Under the pieces are notes generated by a model. The model had not been told where the DNA came from, made no database searches, and worked only from the letters and a program-made list of their open reading frames with translations. The translations under genes and the position numbers were made by a program. A DNA stretch of 51,134 nucleotides from a virus. Taxonomy: Duplodnaviria; Heunggongvirae; Uroviricota; Caudoviricetes. The stretch is from the IMG/VR virus record IMGVR_UViG_2724679172_000007. The stretch is one strand, 5' to 3'. This document shows positions 1 to 51,134 of the stretch, piece after piece (position 1 is the first letter of the stretch; every line of letters starts with the position of its first letter).

Positions 1-604
1 CGTTAGCCAGGTCATATGCAGCCTTGACAGCTTTCGGTGTAGCCGCTTTTCTTTCTTCTGTACTGCTTATTTCATTAGAGAATTCGACACCAACAGCCCG
101 GTTAACCCGGTATTTAAGCACAATCATTTCTTTAGTCACAGCCGTTGCGCCGCTAGGCACGATAACTCGACATAATTCAATTTGATTCTGCCCAATAGTA
201 TTGTCCGTACGCGCGTAAATTCTTGCAGCACTGACAGAAGATGCGCTATCTACCTGTGTCGTTTTTACACCATGTTCAAAATTGGCTTCCAGCACAATAA
301 TGTTGGTAGCCCCTGCCTTTACCGAGACAGTCACATCTTCTATTTGCTGAACGGATATCTGAACATTATTTACATCTACTGAAGCAGCCCCTTTACCTTC
401 TGAGTTTTCAGAAGTTATGCGGACACTCAACCCTGTGCCGGGAACCGGTTCAAATCCACAGTAAAAGCCAGGCAAAACAATATTTTTTAGTTTTCTGTTA
501 AGAGCCAGACTACTATAGAGTTCGAAATATTGAACATCAGCAAGCAACGACTGTGAGACACCAGAGGATAGTGTCATTATGTTGTTCGTTTTATCAGCCC
601 CCAT
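1..604 (-). CDS. Phage tail fibre protein, N-terminal part (5' partial; continues beyond window start)
   Basis: Minus-strand ORF starts at ATG 602-604 (overlapping the stop of the upstream gene) and runs off the window with no stop; the translation contains an ATPKAVKAAYD-type segment; position directly after the baseplate genes matches tail-fibre placement in P1/P2/Mu-like clusters. Confidence 0.4.
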   Translation of the reverse strand, partial: MGADKTNNIMTLSSGVSQSLLADVQYFELYSSLALNRKLKNIVLPGFYCGFEPVPGTGLSVRITSENSEGKGAASVDVNNVQISVQQIEDVTVSVKAGATNIIVLEANFEHGVKTTQVDSASSVSAARIYARTDNTIGQNQIELCRVIVPSGATAVTKEMIVLKYRVNRAVGVEFSNEISSTEERKAATPKAVKAAYDLAN

Positions 605-606
605 AA

Positions 607-1053
607 TCAACCCTCAACTTGCTCGATTGTCATGAGAATACTGTAACGTTTACCTTTATAGAGGGTATCTTGCTGGGTGCAAAGCACACCAAAAGCCTGT
701 TCCTCAGCATCAACAAGCACAAGCGTGTTAAAGTCGTAAGGCGTGTTATCCGGCATTCTTTCTTGAGGGAAGGCTGCATTGATCGTGATAATCCCATCCA
801 CGCTGGACAATATCAGATCGGACACAGCAAACTGTTGAGCGCCACTCAATTTAAAATCGAGCGGAATGTCCGCTATATTCCAGCCTCCTGCACCATTAGC
901 AGTTACCAGACTAGATTTGCACCAATACGCCTTAGAGATAACAAAACGCGCACCTTTGCCGATCGCCGACTCTGCGCGGCGTGAATAATAGTAGGAAAGT
1001 AATTGCGCCTTATACAGGCGGTTACCATCTCTTGCCTTTAAATTTTCAGCCAT
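607..1053 (-). CDS. Phage tail protein (tail-fibre-associated, P1 R-like by position)
   Basis: 148-aa ORF with a good SD (GAAGGGG) before the ATG; lies between the baseplate genes and the tail fibre gene; no recognisable catalytic motif. Confidence 0.35.
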   Translation of the reverse strand: MAENLKARDGNRLYKAQLLSYYYSRRAESAIGKGARFVISKAYWCKSSLVTANGAGGWNIADIPLDFKLSGAQQFAVSDLILSSVDGIITINAAFPQERMPDNTPYDFNTLVLVDAEEQAFGVLCTQQDTLYKGKRYSILMTIEQVEG

Positions 1054-1118
1054 ACGAACATAGCCCCTTCATAAGCAATGAACCAAAGGAGAGTATGCTC
1101 AGTTTGTGATTTCCGTTG

Positions 1119-1144
1119 TTCTTCCCCCAAATGCGGGGGAAGAA
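1119..1144. terminator. GC-rich hairpin between tail genes (possible intrinsic terminator/attenuator)
   Basis: Inverted repeat ttcttccccc-aaatg-cgggggaagaa in the intergenic gap between the 1148..1993 and 607..1053 genes. Confidence 0.4.
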
Positions 1145-1147
1145 TTA

Positions 1148-1993
1148 TTAAACAGATTGAAGGTGGTAATCCAAAGGCCACGCATCGAGTGGGGTTACAT
1201 CAAGATGTAATTGCTTTTCTGCCGTTCGGTTCGGTATGGCATTAAGAGAAATATTGTCTGCCTGGCAGGAGGTATCACTACGGGATAGCATATCAGCCAT
1301 ACTCTCAGTAACATAAACACCTTCAATTACCGAAACATCCGTAGACAGGTAATTTAATATTTCTGCCACTTCAGGGAATACAGCACTAAGCCGAAACGAG
1401 ACGCCATCAAAAACAATATGCAATGGCAACAAAGGGGCTATTACTGTTTCGAAGTCAGATAACAATTTCTGCACAGCGGCTTCTTTATCCTGCTCTCCAT
1501 ATGAGCGATATAGCTTGTTCTGATCAACAACGACCAGCCCCCTTGATGTCAGGAAGAGCTCACCGAATTGAGCCTGTGCCGTAGGTATTTCTATTTCGGT
1601 CGCAAAATATGAACCATAGGGGTGTTTTTCTATATTTACAGGTGCATACAGCGGTTCCCAACTAACAGGAATACAACCGAATTCACGCCAGAATGTCTGC
1701 TCAATAGGCAAGATAGTACCTTTAAAGTGCACTTCATCTAAACGCTGCGCCAGAAGCATTGGCCTACGGGCATTATCTTTTTCAGTGATAACGAAAAAAC
1801 GCCCGTATTCAGCAATGCGGGCATCCATATCCTCACCGTCCATAGTGAAGAAGGATTTTCTGTTACTTATTCTTGTTAATATTGGTTCTACTGCCTCATT
1901 CCAGACATCCTGTAAAGCGTCTATAAATGCACTCCAGAGATGTGAATCCTGTTTTACTTTAGTTAATCGTTCCTTAAGCCAATTATCTTTCAT
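1148..1993 (-). CDS. Baseplate protein (gpI/P1 gp16-like by position)
   Basis: 281-aa ORF immediately downstream of the baseplate J-like gene on the same strand; W-J-I gene order is typical of contractile-tail baseplate wedge modules. Confidence 0.4.
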   Translation of the reverse strand: MKDNWLKERLTKVKQDSHLWSAFIDALQDVWNEAVEPILTRISNRKSFFTMDGEDMDARIAEYGRFFVITEKDNARRPMLLAQRLDEVHFKGTILPIEQTFWREFGCIPVSWEPLYAPVNIEKHPYGSYFATEIEIPTAQAQFGELFLTSRGLVVVDQNKLYRSYGEQDKEAAVQKLLSDFETVIAPLLPLHIVFDGVSFRLSAVFPEVAEILNYLSTDVSVIEGVYVTESMADMLSRSDTSCQADNISLNAIPNRTAEKQLHLDVTPLDAWPLDYHLQSV

Positions 1994-2003
1994 GCTAACC
2001 TCA

Positions 2004-3434
2004 TTACGGGTAAGAAATGCTGAACGTTGAAGATTTTACGTTAAGATAAATGAAGTCATTAAAGTAAACAGCATCTTTCATATTTTGTATTGTTATGTCG
2101 TAAGACAGAAACATATCCAGAGACTCTATTACTCGCCAAATATCCTTAACTTTTACCTGTGCATAACATTGCTGGGAATCATCATCACTCTGTAGTAATA
2201 AACTGAATGATGACGAATCACGGCCAAAATTATCTTCCAACGCTGCTTTAATAGCATTTTGAGCATCGTCTATCAGAACATTTTTACGTGCAATACCTAT
2301 AAAATTTATAGTAAATGGCTGTTCATTTGTATCTACATACTCGAACCGCTTGTTCAACTCATTTGGAACATTCTCTAGAGCTTTCAGTATTTCTGATTTT
2401 AGCTGAGACTGGCTTACACCCGGCTTATGTCCGCAAAAGAAAATTTTGTTGATGTTTCGAACGTCAAACCCAGTTATTTTCTCTTGTAACGCTTCGCCCC
2501 AAACGTTCAACCATGAAGTTCCATGAACAACATTCTGAATGAATTGGCGATAATCACCGCCCCATACCACTTGTTCATCGTATGCAACATAATACTGAGC
2601 ACGATTTCGAGTTTCTTCTGTAGTTTCCATACCACTACCACCGGTAATGATCGAATCAGTTTTAAACTCTAGTGACTCCACATATTGAGCGATATTTCCA
2701 GCCGGTTCTAACTTTTGTCCTTCAGCCAAAGTATAGTCGCCAAGGCTAGCCATAACATCGATTCGAACCTGACAGCCTGCTGGAGGCATCATACCCATAG
2801 AACCATCACCAAACTTGACTCCAAGTTGTTCTGTAGGTTTATATGCCAATGAATAGTGCTTACTCTTGTCTCTGGACATTCTAAATAATGGGTTATATGT
2901 CCATTTTTCTTCTACTCCATCTGTAATAACATAAACATCCAGGCTAGAGACTTCTTTTGTTAACTCTCTGGAAAGCAACAATGTCAGAAATAAAGTTTCC
3001 TTCTCAATATCAAACGTAATGCTAACAGCTTCATGCTGTTTAGTTTCTACGCCAGAAACAGTTCCTCCAGCAGGAATTACAACACTGTTAATAATTGCCA
3101 AAGGTGTTTGGTCATTGGCAAGCAATTCAGCCCCGGCTGGTAACGTAATATCCCGATCAGTTTTATTGGTTATAGACGTTGTTCCGTATGAAGCACTAAC
3201 AAATCGCCCTACGTAGCTACGGTCTTCAGCAACCGCTAAAATACTTGAGCGGCGCGTTGCCGTTGAAATAAGTCCCTCAGTGAGGCCGCGACTTGCAAAT
3301 GTACGGGCAATATAAATAAGCTGCGATCCGAATATAGCGTGCATCTGCACAAACTGACTATTTACAAATCGTGACCACCATGTATTTTCATTTAACTTGG
3401 CGTTAAATTTGTCCAGTAATTCTGTAATCGTCAC
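2004..3434 (-). CDS. Baseplate J-like protein
   Basis: 476-aa ORF whose start overlaps the stop of the upstream W-like gene (translational coupling); size and position match the baseplate J/gp6 family. Confidence 0.5.
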   Translation of the reverse strand: MTITELLDKFNAKLNENTWWSRFVNSQFVQMHAIFGSQLIYIARTFASRGLTEGLISTATRRSSILAVAEDRSYVGRFVSASYGTTSITNKTDRDITLPAGAELLANDQTPLAIINSVVIPAGGTVSGVETKQHEAVSITFDIEKETLFLTLLLSRELTKEVSSLDVYVITDGVEEKWTYNPLFRMSRDKSKHYSLAYKPTEQLGVKFGDGSMGMMPPAGCQVRIDVMASLGDYTLAEGQKLEPAGNIAQYVESLEFKTDSIITGGSGMETTEETRNRAQYYVAYDEQVVWGGDYRQFIQNVVHGTSWLNVWGEALQEKITGFDVRNINKIFFCGHKPGVSQSQLKSEILKALENVPNELNKRFEYVDTNEQPFTINFIGIARKNVLIDDAQNAIKAALEDNFGRDSSSFSLLLQSDDDSQQCYAQVKVKDIWRVIESLDMFLSYDITIQNMKDAVYFNDFIYLNVKSSTFSISYP

Positions 3435-3805
3435 GCGCCCACCCCACTTGATTTCTGCATAACAATATCCATGCTCCCACCTTTCGCATAAAAACTAATT
3501 AATAAAGAATCTTCAGAAATTGATGTGCAACGAATCCCTTGCACATCCAAACCTGGCAAGTCTTGTCGTAGTTTTTTCATCATTCTCCCTTCAATAGCCA
3601 CTTCAACTATGTGCGAAGTTTCAGAGCCGAATGGTTCATGCTTAAATTCTTCCATTGGACTCCCCCAAGAGGGTAAACCATAAACACTCCCTTCAGGGGT
3701 TCGTAGCCACTCGTCAAGTCGGGCCATCCATGCTGCGGTACTTCCTTCTGCAATAATGACACCGCTCTCATTCGTTTGAAGTCTTGCGTCTATTTCGTAA
3801 AGCAT
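3431..3805 (-). CDS. Baseplate wedge protein (GPW/gp25-like)
   Basis: 124-aa ORF directly after the tape-measure-like gene and before the J-like gene; size and residue pattern resemble GPW/gp25 proteins. Confidence 0.45.
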   Translation of the reverse strand: MLYEIDARLQTNESGVIIAEGSTAAWMARLDEWLRTPEGSVYGLPSWGSPMEEFKHEPFGSETSHIVEVAIEGRMMKKLRQDLPGLDVQGIRCTSISEDSLLISFYAKGGSMDIVMQKSSGVGA

Positions 3806-3810
3806 CAGTA

Positions 3811-6800
3811 TTAATCCTCAAGCAGAGCATCCAGCGACTGGTCATTAATAGTTGTGCTCGCACGTGGTCGCGGCTGCGGCTGCGATGTTTTGACAACATT
3901 ATCCGGATCGCCTTTTGTATTGTTCTTGTTCACATTCAGCAGATCGTTCAGGATAGAGCAGATGTTATCCAGCGCCTTCAACATAGCAGGATCGTTATTT
4001 ATAGTGTCAGTAGTTAATGGTTGTCTTATTCCGCTTCGTGCGAGATCGGTTACAGTAGGGAGTTGTGGCGGCATAGCAAGAAAAGGTTCTTGCACAGCTG
4101 AAGCAGAGCCAAATATGGCGTTATTGGCACCAGTTGCTATTCCCCTAATGCTATTAGCGGTTTGTTGAATCCCCCCATTCAGCCAGTCTCCAACATTTCT
4201 TGTTAATGGGCTAATAGCTCGCGCAATCGCACTATTCTGCCCAGTAGACTGCATTACAAGATCGTTCAATATCCCTGTACTATCAATCCCCCCAACAAGT
4301 CGTGAAAGGTTATCGCCAACGGCAGGAATTACTGCGGTTCCTGTCTGTTTAAGCCCTGACACCGTGGAATCAAATAGCGAACCAAAGAAGCTCTTATCCT
4401 CACCTGTAACCACCTTGTAGCCGTTGTCATAAATCTGCACATCACTTGGTGCCGTGATAGTTCGTTTTCCAGAGGTAACTACTGGCGCAGCTCCCGCCAT
4501 AGCCTGGTTGATTGCCAGAGCCTGCTCCTGCTGTGGAGTTTTCGGTGCTGGCGCTGCAGACGAAAAGCCCGCCATAGCCTGGCTGATTGCCAGAGCCTGC
4601 TCCTGCTGTGGGGTTTTCGGTGCTGGCGCTGCAGACGAAAAGCCCGCCATAGCCTGGCTGATTGCCAGAGCCTGCTCCTGCTGTGGGGTTTTCGGTGCTG
4701 GCGCTGCAGACGAAAAGCCCGCCATAGCCTGGCTGATTGCCAGAGCCTGCTCCTGCTGTGGGGTTTTCGGTGCTGGCGCTGCAGACGAAAAGCCCGCCAT
4801 AGCCTGGCTGATTGCCAGAGCCTGCTCCTGCTGTGGGGTTTTCGGTGCTGGCGCTGCAGACGAAAAGCCCGCCATAGCCTGGCTGATTGCCAGAGCCTGC
4901 TCCTGCTGTGGGGTTTTCGGTGCTGGCGCTGCAGACGAAAAGCCCGCCATAGCCTGGCTGATTGCCAGAGCCTGCTCCTGCTGTGGGGTTTTCGGTGCTG
5001 GCGCTGCAGACGAAAAGCCCGCCATAGCCTGGCTGATTGCCAGAGCCTGCTCCTGCTGTGGGGTTTTCGGTGCTGGCGCTGCAGACGAAAAGCCCGCCAT
5101 AGCCTGGCTGATTGCCAGAGCCTGCTCCTGCTGTGGGGTTTTCGGTGCTGGCGCTGCAGACGAAAAGCCCGCCATAGCCTGGCTGATTGCCAGAGCCTGC
5201 TCCTGCTGTGGGGTTTTCGGTGCTGGCGCTGCAGACGAAAAGCCCGCCATAGCCTGGCTGATTGCCAGAGCCTGCTCCTGCTGTGGAGTTTTCGGAGTAG
5301 AAGGGGATACTTGATCTCCCGGAAGTAGATCAATGATTTCTGTATCGTGATTAACAGTGCGTTTTTGTTGTATGGCTGTTGCGATATCAGCCACTTGAGA
5401 AGCTTTTTTAAATCCAAAAGATTTACCGGTTAAGCCGGATATCTTTTCAGTAAGAGCCTGATCCATTCCTTTCGCTTTTTCGGAAAGCGAAGATATAGAA
5501 CCAAACGAAGTAGCCAACGCAAAATCCTTTACCAGGTCCAGACTTGTTCCAGCAAGGCTGGTAGCCGCGCCGCCAAATAAATTACTTGCACCACTGATTC
5601 CGCTTTCATTTATTGCGATTAACCGCTCAAGCAAACTCGATGGAGAGCCGGTATTAACATCAGCGTTCTCTGGATTAATCGGTTGTGGTTGGTTACCTGT
5701 TTTTTGTGGCTTTTTGACTGCCTGGGCATGTTGTGCAACCTCAATTGGCTGTTGTGTTGCTGTCGGAACGGCATTCAAAACTGGTTGAGCTGGAGATTTT
5801 CCATTAGCATATTTTACCTTGCGACCAACACTATATTGCGAATCGCGGGCAATTAGCTGACCACCATTTTCTTTCTGAATTTTATTAATCCGCGCCAATG
5901 TTTCATCAGAGAATTGCCCCTCCCATCGACCAGTGTTTGTGTTAAATGCTCCAAGTGCGTTCTTAATGAACTCATTATTAACTGCCGGATTTCCGCCTTC
6001 TTTCGTCGCAATTGCACGAACTAATTGCGTCATAACCTCTGGTTTGCTGACATCTATTTTTTCATTAGGCGATACACCAAGATATTTACTGACGTTATCA
6101 ATATATTGGTTAGTATTGTTCTCATTTGGCGGTGCCCATTTTGAAATGATGCTGGATACCGTCTGTAACTTCTGATATCCCGCTGCGGCACTGGTGCCGT
6201 TGTAATAGCTGGAAACCTGGTTTGCCAGTGCCCTGATCCCTTCTTCAGGTGTGTTAAATCGCGCAAAACGTTGTTCACCTTTTGCATTTGGCGATTCCAG
6301 CGTCGCCCCTTCCTGGTTGGCAAAAACAAGATTGCCGAGATTATTATTTCGGTAATTGCGGTTTTTAGCGTTGCTGCCGCCAATATTCAGATCCGCTGCA
6401 ATGGTGTTGTTGGCAGGTGCACTAAATTCAGTTGGAGAAGTATACCCGTGCTCACCAACTCCATCCTCGCCATTACGCCCACCTTGTAATTGTTCACCTA
6501 GAGAATGAATCGCATCGACAGTTTTTTTGGTGCCGTCTTCAACAGCTTTTTTTACTTGTTTCGTGTTTTCGTCAGTGGATAAAAATGTATCCTTAAGGCT
6601 ACCAAAAACAGATTTGGTGATATCTACCGCGCCGTTAACACCACGAGCAATATCTCCGGTATCAAAATTCTGAAGTTTTTCACCTGCTCTTTCAAATCCT
6701 AGCGCAGAAATTCCTTTCCCTATCAAGTTCGTTGCGCCCGACACCAAGCCCCCCATATCGAGCACATTAGCTGTTGCGTAAGCCGTTTTTTGCTGTTCGG

Positions 6801-8391
6801 ATACAGCATCATCGTCACTTAATCCAAAGGCTGCCTTTTGCGCATCTGTATCAGTGTAACCATCTATAGCGTCATATCCCGCCATAGCCAGCGATCCGAT
6901 GATAGGGATAGCTCTTGCAGCTGTAGAAGCAGCTGATTTAACACCTATTTTTGCAGCACTTTTGAGGGCTACGGATTCGGTTTTTTTCTTTGCAACAGTT
7001 TCACCTGTTTTAACTGTGGCCTCTTCGGCAACAACACCTGCTGGCTTAACTGCCTTTGCTGTGTTTTTTGTTTCTTTAGCAATACCCTTAGATGCGTCGC
7101 TTGTGGTGCTGATGTCTTTGGCTTTACTAACCTTTGTTTTAACAGTCTTTGCAGCTCCAGCACCAGCTCCAGCAGCAGCGGTTCCGGCAGCGGCTTTTTC
7201 ACCAACAGAAAGGGCTTTTTTCCCCAGATTGCGACCTTTCCTTTTCGGTTTGTTCCGTTTATTTTTACCAGCCTGATCGCCAATATTGATTTTATTTCTT
7301 CTGCTTGCTCGATTTCTCCAGAGATCACTTAAGCCGAACTTATTCCCAGAAGATACTGATTTGCGTAGCTTAACTACTTCGTCGGAGACATTTTCCAGAC
7401 CATCAATTATTTTGTTGTCATTGGTCTGAAGAATTTTTGTTTGCTCTTCTACTGCTTGTGCTGATTTTGTCTCAACAGCATTATTAAATGCTGTTGCAGA
7501 GGTTGCTTTTTGAGTATTAACCACCGCCGGATAAGTGATAGCTGGAGATGTCGCTTTCGAAGGTGAAGCCTCACCTTTCCCCTTTTCTACCCATTCTTTA
7601 AGAGATTCTGCTTTACCTGTGATCTCTTTAGTAATGTCGTACATGCCGCGAGCAGCCATCCACAACGGACCACCAGCGCCAACACCTGCGGCATCTGTTA
7701 AAGACTCTTCACTGGAAGACTGATTGCCATCTACCCCTATAATGGAGCCTAATTTCCGGAGGAAGCCTTCTTGTAGTTTGGCGTCGGCCTTATGTGCTTT
7801 CTGCCATTCTTTTTTTCTGGCTATATCTTCGTTGTTTTTCTGGGATACAAAGCGTCCGTTACTATCCCGAAGCGGTCCTTTTTGGCTTTGGGGGGATTGT
7901 GGTTCAAGAGGAGCAGAATTAGCGGCTACTGGCACAGAACCTTTCAACTTTTGGGCTGACTGGCGTGATGACGCAAAATGAACGCGCTCTGATGTGTTGG
8001 TTGCAACAATGAGACGTTCTTCTCCGTTGTTGATCTGCGTCCTCCCTTTTTTCATCGGAAGGCGTTTTATATATGGGTTAGCTTGGGTGTTCTTGGCATC
8101 ATCAGAGACATAGGGTTCGCTTGCTATGAGTCTACGGGATAGTCTTTGACTTACTTTACCTTGATTTTCACCAAGTTGAGTTATAGACCCTCTACCAGAG
8201 AGAATGGCGTCTTTGATCTCAGCAAGAGCGTTAAGTTCGTTTGTGCTCGCCCCCTGAATAGCGTCAATTATTGCGATACGGTCTTTATTCTCTTTCAAAA
8301 TAACCTCTCTTTTGCCAGCGGCGATCAACGTTTCCCGGCTTGAGCTTTGTATTTTTCTTCCAGGGCTTTTGACATATGGAGTGCTCGCCAT
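3811..8391 (-). CDS. Tail tape-measure / structural injection protein (P1 Sit-like), with internal 25-aa tandem repeats
   Basis: 1526-aa ORF, Ala/Gly/Ser/Lys-rich and low-complexity; contains about 11 consecutive copies of KTPQQEQALAISQAMAGFSSAAPAP; followed by baseplate genes as in P1 (sit-pmgA-bplA-16-R-S). Confidence 0.6.
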   Translation of the reverse strand: MASTPYVKSPGRKIQSSSRETLIAAGKREVILKENKDRIAIIDAIQGASTNELNALAEIKDAILSGRGSITQLGENQGKVSQRLSRRLIASEPYVSDDAKNTQANPYIKRLPMKKGRTQINNGEERLIVATNTSERVHFASSRQSAQKLKGSVPVAANSAPLEPQSPQSQKGPLRDSNGRFVSQKNNEDIARKKEWQKAHKADAKLQEGFLRKLGSIIGVDGNQSSSEESLTDAAGVGAGGPLWMAARGMYDITKEITGKAESLKEWVEKGKGEASPSKATSPAITYPAVVNTQKATSATAFNNAVETKSAQAVEEQTKILQTNDNKIIDGLENVSDEVVKLRKSVSSGNKFGLSDLWRNRASRRNKINIGDQAGKNKRNKPKRKGRNLGKKALSVGEKAAAGTAAAGAGAGAAKTVKTKVSKAKDISTTSDASKGIAKETKNTAKAVKPAGVVAEEATVKTGETVAKKKTESVALKSAAKIGVKSAASTAARAIPIIGSLAMAGYDAIDGYTDTDAQKAAFGLSDDDAVSEQQKTAYATANVLDMGGLVSGATNLIGKGISALGFERAGEKLQNFDTGDIARGVNGAVDITKSVFGSLKDTFLSTDENTKQVKKAVEDGTKKTVDAIHSLGEQLQGGRNGEDGVGEHGYTSPTEFSAPANNTIAADLNIGGSNAKNRNYRNNNLGNLVFANQEGATLESPNAKGEQRFARFNTPEEGIRALANQVSSYYNGTSAAAGYQKLQTVSSIISKWAPPNENNTNQYIDNVSKYLGVSPNEKIDVSKPEVMTQLVRAIATKEGGNPAVNNEFIKNALGAFNTNTGRWEGQFSDETLARINKIQKENGGQLIARDSQYSVGRKVKYANGKSPAQPVLNAVPTATQQPIEVAQHAQAVKKPQKTGNQPQPINPENADVNTGSPSSLLERLIAINESGISGASNLFGGAATSLAGTSLDLVKDFALATSFGSISSLSEKAKGMDQALTEKISGLTGKSFGFKKASQVADIATAIQQKRTVNHDTEIIDLLPGDQVSPSTPKTPQQEQALAISQAMAGFSSAAPAPKTPQQEQALAISQAMAGFSSAAPAPKTPQQEQALAISQAMAGFSSAAPAPKTPQQEQALAISQAMAGFSSAAPAPKTPQQEQALAISQAMAGFSSAAPAPKTPQQEQALAISQAMAGFSSAAPAPKTPQQEQALAISQAMAGFSSAAPAPKTPQQEQALAISQAMAGFSSAAPAPKTPQQEQALAISQAMAGFSSAAPAPKTPQQEQALAISQAMAGFSSAAPAPKTPQQEQALAINQAMAGAAPVVTSGKRTITAPSDVQIYDNGYKVVTGEDKSFFGSLFDSTVSGLKQTGTAVIPAVGDNLSRLVGGIDSTGILNDLVMQSTGQNSAIARAISPLTRNVGDWLNGGIQQTANSIRGIATGANNAIFGSASAVQEPFLAMPPQLPTVTDLARSGIRQPLTTDTINNDPAMLKALDNICSILNDLLNVNKNNTKGDPDNVVKTSQPQPRPRASTTINDQSLDALLED
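4491..5295. repeat. Tandem direct repeat, 75-bp unit, about 10.7 copies, in-frame within the tape-measure-like gene
   Basis: Unit agcctggctgattgccagagcctgctcctgctgtggggttttcggtgctggcgctgcagacgaaaagcccgccat starts at 4501, 4576, 4651 ... 5251 (period 75); internal copies are identical, the first and last differ by 1-2 nt. Confidence 0.95.
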
Positions 8392-8445
8392 TGTGGCAAT
8401 TGTTCAACGTCACTAACGGGCTGATATCCATACAGAGTCAGGTTG

Positions 8446-9267
8446 TTAATAATGGTTAGCCATCCATTCAGATCTAATTGATGGGATAAACTCTCTATTG
8501 AGAAAGGGGACGTACAGTGTGGTTGTCACATCTGCACCCTCCTTAGCGTTTTTGCAATGTTGCGGAGGCAGGATCAGTCGGCTTGAGCCTCTCTCAATAG
8601 ACATTTTCAGGCCGTGGCGTAGGTCTTTTTGCATAAGCTGTATGCGAGCCACAAGCGGGGTAAATTCGGTTTCAAGCGCCATGCTTTCAATGATGTCAAA
8701 GCGTCGGTTAGCGGCCTGCGTGAAGTCCTCCGGATCGTCTTCAAGCGCCGTGCATAAAGCGAGTTCAGCAATTCGCATCCGTGCTACGCCAGCACTGTAT
8801 TCGGGAGTTTTCATATCAGGAAGTGACGCTCGCATTCGTTCAAGGAGTTCCGCGCCTTTCCCGGTTAATGGTTTAAGTATCCAGTCAGTTGGTACTCCAT
8901 TTACTGGTACGTTGGTTTTCACGTAAGGAGGTACAGTGAGTATTTCTACTGTTTGGGCCAGGTCGCTCAGGTTAATATCTGCATGATGCGTATTACCGCA
9001 GTGACTGCACTCATAGGAGTAGGTCATTACTGCATCGGGGCGCGAATTAACAAATATCCACCAAAGAGCAGTTCTGCGGTCCTGAACTGTCCAGTTAGCA
9101 CTGTCGTTAATTTCACCATCCTGCATAGAGTTAAGGTACTCTGTAGTCGTTGCCTCATCTTCTGCCGGGTTCAGGTCAGAATATTTCAGCGCATCCTTCA
9201 CGGTAGGGGCGTGGAACTGAATTTCTGTCTCAGGATGGGAAGGCAATGGGAATTTTGGAATGTTCAA
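8446..9267 (-). CDS. Phage morphogenesis protein (hypothetical; Cys/His cluster CSHCGNTHH)
   Basis: 273-aa ORF immediately upstream of the tape-measure-like gene on the same strand. Confidence 0.4.
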   Translation of the reverse strand: MNIPKFPLPSHPETEIQFHAPTVKDALKYSDLNPAEDEATTTEYLNSMQDGEINDSANWTVQDRRTALWWIFVNSRPDAVMTYSYECSHCGNTHHADINLSDLAQTVEILTVPPYVKTNVPVNGVPTDWILKPLTGKGAELLERMRASLPDMKTPEYSAGVARMRIAELALCTALEDDPEDFTQAANRRFDIIESMALETEFTPLVARIQLMQKDLRHGLKMSIERGSSRLILPPQHCKNAKEGADVTTTLYVPFLNREFIPSIRSEWMANHY

Positions 9268-9374
9268 TTATTCCTCCGAAAAGCAGGTATCTGTTCATTT
9301 TCCAGAGGATAGGGAGTGTGTGATTTGCGATGGGGATTGAATGAAGATCTTTGCCGGTCGAGAAGCGATTATTG

Positions 9375-9630
9375 AGGGTGATTTTTACACCTTAAGTGAC
9401 GCTACTCACATATCCACAGAGTATTTTTATAAACCTTTTTCCATTTTTAATCCTTTTTAGATCCTTTTTAGGCGTCGCTGGAGCCAGTAGTGGCGCGGGC
9501 TGTAGAGGAGGCTGGTGTAAGATTTGCCCTCAATTAAATACGATCGGTGTAAGATTTGCCCTCAGAAGGTGTAAGATTTGCCCTCAAAAGGTGTAGTAAT
9601 TGCCCTCAAAGTGGTGTAAAAATTGCCCTC
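9375..9630. promoter_or_regulatory. Iteron-type replication origin region (incC-like): DnaA-box-like site, AT-rich stretch with GATC, five 19-bp direct iterons
   Basis: ATATCCACA at 9410-9418 (8/9 match to the DnaA box TTATCCACA); AT-rich 9421-9480; iterons GGTGTAAGATTTGCCCTCA at 9514, 9546, 9568, 9590 (variant) and 9612 (variant) on a 22-bp period, plus an inverted iteron-like copy near 9375-9391; immediately upstream of repA. Confidence 0.7.
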
Positions 9631-9655
9631 ACCATTTGAAGGATCACACAGGGTT

Positions 9656-10411
9656 ATGAACAGAGCGGAATTAACAGCAAAAGCCGTCAGCCTGATTGAG
9701 TCAGCGACACCTATTAGTCGTAGTCTGGCACAAGCCAATGAGATCACGGAGGCTGCTTATCACCTGACTCGCGACCAAAAGCGACTGTTGTTTATTGTGG
9801 TGGGAAGACTTCGCTATGCTTCTAAGGATGGCGTTCTTGGTTCAGGTGCCTGTGAGTTGACGGTCAACGAATATGCAGAGATGTATAATTTGCCCTCTGC
9901 TGAAGCCAGCAAGGATATTCGTAAGGCCATTTCAGGGCTTAGCGAGAAGAAAGTTACGATATATAACCCTGATGAATCGACCGAATCAGAAGACAGTTAT
10001 GAGTCTTATCCCTGGATGATTAAGGATGCCTATTCACCACGGCGCGGGACTTACATTATTCATCTTAATCCATATCTCATGCCGTTTTTTACTCTGCTTG
10101 ATAAGAGATTCACAAGGCTGAATTTTACCGAAGTATCTCGCCTTACAAATCCTTATTCTATGCGGCTTTATGAGTCCTTATGCCAGTACAGGAAGGATGA
10201 TGGAAGCGGCTTTGCCATACTTGGCGTCGAATGGATGCGGGAGCGTTATGGGTTACCAAAAAGCTATCAGCGGTATGCCGAATTTAAGAGAAGTTTTTTA
10301 ACGAAGGCTGTAGCAGAGATTGAAAAAAATACAAAAATGAAAATAGTCTTCTCAGAGGTGACGGAAGGCGGCAAAGTTACCAGGATAAAATTTACCTATC
10401 AGCAGTCTTAA
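9656..10411 (+). CDS. repA: Iteron-binding plasmid replication initiator RepA (Rep_3-like)
   Basis: ORF flanked on both sides by arrays of the same 19-bp iteron; start assigned to the ATG at 9656 just downstream of the last upstream iteron; architecture parallels P1 oriR (incC-repA-incA). Confidence 0.75.
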   Translation: MNRAELTAKAVSLIESATPISRSLAQANEITEAAYHLTRDQKRLLFIVVGRLRYASKDGVLGSGACELTVNEYAEMYNLPSAEASKDIRKAISGLSEKKVTIYNPDESTESEDSYESYPWMIKDAYSPRRGTYIIHLNPYLMPFFTLLDKRFTRLNFTEVSRLTNPYSMRLYESLCQYRKDDGSGFAILGVEWMRERYGLPKSYQRYAEFKRSFLTKAVAEIEKNTKMKIVFSEVTEGGKVTRIKFTYQQS

Positions 10412-10412
10412 G

Positions 10413-10704
10413 GGCAATTTTTACACCCCTCTCAAGGTGTAGAATTTGCCCTTAACGATCGGCAATTGAGGGCAATTTTTACATCTTAATTGCATGTATC
10501 TCGTTATTAGCAAGTTGTGTTTTTATATAACGTATTGATATGTAAGGATTATGTAAAAATCGCCCTCAACCAATATCGTGCGTATCGTGCATTCTTATTG
10601 CGCTTTTTTATTATCATTCACTGTGTTAACTGATTGATATTATTGAAATATGTAAAGAATGCCTTCATTGCTGATGGATTGATGATGTAAAAAATGCCCT
10701 CAAC
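10413..10704. repeat. Downstream iteron cluster (incA-like copy-control locus)
   Basis: At least six iteron copies in both orientations (agggcaatttttacaccc at 10413, ggtgtagaatttgccctta at 10436, tgagggcaatttttacatc at 10470, atgtaaaaatcgccctcaa at 10551, atgtaaagaatgccttca at 10648, atgtaaaaaatgccctcaa at 10686). Confidence 0.65.
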
Positions 10705-10792
10705 ATTGCGCTACCTTCCCTACCCGCTATCGTTGAGGTCGTGGGTGCTGACGGGAAATGAGCAACCCTCCAGCACACATAATTAAAGCTAT

Positions 10793-11500
10793 TCAGAATT
10801 TGATCACTCCACTCACAGCCCCCTTTAACGCGCTTGTAGCCATGCCAGCGGCACCGTTGACCAAAGCAGAAACACCTGAGCCTGCGGATGTGTATTTCTG
10901 GAAAGTGATTGGATATGACAAGAACTCTGACACCTGGTCTCGTGAGCGGGTGATTTCCCCAAGTTGAGTGGGGAATACGCGCATTTCCTCTTCCAGTTCT
11001 TTACCGCCATCCTGAGTTACCCGGTAGAGCCGGATCTTCATTAGATATTCAGGAGGAAGGTTTATTGTTCCGTCCGGGTTTGTCACGCGGGAACGACGCT
11101 CTTTGAACCAGTTCATGATCTTGCCGTCTTCGGTATCCCTTACGGTCATCGTGACTGGTCCGGCGGTGACGTAGGTTGGCTTGCTGAACTCTACGCTACC
11201 TATCACCTTGTTTTCTGTCTCGATATTTCCGCTGCTGTAGGTGATATCCTTCACGAACATATCGAAACCGTTCAGACCGTCCACTTCAACCGTCCACTGC
11301 CATCCCTGGGCGTAACGAATACGCATAGCGGCAGCAACAATATTTTTCCCGTAGGCAATATCGCTGCTGTAGTTCCCACTTACCCCGCCGCCGGATATTG
11401 CTTTATCCAGAATGTCGCTAATGAGGTTGCTGGTGAATGATTTTGTGTTAAATGACAGTGCGGTGGTCAACGTTCTGCCAACGCTGCTGAAAATACTCAC
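10793..11500 (-). CDS. Phage tail structural protein (possibly tail tube)
   Basis: 235-aa ORF in the minus-strand structural operon downstream of the sheath-like gene; no specific motif recognised. Confidence 0.3.
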   Translation of the reverse strand: MSIFSSVGRTLTTALSFNTKSFTSNLISDILDKAISGGGVSGNYSSDIAYGKNIVAAAMRIRYAQGWQWTVEVDGLNGFDMFVKDITYSSGNIETENKVIGSVEFSKPTYVTAGPVTMTVRDTEDGKIMNWFKERRSRVTNPDGTINLPPEYLMKIRLYRVTQDGGKELEEEMRVFPTQLGEITRSRDQVSEFLSYPITFQKYTSAGSGVSALVNGAAGMATSALKGAVSGVIKF

Positions 11501-11515
11501 TCTGCGCCTCCAGCG

Positions 11516-12076
11516 TTAAAAAATGGTAGCCCCCGGAATAATCGCCCGGTTTGAGGACATTTTTTCTTCAATCTCCTGAACGCGGGCATATAACGTGGCT
11601 TCATCAGGTAGATCTGAGTAGTCAAATTTCCCGTCGATGGACGCTCGACGCTGGCGGGCGACATTTCTGACATTGATAAGCGCCTCCAGGTATTCTTCCA
11701 ACATTCCAATGATTGCAGGCGGCACTTGCCATTCGTCCAGTTTTCTGTCGCGGAGATTAACCAGATACAGCATCCGAAAAGGCCATCGTTCTGAACCTGT
11801 CAGCTCTAATTCAATAAAGCCGGATAGTTCATCCGAATAGACCAAAAGGCCATTGCTGTCGGTGACGTGAACAAGAGATAGATAATCTTCCGGCAATGGG
11901 ATTGCGGTGCCACCAGCTTTTTCGAGTTTTAGTGTCTTCACTACCCCGGCCCTGTCCTGATACGTGGTCAGCGCTTTAATCAGGAAGGCTTTCAGCGTGT
12001 CTTCTTCACGCACAAGCAGTGGGTTAAATCGCGTTTTAACGCTTTCTAATAATTCGGTTGGTGTCATCGTAGCCAC
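11516..12076 (-). CDS. Phage structural/assembly protein (hypothetical)
   Basis: 186-aa ORF in the structural operon. Confidence 0.35.
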   Translation of the reverse strand: MATMTPTELLESVKTRFNPLLVREEDTLKAFLIKALTTYQDRAGVVKTLKLEKAGGTAIPLPEDYLSLVHVTDSNGLLVYSDELSGFIELELTGSERWPFRMLYLVNLRDRKLDEWQVPPAIIGMLEEYLEALINVRNVARQRRASIDGKFDYSDLPDEATLYARVQEIEEKMSSNRAIIPGATIF

Positions 12077-12121
12077 AACTCAAATTCAGAGGAAATCCCG
12101 TCCGGAAGGACGGGAAAGAGA

Positions 12122-12613
12122 TCACTCTACCCAGTTGTAAACAATACGCAGGGAAGGTTTCACGACTGCCGTTACGTCTTCGGAAGAGAAGTCCACGGCG
12201 TCGGAATACACTTTGCAGTGAGAGTAGGTACGAATCAGACCTTTGTGGTTGCCGCTGTTGGATTCAGCCGCTGCCTGGAAGGTGATATCAAGATACTCTT
12301 TGCCATAAACCATTTGTTTAACGGCTGCGAGTACATCCCCTTCGATTGTCTCAGAGCAGGTGACCTGGAACTCACCAGAGTTGCGCAATGGCCCGTGTTG
12401 GTTGAACTTCATGCCGCCGGGGGCATAATCCTCCACGTCTTCGCGTGTCATTTCCGGTAACTGAGTGGTACGAACAAGTACAGACAGGTTTTCGTAACCT
12501 TTAATAGTCATCCAGAATTCTGAACCAATAAGTTTTTCGCCTGCTGCCAGGTTTTTATTAAACCGGGATTTCAGGAAGGCGATATCGGCTTTTGTATTTG
12601 CAAAACCGGACAT
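12122..12613 (-). CDS. Phage tail protein (tube-like size, hypothetical)
   Basis: 163-aa ORF in the structural operon; followed by a GC hairpin (cccgtcc-ggaa-ggacggg at 12096-12113). Confidence 0.35.
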   Translation of the reverse strand: MSGFANTKADIAFLKSRFNKNLAAGEKLIGSEFWMTIKGYENLSVLVRTTQLPEMTREDVEDYAPGGMKFNQHGPLRNSGEFQVTCSETIEGDVLAAVKQMVYGKEYLDITFQAAAESNSGNHKGLIRTYSHCKVYSDAVDFSSEDVTAVVKPSLRIVYNWVE

Positions 12614-12621
12614 AATTACTC

Positions 12622-13212
12622 CTACACAAAAACAGATGAGATATTGCTACGGTTGATCGATGTATTACCGCTGCATTGCAGGGTTACCGTGTTATGAGTG
12701 AAATAGCCTTCTGGTGTGCGCGGGGCGTCCAGTTGGTAACTCACGCTTTTGATAACAACGTCGGTAAGGGCTATGTTCCTACCTATGTTTAACGTTACTG
12801 TCTCCGGGCGACGACCGAATGGCGCTACATTGTTCAGTTCCGGCGATTCCATCTTCAGCAATGCTGTAATGGCTGCGTTCACTTCAAGTTGCGCGTTCGT
12901 TGTCGCCATGAAATCAATTACCAGATTAAATTCAGGCGGTTGCTGACCTTCCCAAACAAGCATTGAGTTGAAGAGGGTTTTTGTTGTTACGCCGGTTGCG
13001 GTCTGAAGCGTATCTGCAAGAGAGCCAGCCGCAGCGCTAATACCACCAAGCAAACCTCCTACTGACTGGTTTTCAAATGGTGATTGCCACATTGATGATA
13101 GTTCTGCGGTAGATCCTTCACCGATATAACCGACGACCATATCCTCTGAAGAGAGGATATAAACCTTCATTAACGGACTTATTCCGTCAGGCATTATCGC
13201 GCCGCAAATCAA
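12622..13212 (-). CDS. Phage structural protein (hypothetical)
   Basis: 196-aa ORF in the structural operon. Confidence 0.35.
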   Translation of the reverse strand: MICGAIMPDGISPLMKVYILSSEDMVVGYIGEGSTAELSSMWQSPFENQSVGGLLGGISAAAGSLADTLQTATGVTTKTLFNSMLVWEGQQPPEFNLVIDFMATTNAQLEVNAAITALLKMESPELNNVAPFGRRPETVTLNIGRNIALTDVVIKSVSYQLDAPRTPEGYFTHNTVTLQCSGNTSINRSNISSVFV

Positions 13213-13261
13213 ACGCTATTTCTCCCTGGTAGAGGCCACCTTTGCAGGCGGCCTATGTCAC

Positions 13262-14002
13262 TTACAAACCGCGTTTTTTGCGAATGCGCATTGATTTTTT
13301 GCGGTTGATATTCGCTACGGATGTATGTGCTTTGCGGCGTGCTTTTTTCAGCGCCTGTTTTTGCAATGACGTCATGCGGCGAGGACGCGGGCGTTTACGG
13401 ATGATGGTAACCTTGCCATCACGAACCACTTTTTTACGTACCGCTTCCAGCATTGCGCTATCACCACCAGCAACGGTGTAAATGGCAATAGCTGTTTCCA
13501 TCATGTCGGTGTCGCTTTCGGAAAGAGCGTCAAAAACACGTTCGGCAGCTGAGTCATCTTCATCGTCGATCATTTCGGTTACATCGTCCTGATCAGCGCC
13601 AAGCGCAACAGCTGCATCAGCAAGAGCTGCGAGAGCATCGTTATAAGCATCGATTTGTTCATCGGTGAAATCGGTGCCTTCATCGATATCAGCCAGGCCA
13701 GCCATAGTGATTGCTAATGCATCAAATGAGTCAGCCTCCGGATCACCATCTTCAACCCAACCAGCAAGCATGGACGCTGCCAGGCTGCGCATATCACCTT
13801 GTGCACGGGATTCAACCGCTTCCATCATCGCGGTTTCAATGTCGTCTTTGGGCTTTGGTTGAGTGTCCTTTCCTTTCTGTCCTGCGCTTTCCAGCATGGC
13901 GTTATCATTATTGTCCTGAGTGGATTTATCACCGCTTTCAAAGCAGCCAGAACCGAAAATCGCACGCATAAACGGATCTGCAGTATAATTTTTCATATTC
14001 AA
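13262..14002 (-). CDS. Phage structural protein with acidic body and strongly basic C-terminal tail
   Basis: 246-aa ORF; Asp/Glu-rich over most of its length, C-terminus RKRPRPRRMTSLQKQALKKARRKAHTSVANINRKKSMRIRKKRGL suggests nucleic-acid binding. Confidence 0.35.
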   Translation of the reverse strand: MNMKNYTADPFMRAIFGSGCFESGDKSTQDNNDNAMLESAGQKGKDTQPKPKDDIETAMMEAVESRAQGDMRSLAASMLAGWVEDGDPEADSFDALAITMAGLADIDEGTDFTDEQIDAYNDALAALADAAVALGADQDDVTEMIDDEDDSAAERVFDALSESDTDMMETAIAIYTVAGGDSAMLEAVRKKVVRDGKVTIIRKRPRPRRMTSLQKQALKKARRKAHTSVANINRKKSMRIRKKRGL

Positions 14003-14039
14003 ACCTCTCTCCCCCGCATCATTTAGCGGGGGTTATAAA

Positions 14040-15698
14040 TCAGCGCATCAGAATTGGCTTACCGACGATTCGGCGAGCTGTACCGGTCGGACAAACAGAC
14101 CAGGCCACTTCCCACAGATCGATGTCCTTTTGGACAACCTGAACAACATATGGATCTTCACCCTGGGACTTGTCACGTGGAGTAACCAGCGCACCGGCTG
14201 CAACGTAACGGTCAAGCAATTCAGTCATTGCTTTCATTAGCGCTTCTTTGGTAATGCCATCCGGTTCGTGCTTAATCGCCTGAGCAACTTCGTAGAAATT
14301 GCGTGCGATAGCGTTCATCAGGGACGATACGTGCTGGAATCGCAGATAGTTGTTTTTGCTGTAAGTTGTTAAAGAGTCGTCAATGTAAACGGACCCGTCA
14401 GCAGCAACTGAAACTGGATTAATGCGCGCAAGAACGAACGCTTCACGATCAACTGCACCGATATTTGGAATTCGGGCAATGTTCTGTCGATCAATAATCG
14501 CGCGTGATATACCTGCCGGTGCGTAATGCCAACCACCAACATCCGGTACCAGCGCCACTCCTTTTGCCTTCGCTACGAATGCGTCGCAGCTAATGCCATA
14601 GACGACATTCATTCCAGTGAAAGTATCTCGGCAGGAGAGCGGGAAGTAGTAACGGCTTGGTTGATGTGAGCCGCCAAAACTATGGCTTTTCGCTTCTGAA
14701 ATAGCGTTTTCAGGTGTCTGGTTGCCCTTCAGGTCATAGAACATGTCTACGCGAACATCTTCAGCCAGCTTTTTGATTGCGGCTAAGGCGGATGCGTCAT
14801 AACAACCCAATGACAGCAATGCGGTGTAATTAACCTCTGAAGCTTCGAGAACCTTTAATGCTTCCAGATAGTCTGCAGCGGCAATTTCGGACAGATTTCC
14901 ATCAGTACCACCTTCAAAAGCCACATCCTCAAAAATGAGTTGAGCAGCGGATGCTTCTGCATTATCTGCCAGTACGGCACCAATGCGAGTGGACTGGCTT
15001 TCAAGCAGTGTCGGAATCCATGCTGGTTGGCCCATGTCGTTGGTGCCTTCTGGATTGAAAGACACTTGGTGGCTTTCCAGCACCTCAATGGACCCATCGG
15101 TTTGTTTTTCTTTCAGCGTCAGCGTAAAGAGTTTGCTTTCTTCATCATCGCGAGTTAGTGATAACGTGCGATTTTGAGATGCATCACCATCTTTGATGAA
15201 GAATAATGCCTTCTCTCCACCTTTAATCTGGGGCGTCTCTTTGGGTGTGAAGGTCACTGATTGAGTCGTTGCAGTTGGAGCAACACCAACGCTTAATGTG
15301 TCACCTAGATTTGCTGTGGTTTCAGTAGGTTCAACGGAAAGTTCTTTGCTCGCCTTTGCCGCTTTTGCTTTGCCCACAACGGAAACAGAAATACCCGGCA
15401 CCTTCATGTCTTTAGCGCAAACTCGAACGACATATCCAGAGCCGCCTTTTACTGCACGCTCCACGTGGCGATATGGTTCAAATGCCGCGCCCAGGCGAGG
15501 GTGAATCGGTGAACCTAATACGCTTTGATAAGTCGTATCGTCAACTTTCAGTACCTTACCCGGTGCGCCACGACGCGATATTACAAGCCCAGCAAAGACG
15601 GATGCGCCACCGCTGGTATTGGTGAGGGTAGCGTCAGCATTTACTGACATTACAGCAACGCCAGCTGCCTGCCCTACCGAAAAACTAATCTTATTCAT
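14040..15698 (-). CDS. Tail sheath-like protein
   Basis: 552-aa ORF; size and position next to the major head-like gene match P1 genes 22/23; weak resemblance to sheath C-terminal region (GGWH segment). Confidence 0.45.
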   Translation of the reverse strand: MNKISFSVGQAAGVAVMSVNADATLTNTSGGASVFAGLVISRRGAPGKVLKVDDTTYQSVLGSPIHPRLGAAFEPYRHVERAVKGGSGYVVRVCAKDMKVPGISVSVVGKAKAAKASKELSVEPTETTANLGDTLSVGVAPTATTQSVTFTPKETPQIKGGEKALFFIKDGDASQNRTLSLTRDDEESKLFTLTLKEKQTDGSIEVLESHQVSFNPEGTNDMGQPAWIPTLLESQSTRIGAVLADNAEASAAQLIFEDVAFEGGTDGNLSEIAAADYLEALKVLEASEVNYTALLSLGCYDASALAAIKKLAEDVRVDMFYDLKGNQTPENAISEAKSHSFGGSHQPSRYYFPLSCRDTFTGMNVVYGISCDAFVAKAKGVALVPDVGGWHYAPAGISRAIIDRQNIARIPNIGAVDREAFVLARINPVSVAADGSVYIDDSLTTYSKNNYLRFQHVSSLMNAIARNFYEVAQAIKHEPDGITKEALMKAMTELLDRYVAAGALVTPRDKSQGEDPYVVQVVQKDIDLWEVAWSVCPTGTARRIVGKPILMR

Positions 15699-15765
15699 GC
15701 TGGTTCTTATCCTCTAAAGCGAGAGAACGAGGCAAGGCTGCCCACGGTTAATGGGCAGCCTCTGA

Positions 15766-16044
15766 TCAGGATTCGCTTACCGTGAAGGTATCGCCTACGG
15801 TTACTTCTTTCGTAGTTGGTTCAACACTGACGGTGCTTACGCTTTTATGTGCCTCCCTAACAGTGACTGTGCACTGTGCGGTTTTATTGCCGTCATTTGT
15901 TTTGATTGTCAGCACTGCCTCCCCGGCCTTAAGAGCGGTACATGTAGTGCCATCAACCTGGACAATATCAGGGTGGTCTGACTCAACAGTGAAAGATTTG
16001 TCTGTTGCGTCAGGTGGCGTGATAGTTACTTGAATGTTTGCCAT
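15766..16044 (-). CDS. Bacterial Ig-like (Big_2-type) domain protein, probable virion decoration protein
   Basis: 92-aa ORF with a Thr/Val-rich beta-strand pattern typical of Ig-like domains; strong SD (GGAGAAAAAATG). Confidence 0.5.
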   Translation of the reverse strand: MANIQVTITPPDATDKSFTVESDHPDIVQVDGTTCTALKAGEAVLTIKTNDGNKTAQCTVTVREAHKSVSTVSVEPTTKEVTVGDTFTVSES

Positions 16045-16190
16045 TTTTTCTCCTGGACGCCCCTTAATCAGGGGCGTGTTTTTGCCTTACTTCTGCTTTG
16101 TTTTTTTCTGTGCCTTTGAAGTGTTCGCGGCGATAGTTTCACCTTCATCTACGTCAAGTGACGTTGGTGATACCGACACGTTCGCCACCA

Positions 16191-17888
16191 TCACTTTTTT
16201 TCGTTAACCTTGCCTGTCAGCATGTCGATAGCACCTTCTTTGGCACGAGTCAGACGCAGGCGGGTGAAGTAGTTTTCACCGTTGCGAGGATGTACTTCGT
16301 TGATGGCACTGCCCCAGAGAGTGGTACGGTTAACGAGAGACGGATTGGTTTCGTGAACGTAAGGGATTGCTGGGACTGCATCACCAGCAATCAGACCGGC
16401 TTTACCGATGCCTTCGCCACGCCCATAGAAGAAGATGTCATCCAGCCCGAAGTCATATCCCTGTGCCAGGAATTGCTCACAGACAGGTTGCGGCACTTCG
16501 TAAATACGAATCGTGCCAAACAGGGTGCCGATGTACTGTACATACGGCGACTGAACGTAACCTGGTGCGATCTGGAAGTGCTGTGGAGGCAGAGAGCGCA
16601 GGAAGTTCGCGGCGTCACTACCAGCAAAGCCGCCACGAATACCCGTTGTCAGGGTACGATTTGCCATTTCTTGAGACAGAGCGTTTACTGCGTGACGCAG
16701 GAGGCCGACCCAGGACTCATAGTTTTGAGCTTCCGGCAGAGCCACATCAAATTCACGACCATAAACGGTATGGAATACCAGGGTGCGCAGACGCATGATG
16801 TCGGTTTCATGGGAGATCCAGTTACGCATCGCGGAGAACTGAAGTGCCGCTAATTCAAGGCCGTGCTCACGGCTTAAATCGGATGCGGACATTACCGTGT
16901 GTTCGGAAGCAAGTACGTACTGGGACGGACGAACTTCGTACTTACGCATAGCCTGGTTGATCACAGGAATCAGGCTTGGATTGCGCTCGATGTTAATTTC
17001 GACCTGAACAGCAATTTCAGTACCTTCTGGCGGAGCCTGGGTAAATGTAATGTCAATGACACCAGTGTCATAGGCAACTTTGGCAGTCGCTGAGAAAGCT
17101 TTACCTTTGCTGTCTTTAGCATTGAAATAAAGGTTGCCATCGCCGTCGTCAACTTTGGACGGTTTGCGGTTGATCAGCAGTTTGTTATAACCAGCGCGAA
17201 GCGGGCAGGATTGTCCCTCAAAATTTTGGATGTCGAACTGGAAGGTTTTGGTGCTGCCATCCCCTTTAGTGGAAAGGGTATACAGGCGCTTCATTTGAGA
17301 ATAAACACCAGCTGACTGCATATTCAGTTCGTCACCTTGTTTGAAGGTGCCGAATTTTGTGCCTGCTACGTTGACCAGTTCATAAATATTTGACTCGTCA
17401 CGATCACAAGGAACAAAAGTACAGGCATCACTGGTAGCAGCGCCCAGAGAGGCAGGCAGAATTAGAGCAGCATATTGAGCAACTTTCATTACGCCGTCAG
17501 AGCTACGCATTGATTGCGCGACAGACTCAAACATTGCCTTACCCGTGCCTTCGTGGGTATCACTGGCACATTCAGTCATTAGGCGTTCAAGAGCCATGTG
17601 TGCGTTCGCCAGGATGTCACTTGCCGGGTAATGACCATGTTGACGTTTATACTCATGCAGAGACATAGCCCACCCACCAGTGATCTGACGAGCGACCTCT
17701 GGATTTACGCCTTCAAACATAGGCACTTTCTGGATTGCTTTATCCAGGTTTTCCATCATTACTGCCTGGTCAGCAATCATGTTGCCTGCTGCATCGGTGG
17801 TCGGATCGACGGTCATAGCCATGACGCTTGCCGCCCGATTCATAATCTCGCGCTCGCGATCACGAGCTGGCTGAATGTTTTTATTCAC
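16191..17888 (-). CDS. Major head protein-like structural protein
   Basis: 565-aa ORF at the head of the minus-strand structural operon; size matches the P1 gp23 precursor; preceded by a promoter-like TTGACT and the AAATCACAAA element. Confidence 0.4.
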   Translation of the reverse strand: MNKNIQPARDREREIMNRAASVMAMTVDPTTDAAGNMIADQAVMMENLDKAIQKVPMFEGVNPEVARQITGGWAMSLHEYKRQHGHYPASDILANAHMALERLMTECASDTHEGTGKAMFESVAQSMRSSDGVMKVAQYAALILPASLGAATSDACTFVPCDRDESNIYELVNVAGTKFGTFKQGDELNMQSAGVYSQMKRLYTLSTKGDGSTKTFQFDIQNFEGQSCPLRAGYNKLLINRKPSKVDDGDGNLYFNAKDSKGKAFSATAKVAYDTGVIDITFTQAPPEGTEIAVQVEINIERNPSLIPVINQAMRKYEVRPSQYVLASEHTVMSASDLSREHGLELAALQFSAMRNWISHETDIMRLRTLVFHTVYGREFDVALPEAQNYESWVGLLRHAVNALSQEMANRTLTTGIRGGFAGSDAANFLRSLPPQHFQIAPGYVQSPYVQYIGTLFGTIRIYEVPQPVCEQFLAQGYDFGLDDIFFYGRGEGIGKAGLIAGDAVPAIPYVHETNPSLVNRTTLWGSAINEVHPRNGENYFTRLRLTRAKEGAIDMLTGKVNEKK

Positions 17889-18020
17889 GGTTAAGCCCTA
17901 AATTCGGGCGCGGCGTGAAGGTTCTTTTGACGGGCTAACAATACCTACTTTGTGATTTAGTCAATAGGTTTAGTAAAATAAAATCTATTAACACACATGT
18001 TGTTATGTGGTTTAATTTTA

Positions 18021-18035
18021 GTTTTCTAACACAAA
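18021..18035. promoter_or_regulatory. Operator-like site (GTTTTCTAACACAAA), member of a dispersed repeat family
   Basis: 15-mer nearly identical to sites at 27901-27938, 40195-40209 and 45445-45460; located in a divergent promoter region. Confidence 0.4.
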
Positions 18036-18046
18036 TCATTAGAGTT

Positions 18047-18439
18047 ATGGCGTATCGAATCTTTGTTTCGTATAAAAATGGCGCTAAGAGCCACTCTCTG
18101 AACACAACAAGTCGCTTTCTTGTTGAGGCGCAGTTGGCATCAATTCTTGCCGAAAGTGAGATACTCTCGCTCGCTGAACGGATCGTTATCCAGTTTTCTG
18201 GTAGAGATATACTCAATGTCCCCGCCCTCACCCCGGCATCCGAAGTTATGGAATCAATTAAATGGCCTGTATGCGGATGTCCTGCCAGGGTTGAAGAGCC
18301 GGTAACTGCAACGCTCTACATGCCGAAAGCTGTAAGAGATTGGCTTGCTATGGTTGGCAATGGGAAAGTCAGTGCTGGACTTCGCAAGTTAATTGAAATG
18401 GCAGATATTCCTGAGTTAAAAAATGCATGGCGACAATGA
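18047..18439 (+). CDS. Hypothetical protein
   Basis: ORF on the strand opposite to the structural operons, downstream of the operator-like site; start placed at the first ATG after the operator. Confidence 0.35.
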   Translation: MAYRIFVSYKNGAKSHSLNTTSRFLVEAQLASILAESEILSLAERIVIQFSGRDILNVPALTPASEVMESIKWPVCGCPARVEEPVTATLYMPKAVRDWLAMVGNGKVSAGLRKLIEMADIPELKNAWRQ

Positions 18440-18455
18440 GTAAACAAGGGACGAA

Positions 18456-18914
18456 ATGAGTCACGTTAACCCATCAAAAACACAATATCGCTTAATGCTG
18501 GCGATCGCGTCAGCTATACCAACCAGCCTGAATCCCCCGACAGGCTATCCCGCTGTTGTTGATGATTGTTTTCAGTATTACGGAGAAGACATCCTGAGCC
18601 AGTCAAAAGCGCTCAAGCAGTTATGTAAGGCAGGTATTCTTCACTGTATCGGAGATCCGGACGATTTTGTTGTTATGCTGGCGGATCGTGACTCTTTTCT
18701 ACTGTCCTGGAAAGCTGGTGCGCGCGAAGCACGTTTGGGGAATGGTATTGGTTACATAGACTATAGCGATTGTCCGCTGGCATTTGCTGGTGGATATATG
18801 CATTGGCATGAGCGAAATAGGGGCCGTCAGCGTCAGTATCGTTTGAGTGACTTTAACGTCTGTCACGGTTTCGAAGAAGCTGACAGCCAGGACATCTGGC
18901 TTCAGGAGCCTTGA
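18456..18914 (+). CDS. Hypothetical protein
   Basis: 152-aa ORF 17 nt downstream of the previous gene. Confidence 0.4.
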   Translation: MSHVNPSKTQYRLMLAIASAIPTSLNPPTGYPAVVDDCFQYYGEDILSQSKALKQLCKAGILHCIGDPDDFVVMLADRDSFLLSWKAGAREARLGNGIGYIDYSDCPLAFAGGYMHWHERNRGRQRQYRLSDFNVCHGFEEADSQDIWLQEP

Positions 18915-19213
18915 TCCCCCTTCCCTTCCCAAATCTCCCTGTTTCTTTGGTTATTCAGTGCGTTTCGTTGGTTGCATTCGTCGATCGTGCTGAATAACTG
19001 TTCAGCGTATGTCGGATACTTGTTTAACAGCACTGGCGTGTCTTCTGGCACTAAACAAGGGGAGTAATCAATCAGATTTGCCTGCGGCTTGCTGGTGGCT
19101 TCTACGGTAATTTTCACTGGCACGCTGGTTGATGGCTTTTGCCCGTTCCCGCTGCATCCTGATAACGTCATCAGGCACACGCACATCGTTAATCCCAGCA
19201 CGGCGTAACGCAT
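18902..19213 (-). CDS. Outer-membrane spanin subunit (Rz1-like lipoprotein)
   Basis: Signal peptide with lipobox (MRYAVLGLTMCVCLMTLSGC); Pro-rich mature part; start embedded in the 3' end of the Rz-like gene in another frame, the classic overlapped spanin architecture. Confidence 0.55.
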   Translation of the reverse strand: MRYAVLGLTMCVCLMTLSGCSGNGQKPSTSVPVKITVEATSKPQANLIDYSPCLVPEDTPVLLNKYPTYAEQLFSTIDECNQRNALNNQRNREIWEGKGDQGS

Positions 19214-19541
19214 TTTCAAGGCGAGTGATTTCATTCTGGCTTTCCTCCCGTTGTTTGATTAGGTTGGCATTCAGTTCTGCTGTTTTGCGCTGGTACTCCT
19301 TTTCCAGTGCTTTAATTCTTTCGTTTTCGGTCAGCATGGCTGAGCGAGCGTTCTCACTTAACTGTAATGCGGTAGAAAGCGTGTTGTTCGTGCTTTCCAG
19401 TTGTGATTTTGAGTCTTCAAGCGCTCGGACATACCTGATGTGTTCGATAACTGCCGTCGTTGTTCGGTAAATTCCAGAAATGGCTAAAAGCGCAATTACA
19501 ATCAAAATTATCTTTTTCAAAACCATCCTCTTTAGGTTCAT
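19068..19541 (-). CDS. Inner-membrane spanin subunit (Rz-like)
   Basis: 157 aa; N-terminal transmembrane segment (KKIILIVIALLAISGIY) followed by a long charged coiled-coil; overlaps the lipoprotein gene. Confidence 0.6.
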   Translation of the reverse strand: MNLKRMVLKKIILIVIALLAISGIYRTTTAVIEHIRYVRALEDSKSQLESTNNTLSTALQLSENARSAMLTENERIKALEKEYQRKTAELNANLIKQREESQNEITRLENALRRAGINDVRVPDDVIRMQRERAKAINQRASENYRRSHQQAAGKSD

Positions 19542-19596
19542 TTTTGGTGTTAAACATGTACCAATTCACATCCTTTTGTGTTCCTAAGTGGTGTTG

Positions 19597-20400
19597 CTAT
19601 GGTTCCTTTTTGGTGTTCTTTTGGAGCGCATCGATAACGCCTTGTGGCATGATTAAACTGATTGCCGGACTCATTACTGCATCATCCAGTAGAGAACCAG
19701 TTAACGTGATGGCGACAGCGTTCTCTAAACCTTTGGTTGCCTGAGTGGTTGACGTTTTAATGCGACCTGTAAGGGCTACGACACTCTCACTTGCTGAGTT
19801 AATTTCGGAGAGTAAAACTTCGGCGGCTGTCACTGCTTCCCGTAAAGCTTCAATTTCATCCTGAGTAATGACTGGAGCCTGAGCGCCCCCAGCACCACCC
19901 TGTCCACCATTGCTATCACCACCAGCACTTCCAGCAGCTTCTATTTTTGCGTTAATGGCGTTCATGGCGGTTTTCAGAGCATCAAGTTTTAGCGCCGTCA
20001 ATGCGTCCGTTAGAGATTGCGGAATGGAAACATTCCCCATCCCCTCAACAAGGGCGAAAGCAGGTATGGGGGTCAGCTCGTTACCTTTTACGTAGCATTC
20101 CCAGCCAATCTTCATCTGTAACAGCTCTGATGGCTTGGTGTAAGGGGAAAGAGAATCAGCCAGTAATGAAGACGCTTTGCTGGCCTCATTTAGCTGTTCA
20201 GAAAAGCCAAGCAATTGAGTAGTCCAGGCCGAAACAGAATCAGGATAGGTTTTATCGGCGTGAACTATTCCCTGTATGGCGCTGGCGAGTGATGAGGCTT
20301 TTACAGACGCTGCCCGGCTTATGGTTATAGATTCTGGTGTAGAGATACCGGCATCTGACAGAATTTTGAAGGCTTTAACTTCACCTATTGAATCAAGCAT
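19597..20400 (-). CDS. Hypothetical protein with Gly/Ala-rich linker
   Basis: Start reassigned to the ATG at 20398-20400, which overlaps the PAAR-like stop codon (TAATG). Confidence 0.4.
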   Translation of the reverse strand: MLDSIGEVKAFKILSDAGISTPESITISRAASVKASSLASAIQGIVHADKTYPDSVSAWTTQLLGFSEQLNEASKASSLLADSLSPYTKPSELLQMKIGWECYVKGNELTPIPAFALVEGMGNVSIPQSLTDALTALKLDALKTAMNAINAKIEAAGSAGGDSNGGQGGAGGAQAPVITQDEIEALREAVTAAEVLLSEINSASESVVALTGRIKTSTTQATKGLENAVAITLTGSLLDDAVMSPAISLIMPQGVIDALQKNTKKEP

Positions 20401-20684
20401 TATGCAACCTGAAAAATATCCTCGCCGTTGGCGATAACAGAACCACAAGAAAGCGGATCGCCTACACAGACAACTCCCTTTCCACCTATCGAAAACCATA
20501 CTCGCGTCGATACAGCTGCCCCTGGATGTGCACTGTTACCGTCAGTGTGACTGGGAAACATGGCACCATCTACAACAACTGGCTTACCGTTAACGGTGAA
20601 CCAGGGAACAGTTTCAGCTACCAGTCGCGGCGGAAATCCTCCGTGACCAGAGCAAAGGGTGTCGCTGGTGGCTATTGCGCTCAT
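20400..20684 (-). CDS. PAAR-like protein (putative spike tip)
   Basis: 94 aa; Gly/Pro/His/Cys-rich with VNGKPVVVDG and GDPLSCGSVI segments resembling PAAR repeats. Confidence 0.45.
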   Translation of the reverse strand: MSAIATSDTLCSGHGGFPPRLVAETVPWFTVNGKPVVVDGAMFPSHTDGNSAHPGAAVSTRVWFSIGGKGVVCVGDPLSCGSVIANGEDIFQVA

Positions 20685-20729
20685 TCTTCACCTCCTGGTT
20701 ATCCTCCTATTGTCATCACTTTGTTATTT

Positions 20730-20930
20730 CGTCATTCAAACTGAGAGTTCAATTTCGGAATATTTTTGTATTCTCAATTCATTCTCAAATAAATCTCACT
20801 GTCAGACCATCATTCATTGGGTGATTAAGATATTCTCAAAATGAACTCAATAATCACTCTTTTTTATCTCTTTTGGTGTGGATTTTTGGGGGCCTCTCTT
20901 TTAAAATTGCATTTTGATTCTCAAATGTGT
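20730..20930. promoter_or_regulatory. Putative parC-like centromere/promoter region upstream of parM
   Basis: Four copies of ATTCTCAA (20769, 20780, 20831, 20916) in an AT-rich region immediately upstream of parM. Confidence 0.4.
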
Positions 20931-20950
20931 CTCAGAAGTGGAGCAAGAAG

Positions 20951-21907
20951 ATGCGCATTTTTATCGATGATGGTTCAACCAATATCAAAATGCTGTGGGA
21001 GCACGACGGGGAAACTCGCACTCACATCAGCCCTAACAGCTTTAAGCGCGGATGGTCAGCAACATTTGGTGCGGGCAAGCCGTTTAACTATGTCATTGAC
21101 GACGAAAAGTATTCGTATGATTTGATCTCGCCAGATGTTCTGCCGACGAATAACGTGGAATGGCAATACAGCCCGCTTAACGTCCTGGCTGTTCACCATG
21201 CCCTGCTGACAAGTGGCATTGAGCCGCAGGAAGTAGAAATTGTGGTCACGCTGCCTCTGGCGGAGTTTTACGACGACGACGCGCAATACAATCTCGATAA
21301 CATCGAGCGCAAGAAAGCCAGCCTTATGCGCCCCGTCACGCTGAATAAAGGCAATGTGTTCACGATTAAGAAAGTTACGGTACGCCCGGAGTCTATTCCG
21401 GCAGGAATTGGCCTGTGCGACAATCTGAACCCTGCCCATTCTGTTCTTATCGTCGATTTGGGTGGAACTACCCTTGATGTTTCAATGGTCGCCGGGCAAA
21501 TGACGGCAGTTTCCCGTGTTTTTGGCGATTCGAATCTTGGCGTCTCTCTGGTTACCAGGGAAGTAAGGCAAGCACTTGCCAGAGCCAATACCGAAACGTC
21601 AAATTACAATGTCGATCAGCTCATTATTAACCGCCACGATGAAGATTATCTGAACGACAATATCAATGACCCATCAGCGATTGGTGATGTGAAAAAGGCC
21701 ATTGCCGCAAGCATTGACCGTCTGCGTACCCGCGTTCTTGATGTGATTGGCGACTTTAAAGGATATACGCATGTCATGGTGATCGGCGGTGGCGCACCGC
21801 TGGTGGCAGATGCAATTCGCGAGCAAGTTAATATTCGTGATGACCGTTTCTTCGTGGCGGATGACCCGCAACTTGCTCTTGTTCATGGCCTGAAAGCAAT
21901 CGGTTAA
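20951..21907 (+). CDS. parM: Actin-like plasmid segregation ATPase ParM/StbA
   Basis: Begins MRIFIDDGSTNIK and contains SPNSFK, NVLAVHHALLTSG, IERKKA, MPESIPAG, IVDLGGTTLD, YTHVMVIGGGA, closely matching plasmid R1 ParM as recalled. Confidence 0.85.
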   Translation: MRIFIDDGSTNIKMLWEHDGETRTHISPNSFKRGWSATFGAGKPFNYVIDDEKYSYDLISPDVLPTNNVEWQYSPLNVLAVHHALLTSGIEPQEVEIVVTLPLAEFYDDDAQYNLDNIERKKASLMRPVTLNKGNVFTIKKVTVRPESIPAGIGLCDNLNPAHSVLIVDLGGTTLDVSMVAGQMTAVSRVFGDSNLGVSLVTREVRQALARANTETSNYNVDQLIINRHDEDYLNDNINDPSAIGDVKKAIAASIDRLRTRVLDVIGDFKGYTHVMVIGGGAPLVADAIREQVNIRDDRFFVADDPQLALVHGLKAIG

Positions 21908-21914
21908 CGAGGTA

Positions 21915-22259
21915 ATGTCCATGTCTCAGGAACGTAAGAAAGTGATGATTTATCTTCGCCCAGAGGCTTATGCCAATGAAAAGGCGGCGAGCGAGAAGAT
22001 AAAAAAACATAGCGATATGGCAAGAACCGCATTGTTGGCAGGGCTTGCGCTGGGAGAAGTCGATAGCAGGCTTCCAGGATTACTGGCTTCCCTGCTGACC
22101 GAAGATAATAATCCGGAGCTGATCCGAAAAATGCTGGCATCCTTCCTGGAACTACCAGCTGCGGTTGAGGAGCGCCCTGCCTCCATTGAGCCAGTGAAGG
22201 AGCAAGTTGTTGCCAAAAGCGCGTCGGCGCGCAATCTGGCTGACTCTCTACCTGATTGA
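21915..22259 (+). CDS. parR: ParR-like centromere-binding adaptor
   Basis: 114-aa ORF 8 nt after parM; ALLAGLALG and LLASLLTEDNN segments resemble R1 ParR; followed by an intrinsic terminator. Confidence 0.55.
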   Translation: MSMSQERKKVMIYLRPEAYANEKAASEKIKKHSDMARTALLAGLALGEVDSRLPGLLASLLTEDNNPELIRKMLASFLELPAAVEERPASIEPVKEQVVAKSASARNLADSLPD

Positions 22260-22276
22260 CAGAAGATGTGCTGGTT

Positions 22277-22303
22277 TAAGGCTGCAAATTGCAGCCTTTT
22301 TTA
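22277..22303 (+). terminator. Rho-independent terminator after parR
   Basis: aaggctgcaaattgcagcc hairpin followed by a TTTTTT run. Confidence 0.6.
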
Positions 22304-22546
22304 TGCCTTAATGGTGCCTAATTGGTGTTTATCTGGCACCAGTTAGGTGCTGTTATGGTGCGGTTTTGTATCTGGTTCCAATTTGGGGCTGATTTCGTGT
22401 TAAATAGGATGCAATATAAGGTGTATTTGGTCTGATTGATGTTATACTTTGCCAAACATTCATGACTCCATTATAGAGCCTGTCCCGCATCAAAAAGGCT
22501 CTTATCTGGAACCGTTTTGATACCAAAATCACACCGAGGAACGGAT

Positions 22547-23188
22547 ATGATTATATTGGTAGTCAGCCAAAAAGGTGGCTGTGGAAAATCAACCACAAGC
22601 GTAAACATCTGTGCGGAGCTTGCCCGCGCAAATAAGGATGTAGTGTTACTAGATGCAGACAAGCAAGGAACAGCTGCCCGCTGGGCAGCTGACCGTAACA
22701 CGGCAGAGGTTTCTCCTGTAATTCATTGTGTCCAGAAGTTTGGTAATATTCGAGAAACACTTCTCGATCTGGATAAGCGTTATGAATTTGTTGTTGTTGA
22801 TACAGCCGGGCGCGATAGCAAAGAGATGCGTACAGGCATAACCGCTGCAGATATTGTGTTGGTCCCATTCAGACCATCTCAACCAGATTTAGACACGCTG
22901 GCACACTTTGTTGAAGTGTTTGAAGAGGCTTTGGACCTGATGCCTAATCCTAGCATTAAGGCGTTCGCAGTCTTAACAATGGCCCCATCCAATCCGGTTG
23001 TGAATGAAACCAATGAGGCCAAAGAGTACCTGGCTGAATATCCGCAACTGAAGTTGCTGAAAACCATCATTCGTGATCGTAAGGTTTACCGCGATTGCAT
23101 GGCTGAAGGGAAGGGCGTTGTTGAGATGGACAACGGGAAAGCTAAAGGTGAAATCCAGATGTTGGTTAAGGAGTTATTAAGTGATTAA
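22547..23188 (+). CDS. parA: Small Walker-type partition ATPase (ParA/ParF-like, type Ib)
   Basis: Deviant Walker A QKGGCGKST near the N-terminus (start set at the ATG at 22547, 6 nt after a GAGGAA SD); about 214 aa, typical of type Ib ParA. Confidence 0.75.
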   Translation: MIILVVSQKGGCGKSTTSVNICAELARANKDVVLLDADKQGTAARWAADRNTAEVSPVIHCVQKFGNIRETLLDLDKRYEFVVVDTAGRDSKEMRTGITAADIVLVPFRPSQPDLDTLAHFVEVFEEALDLMPNPSIKAFAVLTMAPSNPVVNETNEAKEYLAEYPQLKLLKTIIRDRKVYRDCMAEGKGVVEMDNGKAKGEIQMLVKELLSD

Positions 23189-23468
23189 GCCTCGTAAATC
23201 GGTAAAAGCCCCCGAAGTAAAAGACCCCGATCTTGAACGCCGAATTGAGGATTTTGCAAGTAAGGCTGATTTGGTGCCGGGTGAGCAACCAGAAGACAAC
23301 AAAGTGCTCGATAAGGACGCTCCACGTGATTTTAAATCTATTCGTGTTGGTTTCAATGAATACGAGTACCAGGTACTTGATGCGTTGAGCAAAAAGCATA
23401 ATCGCAGCAAATTGAATATGATCCGCCATGCTATCCTCATGTTAGCGGAGTCTGAGGAAGCAAAATAA
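23181..23468 (+). CDS. ParG-like ribbon-helix-helix partition protein
   Basis: 95-aa basic/acidic small protein, GTG start overlapping the parA stop (GTGA); C-terminal region compatible with an RHH fold. Confidence 0.5.
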   Translation: MIKPRKSVKAPEVKDPDLERRIEDFASKADLVPGEQPEDNKVLDKDAPRDFKSIRVGFNEYEYQVLDALSKKHNRSKLNMIRHAILMLAESEEAK

Positions 23469-23508
23469 AGTCTTTCAGGTTGGTTTTAGAACTTAAAAAG
23501 TCTTGAAC

Positions 23509-23560
23509 CAAAGGTGCACCAATACACCACTAATTTGGTGCACCTTTACATCCTTTTTGG
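23509..23560 (+). terminator. Inverted repeat/terminator downstream of the par operon (possible second centromere-like site)
   Basis: Arms caaaggtgcacc / ggtgcaccttt with a 16-nt loop, followed by a T-run (cctttttgg); the GGTGCAC core also occurs upstream of parA. Confidence 0.45.
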
Positions 23561-23736
23561 TTCCAATTGTGTACCATTTGTCATTAATTTACTTATGCGC
23601 AAAAGTGGGCTTCATGAAAAAGCTCATTATTGAAATAACGATAGAAAGTAATTTCTAATCAACTAGTGGTTGTCAGCCTATTCGGCTTATAAGATCATAC
23701 GCTGTTATACGTAGTTTACGCTTTGAGGAATCCACA

Positions 23737-25354
23737 ATGAGTGAGGCAGAAGCCCGCCCGACTAACTTTATTCGTCAGATCATCGATGAAGATCTGGCCA
23801 GTGGTAAGCACACCACAGTACATACCCGTTTCCCGCCGGAACCGAATGGCTATCTGCATATTGGTCATGCGAAATCTATCTGCCTGAACTTCGGGATCGC
23901 CCAGGACTATAAAGGCCAGTGCAACCTGCGTTTCGACGACACTAACCCGGTAAAAGAAGATATCGAGTACGTCGAGTCGATTAAAAACGACGTTGAATGG
24001 TTAGGTTTTCACTGGTCTGGCAACATCCGTTACTCCTCCGATTATTTTGACAAACTCCATGCCTATGCTGTTGAACTGATCAACAAAGGCCTGGCGTATG
24101 TTGACGAACTGACGCCGGAACAGATCCGCGAATACCGCGGCACCCTGACGCAGCCGGGTAAAAACAGCCCGTACCGCGACCGCAGCGTTGAAGAGAACCT
24201 GGCGCTGTTCGAAAAAATGCGTACCAAATTCACCGTTTATCGTGATGCGCGATCCGGTGCTGTACCGCATTAAGTTTGCTGAACATCACCAGACTGGCAA
24301 CAAGTGGTGCATCTACCCGATGTACGACTTCACCCACTGCATCAGCGATGCGCTGGAAGGTATTACGCACTCTCTGTGTACGCTTGAGTTCCAGGACAAC
24401 CGTCGTCTGTATGACTGGGTACTGGACAACATCACCATTCCTGTTCACCCGCGCCAGTACGAATTCTCGCGCCTGAATCTGGAATACACTGTGATGTCCA
24501 AGCGTAAGCTGAACCTGCTGGTGACCGACAAGCACGTTGAAGGCTGGGATGACCCGCGTATGCCGACCATTTCCGGTCTGCGTCGTCGTGGTTACACTGC
24601 GGCTTCTATTCGTGAGTTCTGCAAACGCATCGGCGTGACCAAGCAGGACAACACCATTGAAATGGCGTCGCTGGAATCCTGCATCCGTGAAGATCTCAAC
24701 GAAAACGCGCCGCGCGCAATGGCGGTTATCGATCCGGTGAAACTGGTTATCGAAAACTACCAGGGCGAAGGCGAAATGGTCACCATGCCGAACCATCCGA
24801 ACAAACCGGAAATGGGGAGCCGTCAGGTGCCGTTTAGCGGTGAGATTTGGATCGACCGCGCCGATTTCCGCGAAGAAGCTAACAAGCAGTACAAGCGTCT
24901 GGTGCTGGGTAAAGAAGTGCGTCTGCGTAATGCTTACGTCATTAAGGCAGAACGCGTGGAGAAAGATGCCGAAGGCAATATCACCACCATCTTCTGTACT
25001 TATGACGCCGACACCTTAAGCAAAGATCCGGCAGATGGTCGTAAAGTGAAAGGCGTTATTCACTGGGTGAGCGCGGCACATGCGCTGCCGGTTGAAATCC
25101 GCCTGTACGATCGTCTGTTCAGCGTGCCGAACCCTGGTGCTGCGGAAGATTTCCTGTCGGTGATTAACCCGGAATCGCTGGTGATCAAACAGGGCTTTGC
25201 TGAACCGTCTCTGAAAGACGCGGTAGCGGGTAAAGCATTCCAGTTTGAGCGTGAAGGTTATTTCTGCCTCGACAGCCGCCATTCTACGGCGGAAAAACCG
25301 GTATTTAACCGCACCGTTGGGCTGCGTGATACCTGGGCGAAAGTAGGCGAGTAA
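23737..25354 (+). pseudogene. glnS: Glutaminyl-tRNA synthetase gene (glnS) disrupted by an internal frameshifting indel
   Basis: The N-terminal ORF (23737..24273; HIGH motif in [12 protein letters not shown]) and the C-terminal ORF (24188..25354; VMSKR motif) are consecutive GlnS pieces in different frames; the frame breaks at 24223-24232, where 10 nt (accaaattca) replace roughly 57 nt of the wild-type sequence as recalled. Confidence 0.8.
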
Positions 25355-25400
25355 TTTTAAGTTCAGTTAGGTTAATAGGTATTTCGCCACATAAAAAAGT

Positions 25401-25427
25401 AAACGCCGCTACTGCGGCGTTTTTTAC
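25401..25427. terminator. Bidirectional rho-independent terminator (glnS / dam convergent)
   Basis: Hairpin cgccgc-tact-gcggcg with an A-run upstream and a T-run downstream. Confidence 0.65.
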
Positions 25428-26329
25428 TTCATTATTGCAATTATATCGTTAGCAACTACACGTGTTGACGCCTTGCAGGACACCGACCGTCTGGCTGCCA
25501 TATGATGTACTTTAAACCCGTTTCCTTCATATAGTTCACGGATGTTTGGCGCACCACTATTTGTTATCACTACCTTAGCGCCGCGCTGGTGGGCTTCCAC
25601 CAATAGAGATACCAGCCGTTTCTGTTCGTCGAAACGGAAGCTATTTCCTGAATAACTGGTAAACCCTTCTGTATCCGGCAGCGGTTCATACGGCGGATCG
25701 CAAAAAATCACATCGCCTTCACCAGCCGCCTCGATGACGCCAGCAAAGTCACCTGATACAAAGGACGTGTTTTTGAGTACGTCATCAGCCAAAAATGCCT
25801 CCATCTCTGCATGTGGGAAGTAGGGCGCTTTGTATTTGCCATACCCCACGTTGAACTCGCCATTTTGGTTGTACCGCGTTACGCCATTAAAACAGTGCCG
25901 ATTAAGGTACAAAAAGGCGGCAGCATGATGTAGCTGGTCATACTTTCCTCTGTTAAATGCCTCACGCACTTCGAGGTAAGCGTCAGCGTTGTTGTAATTT
26001 TGGAAAAAACTATATGACAGCGTGACGAGCGAATGTCCTTCTCGCTGCAATGTCTGATAGAAGTTAATCAGGTCACCGTTAATATCATTAAGCAGGTTGT
26101 GGCAAAATCCTGCATTCGTAAATACGGAACCGCCACCAACGAATGGTTCTATTAACCGCTTACCGTGTGGTAGATGCTCAAGCACTGTAGGCAATTCTGA
26201 GAATTTACCACCTACCCATTTGAATATCGGACGCTCATATTCATCTGGAGTCCGAATGGTGCGCATATAGCTAATTTCAGCCATCGTATCCTGTTTTTCT
26301 ATGGCTATGCTTGCTATAGATTTACTCAT
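25424..26329 (-). CDS. dam: DNA adenine methyltransferase (Dam-like, D12-class N6-MTase)
   Basis: Contains the DPPY catalytic motif and an FVGGGSV-type SAM-binding motif; start set at the ATG at 26327-26329, preceded by an AAGGGGG SD and placed 2 nt after the upstream gene's stop. Confidence 0.75.
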   Translation of the reverse strand: MSKSIASIAIEKQDTMAEISYMRTIRTPDEYERPIFKWVGGKFSELPTVLEHLPHGKRLIEPFVGGGSVFTNAGFCHNLLNDINGDLINFYQTLQREGHSLVTLSYSFFQNYNNADAYLEVREAFNRGKYDQLHHAAAFLYLNRHCFNGVTRYNQNGEFNVGYGKYKAPYFPHAEMEAFLADDVLKNTSFVSGDFAGVIEAAGEGDVIFCDPPYEPLPDTEGFTSYSGNSFRFDEQKRLVSLLVEAHQRGAKVVITNSGAPNIRELYEGNGFKVHHMAARRSVSCKASTRVVANDIIAIMK

Positions 26330-27002
26330 AGAGCACCCCCTTATTCGCTTCGAAAACTGCCTTTGCGAATCCATGTGGAGTAGCACTTCGAAAATTAGCC
26401 CTGTCAGGCCCTGGTGGCGCGGCATGGATTCTGTTATCTGGCTTGCCTAATGATTCGTCCATTAGGGCATCAGGCATGACAAAGCCCTGGCCGCTCCAGA
26501 GGCATGTTTTTTTGGTGTAGTTATCTTCCTGACAATATGCAGTGAAGAAGTAAGGGTGAAAGATGTGATCTGGCTTACGCCAGAATGTCGATATTTTGCT
26601 GACCGGATTTTCAATCATGTACGGACAACCGATCATCTTTGCAATGTCATAACACTGCCAGACAACCTGCATTGCTTTGAACTGGAAAACCGGATCTTTA
26701 TTAGCCTTGTCCGAAAACCAGCGCGCGCCGGAAACAGCCAGGTCAGTACACGGTGGGAACCCGGCCAGAAACACGATGCGCTGCAAATTCTTACGGAGAA
26801 AAGCGTATACTTCATCGCTATCGATGATCGCACTAATACGCGTCAGAACGGCACCTGATTGCATCCGCTCGTCACTGGTCGATAAGTGCTGTGGATCGAC
26901 GATAGCGGCATCGACACCGTATTCCAGCCAGGGGGCAACCATTGCCCCCGTAAAATCACAAAGACTCACAACAAGCGGTCGGTTATTATCGTTCTGCTTC
27001 AC
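26322..27002 (-). CDS. Putative DNA cytosine-5 methyltransferase-like protein (short, atypical)
   Basis: [12 protein letters not shown] resembles C5-MTase motif IV (GGPPCQxFSxAG) and IENP resembles motif VI (ENV); only about 226 aa, so the target-recognition domain seems absent; tightly coupled to dam. Start uncertain (GTG 27002 or upstream). Confidence 0.4.
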
Positions 27003-27891
27003 CGCCAATGGCCTCCACCAGCGCGTTAAACAGTGCAGATAATTCGCCCGTAAAGAGCACGAAATCAGCATCAAATCGTTGTGCTACATCCTCCCGGTCG
27101 ATATCGTCATTCTGGTCATAGAGATCATCACAGAATGTCAGGGCTTTGATACTCATATCATCGTTGACTCTGAACGACGCGCGTTCCATCCAGTTAATTG
27201 CAACGGTCGTAGCTACTTTCCCCGCCTCAATGTGAGACATAATCTCGTCGGACTGTAGATCAACTTTGTTGCAGCGAACGGCACCACCATTATCGAGCAG
27301 ACCCTTTAATGTGGCGTCTTCACCTGCTGTAAATCCGGCAGGGAAGCCGCTTTTAAACCACTCGGTCATTGTAATTTCCAGCGGTTCGCGTGGTGTGAAT
27401 GGAATGACAGGCAGGCTGCTGAGCGATTTTCGCAATAAAGCCAGCTGGTCCTCTGCCTTTTTGGCGCTGCTTGCCTCAACGAATACCAGATGGTTGCTGC
27501 GGTCGATCAGGATTTTGGCAAGTGATTTTCTCGTGAACGCGCGAGGCAAAAGTGAATGCAGGACTTCATCTTTAAGACTGTCTCTTTCCGTTTTCTTCAG
27601 CTTGCGGGCTTGCTCTTCTTCGAGTTTCAGGACTTTTTTCTGCAACTCTTCCTTGAGCACCTGCGAGGGGAGAATTTTTTCTTCTCGCTTATGCTGTATT
27701 AGCAGAAAACCCTGGTATTCATGGGTGAGGTTGTCACCAAGAACGGAGGTCCAACCAGCTTTAGCCATATCCTGAGAACCGCATGGGGTAAACACAAACT
27801 TGCTAAGGGCTGCATTTACTTCTGCAGTATCCCAGCTAACTTCGCGTGAAAGACGATAGATGAAGATATTTTTGAAAGCGACTGATCTCAT
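26986..27891 (-). CDS. rdgC: Recombination-associated protein RdgC
   Basis: 301 aa; segments [81 protein letters not shown] match E. coli RdgC as recalled. Confidence 0.8.
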
Positions 27892-27900
27892 GTCTCACCA

Positions 27901-27938
27901 TTTGTGTTAGAAAATACATATTAATTATCTAACACAAA
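27901..27938. promoter_or_regulatory. Pair of inverted operator-like sites in the rdgC promoter region
   Basis: tttgtgttagaaaat (27901-27915) and atctaacacaaa (27927-27938) in opposite orientation, same motif as at 18021, 40195 and 45445. Confidence 0.45.
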
Positions 27939-27950
27939 TGGGTGCATTTT

Positions 27951-28604
27951 CTATCCTTTCTTGAAATCGAAGTTGCCAGCAGTGGCCTGAAAGGTTCCTC
28001 CTGCCTTGAAAGCTATGTCTCCGTTAGCGGTGACAGCTATATTTTCCCCATTAACATTGATGTTGTTGGCTGATTTGACGTTAACACTCCCTCCTGCATT
28101 CACGATTACATCAGCCGGACCAATGATATATATCTGCCCGGACTCATTCATGCCAATCCTTGAGCCTGCTGCCGTATTGGCAATTTCATAGCCGCCACCA
28201 GCAGTTCGTACTTCAAGAATATTGTTGCGGTGAATAACGAAGTCTTTCGTTGCTGAGATTTGGGGGCGGGGAGGTGCTCCATCTACTTCCGGCGGCGTCC
28301 AGCCGTTGCCTTTGCCAGATGCTTCTGGTGCAACGTTTGGAATTCCTCCCGGTGCATCCTGAGCGGCACCAACTATCATTGGGCGTCTGGTGTCTATTCG
28401 ACCGTTAACATCTAAATAAGGAAACTCTACCCAGACCAGGTCACCTTTGACTGTGGGTACAAAAGCGTTTCCGATGGGTAACAGGTATTCCGCCCAGGGT
28501 AGATCGTCATCAGGAACGCCATTCCAGTCAGGTAAAACACGGACTTGAGCACGCATAAGCCCTGCCGGGTGCACAGTTCCAACAATTTGCGCTCTACGCT
28601 TCAT
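27951..28604 (-). CDS. Baseplate central spike protein (gpV-like)
   Basis: 217 aa; OB-fold-like N-terminal part and a C-terminal Gly/Asn/Val-rich beta-helix repeat (VNAGGSVNVKSANNINVNGENIAVTANGDIAFKAGG). Confidence 0.55.
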   Translation of the reverse strand: MKRRAQIVGTVHPAGLMRAQVRVLPDWNGVPDDDLPWAEYLLPIGNAFVPTVKGDLVWVEFPYLDVNGRIDTRRPMIVGAAQDAPGGIPNVAPEASGKGNGWTPPEVDGAPPRPQISATKDFVIHRNNILEVRTAGGGYEIANTAAGSRIGMNESGQIYIIGPADVIVNAGGSVNVKSANNINVNGENIAVTANGDIAFKAGGTFQATAGNFDFKKG

Positions 28605-29581
28605 TTGTTCGGCACTCCTAATATCATTCGTGTTGTGTAGCCTACGCGGTCCTCAAAGTGCGCAACATTTTTTACTATCAGCTTACGGGGCATTGATTCA
28701 TCAATGCGGTTTTCCTGGTCATAGCGGTATACGATAATCTCTATTACCATCCCCGGTTTTATATCAGGATTGCCTGCGACTTCTATATCCATTTTGGGGA
28801 CGAGAGACAGCTGCATATTGCGAAGAGTTTCCATATCAGAGTCGGATATATAACGCACTGGGAGTGAGCTATCGCCATACTCGACGTAGCCATCGGTCAT
28901 GGAATACCCAACAAAACGATATTGATTCTTTGCTGTTGTCGCATGTTCCTGTTGGAGTAGGCGCATTTTGGACAAAGTGTATTCTGCTTTAGGGTTATTC
29001 CCCTCGTAGGTAAATGATGGCGTTTGCTTCATCAGATCAGCCAGGGTGTAAAAGTTAAATTTCCCCCGGCATACCCAACATAATGCACCTTTGTCTCGCG
29101 CTATCTCCGAAAGCATTTTTGACGGTTTGCCACCGGCATTCAGATGATATGTAACTGCGCGTTTTAGCACGCTGCTGGTAATTTTAAGCTTGCCGGAATA
29201 TGCCTTGAATATAGCGTCTGGTGTTTTGTTGGTATGTAAATTTGTGCGCGGGGAGGGGATCTTAAACCTGCGCACGTCTTCACTGACAGCAATAACGGTA
29301 ACAACATCACCAGCCAGCATTGCAGACGTAACAAAGAAATCTGTTTTAAAAGTGCCTGCATTACCGTTTGGATCGCCCATTTCAGCCACCAGCGATGCAC
29401 CGTATTTGGCTTTCCAGTCATCAATTACGGTGCCGGTAGCGTCATGAATTTCCAGTTTTAGCAAAGGGGCTTTGAGGCTGGTTTTTTCTACATATACTGC
29501 GGTAAAAATCCAGTCTCGAGGCACTTTGTTATCGTTAATGAGCACTGACTGTAGAAAATATTGTTGTAACTCCTGGGCCAC
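28601..29581 (-). CDS. Baseplate hub-like protein (hypothetical)
   Basis: 326-aa ORF translationally coupled to the gpV-like gene. Confidence 0.35.
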   Translation of the reverse strand: MAQELQQYFLQSVLINDNKVPRDWIFTAVYVEKTSLKAPLLKLEIHDATGTVIDDWKAKYGASLVAEMGDPNGNAGTFKTDFFVTSAMLAGDVVTVIAVSEDVRRFKIPSPRTNLHTNKTPDAIFKAYSGKLKITSSVLKRAVTYHLNAGGKPSKMLSEIARDKGALCWVCRGKFNFYTLADLMKQTPSFTYEGNNPKAEYTLSKMRLLQQEHATTAKNQYRFVGYSMTDGYVEYGDSSLPVRYISDSDMETLRNMQLSLVPKMDIEVAGNPDIKPGMVIEIIVYRYDQENRIDESMPRKLIVKNVAHFEDRVGYTTRMILGVPNK

Positions 29582-29584
29582 TTA

Positions 29585-30352
29585 TCACCCCATAGATATC
29601 GAGGTTTCGGTAATAATACGTTTTGCGTCCAACTCCCATGCTGTGATCACGTCTGTAATCACACTTATCGGCGCTTGTGTGGCATAAATACGCTCTTCTC
29701 CAATTGGTGCTGAAACATCCGTAAAGCCGACTTCTTTGGCATCCTGTATCGAGCAAATCAGCGGGACCGGGACACGAACAAGGTGAGTGGTTGCTTCAAA
29801 TTGTGTACCTGTCATCAGGCGAAGCCGTGCGCCCAGCGAATTACACATCAGACTCATGGTCGCTTTATCAGTTGCCATTAACGTAACGTCATACGTCAGA
29901 ATGGCCTGGGTGTATTCCAGTTCTGCTAAAGGCATTCCGGTATCCGGTTCGCAAAAACTGGCTACTTTTTTGCGGTCAATCTGCTGATCATCGTTGATAT
30001 AATTGATATCCATAGTGCGTGAGATATTGACCAGGGGGAGAGCATCCCGGTTAATGTTCTGGTTTTCAGGTTTTCTCCCTTGCCCGGCATTTGCGCGACG
30101 AACTGCTTTAAGAAACTCGATCGCATTGTCGAAACGGGCCACATAGACACGCTCTGCTGGTGGACGATTCAGGAATGACGCAAAGCGTTTTTCTTCCGGC
30201 GCGGGGGCCACCAGTAAGATATCAGAAAAGATATTGCTGATTAGCGTAGCAAACGCGTTATCCACGTTTTCAAAGCCCGTGGTCTGGAATTTTCCTGTGC
30301 GTGAGGTTTGCCATTCACCTGTTCGCGCCAGGAGGGTTTTATTTGAAGTCAT
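29585..30352 (-). CDS. Phage structural protein (hypothetical)
   Basis: 255-aa ORF with SD GGAGTGA; in an operon with the baseplate hub/spike genes. Confidence 0.3.
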   Translation of the reverse strand: MTSNKTLLARTGEWQTSRTGKFQTTGFENVDNAFATLISNIFSDILLVAPAPEEKRFASFLNRPPAERVYVARFDNAIEFLKAVRRANAGQGRKPENQNINRDALPLVNISRTMDINYINDDQQIDRKKVASFCEPDTGMPLAELEYTQAILTYDVTLMATDKATMSLMCNSLGARLRLMTGTQFEATTHLVRVPVPLICSIQDAKEVGFTDVSAPIGEERIYATQAPISVITDVITAWELDAKRIITETSISMG

Positions 30353-31140
30353 TCGATCACTCCGTTTTGAGTCGTATCAAAATTCCTGGCTGGTATGCAG
30401 TAGTAAAGCGAACCAACATGCTGTGTGCCGTAGCTAAAAATACGGTGCACGTACCACCAGCGGCGGGCTACGCCGTTTACCATCTCTTCATTCCATTCAA
30501 GAATTGAGCCGACGGGGACGTTATTTGCTGCAATACGCAGAATCAGAACATCATCGGTTAAGCCATCCTGCTCACCGTCTGCGTCAATCGCATGGAAAGA
30601 GTCACGCCCGTCCGGGTTATCCAGCACATAAACGATTTCAGGTTCCTGGTAAGTCAGTTCGCGTTGGTTGTTATCCAGTTCAGTGAATGACTCTTCTCCT
30701 GTTTCGTCGCTGACTACCCCATATGTGCCAACATCTGGTCGATATAAGAGAGCCTGAAACGCGTCTGGGCTGGATTCAATAATCAGCATCCAGTCTGTGC
30801 GGATTTGGTCGTTAAAGGCTTTATGCCCGTTATAGCGTGCTTTTAGCTGTGGAGTTGGTTCTCTGCCAGCCAGGGAAGGTGGAAGTATGGCTATATCTGA
30901 TTCGCCAGCATCTGGAGTAAGGCCACCGTTGCTATCAGCAAAATTATCATGGCTATCAGCTTTGGCGGCGGGTTGCTCTTCCAGAATGCTGAATGAATCC
31001 GAACTGGTATTGCCATGTTCCGGCGCGCCTCCTGCATTCGCTTCAATCGGCGCTGGCGTTTCTCTCTGCGTGCTGTCATGTTCTGACTCCTTACTTGCCA
31101 GGTTTGCATCGTCAGAAAACCATTCGTCAAAACGGCCCAT
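30349..31140 (-). CDS. Hypothetical protein (acidic, low-complexity N-terminal half)
   Basis: Start placed at the ATG at 31140 with a GAGG SD 8 nt upstream; the track's longer start lacks an SD. Confidence 0.35.
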   Translation of the reverse strand: MGRFDEWFSDDANLASKESEHDSTQRETPAPIEANAGGAPEHGNTSSDSFSILEEQPAAKADSHDNFADSNGGLTPDAGESDIAILPPSLAGREPTPQLKARYNGHKAFNDQIRTDWMLIIESSPDAFQALLYRPDVGTYGVVSDETGEESFTELDNNQRELTYQEPEIVYVLDNPDGRDSFHAIDADGEQDGLTDDVLILRIAANNVPVGSILEWNEEMVNGVARRWWYVHRIFSYGTQHVGSLYYCIPARNFDTTQNGVIE

Positions 31141-31210
31141 AAGCATCCTCAAAGGTCGATTTATCAGGTATCGAGGGTGCATTGTCTGGAGATTGTGATT
31201 TCAATTCATA

Positions 31211-31255
31211 TCCCAGCATGGGACTAAAGTGCTTTACATTGTCCCATATTGGGAC
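31211..31255. promoter_or_regulatory. Putative HigA operator: two copies of the inverted repeat TCCCA-N3-TGGGAC
   Basis: tcccagcatgggac (31211-31224) and gtcccatattgggac (31241-31255) just upstream of higB. Confidence 0.4.
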
Positions 31256-31285
31256 TACTATACTTTCAGAGAGAAGGAATCTGTG

Positions 31286-31588
31286 ATGAAAATAATTTCG
31301 GTAAAAACACTAAGGGATTTCTGGGCGAAGAATCCCGATGCAGAACAGCCATTAAAGGCATGGGTTGATGAAGCAACAAAGGCTGACTGGAAAAATCCGG
31401 CTGAGATCAAAGAACAGTACCGGACAGCCAGCATCCTTAAAAACAGGCGCGTGGTGTTCAATATTAAGGGAAATGATTACAGGTTAATTGTCGCAATTGC
31501 TTATCAGCGAGGATGGATGTTCGTTAAGTTTATTGGAACACATAAGGAATACGATGCCATTGAAGCGGATACAATAGAACTGGAGTAA
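31286..31588 (+). CDS. higB: Type II toxin HigB (RelE/ParE superfamily mRNA interferase)
   Basis: 100 aa; pattern KxLxDFW...KAW...WKNPAEIK...VFNIKGNDYRLI...FIGTHKEYD matches HigB toxins; toxin-first order with a downstream HTH antitoxin. Confidence 0.65.
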   Translation: MKIISVKTLRDFWAKNPDAEQPLKAWVDEATKADWKNPAEIKEQYRTASILKNRRVVFNIKGNDYRLIVAIAYQRGWMFVKFIGTHKEYDAIEADTIELE

Positions 31589-31591
31589 ATC

Positions 31592-31951
31592 ATGAACATT
31601 AAACCTATCCGTACAGAACAAGATTATGAGGCCGCACTGCGTGCGGTCGAACCGATGTTCGATAATGAACCGGAAATGAACACACCGGAAGGCGATTTCT
31701 TTGAGGTTATGTGTCTTCTCATTGAGGAGTACGAGAAAAAACATTACCCAATTGAGCCACCATCACCTATTGAGGCCATTAAATTCCGTATGGAACAGCA
31801 AGGACTGACCGTGAAGGATCTGGAACCGGCAATTGGTAAGTCAAACCGTGTTTACGAAGTGCTTAATGGGACACGAAATTTGACGTTACCTATGATTCGT
31901 CGTTTACATGCCCAGTTTGGTATTCCACTGGAAAGTCTGGTTGGTGTTTAA
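31592..31951 (+). CDS. higA: Antitoxin HigA (XRE-family HTH)
   Basis: 119 aa, 4 nt after higB; C-terminal HTH (LTVKDLEPAIGKSNRVYEVLNGTRNLTLPMIRRLHAQFGIP). Confidence 0.65.
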   Translation: MNIKPIRTEQDYEAALRAVEPMFDNEPEMNTPEGDFFEVMCLLIEEYEKKHYPIEPPSPIEAIKFRMEQQGLTVKDLEPAIGKSNRVYEVLNGTRNLTLPMIRRLHAQFGIPLESLVGV

Positions 31952-31956
31952 GTTTT

Positions 31957-31977
31957 GCGGTCTGGATGACCGCTTTT
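31957..31977 (+). terminator. Intrinsic terminator after higA
   Basis: gcggtc-tggat-gaccgc followed by TTTT. Confidence 0.45.
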
Positions 31978-32011
31978 ACATAAAATCAATGTTTAAATAT
32001 TTGGTAATTAT

Positions 32012-32746
32012 ATGAGCGCTGATTCATCAATAGAAAAGGAAAACTCCTCTACCCAAAATCTGTTAGAAGATGCTGTAAAAGATAAGTTGTTTAATAAGGT
32101 TTTTGCCTACATTTTTATTTCGTTTTTAATTTCTAATTGGCGAGACATATTTATATTACTGAAGTCAAAAGATGATGTTATGTATACATTATCTATAGTG
32201 TTTGTCGGGGAAAAGATCCCATTATTGGGGAATCTTTTTTTACCATCGTTCGTAGCTCATTTTGTTTTGCCTTTTATTTATGGTGTTGTGGCGTCAATAT
32301 TAGCGCCACTGTTAACCCTGTTAATTTCTTTGGTGACAAGCACATTATATGCTAAATTAAGAAAAATAGATGAAATTGCAAATAAAAAAGAACAAATAAG
32401 GACAATTAACAGTGATATTAAGAAAGCCATTAAGAAGCAGAGAGACGTTAAAAAGTATATTGAACAAGAAGAAGAAGAACTTGAATCATTAGAAAAACGG
32501 CTTAAAGAAATTAGGGAACAGATTGAATGTGTGGATAGCGATATCATTCATATTATTAAATTATATAGAGAGAAAGGTGAGAGCTTAAATTCGGTGGATG
32601 ATTTTTATGAATTTTTTACCGCCGTGAAAAACTCATCTTTTCGTTCGGGTGATACAAATGACAGGGAAACACTTGAGGAGCTTCTCTCAAAGCTTTCTGA
32701 TTCACTTGAAAAAATTAAATGCGATGCTAATAAAAAGGTGGGATAA
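32012..32746 (+). CDS. Low-GC membrane-anchored coiled-coil protein (unknown function; candidate exclusion/abortive-infection effector)
   Basis: 244 aa; conspicuously AT-rich codon usage compared with flanks; hydrophobic segments (FAYIFISFLISNW; LFLPSFVAHFVLPFIYGVVASILAPLLTLLISLVTSTLY) followed by a charged heptad-like region (KKEQIRTINSDIKKAIKKQRDVKKYIEQEEEELESLEKRLKEIREQIE). Confidence 0.5.
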   Translation: MSADSSIEKENSSTQNLLEDAVKDKLFNKVFAYIFISFLISNWRDIFILLKSKDDVMYTLSIVFVGEKIPLLGNLFLPSFVAHFVLPFIYGVVASILAPLLTLLISLVTSTLYAKLRKIDEIANKKEQIRTINSDIKKAIKKQRDVKKYIEQEEEELESLEKRLKEIREQIECVDSDIIHIIKLYREKGESLNSVDDFYEFFTAVKNSSFRSGDTNDRETLEELLSKLSDSLEKIKCDANKKVG

Positions 32747-32767
32747 ACCCACCTTTGTTAATTTTTT
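32734..32767. terminator. Bidirectional intrinsic terminator between convergent genes
   Basis: aaaggtggg-ataaa-cccaccttt hairpin followed by a T-run; overlaps the stop of the 32012..32746 gene. Confidence 0.5.
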
Positions 32768-33948
32768 ATGTACTCCATGAACATTTTTTCAGCTTGTGCT
32801 GGTGGTGTTCCAGCCATGACAAGCGCATCAATGAACGCCTGCTTCTTCAGTGCGAACTGATCGGCCAGGCGTTGCTGAAGCTCCTTGTTTTTCTGTTTCT
32901 CACGTTGCAACGCCGCTTCTTTTGCTGCCGCCCGTTTTTTCTGTGCGTCTGACAACTTTCTGACCTTGGTCAGTTGGTCACGTAGCTTGTCAATCTTGCC
33001 GTTGTCCTTTGCCAGTTTTGTGCTTAAAGCGGCCTGGCGCTTCTGATAGAGCCTCCATTCTCGCTTGGCAGCGTCAACGTTCGTTTTACTGCTACGATTG
33101 CGATTAAACTCCTTCTCGTCTTCTTTTGAGAAGTGTTTGGTTGTACGGCGGCGATCGTCACCAAATGCAATTTGCGTTGCAGCCTTTTGTAGCGCACGAG
33201 CAATACTCATTTGCCAACTGGCGGACTGTAACCGCGTCATTGAGTGGATCACGTGTTTACAGGCGACGCCTTGCAGCTTCGGGTTGCGAACTTTTGGATA
33301 GGCGTATTCTTTTGGCGGTGCCAGGGCAAAGTTACCCGCAGTGGCGATGTAACGATACCAGTATTGATGACGACCACAGTCACAATCGAAAGACACTCGC
33401 CCGGCGCACAGTGATTTAGTGATTTTGAGAGCTGATTTATCGTCTTCTGCGATATCATCAACCATCTGATCCCATTCTTCAAAGCGTATCCGGACGATAT
33501 GGTGCTGGTGGACGGATATATCCGATGCTTCTACGCGGATATTAATCACATTGTGGCGAAGAGATACGGGTGTAGCTCTTTTGATACCAGATCCGTCATC
33601 CACGGCGTTATTTGCACGCTTAATATCGATTGCCTGGCTGGATGCCACCAGCTGGGCGTATGTGATGCCAGCCGTCTTGCTGTCATATTTTTCGCGCGTT
33701 TTACTCCGGAGCTTTTCGAAACCTTTCAGGTCGTCTCGCGTGAAGAACGTGCCGCCTTTTTTCTTCCCTAACTTGAGAATATCTTCGGCGGATTTGTTCC
33801 TCAGTCTACCTGGCGTCAGCGTCCGGTGAGCTTGCCGGCGCTTACGGGTTTGTTCTTTCCTGATAAGGTCGAATAAACGCGTGAAGTCCTTAGAGGACAG
33901 GCCGTCAGTGATATAGCGCCCGTCCTGGTTTTTCAGGAAATCAGGCAT
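32758..33948 (-). CDS. SWIM-type zinc-finger-containing protein with basic coiled-coil C-terminus (function unknown)
   Basis: 396 aa; CxC-x(n)-CxH signature (FDCDCGRHQYW ... VACKHVIH); C-terminal Lys/Arg/Gln/Ala-rich region; good SD (GGAGATAG). Confidence 0.45.
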   Translation of the reverse strand: MPDFLKNQDGRYITDGLSSKDFTRLFDLIRKEQTRKRRQAHRTLTPGRLRNKSAEDILKLGKKKGGTFFTRDDLKGFEKLRSKTREKYDSKTAGITYAQLVASSQAIDIKRANNAVDDGSGIKRATPVSLRHNVINIRVEASDISVHQHHIVRIRFEEWDQMVDDIAEDDKSALKITKSLCAGRVSFDCDCGRHQYWYRYIATAGNFALAPPKEYAYPKVRNPKLQGVACKHVIHSMTRLQSASWQMSIARALQKAATQIAFGDDRRRTTKHFSKEDEKEFNRNRSSKTNVDAAKREWRLYQKRQAALSTKLAKDNGKIDKLRDQLTKVRKLSDAQKKRAAAKEAALQREKQKNKELQQRLADQFALKKQAFIDALVMAGTPPAQAEKMFMEYIKN

Positions 33949-34270
33949 TTTCTATCTCCGGTTCCGCGCTCGCGTAATCACGGATCTTATTCCTCAGCCA
34001 TGCCACATCAGGAAGAGTTAACGTGGTCCCGGCGGGCATTTCTTCCATTTCTGACTCATGGCCCACCAGCACCCGGAATACCCAGCGCAAATCTGCATTG
34101 CCATACGCCCTGTAGGCTGCAAGGTCTGAACGATATACTTCATCAATCTTTATCGTGTACTGGAAATTATCAGAGTGATACTCCGATACCCGCTTAATCA
34201 TTTCCTGGTGAAACAGCGCACGAAAAATATCGTCTTCAATGTACCTATCGTCGAGTCTGCTATAGCCCAT
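33941..34270 (-). CDS. Hypothetical protein (first gene of the two-gene operon with the SWIM protein)
   Basis: 109-aa ORF with SD GAGGGG; stop overlaps the start of the downstream gene. Confidence 0.45.
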   Translation of the reverse strand: MGYSRLDDRYIEDDIFRALFHQEMIKRVSEYHSDNFQYTIKIDEVYRSDLAAYRAYGNADLRWVFRVLVGHESEMEEMPAGTTLTLPDVAWLRNKIRDYASAEPEIENA

Positions 34271-34331
34271 AACAAAGCCCCTCAGTCATAACCTGGGGAA
34301 AACTGTATGCAGGGTGTGAAATGCGAGAAAG

Positions 34332-34357
34332 CAGCGTCACCAGGCCTGGTGACGCTG
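34332..34357. terminator. Perfect 26-bp palindrome (terminator/operator) downstream of the higBA-2 operon
   Basis: cagcgtcaccagg|cctggtgacgctg. Confidence 0.4.
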
Positions 34358-34362
34358 TGAAA

Positions 34363-34656
34363 TTATGCGTGGAAAAATAATGGACGGATGTTTGGGCGAG
34401 TGGTTTGCGAAGCAACCCAAAGCTCATACTGGGATTGCATACCGGTCCACATTTCGGCACTGGTTCCAAGAGCGGACTCCAGACGAAGTGCCATATCAGC
34501 AGATATACCTGCTTTTTCATTCAGAATTCGGGAAAGCGCCGTGCGAGTAATGCCTAATGCCGCAGCGGCGTCTGTGACTGACATGTCTCCCAAATATTCA
34601 CGAAGAACCGCGCCTGGATGCGCGGGATTATGCATACGACTCATAGTGTTCCTCAA
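34363..34656 (-). CDS. higA: Antitoxin HigA-2 family (HTH, antidote protein)
   Basis: 97 aa; MHNPAHPG...[37 protein letters not shown] matches the HigA antidote family pattern. Confidence 0.6.
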
Positions 34657-34931
34657 TGATAATCCTGATAGTCAACTAGAATTGCGTCTTCTCCTTCAAA
34701 TCGGAAGGTAAGTCGCCAGTTACCGTTTACCGATATTGCCCAGTGACCTTTAAGGTCCGCCCCCTTTAGAGGGTGCAATTCCCATCCAGGCGCAGACATA
34801 TCGTCCGGGCGTTTAGCTGTATTAAGCGCAGTCAATTGAATGCGTAGCTTAACCGCATGTTTGGCCTGAATGCCTGCGGTTGAACCTGTCTTGAAAAAGC
34901 GTTCAAGCCCTTTATGGCGAAATGACTTAAT
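34653..34931 (-). CDS. higB: Toxin HigB-2 (plasmid maintenance system killer protein family)
   Basis: [16 protein letters not shown]...[40 protein letters not shown] matches the killer-protein family; probable TTG start at 34931; stop overlaps the antitoxin start. Confidence 0.55.
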
Positions 34932-35136
34932 CAAAATAATTCCATTCGTGCGTGCAACCTGTGTATATACGCTACACGCAGAAAGAGTAAAATGCAAGCA
35001 CTATCCGTATAGACAGAGTTTTTTCGCCACCCTGGAATTTATTGACTGTCAACAAGTGACTTTCATTAATCTTAAGGCGTGGACCAGCTCGATAGTGAGC
35101 TGGGTGTTATTTACCGATCGAATGGATTCGAAAAGA

Positions 35137-35270
35137 TGAATATTTTTAATAAGCTGATTGATTTATTGAATAAATTCATTAGTGCTTCTTTAACTCAGCA
35201 GGTATCCACGTCAGTGTTTTTGTTACTCTTCTACCTGGTATTGAGGGAGTTAACAAAGCTACTAATGTGA
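35137..35270 (+). CDS. Small hydrophobic protein (44 aa), possible membrane peptide
   Basis: AT-rich small ORF MNIFNKLIDLLNKFISASLTQQVSTSVFLLLFYLVLRELTKLLM after a GC hairpin (ccagctc-gatagt-gagctgg); weak SD. Confidence 0.25.
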
Positions 35271-35924
35271 TCAAAGTATCACGGTATCTTCATCAACTTC
35301 TTTCCCAGCCAGTGACTTTGGCTGGGAGGTGCCTGCTTTAACTTTTTCATGCCCAATAATGGACAGGATCGAAGCGAGTATGCCTGTTTTTTGCTCTTTC
35401 TCGACTGTGCCGGTCATCTGCTCTACGTAATCTGCACTGGCAACGTTGTGGTATACGGTCGCGTAGCAACACAGGATCATCAGAATATGCTCCGGCCTGA
35501 TATCCTGCCAGTTCACCCTGTAGACTTCTTCTCCGTTACCGTTGTATTCGGTATCAACGATAGAGTCGGGGATTTCGAAAGCACCTTTGTTATTTTGCGG
35601 CAGGGATAATAGCTTCTGGAGTTTTAACTCTCTGTATCTTTCCATCCCGACGATGATTGCTGCTCTGCCATCGGCATGACGGGTCTTGAGAGTCACCTGG
35701 CTTGCTCCGGTGCCAGCGGAGATCGTTGGCGTAATTTCGTCTACCAGTACCTTAAATTTGCTTTTCCGCAGGGCTGCTATAGCTGGAGGAATTTTTTGCT
35801 TTTGCTCCAATGCTGACGCGGGAAGGGGTTTTACTTCGTTAATAATGAGAGCACCGTCTTTCAGTATTGCAGTGAGCATTTGAGGCTTGCTGGTGGTCAG
35901 GCTGAATATTGCGATCTTTTCCAT
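35271..35924 (-). CDS. Hypothetical protein
   Basis: 217 aa; start set at the ATG at 35922-35924, preceded by a strong SD (GGAGGAAGG); the longer upstream start in the track lacks an SD. Confidence 0.45.
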   Translation of the reverse strand: MEKIAIFSLTTSKPQMLTAILKDGALIINEVKPLPASALEQKQKIPPAIAALRKSKFKVLVDEITPTISAGTGASQVTLKTRHADGRAAIIVGMERYRELKLQKLLSLPQNNKGAFEIPDSIVDTEYNGNGEEVYRVNWQDIRPEHILMILCCYATVYHNVASADYVEQMTGTVEKEQKTGILASILSIIGHEKVKAGTSQPKSLAGKEVDEDTVIL

Positions 35925-36207
35925 TGTCCTTCCTCCACGGATGACGGATACAAAAAAAGGCCGCACATGGCGGCCTGCTTTGGCGTTATGACTCCCTACC
36001 GCGCTTCGGCTGAAAGTTAATCGTCAAAAGAACCTTCAACGGGAGCCGTTAGCGCGATGGATTATGTGCAGTTTGTGATTTCCAAAATAGTGTCAACCAC
36101 TTTTTGTGGATTTTATTTTTTGACCGAAATTTGGCCTAAATCATGTTGATGTAGTTGATTGTTTTTGTAACATAAAACTTCATTTTGTTTACATGAAGGA
36201 CGGTGTA

Positions 36208-36816
36208 GTGAAGTTAAGGGTTTTAGGGACCGCGCTCGCGGCTATGTTGGGATGCGTATCTGTTAATACAGCCAATGCAACTGCGTTACCTGCACAATTC
36301 AGGGCAGGGCAGCAGGTTATGAATAACGCTGGTGGGGATCATTCACAAGCGGCAATTATGGACTTTTGCAAGAGAGAGGGCATTCCATTACGGCCTGTTG
36401 GAACTCAGTTTATTGGTAAAACTGACTTTTGCGTTTTTGCATATACAGCATATCTGACGGACAAAGCTATAACAAAAACAGGTTATTCAACCAAAGATAC
36501 TCTTTCCAGATTAAGTCAGGGATGGCAGCAATTCGAAGTGTATCGCCAGCAAGGATTAGGTGAGTTATTACAACCACTTTTTATGCTTGCGCTGGTGCCC
36601 GAGGGGCAGCAATTTTTGGTTAAAAAGGGAATGCTTCGCCAAAGTGATATTGCCGGGTTCGATAGCATGATGGCTTATGAGCGCAAACTAACCGAGCAGC
36701 GAAATAAAAAACCATCTGCTTCATGTGTGCAAAGTAAAACAGCAGAATACAGTGCAGTAGCCGGGCCTTTAGCCAAACAAATGGCAGAGCAATGGTGTAA
36801 AAAATACGGGCAATAA
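36208..36816 (+). CDS. Putative lipoprotein (secreted, unknown function)
   Basis: Signal peptide with lipobox (KLRVLGTALAAMLGC); probable GTG start 7 nt after a GAAGGA SD. Confidence 0.4.
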   Translation: MKLRVLGTALAAMLGCVSVNTANATALPAQFRAGQQVMNNAGGDHSQAAIMDFCKREGIPLRPVGTQFIGKTDFCVFAYTAYLTDKAITKTGYSTKDTLSRLSQGWQQFEVYRQQGLGELLQPLFMLALVPEGQQFLVKKGMLRQSDIAGFDSMMAYERKLTEQRNKKPSASCVQSKTAEYSAVAGPLAKQMAEQWCKKYGQ

Positions 36817-36836
36817 GTTACGCAGCGGAGGCAGAA

Positions 36837-37229
36837 TTGAAAAGATTGGCTATTGCTTTACTGGCGTCTTTCCCTTTGATCGCGAGCGCCGGAAATTTAC
36901 AAGTTAAGTGCGGTCGGTTTGATATAAAAATCTATCCGGATGCCATATTTCTGAATGGGAATAAGGTTGATAACGCACACCGAAAAACTGAATCTGACGT
37001 AATGAGCTATGTGTTCCAGGAGTATGCGGAGATGGGGGGAACTTACACGCTGTACTCGCTGGATGTTCCTTCTCGCGGTGATATGACATTATCCCATCAA
37101 TGGCAGAACGCCGATGGCGAAGCTCTGCGCGAGGTTAAAACAGAAAAATGTGGCACTTTCCATTCTTTTAAAGGGAAAGCGCCAAATGTTAAATCTGTGC
37201 TTGAAAAACAGCGCGCAGGTGAGCTTTAA
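36837..37229 (+). CDS. Secreted protein (signal peptide, unknown function)
   Basis: N-terminal signal peptide MKRLAIALLASFPLIASA; 130 aa; in an operon with the upstream lipoprotein gene. Confidence 0.45.
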   Translation: MKRLAIALLASFPLIASAGNLQVKCGRFDIKIYPDAIFLNGNKVDNAHRKTESDVMSYVFQEYAEMGGTYTLYSLDVPSRGDMTLSHQWQNADGEALREVKTEKCGTFHSFKGKAPNVKSVLEKQRAGEL

Positions 37230-37537
37230 ACACCTTTAACCACGGAGATGCCGTTCCCTGCACGATAGCGGCGGGGAACGGAATTCTCCATCAGGTCACG
37301 AATTACTCCCGCCTCATGTAGTTCCTCTGTTTCCCAGTATCTGTTTGTCACCAGATCGAGGCTGGCTATGACCTTGTGCCGGTCATTAGGCATAGCCAAT
37401 TTTTCTGCTATAACCATCAGTGAAAACTCTTCATCCAGTAGGATTTGATACCAGACTTTTGACAGCTCCAACTCTCTAATGAGGGTGAAGCGCCGCTCAA
37501 GTGTGGCGGCAGAATAAGTGAAATCTATTTTTTTCAT
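37226..37537 (-). CDS. Hypothetical protein
   Basis: 103-aa ORF downstream of the antirepressor gene. Confidence 0.4.
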   Translation of the reverse strand: MKKIDFTYSAATLERRFTLIRELELSKVWYQILLDEEFSLMVIAEKLAMPNDRHKVIASLDLVTNRYWETEELHEAGVIRDLMENSVPRRYRAGNGISVVKGV

Positions 37538-37596
37538 CGTGCGGATAATCCGATTATTTGGCAGTTAAATCCCCGGCGTCGCCGGGGATGCAGCAT

Positions 37597-38523
37597 TTAA
37601 CTAACAATCCAGTCCATAGCAATAACATCCTCTGGAGCTAAATCAATAGCATGGATTTTCCCGTCACGGATGGTGCGCCAGTGCTTTCGTGATCCACCTT
37701 CGGGCCACACCCATATACCTTCAGGCCAGGAAGAACGACGACACACTGTTGCGTATCCAGTCCTGATCTTCTCTCTGACGGTATGTAGTGACAGATTATC
37801 CTTTGGGCTTTCAGGCACAGGATGGTGGATTGCCTGAAACATCCCCATCTTTGGATGATACCAGCGTTTATTGCGTGGTTCTGCCTCCGACATCACCTGC
37901 TTAAAGGCTTTCCGGAAGGGGGCCAGGGCCACAATGGAGCGTCGCGCAAGCAAACCCTCTGGAGTTAAAAACTCATGCGTATCGGTGGGAATCCGGAAAG
38001 CGTTAACCAGGTTGCGACATTTGGCTTCAGTCAGGCCACATTTCGCCGCCAGCTGGCGGTAGCCAATGTAACCTTCCGGCATATTGCCTTTCTTGATTTG
38101 CTCGAGTGTTTCAGCGACCATCGATACTTGTGCTGATACCTCGGCTACCTGGGCATTTACGGCGTTGATCCGGCGTTCATGCTCAAGATGCATTTGCGCC
38201 ATTTCAGCCAGAATTTCGGCTTTTGATTTTAACTGTACCCGGGCATTCTCCAGTTCGCGCCAGCGGTCCACCAGCCGGGCGGTGAATTCGGGAGAGAGCT
38301 GCGCAACGACAATAATGCTGTCTCGTTTGCCTTGCTCGCCTTCGAAGACGTAATAGCTCGCCGGGCGGCCTGCGGTGGGCTTTTCCTCAATTTGAGGAAA
38401 AGATATTACGCCCCGTTCCGCCAGGTGTTCAATGGTGCGTTTAACGTTATCAGGGCGCTTACCTACCAGTTCCGCGATCTCAATGCTGGTCATTGTCGCT
38501 TTTTGAGAGATGGACAGATTCAT
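37597..38523 (-). CDS. Phage regulatory protein, Rha family / antirepressor
   Basis: N-terminal region (MTSIEIAELVGKRPDNVKRTIEHLAERGVISFPQIEE) matches the Rha-domain pattern; C-terminal antirepressor-like domain. Confidence 0.6.
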   Translation of the reverse strand: MNLSISQKATMTSIEIAELVGKRPDNVKRTIEHLAERGVISFPQIEEKPTAGRPASYYVFEGEQGKRDSIIVVAQLSPEFTARLVDRWRELENARVQLKSKAEILAEMAQMHLEHERRINAVNAQVAEVSAQVSMVAETLEQIKKGNMPEGYIGYRQLAAKCGLTEAKCRNLVNAFRIPTDTHEFLTPEGLLARRSIVALAPFRKAFKQVMSEAEPRNKRWYHPKMGMFQAIHHPVPESPKDNLSLHTVREKIRTGYATVCRRSSWPEGIWVWPEGGSRKHWRTIRDGKIHAIDLAPEDVIAMDWIVS

Positions 38524-38738
38524 CAGTGCGCCTCCACGCAGTTCATCGGCAGATTCCAGTAATTGAGGATCTCCATCGCATCAAGAGTGAAGCGAGCAGC
38601 AAAAATGCAGGGTTCTTCGGGAAGGTATGAGCGCGCCTCTGCTTCGGTAGCAGCCATGACGCAGATATACAGGTGTTTTTGGCAGGAATAGAAACGCCAG
38701 ATAAATTCAGAATGAGTTGGGGTAGGGATAGTAGCCAT
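38523..38738 (-). CDS. Hypothetical small protein
   Basis: 71-aa ORF whose stop overlaps the start of the Rha gene. Confidence 0.35.
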   Translation of the reverse strand: MATIPTPTHSEFIWRFYSCQKHLYICVMAATEAEARSYLPEEPCIFAARFTLDAMEILNYWNLPMNCVEAH

Positions 38739-39048
38739 ATTGGCAGCCTCCTTTGACTAAGTTAAGGAGCTACCGCGTGAGGTTCCAATCTCAATGGCGG
38801 TAGCACTGACTGGGTTGGAACTACCGGCGTCAAAGGGAACCGGCCTGCCTTTCGGCAGCCCAGCCAGCACTACCATTGATCTCTGAGCTAAACGCTACGT
38901 ATGGCTGTGCGATGGCATGACACAAAAAAGACGCTTTCGGCGTCTGTGTCGCCTTTGACATTATCCGGGGTTCCAATCCCGGCACCCGTTTTTCTAAGGT
39001 GCCGTAGAAATATACCCCACGATAATGCCAGGGCGCAACAGTCAGTAT

Positions 39049-39216
39049 TTTATGCTTTGGCGGATTTCTTCCGGGCTTGCTTGCAGGCGTAGGCCATTGC
39101 TTTAACTTTCACTTCATCCAGCTTCCCGGTGATCACTTCTTTTCCGGGAGTGACAAACCAGTCATAGCAACCGCCAGTGATGTTCTGGATTTGAAAGTTG
39201 AGGTAGCGAACAGTCA
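39049..39216 (-). CDS. Small ORF (55 aa), hypothetical
   Basis: ATG preceded by SD GGGGGTG; translation MTVRYLNFQIQNITGGCYDWFVTPGKEVITGKLDEVKVKAMAYACKQARKKSAKA; not in the supplied track because it is under 60 aa. Confidence 0.25.
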
Positions 39217-39548
39217 TTTTGACACCCCCGACGCGAGTAAAGAATGCAGATTATCGCGTGAGTGGTGGACGACGAGTGATGGGAAAAGACTGTAGTTGTT
39301 CATAGTGTAGTGACTCCTTGCTTTCGGAGCCGCCATCGACTGTTCCACGGTCTGGTGGCGGCGCAATAAAGGCTGGAACACCGTGAGTCAACGGGGGCTT
39401 TTCAGCCACCTATATTGCACCGCCATAGGTATGACGGCGGCAATAATACGAAAAACTAAACAGTTTGTCTCAAAAAGTTGACCGGTGTGCCAATCGGTAG
39501 TGAATGTACATCGGAGAAATTTACAATTCAACTTAAAATGTTAGAAAA

Positions 39549-40127
39549 TTAATTTATCAATTCAATCGCCATCTGATACAACGTCATTTCATCGGCATTG
39601 TGCCGCATGAAATCTGCTTTTCCGCCTATTTTTCCGTCAGCATGAACAGGGACCAGCCAGGGATATTGTTCTCGGACCTCGGCTGGCGCTGCGTACTGGT
39701 GGTGCCATTTACACAAAGGGAGGACATATTTATGCGCGTTCTCTGCCGTTCTCCCGAAGATATGGTGCAGGGATACCACTGGGCTATGTTGCCCGTGAAT
39801 ATGGCAGGCAATGCAGGGGAGAGCACCGATAGCGGTCTGTATCCGGCGTTCATCGGCTGTGAGTGATCTGCCTTTCAGGCCGCGTGACGTGCGTGTTTTT
39901 TTGGACGGAGCGGATACAGCTTTATCTTTTCTCCGCTGTTCATATTGCTTTGCTTTTTCATTTTTCTTTTGCCGATATTCAGGCGATGCGGCCTTTTCTC
40001 TCGCTCGCTGCTGCTGGCGTTGAGCTTGTTGAAGGCGCTTTGCCCTTTGTTCCTCTCGCCAGGCCGGGTCAGCCAATTTTTGCATGGCTTTTTGTCTCTG
40101 TTTCTCCCAATAACTCTGTTTCTGCAT
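39549..40127 (-). CDS. ref: HNH endonuclease with basic N-terminal region (P1 Ref-like recombination enhancement function)
   Basis: 192 aa; Lys/Arg/Gln-rich N-terminal half, then an HNH-like core (ALPCIACHIHGQHSPVVSLHHIFGRTAENAHKYVLPLCKWHHQ); flanked by operator-like sites. Confidence 0.5.
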   Translation of the reverse strand: MQKQSYWEKQRQKAMQKLADPAWREEQRAKRLQQAQRQQQRAREKAASPEYRQKKNEKAKQYEQRRKDKAVSAPSKKTRTSRGLKGRSLTADERRIQTAIGALPCIACHIHGQHSPVVSLHHIFGRTAENAHKYVLPLCKWHHQYAAPAEVREQYPWLVPVHADGKIGGKADFMRHNADEMTLYQMAIELIN

Positions 40128-40194
40128 GATGGCAGTCTCTTACTTTTCAACGATTTTTCTATGATTGATCAAAATGGTTAGATATTCAAAATTG

Positions 40195-40209
40195 ATTTTC
40201 TAACACAAA
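40195..40209. promoter_or_regulatory. Operator-like site (ATTTTCTAACACAAA) in the divergent ref / DUF4406 promoter region
   Basis: Exact 15-mer shared with the other dispersed sites. Confidence 0.4.
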
Positions 40210-40399
40210 ACATTAATATCATCACTGATAAATGTTTGGAGGACATGATGCTTATAGCTTTAAGTGCGATCCACCAGCCATCTGTGAATGAGATTGGCCT
40301 GTTCTATGTGTTGTTTTTCGGGGCGTTGGCGCTACTTGAGCTTGGTATTGAGCTTTTCGCAGTGCTTATGTTTTGCGTCACGATTTTGGGGAAATTTTG

Positions 40400-41023
40400 A
40401 TGGTGAAACGTGTTTTGAAAATTTACATCGCGGGGCCGATGACTGGTTATCCAGACTACAACCGTGCGGCGTTTAATGCGAAAGCGAGCGAGCTGATGTC
40501 TGAAGGGCATATCGTTCTGAATCCAGCTGTGTTACCTGGTGGCCTTTGCCAGAGTGAATACATGGATATTTGCCTGGCAATGGTGCGTTCTGCTGATGCG
40601 ATCTATCTGCTCAATCAATGGGAAGAATCGGTTGGTGCTCGCGCAGAGCACGCGCTGGCTGAAAAGCTGGGGCTGACTGTAATTTATGAGTCACAAACCA
40701 ACATTGAATGCCAGGTTGCTCCGCATATTTACCGTGAACTGGTAAATGCGTTACGTGATGTTGCTATTGAATGTCACGGCACGGATCAGCTTCGCGCCCG
40801 CTTAAGCAAAACCCTTTCCAGTTACCTGTCTTTGGTTGAAGGATACAACCTCCGGCAGCGGAGAATGGTCAAATTAATCACGCGTTTATCTCAATCCCTG
40901 GCAAATGCCGAACCAACTAATCCGCTACCTAATGACGCAATGAATTATCTGAAGTCATGCGGCGTTGTTTCTGAAGATGCAGTTCGTTTTGTGGAGTTTA
41001 TGTCTCAGAGGATGTCAGCGTGA
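40400..41023 (+). CDS. DUF4406-like (nucleoside 2-deoxyribosyltransferase-like fold) protein with C-terminal extension
   Basis: N-terminus VLKIYIAGPMTGYPDYN matches the signature of the DUF4406 family as recalled; start set at the ATG at 40400 after a GGGGAAA SD. Confidence 0.45.
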   Translation: MVKRVLKIYIAGPMTGYPDYNRAAFNAKASELMSEGHIVLNPAVLPGGLCQSEYMDICLAMVRSADAIYLLNQWEESVGARAEHALAEKLGLTVIYESQTNIECQVAPHIYRELVNALRDVAIECHGTDQLRARLSKTLSSYLSLVEGYNLRQRRMVKLITRLSQSLANAEPTNPLPNDAMNYLKSCGVVSEDAVRFVEFMSQRMSA

Positions 41024-41337
41024 GCTGGCGGGGATGGGGAAGGGCGGAAATCATGATACTCCGCCAGTGCGCCGGGACTATGACAGTCGTGAGTATTGGG
41101 AGGCTGATCGGGCGTACCGGTAGTGCTGTCAGAACCAAAGCGCGGCAACTGCGGATCTGCATGATTCTGAAAGGAGACTTTCACCCGTCAGCCAAATACC
41201 GGCAGGGCGATATAGAACTGGCACGGCAGCTTCATCGGTGTGGTGTTCCCCGCCGTGAGATCGCAGAAAAACTCGAAATGCCCTTGAGCATGATTAATCA
41301 GTACGTTTATTTCGAAAGGAGAGTACATGAAGTCTGA
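41020..41337 (+). CDS. Small putative DNA-binding protein (HTH-like)
   Basis: 105 aa, start overlaps the upstream stop; two helix-turn-helix-like segments. Confidence 0.35.
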   Translation: MSWRGWGRAEIMILRQCAGTMTVVSIGRLIGRTGSAVRTKARQLRICMILKGDFHPSAKYRQGDIELARQLHRCGVPRREIAEKLEMPLSMINQYVYFERRVHEV

Positions 41338-41815
41338 AGGTTTAACGCCAGCACAACTGGCAGAGCGTAACGCTGAGTATGTAACGGAAATTTCCCGACT
41401 TGAGAAAGAACGCTCGGCGCTGGCGGCGGAGAATGCTGGGCTGAAACATGCAATGGCTGTAACTCTTGAGCATGTGTCGGTCACGGATGCAGGGCAGGCC
41501 GGAGTTGCTGCAATGATTATCAACGATGCCCTGCACCACAGCGAAACTCCAGCCACCGATGCTTTTCTGGCTGAAATTCGTGCGGAGGCTCGCAACGAGG
41601 GGATTAACTATACCGCAAGCCGTCTTGCTGCTGCTTTCAACCACGGATTTATCAATAAGTCTTTACGTGAAGTTTTCGACGTTACACGCATGATTCTGTC
41701 AGCGAAAGAAGAGTTGGCTAATGAACCGCACCCGATTGATGGCCTGTCCGGTGAATATGCGGAGAAATCCCTTGAAGAATGGGCGGAACAGATTCGCAAA
41801 GGAGCTGACAAGTGA
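41327..41815 (+). CDS. Ea22-like family paralogue (shares central module with the 46781..47401 gene)
   Basis: Central segment ALAAENAGLKHAMAVTLEHVSVTDAGQAGVAAMIINDALHHSETPATDAFLAE is nearly identical at protein level to the paralogue at 46781; C-terminal EQIRKG tail. Confidence 0.45.
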   Translation: MKSEGLTPAQLAERNAEYVTEISRLEKERSALAAENAGLKHAMAVTLEHVSVTDAGQAGVAAMIINDALHHSETPATDAFLAEIRAEARNEGINYTASRLAAAFNHGFINKSLREVFDVTRMILSAKEELANEPHPIDGLSGEYAEKSLEEWAEQIRKGADK

Positions 41816-42222
41816 AGAAGATGATTTTTGTCGCGGCATTGTTGGTGAATATCCAACAAGTGCATGCTTCAGCAGCTATTGTAGCCTCTACCGCCGCGAC
41901 TACGGCTGCTGTAGCTGCTGCGAACTCTGCGAATATCGCAAACCAACAGGCACAGCGTGCTGCTAATGCATCAGCCAGCGTTCACTCAATCACCATTAAG
42001 AGCAGTAAGCAAAATCTGGGATTCATAACGTGCGGCACGCGTTCTAATGAAGCTGTAGGTTCACTTGGATGTACGGTATATGGGGGTAGTGAGAATAGAG
42101 AAATTCCATGGAAAACGTGGCCCGGATACGTTCTTGGCTCGAAGCTCCCGGCCAGTTATGAAGTAAACGCCGTATCGTTTGATCACTATAACGGCGTGGC
42201 AACGGTCTATTTTGCATATTGA
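41812..42222 (+). CDS. Small secreted protein (signal peptide)
   Basis: Signal-peptide-like N-terminus (MKKMIFVAALLVNIQQVHASAAIVAS); start overlaps the upstream stop. Confidence 0.4.
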   Translation: MKKMIFVAALLVNIQQVHASAAIVASTAATTAAVAAANSANIANQQAQRAANASASVHSITIKSSKQNLGFITCGTRSNEAVGSLGCTVYGGSENREIPWKTWPGYVLGSKLPASYEVNAVSFDHYNGVATVYFAY

Positions 42223-42230
42223 GGCTCCGC

Positions 42231-43031
42231 ATGAAATTCTCCAAATTTTCTGAGTTGGTGAATCGTATTTTGTTGAATCGTATTTTGTCCAACAACCACA
42301 GCCATCGTCGCGATATGGATGTAACGATCGTTGTTCATTCGCCTGGCAGCATTGGTTCAACACCCTCAGTTGAGGTTCAGTCAATTCACGCTGGTTTTGA
42401 TTGGGATTCCGGGAAAGTGCTGATTTTCCCAGCACAGCCACTGACCACGCTAACACCAGAACAGATTACTGATATTACTGATAGTGTGCGCAAAGGTCAG
42501 TCCTGGCACGCATATCAGGAATACAAGAAGCATCAAGAGCAGTTGGAAAAATTATCGATTGAACTTGATACCGCAAAACAGCGCATTGCAGAGCTGGAGG
42601 GTAATCGCGCGGCGCTGGCTGCGGAGAATGCGAGACTGAAGGCGATATGTGAGGATCGCCGCACGTTCATTATGAATGGCGTGCAGCTTGGTTTTATCAA
42701 GGTGCCAACAGTGGAAATAGATCCAGCTCTTGAAACAATTCGTATCGCCCTATCACCACAAAAAACCACTCCTGCGACCGACACTTTCCTGGATGAAGTG
42801 AAGACTGAAGCACGCAAGGAGGGCGCTTACTTTGTGGCGAATAGAATGCTGGCTGCCTGGGAAGCTGGTTTTATTGATGATACTGCGAAGAACGCCGCGG
42901 ATATTGCCCGGATGATTCTTACCTCTACTGAGTTTATGGCTAATGCGCGGGAAGGCGATTTTGACCGCTCATTCTCTGATGGTGTTCTCGAAGATATCGC
43001 TGAACAGCTTCGCAAAGGAGGCAGCCAGTGA
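42231..43031 (+). CDS. Ea22-like family paralogue
   Basis: Start at the ATG at 42231 after a GAGG SD; central coiled-coil (LEKLSIELDTAKQRIAELEGNRAALAAENARLKA) and C-terminal AEQLRKGGSQ tail shared with the family. Confidence 0.45.
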   Translation: MKFSKFSELVNRILLNRILSNNHSHRRDMDVTIVVHSPGSIGSTPSVEVQSIHAGFDWDSGKVLIFPAQPLTTLTPEQITDITDSVRKGQSWHAYQEYKKHQEQLEKLSIELDTAKQRIAELEGNRAALAAENARLKAICEDRRTFIMNGVQLGFIKVPTVEIDPALETIRIALSPQKTTPATDTFLDEVKTEARKEGAYFVANRMLAAWEAGFIDDTAKNAADIARMILTSTEFMANAREGDFDRSFSDGVLEDIAEQLRKGGSQ

Positions 43032-43669
43032 GCGAGCTTTACTATCAGACGTTACGTGAACGTTTTTCACCGAAACCAGCGCCTAAATGCTCTGTTTGTG
43101 GCGAGGAAATGTCAATGCAGCGCATATCTGGATCACATGTTGTTTATGCCTGTTCCGGCATGGAGGACGACGGATGCTTCAAAACTGGACGAACTTATGC
43201 TGACGAGCATTACAAAAAATCGCGCATAACAGTAGTTGATGATAGCGATCCTGATGTGATTGAACTGCTGGAAGAGAACATGGAGATGGCTCTAACGCTT
43301 GAGAAGCTGCGTGTTGAGCTGGAGGCTGCTAAACAGCGTATTGCCGAATATGAAAGCAATTGCGGGGCGATGGTGGCGGAATGCCAAAGCAAAAAAGCAG
43401 CACTTGAGGCAATTCTTAGCCATTGCCCAATTAATCATCCAGATATAGACATCGCATGTATAGCGAACATCGCTCATAACGAATTAGGCGAGGCGAAAAG
43501 CACTACATCTAAGGCATACCTTGTAGAAATACAGGCACAAGGGGTGGAGGCATTCGCTTTGACGATGCGCGATACCGGAGATGATCCATTTTTTGATTCC
43601 GTTGCTTCTGCTTGCGCGGATGCAGCTGATAGGTTCGCTGACCAGCTTCGAAAAGGAGGCAAACAGTGA
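43028..43669 (+). CDS. Ea22-like family paralogue with N-terminal Cys-rich zinc-ribbon-like segment
   Basis: GTG start overlapping the upstream stop (GTGA); LEKLRVELEAAKQRIAEYESN coiled-coil; C-terminal ADQLRKGGKQ. Confidence 0.45.
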   Translation: MSELYYQTLRERFSPKPAPKCSVCGEEMSMQRISGSHVVYACSGMEDDGCFKTGRTYADEHYKKSRITVVDDSDPDVIELLEENMEMALTLEKLRVELEAAKQRIAEYESNCGAMVAECQSKKAALEAILSHCPINHPDIDIACIANIAHNELGEAKSTTSKAYLVEIQAQGVEAFALTMRDTGDDPFFDSVASACADAADRFADQLRKGGKQ

Positions 43670-43914
43670 GTAATACCGCACGACTACAGCTTGGTTTTTC
43701 ACCGCTATCAAAAACCATCGTGTTGGCAAAAATGCGTGACTTAGGGGATGGAACAAAACGTCGTGTCGGCAATGATCGCGGTCGTGATGTAACCAACGAG
43801 GCCGCACAACTCGTTTGGCATCTAGTCATGGCTGAAGGCGGTGAAATTAATTGGGAGCTGGATGATGGTTCTCGCATGGTATTAAAGGCAGAAAAGCAGG
43901 AGCCACCACAGTGA
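43666..43914 (+). CDS. Hypothetical small protein
   Basis: 82-aa ORF translationally coupled to its neighbours. Confidence 0.35.
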   Translation: MSNTARLQLGFSPLSKTIVLAKMRDLGDGTKRRVGNDRGRDVTNEAAQLVWHLVMAEGGEINWELDDGSRMVLKAEKQEPPQ

Positions 43915-44219
43915 ATATCGACACCACGATAACGATCGATACGGCCCTAAATACCGGTCTGGCACTTCTCGGTTGGCTTTACATCATGTCCCGTACCTGG
44001 CGATGGCTGGGTTCCATTTTCCTAAAAGAGTGGAAAAAACGGCGCAAACAGGAACTACGCCAGAAGGCATTAGAAGCGTTCTATGACGCATTTGAACTTA
44101 GCCGCATTGAACCAGGCACAACAGCCAGAATAGCGATAAAAGGCGACCTGATGATAGTGATGTTCAGACAGGAGAAACCAAATGACAGAACAGACGATGA
44201 CAAATCGCGAACTTGTTGA
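43911..44219 (+). CDS. Hypothetical small membrane protein
   Basis: 102 aa with a hydrophobic N-terminal segment (LNTGLALLGWLYIM); the C-terminal part carries the EPGTTARIAIKGDLMIVMFRQEK module. Confidence 0.35.
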   Translation: MNIDTTITIDTALNTGLALLGWLYIMSRTWRWLGSIFLKEWKKRRKQELRQKALEAFYDAFELSRIEPGTTARIAIKGDLMIVMFRQEKPNDRTDDDKSRTC

Positions 44220-44406
44220 TGCCGCGATTGAACTTGCTGGCGATTTTTATTCCATGATGGGTTACGAGCATCGACCTGGTTTTAAGTATTGGGAGTCACC
44301 GCATCCGCAAGAACAACAGGTGTTTGAAATGGCCTGCCGTGCTTTTGAGGTTATTCGCGGTTCTGATGTGATGGAGGCCGTTGCCGACTTGGAGGATGAA
44401 GAGTGA
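44182..44406 (+). CDS. Hypothetical small protein
   Basis: 74-aa acidic ORF. Confidence 0.35.
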   Translation: MTEQTMTNRELVDAAIELAGDFYSMMGYEHRPGFKYWESPHPQEQQVFEMACRAFEVIRGSDVMEAVADLEDEE

Positions 44407-44714
44407 GCATCATTAAAGAAATGCCGGTAGAACGTGATGAATATGGCTGCTGGACACATCCGGAGTATGAGAAGTTTTGCGCAGGTCGTGAATATATTTC
44501 CACTGAGGAATTTGACGCCTGGATGAAGGAAAATAATCTTCAGTGGACTATTCGCAGTATGGATGAAGATGATTTTGATCTGGACGCAGCTGGTCCCGAT
44601 ATTGCCGCCTGGGAACCGGAGCGACCAGAGGGTGAAGGCTGGTTTGTTGGCTCTATTCATGACACTGAAGATGGTCCAGTTTGTATCTGGCTGCGGGAGA
44701 AGGTTGCCGCATGA
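44403..44714 (+). CDS. Hypothetical small protein
   Basis: 103-aa acidic ORF; its stop overlaps the phosphatase start. Confidence 0.4.
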
Positions 44715-45403
44715 TCCAGACTATGCATGAAGTGAATTTATATAGCCGTATTGATGGTTCTGGCTACAGAAACATATGGGTTGTTGGTGATCTGCATGGT
44801 TGCTACACCAGACTGATGTCCGAACTCCATCGTGTGGATTTTGACCCGGCGCAGGATTTACTGATATCGGTTGGCGACCTTATCGATCGCGGTACTGAAA
44901 ATGTCGAATGTCTGGAACTATTGCAGATGCCCTGGTTCAGGGCAGTAATGGGGAACCATGAGCGGTTGATGCTTGATGCGTTAAGTCCTGATGGCAACGT
45001 GAATAACTGGCTAATTAATGGCGGACAATGGTTCTTCATGCTGGGCACTGATCAGGAAATATTAGCCAAGGCGCTGGTGGAGCTGGTAAAGCGTCTGCCA
45101 TATATCATTGAGTTGAACACCGGGCATGAAACTATCGTTATAGCCCATGCCGACTATCCAGGTGGAGAGTACCAGTTCGGTAAGGATGTGTCGTTTTTTG
45201 ATGTTGTCTGGTCGCGCAGTCGCGTCGGTGATTCGATAGATGGCATTGGTGGAGAAATCACAGGCGCAGATCGCTTTATCTTTGGGCACACACCGGTACG
45301 AAGACCAAAAGCATACTGGAATCAGCACTACATAGACACGGGCGCGGTTTTTTGCGGAAATCTGACGCTAATGCAGGTGAAGGGAGGGCAGCTTAAAGTC
45401 TGA
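44711..45403 (+). CDS. Serine/threonine protein phosphatase (lambda PPase/PrpA-like metallophosphatase)
   Basis: Metallophosphatase motifs GDLHG, GDLIDRG and GNHE; about 230 aa; ATG overlaps the upstream stop (ATGA). Confidence 0.75.
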
Positions 45404-45444
45404 TCAAATCATTTACGCACTCAAATCACGTTAGAACATTGATT

Positions 45445-45460
45445 TTAGTTTTCTAACATA
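45445..45460. promoter_or_regulatory. Operator-like site (TTAGTTTTCTAACATA) with a partial inverted copy at 45430-45436
   Basis: Same motif family as 18021, 27901 and 40195; lies between the phosphatase gene and the 45501 gene. Confidence 0.35.
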
Positions 45461-45500
45461 TTATTTTACCGATCGGAACAAAACAGAGTCGGTATGCATT

Positions 45501-46496
45501 ATGAGTGCAATAATCACCCCATATGTCGTAAATGAAACTGGTGTGGCTGTCTTTCCTGTAGATAAGCCCACCAGCAATTACATCGGCGCAGGACGCCGTT
45601 TTCTTATATCCCCATTGCCGCGTGAACAGGCTGAAAACACCCCTGATGGTGTCGTTGACCTGAATTATTCACTGGTTGCCAACCAGTCACTGGCACCCTT
45701 TTTTCAAAGTGAGCGTGTATTTAACGCGTTAGGTGGTGAGGATTCTCTCGTTCACTGGGTTAGCACCAACATTCACGATTGCCAGGCGCATGATAAGCGC
45801 GATTGCAGCCACCAGCTAACCACCCATTTCTATAACGGTTCTGCCGTTCGCCTGTGCTGGAAGCATGATGCGGAATACATGATGAAGGGGTACAGCAAGC
45901 TGGAAGACCAACTGTCACTGAATCGCGCCAACTGGGTTATGAACTGGGCTGCCAGCGAGTTAAAACTTCCGCCAGAACGCGATCTGAGCATGGTTGAACT
46001 CACCTTTTGGGCTATTCGACGCAATCTTAAAGACGAGCTACCTGATGAAGCTGGTCGCATTGCATTTTGTCAGCCAAAAACTGAAATCCCTACCGGTACG
46101 CTGAAAGAATCAGATATCACCTGGGAGCGCAGTACGCGCGAGCTGGTGGACATAACCGCAGAGCAGATCGTCAACCTGTCTGTAGATGAGGATTCTGGCC
46201 TCCTATATATGCGCCGTCCAAAAACCTTACTCGGAAAAAGCCCGGCTTATCTCCGGTTTGTGGTGTCTCGCCCGTGTGTAGGCTGCGGCGGCAAGGTTAA
46301 TCACCCGTTCATGTACCGCGCTCGCTCGTTAAACGAACACGACCGCTGGGCTGTTCCTCTTTGCGATGAATGCGCCAGAAGCGCGGAAATTGATGTCCGG
46401 GCATGGGAAAAGGCACATGGCATACGCCTCTACGTTGCCGCCAACCAGCTTTTCGATTTCGCCATCGAGCGCGGAGTGATCACGTTTAATAACTGA
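45501..46496 (+). CDS. Hypothetical protein with C-terminal Cys cluster (CVGCGG ... CDEC)
   Basis: 331-aa ORF downstream of an operator-like site. Confidence 0.45.
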   Translation: MSAIITPYVVNETGVAVFPVDKPTSNYIGAGRRFLISPLPREQAENTPDGVVDLNYSLVANQSLAPFFQSERVFNALGGEDSLVHWVSTNIHDCQAHDKRDCSHQLTTHFYNGSAVRLCWKHDAEYMMKGYSKLEDQLSLNRANWVMNWAASELKLPPERDLSMVELTFWAIRRNLKDELPDEAGRIAFCQPKTEIPTGTLKESDITWERSTRELVDITAEQIVNLSVDEDSGLLYMRRPKTLLGKSPAYLRFVVSRPCVGCGGKVNHPFMYRARSLNEHDRWAVPLCDECARSAEIDVRAWEKAHGIRLYVAANQLFDFAIERGVITFNN

Positions 46497-46592
46497 TTGG
46501 GATAAAGGCATGAGCATGGAGCCAGGCGGCACCATCCGCATTGCTACAAAGGGAGGCCTGGTAATCATGATGTATCGGAAGGAGGAAGCCAA

Positions 46593-46784
46593 ATGAATAA
46601 AGCCTCACCAGCAGAGTTAAGAGCAAGTCTAGAGATGGCGCATAGCCTTGCTCAAATTGGAGTCAGGTTTGTACCAATTCCAGTTGAAACAGACGAAGAA
46701 TTTCAAAGGTTAGCGGCATCTGCAGCACAAAAGCTGGAAATCATGGCAGCGAAAGCAGAGAAAGCGGAAGGAGGCAGACAGTGA
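46593..46784 (+). CDS. Hypothetical small protein
   Basis: 63-aa ORF preceded by SD GGAGGAAG; stop overlaps the next gene's start. Confidence 0.35.
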   Translation: MNKASPAELRASLEMAHSLAQIGVRFVPIPVETDEEFQRLAASAAQKLEIMAAKAEKAEGGRQ

Positions 46785-47401
46785 GTGAAACTAACTATCA
46801 GGAGTTGCGTGAAGCGGCGCAACAGGCTTCGCAAGGAGAATGGATCGCATACATTTTGCCGGGTGAAAACGGTACTACATATCCGGTACATACGTCTGAG
46901 GGTAGGCATTGTGGATTCTTTATGGTCTGGCCTGGCAATGATGGACTGAGGAATGCTGGCGCCAATGCCCGTTATATCGCTGCTATCCCACCAAAAGTTG
47001 CGTTGTCACTACTGGATGAAATTAAACGTCAGGAGGACTCAAATATTGATGCTATGTGCCGTATTGCAGAGCTTGAAACTAATATCGCGGCGCTGGTGGC
47101 AGAGAACGCCGGACTGAAACACGCAATGGCCGTAACTCTTGAGCATGTGTCGGTAACGGATGCAGGGCAGGCCGGAGTTGCTGCGATGATTATTAATGAT
47201 GCCCTGCACCACAGCGAAACGCCAGCTACCGACGCTTTCCTGGCGGAAGTGCGGGCGCAGGGGGTGGATATGGCTCGTAACGCGATGATTGATTTTGTTG
47301 ATGGTGAAGTTGGGCCAAACAAGAACGTTCCGGGGCTGATTAGAGGCGCAGAGATATGCGTAAGTATTGCTGAACAGCTTCGCAAAGGAGGCAACCAGTG
47401 A
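46781..47401 (+). CDS. Ea22-like family paralogue
   Basis: N-terminus MSETNYQELREAAQQASQGEWIAY resembles the Ea22 N-terminal region; central module shared with the 41327 gene; C-terminal AEQLRKGGNQ. Confidence 0.5.
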   Translation: MSETNYQELREAAQQASQGEWIAYILPGENGTTYPVHTSEGRHCGFFMVWPGNDGLRNAGANARYIAAIPPKVALSLLDEIKRQEDSNIDAMCRIAELETNIAALVAENAGLKHAMAVTLEHVSVTDAGQAGVAAMIINDALHHSETPATDAFLAEVRAQGVDMARNAMIDFVDGEVGPNKNVPGLIRGAEICVSIAEQLRKGGNQ

Positions 47402-48042
47402 GCGAAATTAACTATAAAGAACTGCGCGAGGCGGCGAAACAGGCAACGCAAGATGAATGGGTAGCATATATTTTGCCGGGTCATAACGGCATTTATCCTG
47501 CGCGCACGTCTGAGGGTAGGCATTGCGGATACTTTATTGACTGGCCTGGCGTCTGTCAGGGGCGGGAGAGCATCAGCATGAGCATCAGAACCTACGCAGT
47601 GAATTGCAATGACGCATGGCTAAACACCGAAGGTGATGACATCTCCGGCTCATACGTTAAGTACAAAGACCATCAGGAAGTGGTTGCCGCTCTTGAGGCC
47701 AAGTGCGCGGCGCTGGCAGCGGAGAATGCGGTAATAAAGTCTGCAATTCCAGAACCACGGGATATTGAGGACGACAATGACAATATGGATGACGTATCTC
47801 TTGCTGAAGATTTCGGGTTCAATCATGCAATAGAACGGATGAGGAGACGGATTCCTGAAACTCCGGTCACCGACGCTCTCCTGGCTGAAGTACGTGCGCA
47901 GGCGTTTAATGACCTTTGCTCGGTGTTCGTTAAGGACGCGACGGTTGCCGGGCTGGACGATGGCGACATCGTTACGGTGAAAGAAGCGACGGACGCCCTG
48001 CTGCATTGTGCGGAGCAGCTTCGCAAAGGAGGCAACCAGTGA
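47398..48042 (+). CDS. Ea22-like family paralogue
   Basis: N-terminus MSEINYKELREAAKQATQDEWVAY; C-terminal AEQLRKGGNQ; GTGA-type overlap with neighbours. Confidence 0.5.
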   Translation: MSEINYKELREAAKQATQDEWVAYILPGHNGIYPARTSEGRHCGYFIDWPGVCQGRESISMSIRTYAVNCNDAWLNTEGDDISGSYVKYKDHQEVVAALEAKCAALAAENAVIKSAIPEPRDIEDDNDNMDDVSLAEDFGFNHAIERMRRRIPETPVTDALLAEVRAQAFNDLCSVFVKDATVAGLDDGDIVTVKEATDALLHCAEQLRKGGNQ

Positions 48043-48662
48043 GCAAGATTGATTATCAAAAGCTTCGTGAAATCGCTGAAAAAACAAAAATTGCTGGTGA
48101 AGCACCTGTAATGCCTTTCGATCAGCGAATTAATGCGCTTAACGATTTTATGAAGCACTTTTCGCCAGATATCGCGCTGGCATTGTTGGATGAACGGGAA
48201 AGAAACCTGCAATACATCAAAAGCCGCGATCAGGAGAACGAGGATATTGCGCTAACGGTAGGGAAGCTGCGTGTTGAGCTGGAAGCAGCAGAGAACAACC
48301 TTATTGATAGTGAATGCCATGTTGCTGAACTGGAAGAAGCGCTACGCGATAAGCAGGCGTTACTTGAAGCCTCAGAAAAGCGCATAGCAGAACTGGAAGC
48401 ACGGGAAATAAAACCAGCCAAAGGCGAAGTTCTTGTCGTTGTATCTGGTTTGACTGGTTGCGGAAAAAGCGCCATTGCCGGGGAAATAGAAATCGCGATG
48501 AAGGCTATTGGTGTACCGGTTAAGTGGACTAATGGCGATGCAGAAAAGCGCATGACTGGCGCTGACTGGCTGACTGCGATTGAGATGTACAAACCAACTG
48601 TGCGCATCGTGGAAGTTAATGTGCCACGCGCCGCTGGCATTCGCATCAAAGGAGGTGAGTAA
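48040..48662 (+). CDS. Ea22-like protein
   Basis: LLDERERNLQYIKSRDQENEDIALTVGKLRVELEAAE and the C-terminal AAGIRIKGGE closely match lambda Ea22 as recalled; start assigned to a GTG overlapping the upstream stop. Confidence 0.55.
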
Positions 48663-48834
48663 TGCGTGTGGCATGTATCGGCTTGTTACCGTACCCGACT
48701 CGTTTTTGGGCTTCTGCGCTAATTGCAAAGCCACATGTCCTGATGGCTGACAACATCATCCCGGCACCAAAGCGCCGCCATACCGGTATTGCATCGGCAC
48801 GACGAGCAGCAAAGAGACGCAGGAGAGCAAAACG

Positions 48835-49023
48835 ATGAAAAACCGTAAAGCAAAGATTCTGTTAGTTCGTAGAAACGCTCCTGGCGTCTGGCAGTGGGTG
48901 AGACTCAGCAACCGACGGATGGGGTTAATGAAACATTACGGGATGATGGATTGTGGTTTTTGCAAAAAGCCCAGCGCGGCGCAAAACCGCTGGAAAAACC
49001 ACTTGCGTACTAAAGGAGAGTGA
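48835..49023 (+). CDS. Hypothetical small basic protein
   Basis: 62-aa ORF in a chain of translationally coupled small genes. Confidence 0.3.
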   Translation: MKNRKAKILLVRRNAPGVWQWVRLSNRRMGLMKHYGMMDCGFCKKPSAAQNRWKNHLRTKGE

Positions 49024-49024
49024 T

Positions 49025-49234
49025 ATGGCTATCGCTGCAAGTTACACCATGCATCTCTATTGTGACTGCCGTCAGTGCACGGAAGGTGTATATCCAGTGC
49101 CAGACTTCGGTGAGTATATAGGTACGTCATGGGCTGGCTGTGCAAAAGAGGCGCGCAAGGATGGCTGGCGAATAAGCAAAGACAAAACGCGTGCTTTTGC
49201 GCCCGGGCATAAAGTTTTGAGGGTTAACAAATGA
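49025..49234 (+). CDS. Hypothetical small Cys-rich protein
   Basis: ATG preceded by SD GGAGAG; stop overlaps the start of the next gene. Confidence 0.35.
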   Translation: MAIAASYTMHLYCDCRQCTEGVYPVPDFGEYIGTSWAGCAKEARKDGWRISKDKTRAFAPGHKVLRVNK

Positions 49235-50061
49235 CCACTATAACCAAAGAGCGACTACTGACAATCAAGCAGTGGCGCGAAACATACGGACCTGGTAGCA
49301 ACGTTGTACTGCCAGCAGAAGAAGCGGAAGAACTGGCGCGGATTGCGCTGACATCGCTGGAAGCAGAGCCTGTTGGTGAAGTTTCAGAGAAGCAACATGG
49401 CCTTGTTATGGATGGGACGGTAGACCTTGGCGGGAAATCAACTTATCGCATCATTAAGGGAGAAAAAGCGATGAAGTTGTTGCCGTTGGGGACGAAGTTT
49501 TATACCGCACCGCCAGCGCCGATAACGCCGGAGGCCATTGAAAACGCAATTGAATACATCCGCAGTATCGCTTTTCACATCGATGAAGACGATTACCACG
49601 GCAAACATATTGCGTATTTCATGCGACAAGCATTGGCCTGGCTGGAAGGGCATTCATGCAGCAACGACAGACTGGGTAAAGCCGATAATCAACCAGTACG
49701 CGGCAACCAGACTGCCGAATCCAATCGCGGTAATGAGTGGACCGGCAATCCTGATATTGATAACGCCATCATCATGCTCGATCGCATAGATACGCTGGAA
49801 AATTGCGATGATGACCGTATTGAGGCTGTTAAGGCCGTTTTGCGTAGACTGGCTGGCAACCATCCGGATTTTCCGGATAGTTCCCAACAATCGCCCAAGA
49901 AAAGCGTAAAAACCACTCTGGAAAGAGGCTATCTTGAGGCCGCATTAAAGATTAAGCCGGGCCATACGCTAGGCGTCATTGATGCCATGTTGGTTCATGA
50001 AATGGCGAAGGCTTTATTGCCGCTGGTGGCTGATAAAATTCCGAATAAAGCCGATATCTGA
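49231..50061 (+). CDS. Hypothetical protein
   Basis: 276-aa ORF followed by an intrinsic terminator. Confidence 0.45.
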   Translation: MTTITKERLLTIKQWRETYGPGSNVVLPAEEAEELARIALTSLEAEPVGEVSEKQHGLVMDGTVDLGGKSTYRIIKGEKAMKLLPLGTKFYTAPPAPITPEAIENAIEYIRSIAFHIDEDDYHGKHIAYFMRQALAWLEGHSCSNDRLGKADNQPVRGNQTAESNRGNEWTGNPDIDNAIIMLDRIDTLENCDDDRIEAVKAVLRRLAGNHPDFPDSSQQSPKKSVKTTLERGYLEAALKIKPGHTLGVIDAMLVHEMAKALLPLVADKIPNKADI

Positions 50062-50072
50062 TCACCATGCTA

Positions 50073-50104
50073 AAATCCCCTCAATTCACAGAGGGGATTT
50101 TTGT
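50073..50104 (+). terminator. Rho-independent terminator
   Basis: aaatcccctc-aattcacag-aggggattt hairpin followed by a T-run. Confidence 0.5.
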
Positions 50105-50106
50105 AT

Positions 50107-50373
50107 ATGTTGCATAGAGTTTTATGGAAAAGCGTTATTGTCGGCGCGATACTGGCTATATCTGGGTGTGCAATGGTGCAATACAACGACGGTGAAAAGG
50201 TAAGCATACAGTCAGATGGTTGGTATGGCCTGGATAGCCTGCAAAAAACCGCAGATAAAGCCTGTCAGCAATATGGGAAGTCTAAAGCAGTATATCAGCA
50301 TAGCGCGAACGCTAACCCTAATCTAGCGCCCGGTTCTGGTGTTCAGAATACCATCTGGAAATGTGAGCCTTAA
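50107..50373 (+). CDS. Putative lipoprotein
   Basis: Signal peptide with lipobox ([21 protein letters not shown]). Confidence 0.45.
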
Positions 50374-50375
50374 AT

Positions 50376-50627
50376 ATGAGCGACTGGAATATTGCAGCTA
50401 AAAGTCAGGAAGAACGGGATAAGGTTAACGTTGATCTGGCTGCCAGCGGTGTGGCGTACAAAGAGCGATTGAACATACCTGTCATAGCTGAACAGGTAGC
50501 CCGCGAGCAACCAGAGAATCTGCGCACCTATTTCATGGAACGGCTACGGCACTACCGGCAGTTAAGCCTCCAGTTGCCAAAAGGGAGCGATCCGGTGTAT
50601 CAGAACGAGGATGCACCAAAAAAATAA
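50376..50627 (+). CDS. Hypothetical protein
   Basis: 83-aa ORF 2 nt after the lipoprotein gene. Confidence 0.4.
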
Positions 50628-50712
50628 CGGCAAGATGGGGGAGAAATGTGATTAGCCCCCAGCGTGGCGCGCCTACAAACCCCGCTTTCACAAACTATGC
50701 CTTTTCAATGTA

Positions 50713-50732
50713 TACTGTATGAATAAACAGTA
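50713..50732. promoter_or_regulatory. LexA (SOS) box upstream of humD
   Basis: TACTGTATGAATAAACAGTA matches the CTGT-N8-ACAG consensus; 19 nt upstream of the humD start codon. Confidence 0.7.
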
Positions 50733-50750
50733 TCATTAAGGTAAAACGCT

Positions 50751-51134
50751 ATGGGCTTCCCTTCTCCTGCGGCGGATTATGCAGAGAGCCGCATTTCTCT
50801 TGATCAGCAACTAATCAGACATCCTTCCGCGACCTACTTCATGCGGGCGGCAGACAGCCATCACCGTGAGGGAATATTGCAAGGTGCTTTGCTGGTGGTT
50901 GATTCCTCACTTACTCCGGTTGATGGTTCACTGCTTATATGCGCTATGGAGGGTGAATATCGCATAAAGAGATACAGGAAGTATCCGCGCCAGCACCTGG
51001 AGGATTTAAGCACCGGGAAGAAAGAGGCGTTACCAGTAGATGACGATGGATGCACGGGCAGTAATGCTGTTTTTGGTGTGATCACTCATGTCATCAATGA
51101 TGTCCGAAGTGGGGAATTTGATGATTGTCCGGTG
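50751..51134 (+). CDS. humD: UmuD-prime-like SOS mutagenesis protein (P1 HumD-like); 3' end beyond the window
   Basis: Starts at MGFPSPAADYAESRISLDQQLIRHPSATYFMRA, matching the post-cleavage N-terminus of UmuD; no stop before the window end; SD TAAGGT. Confidence 0.7.
   Translation, partial: MGFPSPAADYAESRISLDQQLIRHPSATYFMRAADSHHREGILQGALLVVDSSLTPVDGSLLICAMEGEYRIKRYRKYPRQHLEDLSTGKKEALPVDDDGCTGSNAVFGVITHVINDVRSGEFDDCPV

Follow-up and report, generated by a model that had tools for sequence, protein, structure and literature searches.

A stretch of phage DNA in which six open reading frames with similar C-terminal ends stand among a phosphatase gene and small conserved genes raises the question of what unites the six, how they are expressed and where the array came from. 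The whole stretch analysed (the window, 51,134 nucleotides) is, by sequence identity, a D6-like (P1-family) phage-plasmid: it shows 94% identity to phage D6 across 56% of the region, and ~92-kb plasmids of E. coli and Salmonella likewise match. We consider it likely that the region is an accessory operon of this phage-plasmid, with Ea22 cassettes reshuffled at short islands and a dual-coding C-terminal tail supplying the next cistron's initiation signal.

Gene content and operon layout

The six genes (A to F, Table 1) are all present on the + strand, and five of the starts given in a preliminary description are right; the sixth gene starts at 48039, at the GTG of a GTGA overlap, and a start at 48040 gives 12 in-frame stops. 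A profile search for Ead/Ea22 domains (PF13935, cut-off 27 bits) was positive for C, D, E and F and negative for A and B, both without the N-terminal head: A has no Pfam match and B no Pfam Ead_Ea22 match. The proposed array of Ea22-like paralogues with shuffled modules stands at the level of the family, with four of the six genes inside the strict Pfam definition. All six are homologous beyond low complexity, the point on which the proposal could have failed: BLASTP with SEG and composition correction gave E-values of 2e-38 (A-D), 3e-37 (D-E), 4e-22 (A-B), 1e-8 (C-D) and 1e-6 (C-F), and the top score among 600 shuffles was 28 bits.

The N-terminal domains differ, as had been described. A has almost none and consists of a coil, a module common with D and a long helical C-terminal domain; B shows its own ~118-aa domain, a long helix and a long helical C-terminal domain; C has a MSELYYQTLRE head with a Cys-rich CxxC...C...C motif, followed by a coil; D and E have one head in common; and F carries a lambda-like head and stalk with a different C-terminal domain containing an invariant GLTGCGKS motif. 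B has 4339 homologues, called hypothetical protein save a few named ead/Ea22-like family protein, and F at least 8000.

Seven relatives show a common backbone with three to five Ea22-like ORFs each, versus six here, located in two variable slots. The exact arrangement of the window was absent from every database record searched, the top record covering 86%. The conserved backbone comprises DUF4406, HTH protein, DUF4752, Ser/Thr phosphatase, DUF968 and lambda-Orf63 homologue, with the 105-aa HTH gene as conserved left border of slot 1 and the DUF1382 gene as left border of slot 2. The Ser/Thr phosphatase label is sound (Metallophos; PrpA/PrpB-like NF008516, 4e-82, under the equivalog cut-off), and the D6 counterpart is annotated 'similar to P1 gene ppp'. 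The 136-aa protein between A and B has no Pfam match and is not Ea22-like; its GTG start overlaps the stop of A.

Most gene boundaries overlap, in agreement with the preliminary description: of 19 junctions surveyed from 40403 to 50061, 12 are 4-nt ATGA/GTGA overlaps, three are other overlaps (1, 11 and 38 nt), two are gaps of 1 and 8 nt, and two are gaps of 96-97 nt. The latter (97 and 96 nt) bound the DUF968 gene. The single chain with the phosphatase that had been proposed holds for A to C only, the phosphatase being its final gene; D, E and F, three of the six genes, form a second chain past the two gaps. The overlapping stops and starts fit translational coupling and do not demonstrate the stoichiometric co-expression that had been read from them.

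The operator-like motif has four matches in the window versus 0.21 expected, occurs at the matching place in D6 and six plasmids, and has an inverted copy beyond ref, at 39539-39555. A possible promoter, TTGATT-N16-TAATAT, read by eye and under the scan threshold, overlaps the candidate operator 5' of the ~10-kb + strand operon; the promoter scan found no sigma-70-type site on the + strand from 40400 to 50070. The operon is probably under repressor control and would be expressed early. Judging from the P1 and lambda counterparts that have been tested, it would be dispensable for plaque formation.

Table 1. Positions in the window of the genes, shared segments and candidate signals of the operon
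Feature	Coordinates	Strand	Evidence
Candidate repressor operator AAATTGATTTTCTAACA	40189..40205	+	Motif matches; conserved position; putative function
HTH DNA-binding protein, 105 aa	41020..41337	+	phrog_323 transcriptional regulator 3e-24; annotated as DNA-binding protein in relatives
Ea22-like paralogue A, 162 aa	41327..41815	+	phrog_614 1.5e-57; phrog_368 4e-41
A copy of 59-codon module common with D	41414..41590	+	BLASTN; dS/dN
136-aa protein, signal-peptide-like N-terminus	41812..42222	+	phrog_8805 7e-86
Ea22-like paralogue B, 266 aa	42231..43031	+	phrog_368 1e-60; phrog_6026 for residues 1-118
B/C junction island: tail codons, AAAGGAGG Shine-Dalgarno, GTGA stop/start overlap	42995..43031	+	BLASTN islands; breakpoints
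Ea22-like paralogue C, 213 aa	43028..43669	+	PF13935 49.6 bits; phrog_368 1e-52
Four small conserved genes, overlap-chained	43666..44714	+	Pfam; gene order kept in relatives
DUF7446 gene	43666-43914	+	Pfam
DUF4752 gene	43911-44219	+	Pfam
Two hypothetical proteins	44182-44406 and 44403-44714	+	Overlap chain
Ser/Thr protein phosphatase (P1 Ppp / PrpA-PrpB / lambda-PP type)	44711..45403	+	PF00149 1.8e-15
DUF968 / HNH protein (P1 PdcB-like)	45501..46496	+	PF06147 3.5e-44; D6 annotation
DUF1382 protein, lambda Orf63 homologue	46593..46784	+	PF07131 1.5e-29
Ea22-like paralogue D, 206 aa	46781..47401	+	PF13935 73.3 bits; phrog_368 4e-55
D copy of 59-codon module common with A	47087..47263	+	BLASTN; dS/dN
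D/E junction island: tail, Shine-Dalgarno, GTGA	47365..47401	+	Sequence; BLASTN islands; breakpoints
Ea22-like paralogue E, 214 aa	47398..48042	+	PF13935 88.2 bits
E/F junction island: tail, Shine-Dalgarno, GTGA	48007..48042	+	Sequence; BLASTN islands; breakpoints
Ea22-like paralogue F, 207 aa	48039..48662	+	PF13935 80.4 bits
F/next-gene junction attcgcatcAAAGGAGGTGAgTAATG	48640..48664	+	Sequence; identical junction in many prophages
58-aa gene after F	48662-48838	+	ATG overlaps F stop
Intrinsic-terminator-like hairpin, 11 bp then T run, closing operon	50072..50101	+	Sequence scan

The C-terminal tail and the next start codon

A QLRKGG-type tail, earlier attributed to all six genes, is found in five: A ends in AEQIRKGADK, B in AEQLRKGGSQ, C in ADQLRKGGKQ, and both D and E in AEQLRKGGNQ, so that B to E share A(E/D)QLRKGG(S/K/N)Q. 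F ends in AAGIRIKGGE, a lambda-Ea22-type tail (AGIRIKGE in lambda) that keeps just the KGG/Shine-Dalgarno core. The shared tail had been read as a protein feature; its KGG core is mostly the following gene's ribosome-binding site, translated in frame. QLRKGGNQ with its stop is encoded by cttcgcAAAGGAGGcaaccaGTGA, in which the K-G-G(E) codons (AAAGGAGG) double as the Shine-Dalgarno sequence for the cistron that follows, 6 nt 5' of the GTG that overlaps the stop. AAAGGAG(G) closes every Ea22-like gene here, 6-7 nt from the next start; at the end of F, a 10-nt Shine-Dalgarno sequence lies within the final codons.

This association extends beyond the window. Among the IMG/VR viral contigs fetched, 122 exact instances of the junction pattern were found, and an ORF runs from the GTG in 122 of 122 cases (at least 34 codons in 120). 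A sample of 64 other distinct Ea22-head proteins, drawn without regard to how each one ends, includes 54 with a KGE, KGGE, NGGE or KGGxQ terminus; directly after 51 of these 54 tails comes an ORF of 30 codons or more, with ~24 different downstream N-termini. Each cassette would thus carry the translation-initiation signal for whichever cistron comes next; as the tail codons are the downstream Shine-Dalgarno sequence and the stop overlaps or abuts the start, a cassette could be inserted in a polycistronic operon without loss of expression. The dual-coding tail probably accounts for the "K/R-G-E motif of unknown significance" of the Ea22 literature (PMC7093339).

Alternatively, the QLRKGG / IRIKGE tail may be a functional peptide, a partner-binding or protease-recognition tag, with the Shine-Dalgarno match secondary. 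Its conservation on very unlike C-terminal domains and its record as a conserved motif (PMC7093339) speak for such a tag, as does its extension to ~5 codons 5' of the Shine-Dalgarno sequence (AEQL / AGIRI), for which that sequence alone does not account and which the AlphaFold2 model of B puts, at low confidence, within the final helix (residues 247-261). Furthermore, the IRIKGE tail (aaaggagaGTGA) persists in lambda ea22, where no more than a 5-codon ORF comes after it and the nearest annotated gene downstream lies ~190 nt away; this tail may be a peptide with its own role, or a relic. We nevertheless regard the tag as unlikely. Besides the real ORF directly after 51 of the 54 tails, K-to-N variants (AAC GGA GGT GAG) swap the lysine and retain GGAGGTGA, and KGE and KGGE are unlike as peptides while the spacing from Shine-Dalgarno sequence to start is constant. 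Unrelated upstream genes of these operons encode the identical signal within other terminal peptides (AEGGRQ, KQEPPQ, GKGEAS and PQEVK), the first being that of the DUF1382 gene, which likewise holds GGAGG and a GTGA overlap. Finally, tails without the signal (QLRKGVIQ, ELRTGNKQ and DAGEQNDEKP) sit at rearranged junctions. The last of these results from deletion of the 58-aa gene after F, which is missing in D6 and NZ_CP047013, with deletion endpoints in caaaGGAG / caaaGAG.

Mosaic joints and origin of the array

Nucleotide similarity between paralogues is limited to 22-67-nt islands, which are 88-95% identical, together with the head common to D and E and the A/D module. The A/D module shows a BLASTN match of 174 nt with 88.5% identity and three amino-acid changes in 58 codons; by Nei-Gojobori over a 59-codon window with five amino-acid changes, dS is 0.54 and dN 0.043 (ratio 0.08). 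Both copies are 92-94% identical to positional counterparts in other plasmids versus 88% to each other. They are confirmed as old, selected alleles and not a recent duplication, and the protein-level selection proposed for this module is borne out as purifying selection.

Breakpoints were placed where a match to relatives at 90% identity or more came to an end (27 distinct positions, not fully independent); 21 of them lie within 6 nt of islands, versus a background of 25% (binomial p = 1.4e-8). Two of the breakpoints, at 43006 and 43030, lie in the B/C junction, and three of the six outliers lie at F's own tail. In the protein alignment, a single N-terminal domain is combined with several different middle and C-terminal modules, the joins lying at the island motifs. 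Four islands would serve as recombination sites: the MSExNYxELRE head, the AALAAENAGLK motif, the TPATDAFLAEVRAQ motif and the tail/start junction. An established model explains phage mosaicism by recombination at short boundary sequences that are conserved (PMC3233612, PMC3945230). Island breakpoints are also expected from random recombination with selection for joints at domain borders, and the breakpoint test cannot separate targeting from selection because matches extend through any conserved patch.

The array would stem from phage-to-phage homologous or homeologous recombination, with reshuffling ongoing, and not from recent duplication in place. A local expansion by tandem duplication in this plasmid, followed by divergence and involving no imported alleles, could be suspected from the adjoining D, E and F with their common heads and tails and from the six copies here against three to five in each relative, but we hold it to be highly improbable: dS is 0.54 between the most similar paralogous segments, no paralogue similarity is detectable in nucleotides outside the segments named above, and for every copy a sequence of 92-99.6% identity exists in other plasmids or prophages (E, 99.6% in NZ_CP047013; A to C, 95-96% in CP157128; F, 98.6% in D6).

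Helical stalk, possible roles and comparison with lambda

The coiled-coil centre described earlier agrees with AlphaFold2 models, which predict one long helix in B (residues 76-152; pLDDT 76-90 over ~100-140) and in F (residues 43-121; pLDDT 77-88), with low confidence outside the stalk; sub-threshold Pfam and PDB matches are to coiled-coil proteins only. An Ea22-like protein would thus be a long helical stalk with interchangeable N- and C-terminal domains. Structural and family evidence pointed to no biochemical activity, and searches of PDB, PADLOC and NCBIfam gave nothing. Published work describes lambda Ea22 as a non-essential tetramer that favours lysogeny and whose C-terminal domain is variable (PMC10834534, PMC7093339, PMC10695390), and by analogy we infer that the proteins may, as oligomers, modulate the lysis-lysogeny decision or host physiology, acting through their variable end domains.

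The cassettes could also be counter-defence or host-takeover effectors whose variable ends bind host immune or stress proteins, and an arms race would then account for copy-number variation and shuffling. Their hypervariable accessory slots, the mosaic of conserved scaffolds and variable ends, the typical accessory neighbours (phosphatase, Ref, DUF4406 and a secreted protein), the probably early expression 3' of the operator-like site, and the non-essentiality of lambda Ea22 and of adjoining genes in P1 (PMC10695390) would suit effectors. This role seems improbable to us, however: the defence-related models searched gave no match, the literature search found no link of Ea22-like proteins to defence, the only recorded phenotype, a bias towards lysogeny, comes from lambda and Stx phages (PMC7093339), and published yeast two-hybrid screens identified no partner (PMC10834534).

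F is, on its alignment, a true lambda-Ea22 homologue (46% identity over residues 1-134, E-value 1e-27). The stalk of lambda Ea22 is a tetramerising coiled coil. Both variable slots are occupied by Ea22-family cassettes like those that lambdoid prophages carry in their exo-xis / ea regions, and, as a further likeness to lambda exo-xis, where orf63 is annotated DUF1382, the DUF1382 / Orf63 homologue lies directly 5' of D, E and F.

Six Ea22-like genes in a D6-type accessory operon

The window contains six Ea22-like paralogous genes (A-F), distributed in two variable slots of one operon: slot 1 contains A, B and C, and slot 2 contains D, E and F. All six open reading frames (ORFs) of the preliminary description are present, although the start that it gave for the sixth, 48040, is out of frame; the ORF begins at 48039, where its GTG forms part of a GTGA overlap. 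The 8 kb around the array match Escherichia phage D6, a P1-family plasmid prophage, with 94% identity over 56% of their length, and several hundred plasmids of E. coli, Salmonella and Shigella also match, the best matches being of ~92 kb. The D6-like plasmids with this region correspond to replicon cluster 1704. Annotations of D6 and six plasmids show a common backbone: ref on the minus strand, followed on the plus strand by a DUF4406 gene, a gene for a 105-aa DNA-binding protein, slot 1, a DUF4752 gene, two small genes, a ppp-like metallophosphoesterase gene, a pdcB-like DUF968 gene, slot 2 and several small genes. The synteny from ref to the pmgU-like gene (DUF4406, HTH protein, DUF4752, ppp-like, DUF968) and the high nucleotide identity identify the block of the window as an accessory operon of a D6-like (P1-family) phage-plasmid. 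The two small RNAs found with Rfam, a C4 antisense RNA directly upstream of ref and an isrK-like sRNA, are the putative immI (c4/icd/ant) immunity region of the P1-family element. In three related plasmids, an IS200/IS605-type TnpB gene is located directly upstream of the phosphatase gene.

Coordinates of genes, RNAs, repeats and segments (positions in the window unless another record is named)
Feature	Position	Strand	Remarks
17-mer inverted pair	27905-27934		AAATTGATTTTCTAACA type
C4 antisense RNA	38793-38880	-	Rfam
isrK-like sRNA	38924-39002	-	Rfam
17-mer AAATTGATTTTCTAACA, inverted copy	39539-39555	-	far side of ref
17-mer AAATTGATTTTCTAACA	40189-40205	+	overlapping with a putative promoter, TTGATT-N16-TAATAT, directly ahead of the operon
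A	41327-41815	+	ends AEQIRKGADK
A/D module, copy in A	41415-41588		174 nt
Gene for 136-aa protein	41812-42222	+	between A and B
B	42231-43031	+	ends A(E/D)QLRKGGxQ
C	43028-43669	+	ends A(E/D)QLRKGGxQ
Head of C	43028-43200		CxxC...C...C pattern
DUF7446 gene	43666-43914		two genes downstream of B
ATTGATTTTAGTTTTCTAACA	45438-45458	+	gap before the DUF968 gene
D	46781-47401	+	ends A(E/D)QLRKGGxQ
A/D module, copy in D	47088-47261		174 nt
E	47398-48042	+	ends A(E/D)QLRKGGxQ
F	48039-48662	+	ends AAGIRIKGGE
C-terminal domain of F	48420-48662		~85 residues
Region of the 58-aa gene deletion	48640-48840		compared with the two deletion sites below
Deletion site in D6 (L001)	~8240-8290		58-aa gene missing
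Deletion site in D6-like plasmid L007	~8550-8600		58-aa gene missing
Terminator-like hairpin	50072-50101	+	strong; after the last gene
TnpB gene, NZ_CP032875 (L005)	4132-5340		upstream of the phosphatase gene
End of lambda ea22, NC_001416 (L008)	29820-29850		junction intact

The same arrangement was absent from the collections of phages, plasmids and complete E. coli genomes, the best record showing 86% coverage and 96% identity. Among 5426 complete E. coli genomes, 3274 contained pieces of the array, mostly in the chromosome, where the matches are lambdoid prophages. Several genes of D6-like plasmids already carry the RefSeq label "ead/Ea22-like family protein", and the array is a new, larger-than-usual instance of a kind for which hundreds of phage-plasmids from E. 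coli and Salmonella, and thousands of prophages, have annotated examples.

Four of the proteins passed the Pfam model PF13935 (Ead_Ea22, IPR025153), which extends from the N-terminal head into the beginning of the stalk and has a gathering threshold of 27 bits: C (49.6 bits), D (73.3), E (88.2) and F (80.4). A and B showed no match to this model at E ≤ 0.01; what they share with D and E is limited to the stalk, middle module and C-terminal domain (phrog_368 and phrog_614), and "Ea22-related proteins without the family head" is a better description of both. According to PHROGs, all six match the same overlapping families without functional annotation (368, 614, 492 and 250). Pairwise searches with SEG masking and composition correction gave matches between A and D (2e-38), D and E (3e-37), A and B (4e-22), C and D (1e-8) and C and F (1e-6), with a maximum of 28 bits in the shuffled-sequence control. 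Low complexity as the source of the similarity is excluded, because the masked matches stay strong and the shuffled sequences do not exceed 28 bits. Sequence and PHROG comparisons also agree with the earlier statement that the N-termini differ among the six genes.

The head of C shows four cysteines (Cys21, Cys24, Cys42 and Cys50), a pattern that suggests a small zinc ribbon. The 136-aa protein encoded between A and B has a signal-peptide-like N-terminus (MKKMIFVAALLVNIQQVHASA), with a match to phrog_8805 but none in Pfam; a periplasmic or surface moron, e.g., an exclusion protein, is one possible identity. P0118, a homologue of B, is a natural fusion of the N-terminal domain and stalk of B to a DUF7446 protein, and represents another deletion within the slot.

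AlphaFold2 models of B and F have a mean pLDDT of 52 and 62, respectively, and are confident only in the stalks and in the N-terminal helices of F. In these monomer models, residues 76-152 of B and 43-121 of F form a long single helix (77-79 residues, pLDDT up to 90), while both C-terminal domains are below 50. Near-matches in Pfam and PDB are coiled-coil proteins only, and searches of solved structures with single sequences and profiles retrieved coiled-coil noise (P22 gp26, designed coils); F matches no solved chain in sequence. No NCBIfam match was obtained for the Ea22-like genes, and PADLOC gave no credible one, the best (Avs2 and CARF, both 0.004) being far too weak. The C-terminal domain of F, near-invariant across homologues with different heads and stalk inserts, contains a Walker-A-like GLTGCGKS; a classical P-loop NTPase would need a larger domain, and the one of F gave no family match and no confident AlphaFold2 model.

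The C-terminal tail as a probable ribosome-binding site

The preliminary description had taken the shared QLRKGG tail as a feature of the proteins, a reading to be revised in the light of the nucleotide sequence. The terminal QLRKGGNQ and its stop are encoded by cttcgcAAAGGAGGcaaccaGTGA, whose Lys-Gly-Gly codons form an 8-nt Shine-Dalgarno sequence; the GTG of the next gene is found 6 nt after it and overlaps the TGA stop. The end of F (atcAAAGGAGGTGAgTAATG) has the same arrangement, the Orf63-like gene upstream of D, unrelated in sequence, ends in AEGGRQ encoded by gaAGGAGGcagacaGTGA, and further genes of the block carry the Shine-Dalgarno signal within a terminal KQEPPQ. At least 120 stretches of the IMG/VR viral collection contain a junction with exactly this pattern. 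In the fetched IMG/VR loci, all 122 junctions are followed by an ORF starting at GTG (120 of these ORFs have at least 34 codons), and about 88 of the downstream ORFs among the 122 junctions listed are Ea22-like heads themselves; therefore, tandem Ea22-like genes are common in prophages.

These downstream Ea22-like genes, unselected for their own tail, provided a sample of 64 distinct proteins of at least 100 aa. Fifty-four of them end in KGE, KGGE, NGGE or KGGxQ, usually encoded by attcgcatcAAAGGAGAGTGAtATG, and 51 of the 54 tails have an ORF of at least 30 codons within a few bases, with approximately 24 different N-termini. Tail variants with Asn in place of Lys retain GGAGGTGA. All Ea22 proteins are recorded to end in K/R-G-E, with a significance listed as unexplained (PMC7093339), and a ribosome-binding site goes unmentioned in three papers on Ea22. 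As judged from the sequence, the simplest explanation would be that the motif is the Shine-Dalgarno sequence of the downstream gene read in frame. Re-examination adds a simple account of the conserved K/R-G-E(G) C-terminus, and in structure-function work on Ea22 the tail should not be taken as a protein motif without controls.

The ea22 gene of lambda keeps aaaggagaGTGA though its downstream ORF has five codons, an ORF that looks like the stump of a lost cassette; the lambda tail is either a relic or a peptide that matters too. The lambda gene ends in aaaggagaGTGAgatcggttttgTAA, with the Shine-Dalgarno sequence and the GTGA junction intact. Conservation of the tail reaches a few codons upstream of the Shine-Dalgarno sequence. 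The tail CLRPNFEGKR of the C-like protein of D6 was considered as a frameshifted QLRKGG junction and ruled out, the nucleotide sequence being simply different.

Between 40403 and 50061, 12 of 19 junctions are 4-nt ATGA or GTGA overlaps and three more overlap by 1, 11 and 38 nt; the remaining ones are gaps of 1 and 8 nt and two of 96-97 nt around the DUF968 gene. The block is a putative translationally coupled operon, with 15 of 19 junctions overlapping and the Shine-Dalgarno sequence inside the upstream cistron; at the Ea22 junctions, AAAGGAGG is located 6-7 nt ahead of the start. From this overlap pattern, A, B and C belong to the chain of the phosphatase and D, E and F to a second chain. The single chain with a Ser/Thr phosphatase proposed earlier therefore holds for A-C, which are in its uninterrupted chain, but not for D-F, beyond the 96-97-nt gaps; likewise, most boundaries do overlap, but to deduce stoichiometric co-expression from them was an overreach. 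RNA folds of the Ea22 junctions revealed no structure masking the Shine-Dalgarno sequence that was either significant or conserved. A hairpin of 5 bp (GCUUC/GAGGC) over this sequence was rejected, with z-scores of −1.9 to +0.5 in four junction folds and no counterpart in A-type tails. Also rejected was a stem of 13 bp that surrounds both the Shine-Dalgarno sequence and the ATG at the F junction: it exists only with the F-type C-terminal domain, does not form in other lineages with the same downstream gene, and is probably fortuitous.

No sigma-70-like site was found inside the plus-strand block. The 17-mer AAATTGATTTTCTAACA is present in four copies in the window, against 0.21 expected, and the copies flanking ref are conserved in D6 and the six plasmids (7/7). 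It may be the operator of a D6-type C1 repressor, in which case the whole block would be turned on at induction or infection. The P1 C1 operator consensus (ATTGCTCTAATAAATTT) gave no match in the window at up to three mismatches. The operon has only two intergenic gaps of appreciable size, and one of them contains ATTGATTTTAGTTTTCTAACA, which resembles the operator-like 17-mer with an insertion of ~6 nt.

Selection and mosaic joints

The A/D module, a segment common to A and D, is 88.5% identical between both copies over 174 nt, with three amino acid changes in 58 codons. The Nei-Gojobori method, applied to windows of 59 codons (41414-41590 and 47087-47263), gave a dS of 0.54 and a dN of 0.043. 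The copy in A is 92% identical to D6 and the copy in D is 94% identical to NZ_CP032875, with cross-matches of 88%; for both copies, the segment at the same position in other elements is a closer match than the paralogous one. Purifying selection on the module, as opposed to recent duplication, had been suggested from the synonymous divergence and is confirmed by these values.

Nucleotide similarity between paralogues is limited to a few segments: the last 33-37 nt (82-95% identity), two motifs (AALAAENAGLK and TPATDAFLAEVRAQ), a part of the stalk common to C and F, the D/E head and the A/D module. In the alignment of B and its homologues, one N-terminal domain is found on several middles and C-terminal domains, joined exactly at the motifs. 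The homology and module shuffling of the array are thus borne out by the pairwise matches, by the nucleotide islands (short conserved patches at the head, two stalk motifs and the tail/Shine-Dalgarno junction, defined as paralogue matches within the window) and by this alignment. As breakpoints we took the ends of matches to D6 and the six plasmids, with a minimum identity of 90% and a minimum length of 200 nt. Of 27 distinct breakpoints within Ea22-like genes, 21 are located at most 6 nt from an island (background 25%, p = 1.4e-8), and three of the six outlying ones are at the tail of F itself. Recombination at short conserved boundary sequences is an established model of phage mosaicism (PMC3233612, PMC3945230); the coincidence of islands and breakpoints fits it, while the test does not tell targeted recombination apart from random exchange in which selection then retains intact domains.

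A 58-aa gene after F is missing in D6 and NZ_CP047013. The endpoints of this deletion are in the near-repeat caaaGGAG/caaaGAG and it yields the tail DAGEQNDEKP; the F-like ORF becomes fused to the next junction, and several database proteins also have this tail. The locus is a clean natural example in which module joints coincide with short conserved patches, within and between genes, and a convenient test bed for the boundary-sequence model and for how genes move between lambdoid prophages and P1-family plasmids. Overall, most of what the preliminary description observed is right, and its interpretation stands in homology, shuffling and selection, but not in its protein-level tail or its stoichiometry.

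Possible function and comparison with known Ea22 systems

The papers retrieved on Ea22-like proteins assign no function to them. In lambda, Ea22 forms tetramers, with a coiled coil at the centre and a C-terminal domain that is dimeric; it has no known partner, is pro-lysogenic and is mosaic in Stx phages (PMC10834534, PMC7093339, PMC8614690). Faster induction and a lower yield of lysogens on deletion of Ea22 are known only from lambda and Stx phages (PMC7093339), and lambda ea22, P1 ppp and P1 pdcB were non-essential in CRISPRi screens (PMC10695390). By analogy, the Ea22-like proteins of the array would most likely be oligomeric stalk proteins, with exchangeable end domains displayed to partners from the host or the phage and an influence on the choice between lysis and lysogeny. 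A role in counter-defence is less likely; defence-system models gave no match for the Ea22-like genes, and the literature search on Ea22-like proteins and anti-defence retrieved only general anti-defence papers. A wider proposal, which we consider improbable, is that Ea22 cassettes are a recombination-driven combinatorial system, in which the islands would be selected as crossover points where co-resident prophages and phage-plasmids would constantly swap N-terminal domains, stalks and C-terminal domains, and co-expressed paralogues would hetero-oligomerise through common stalk segments into mixed complexes displaying several end domains simultaneously, e.g., to variable host defence or stress proteins.

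Compared with D6 (orf91, orf92 and orf100) and the D6-like plasmids, the window has in common the backbone, the gene order from ref to the pmgU-like gene and the two variable slots, and the shared parts show 92-99% nucleotide identity. However, the window has six Ea22-like genes, more than D6 (three) and the other relatives (four or five), and its allele combination is in no record searched. The 4-nt overlaps and the strong Shine-Dalgarno sequences in the last codons of the upstream gene are those of translationally coupled ATGA/GTGA operons. As in the boundary-sequence (linker) model and in relaxed homologous recombination by phage recombinases, the joints are located at conserved patches on gene or domain borders, but one linker of the window doubles as a protein C-terminus and as the region where translation of the next cistron is initiated, and several others are inside coding sequence, at domain borders.

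F shows 46% identity to lambda Ea22 over residues 1-134 (E 1e-27), which comprise the head and stalk, and has the same GIRIKG(G)E tail. Its C-terminal domain does not align with lambda Ea22 except for the last 7-8 residues and shows no sequence relationship to the C-terminal domain solved for lambda; F is not a full-length orthologue. The three-part architecture of Ea22, with variable mosaic C-terminal domains, has been described previously (PMC10834534, PMC7093339), and partial or full gene duplications are on record in the exo-xis regions of Stx phages (PMC8614690), whose Ea22 variants are V1-V3. With respect to the lambda exo-xis cassette (orf60a-orf63-orf61-orf73-ea22), a homologue of Orf63 (DUF1382) is encoded directly upstream of D-E-F, and no homologues of orf60a, orf61 and orf73 were found in the block. 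Slot 2 looks like a fragment of a lambdoid exo-xis cassette, because the DUF1382 gene precedes D and F matches lambda Ea22, but the element of the window is a plasmid prophage without exo, xis or pL. Furthermore, in contrast to the Ea22 systems of lambda and Stx phages, it contains six copies, divided between two slots, where those systems have one or two; A and B are devoid of the Pfam-defined head.
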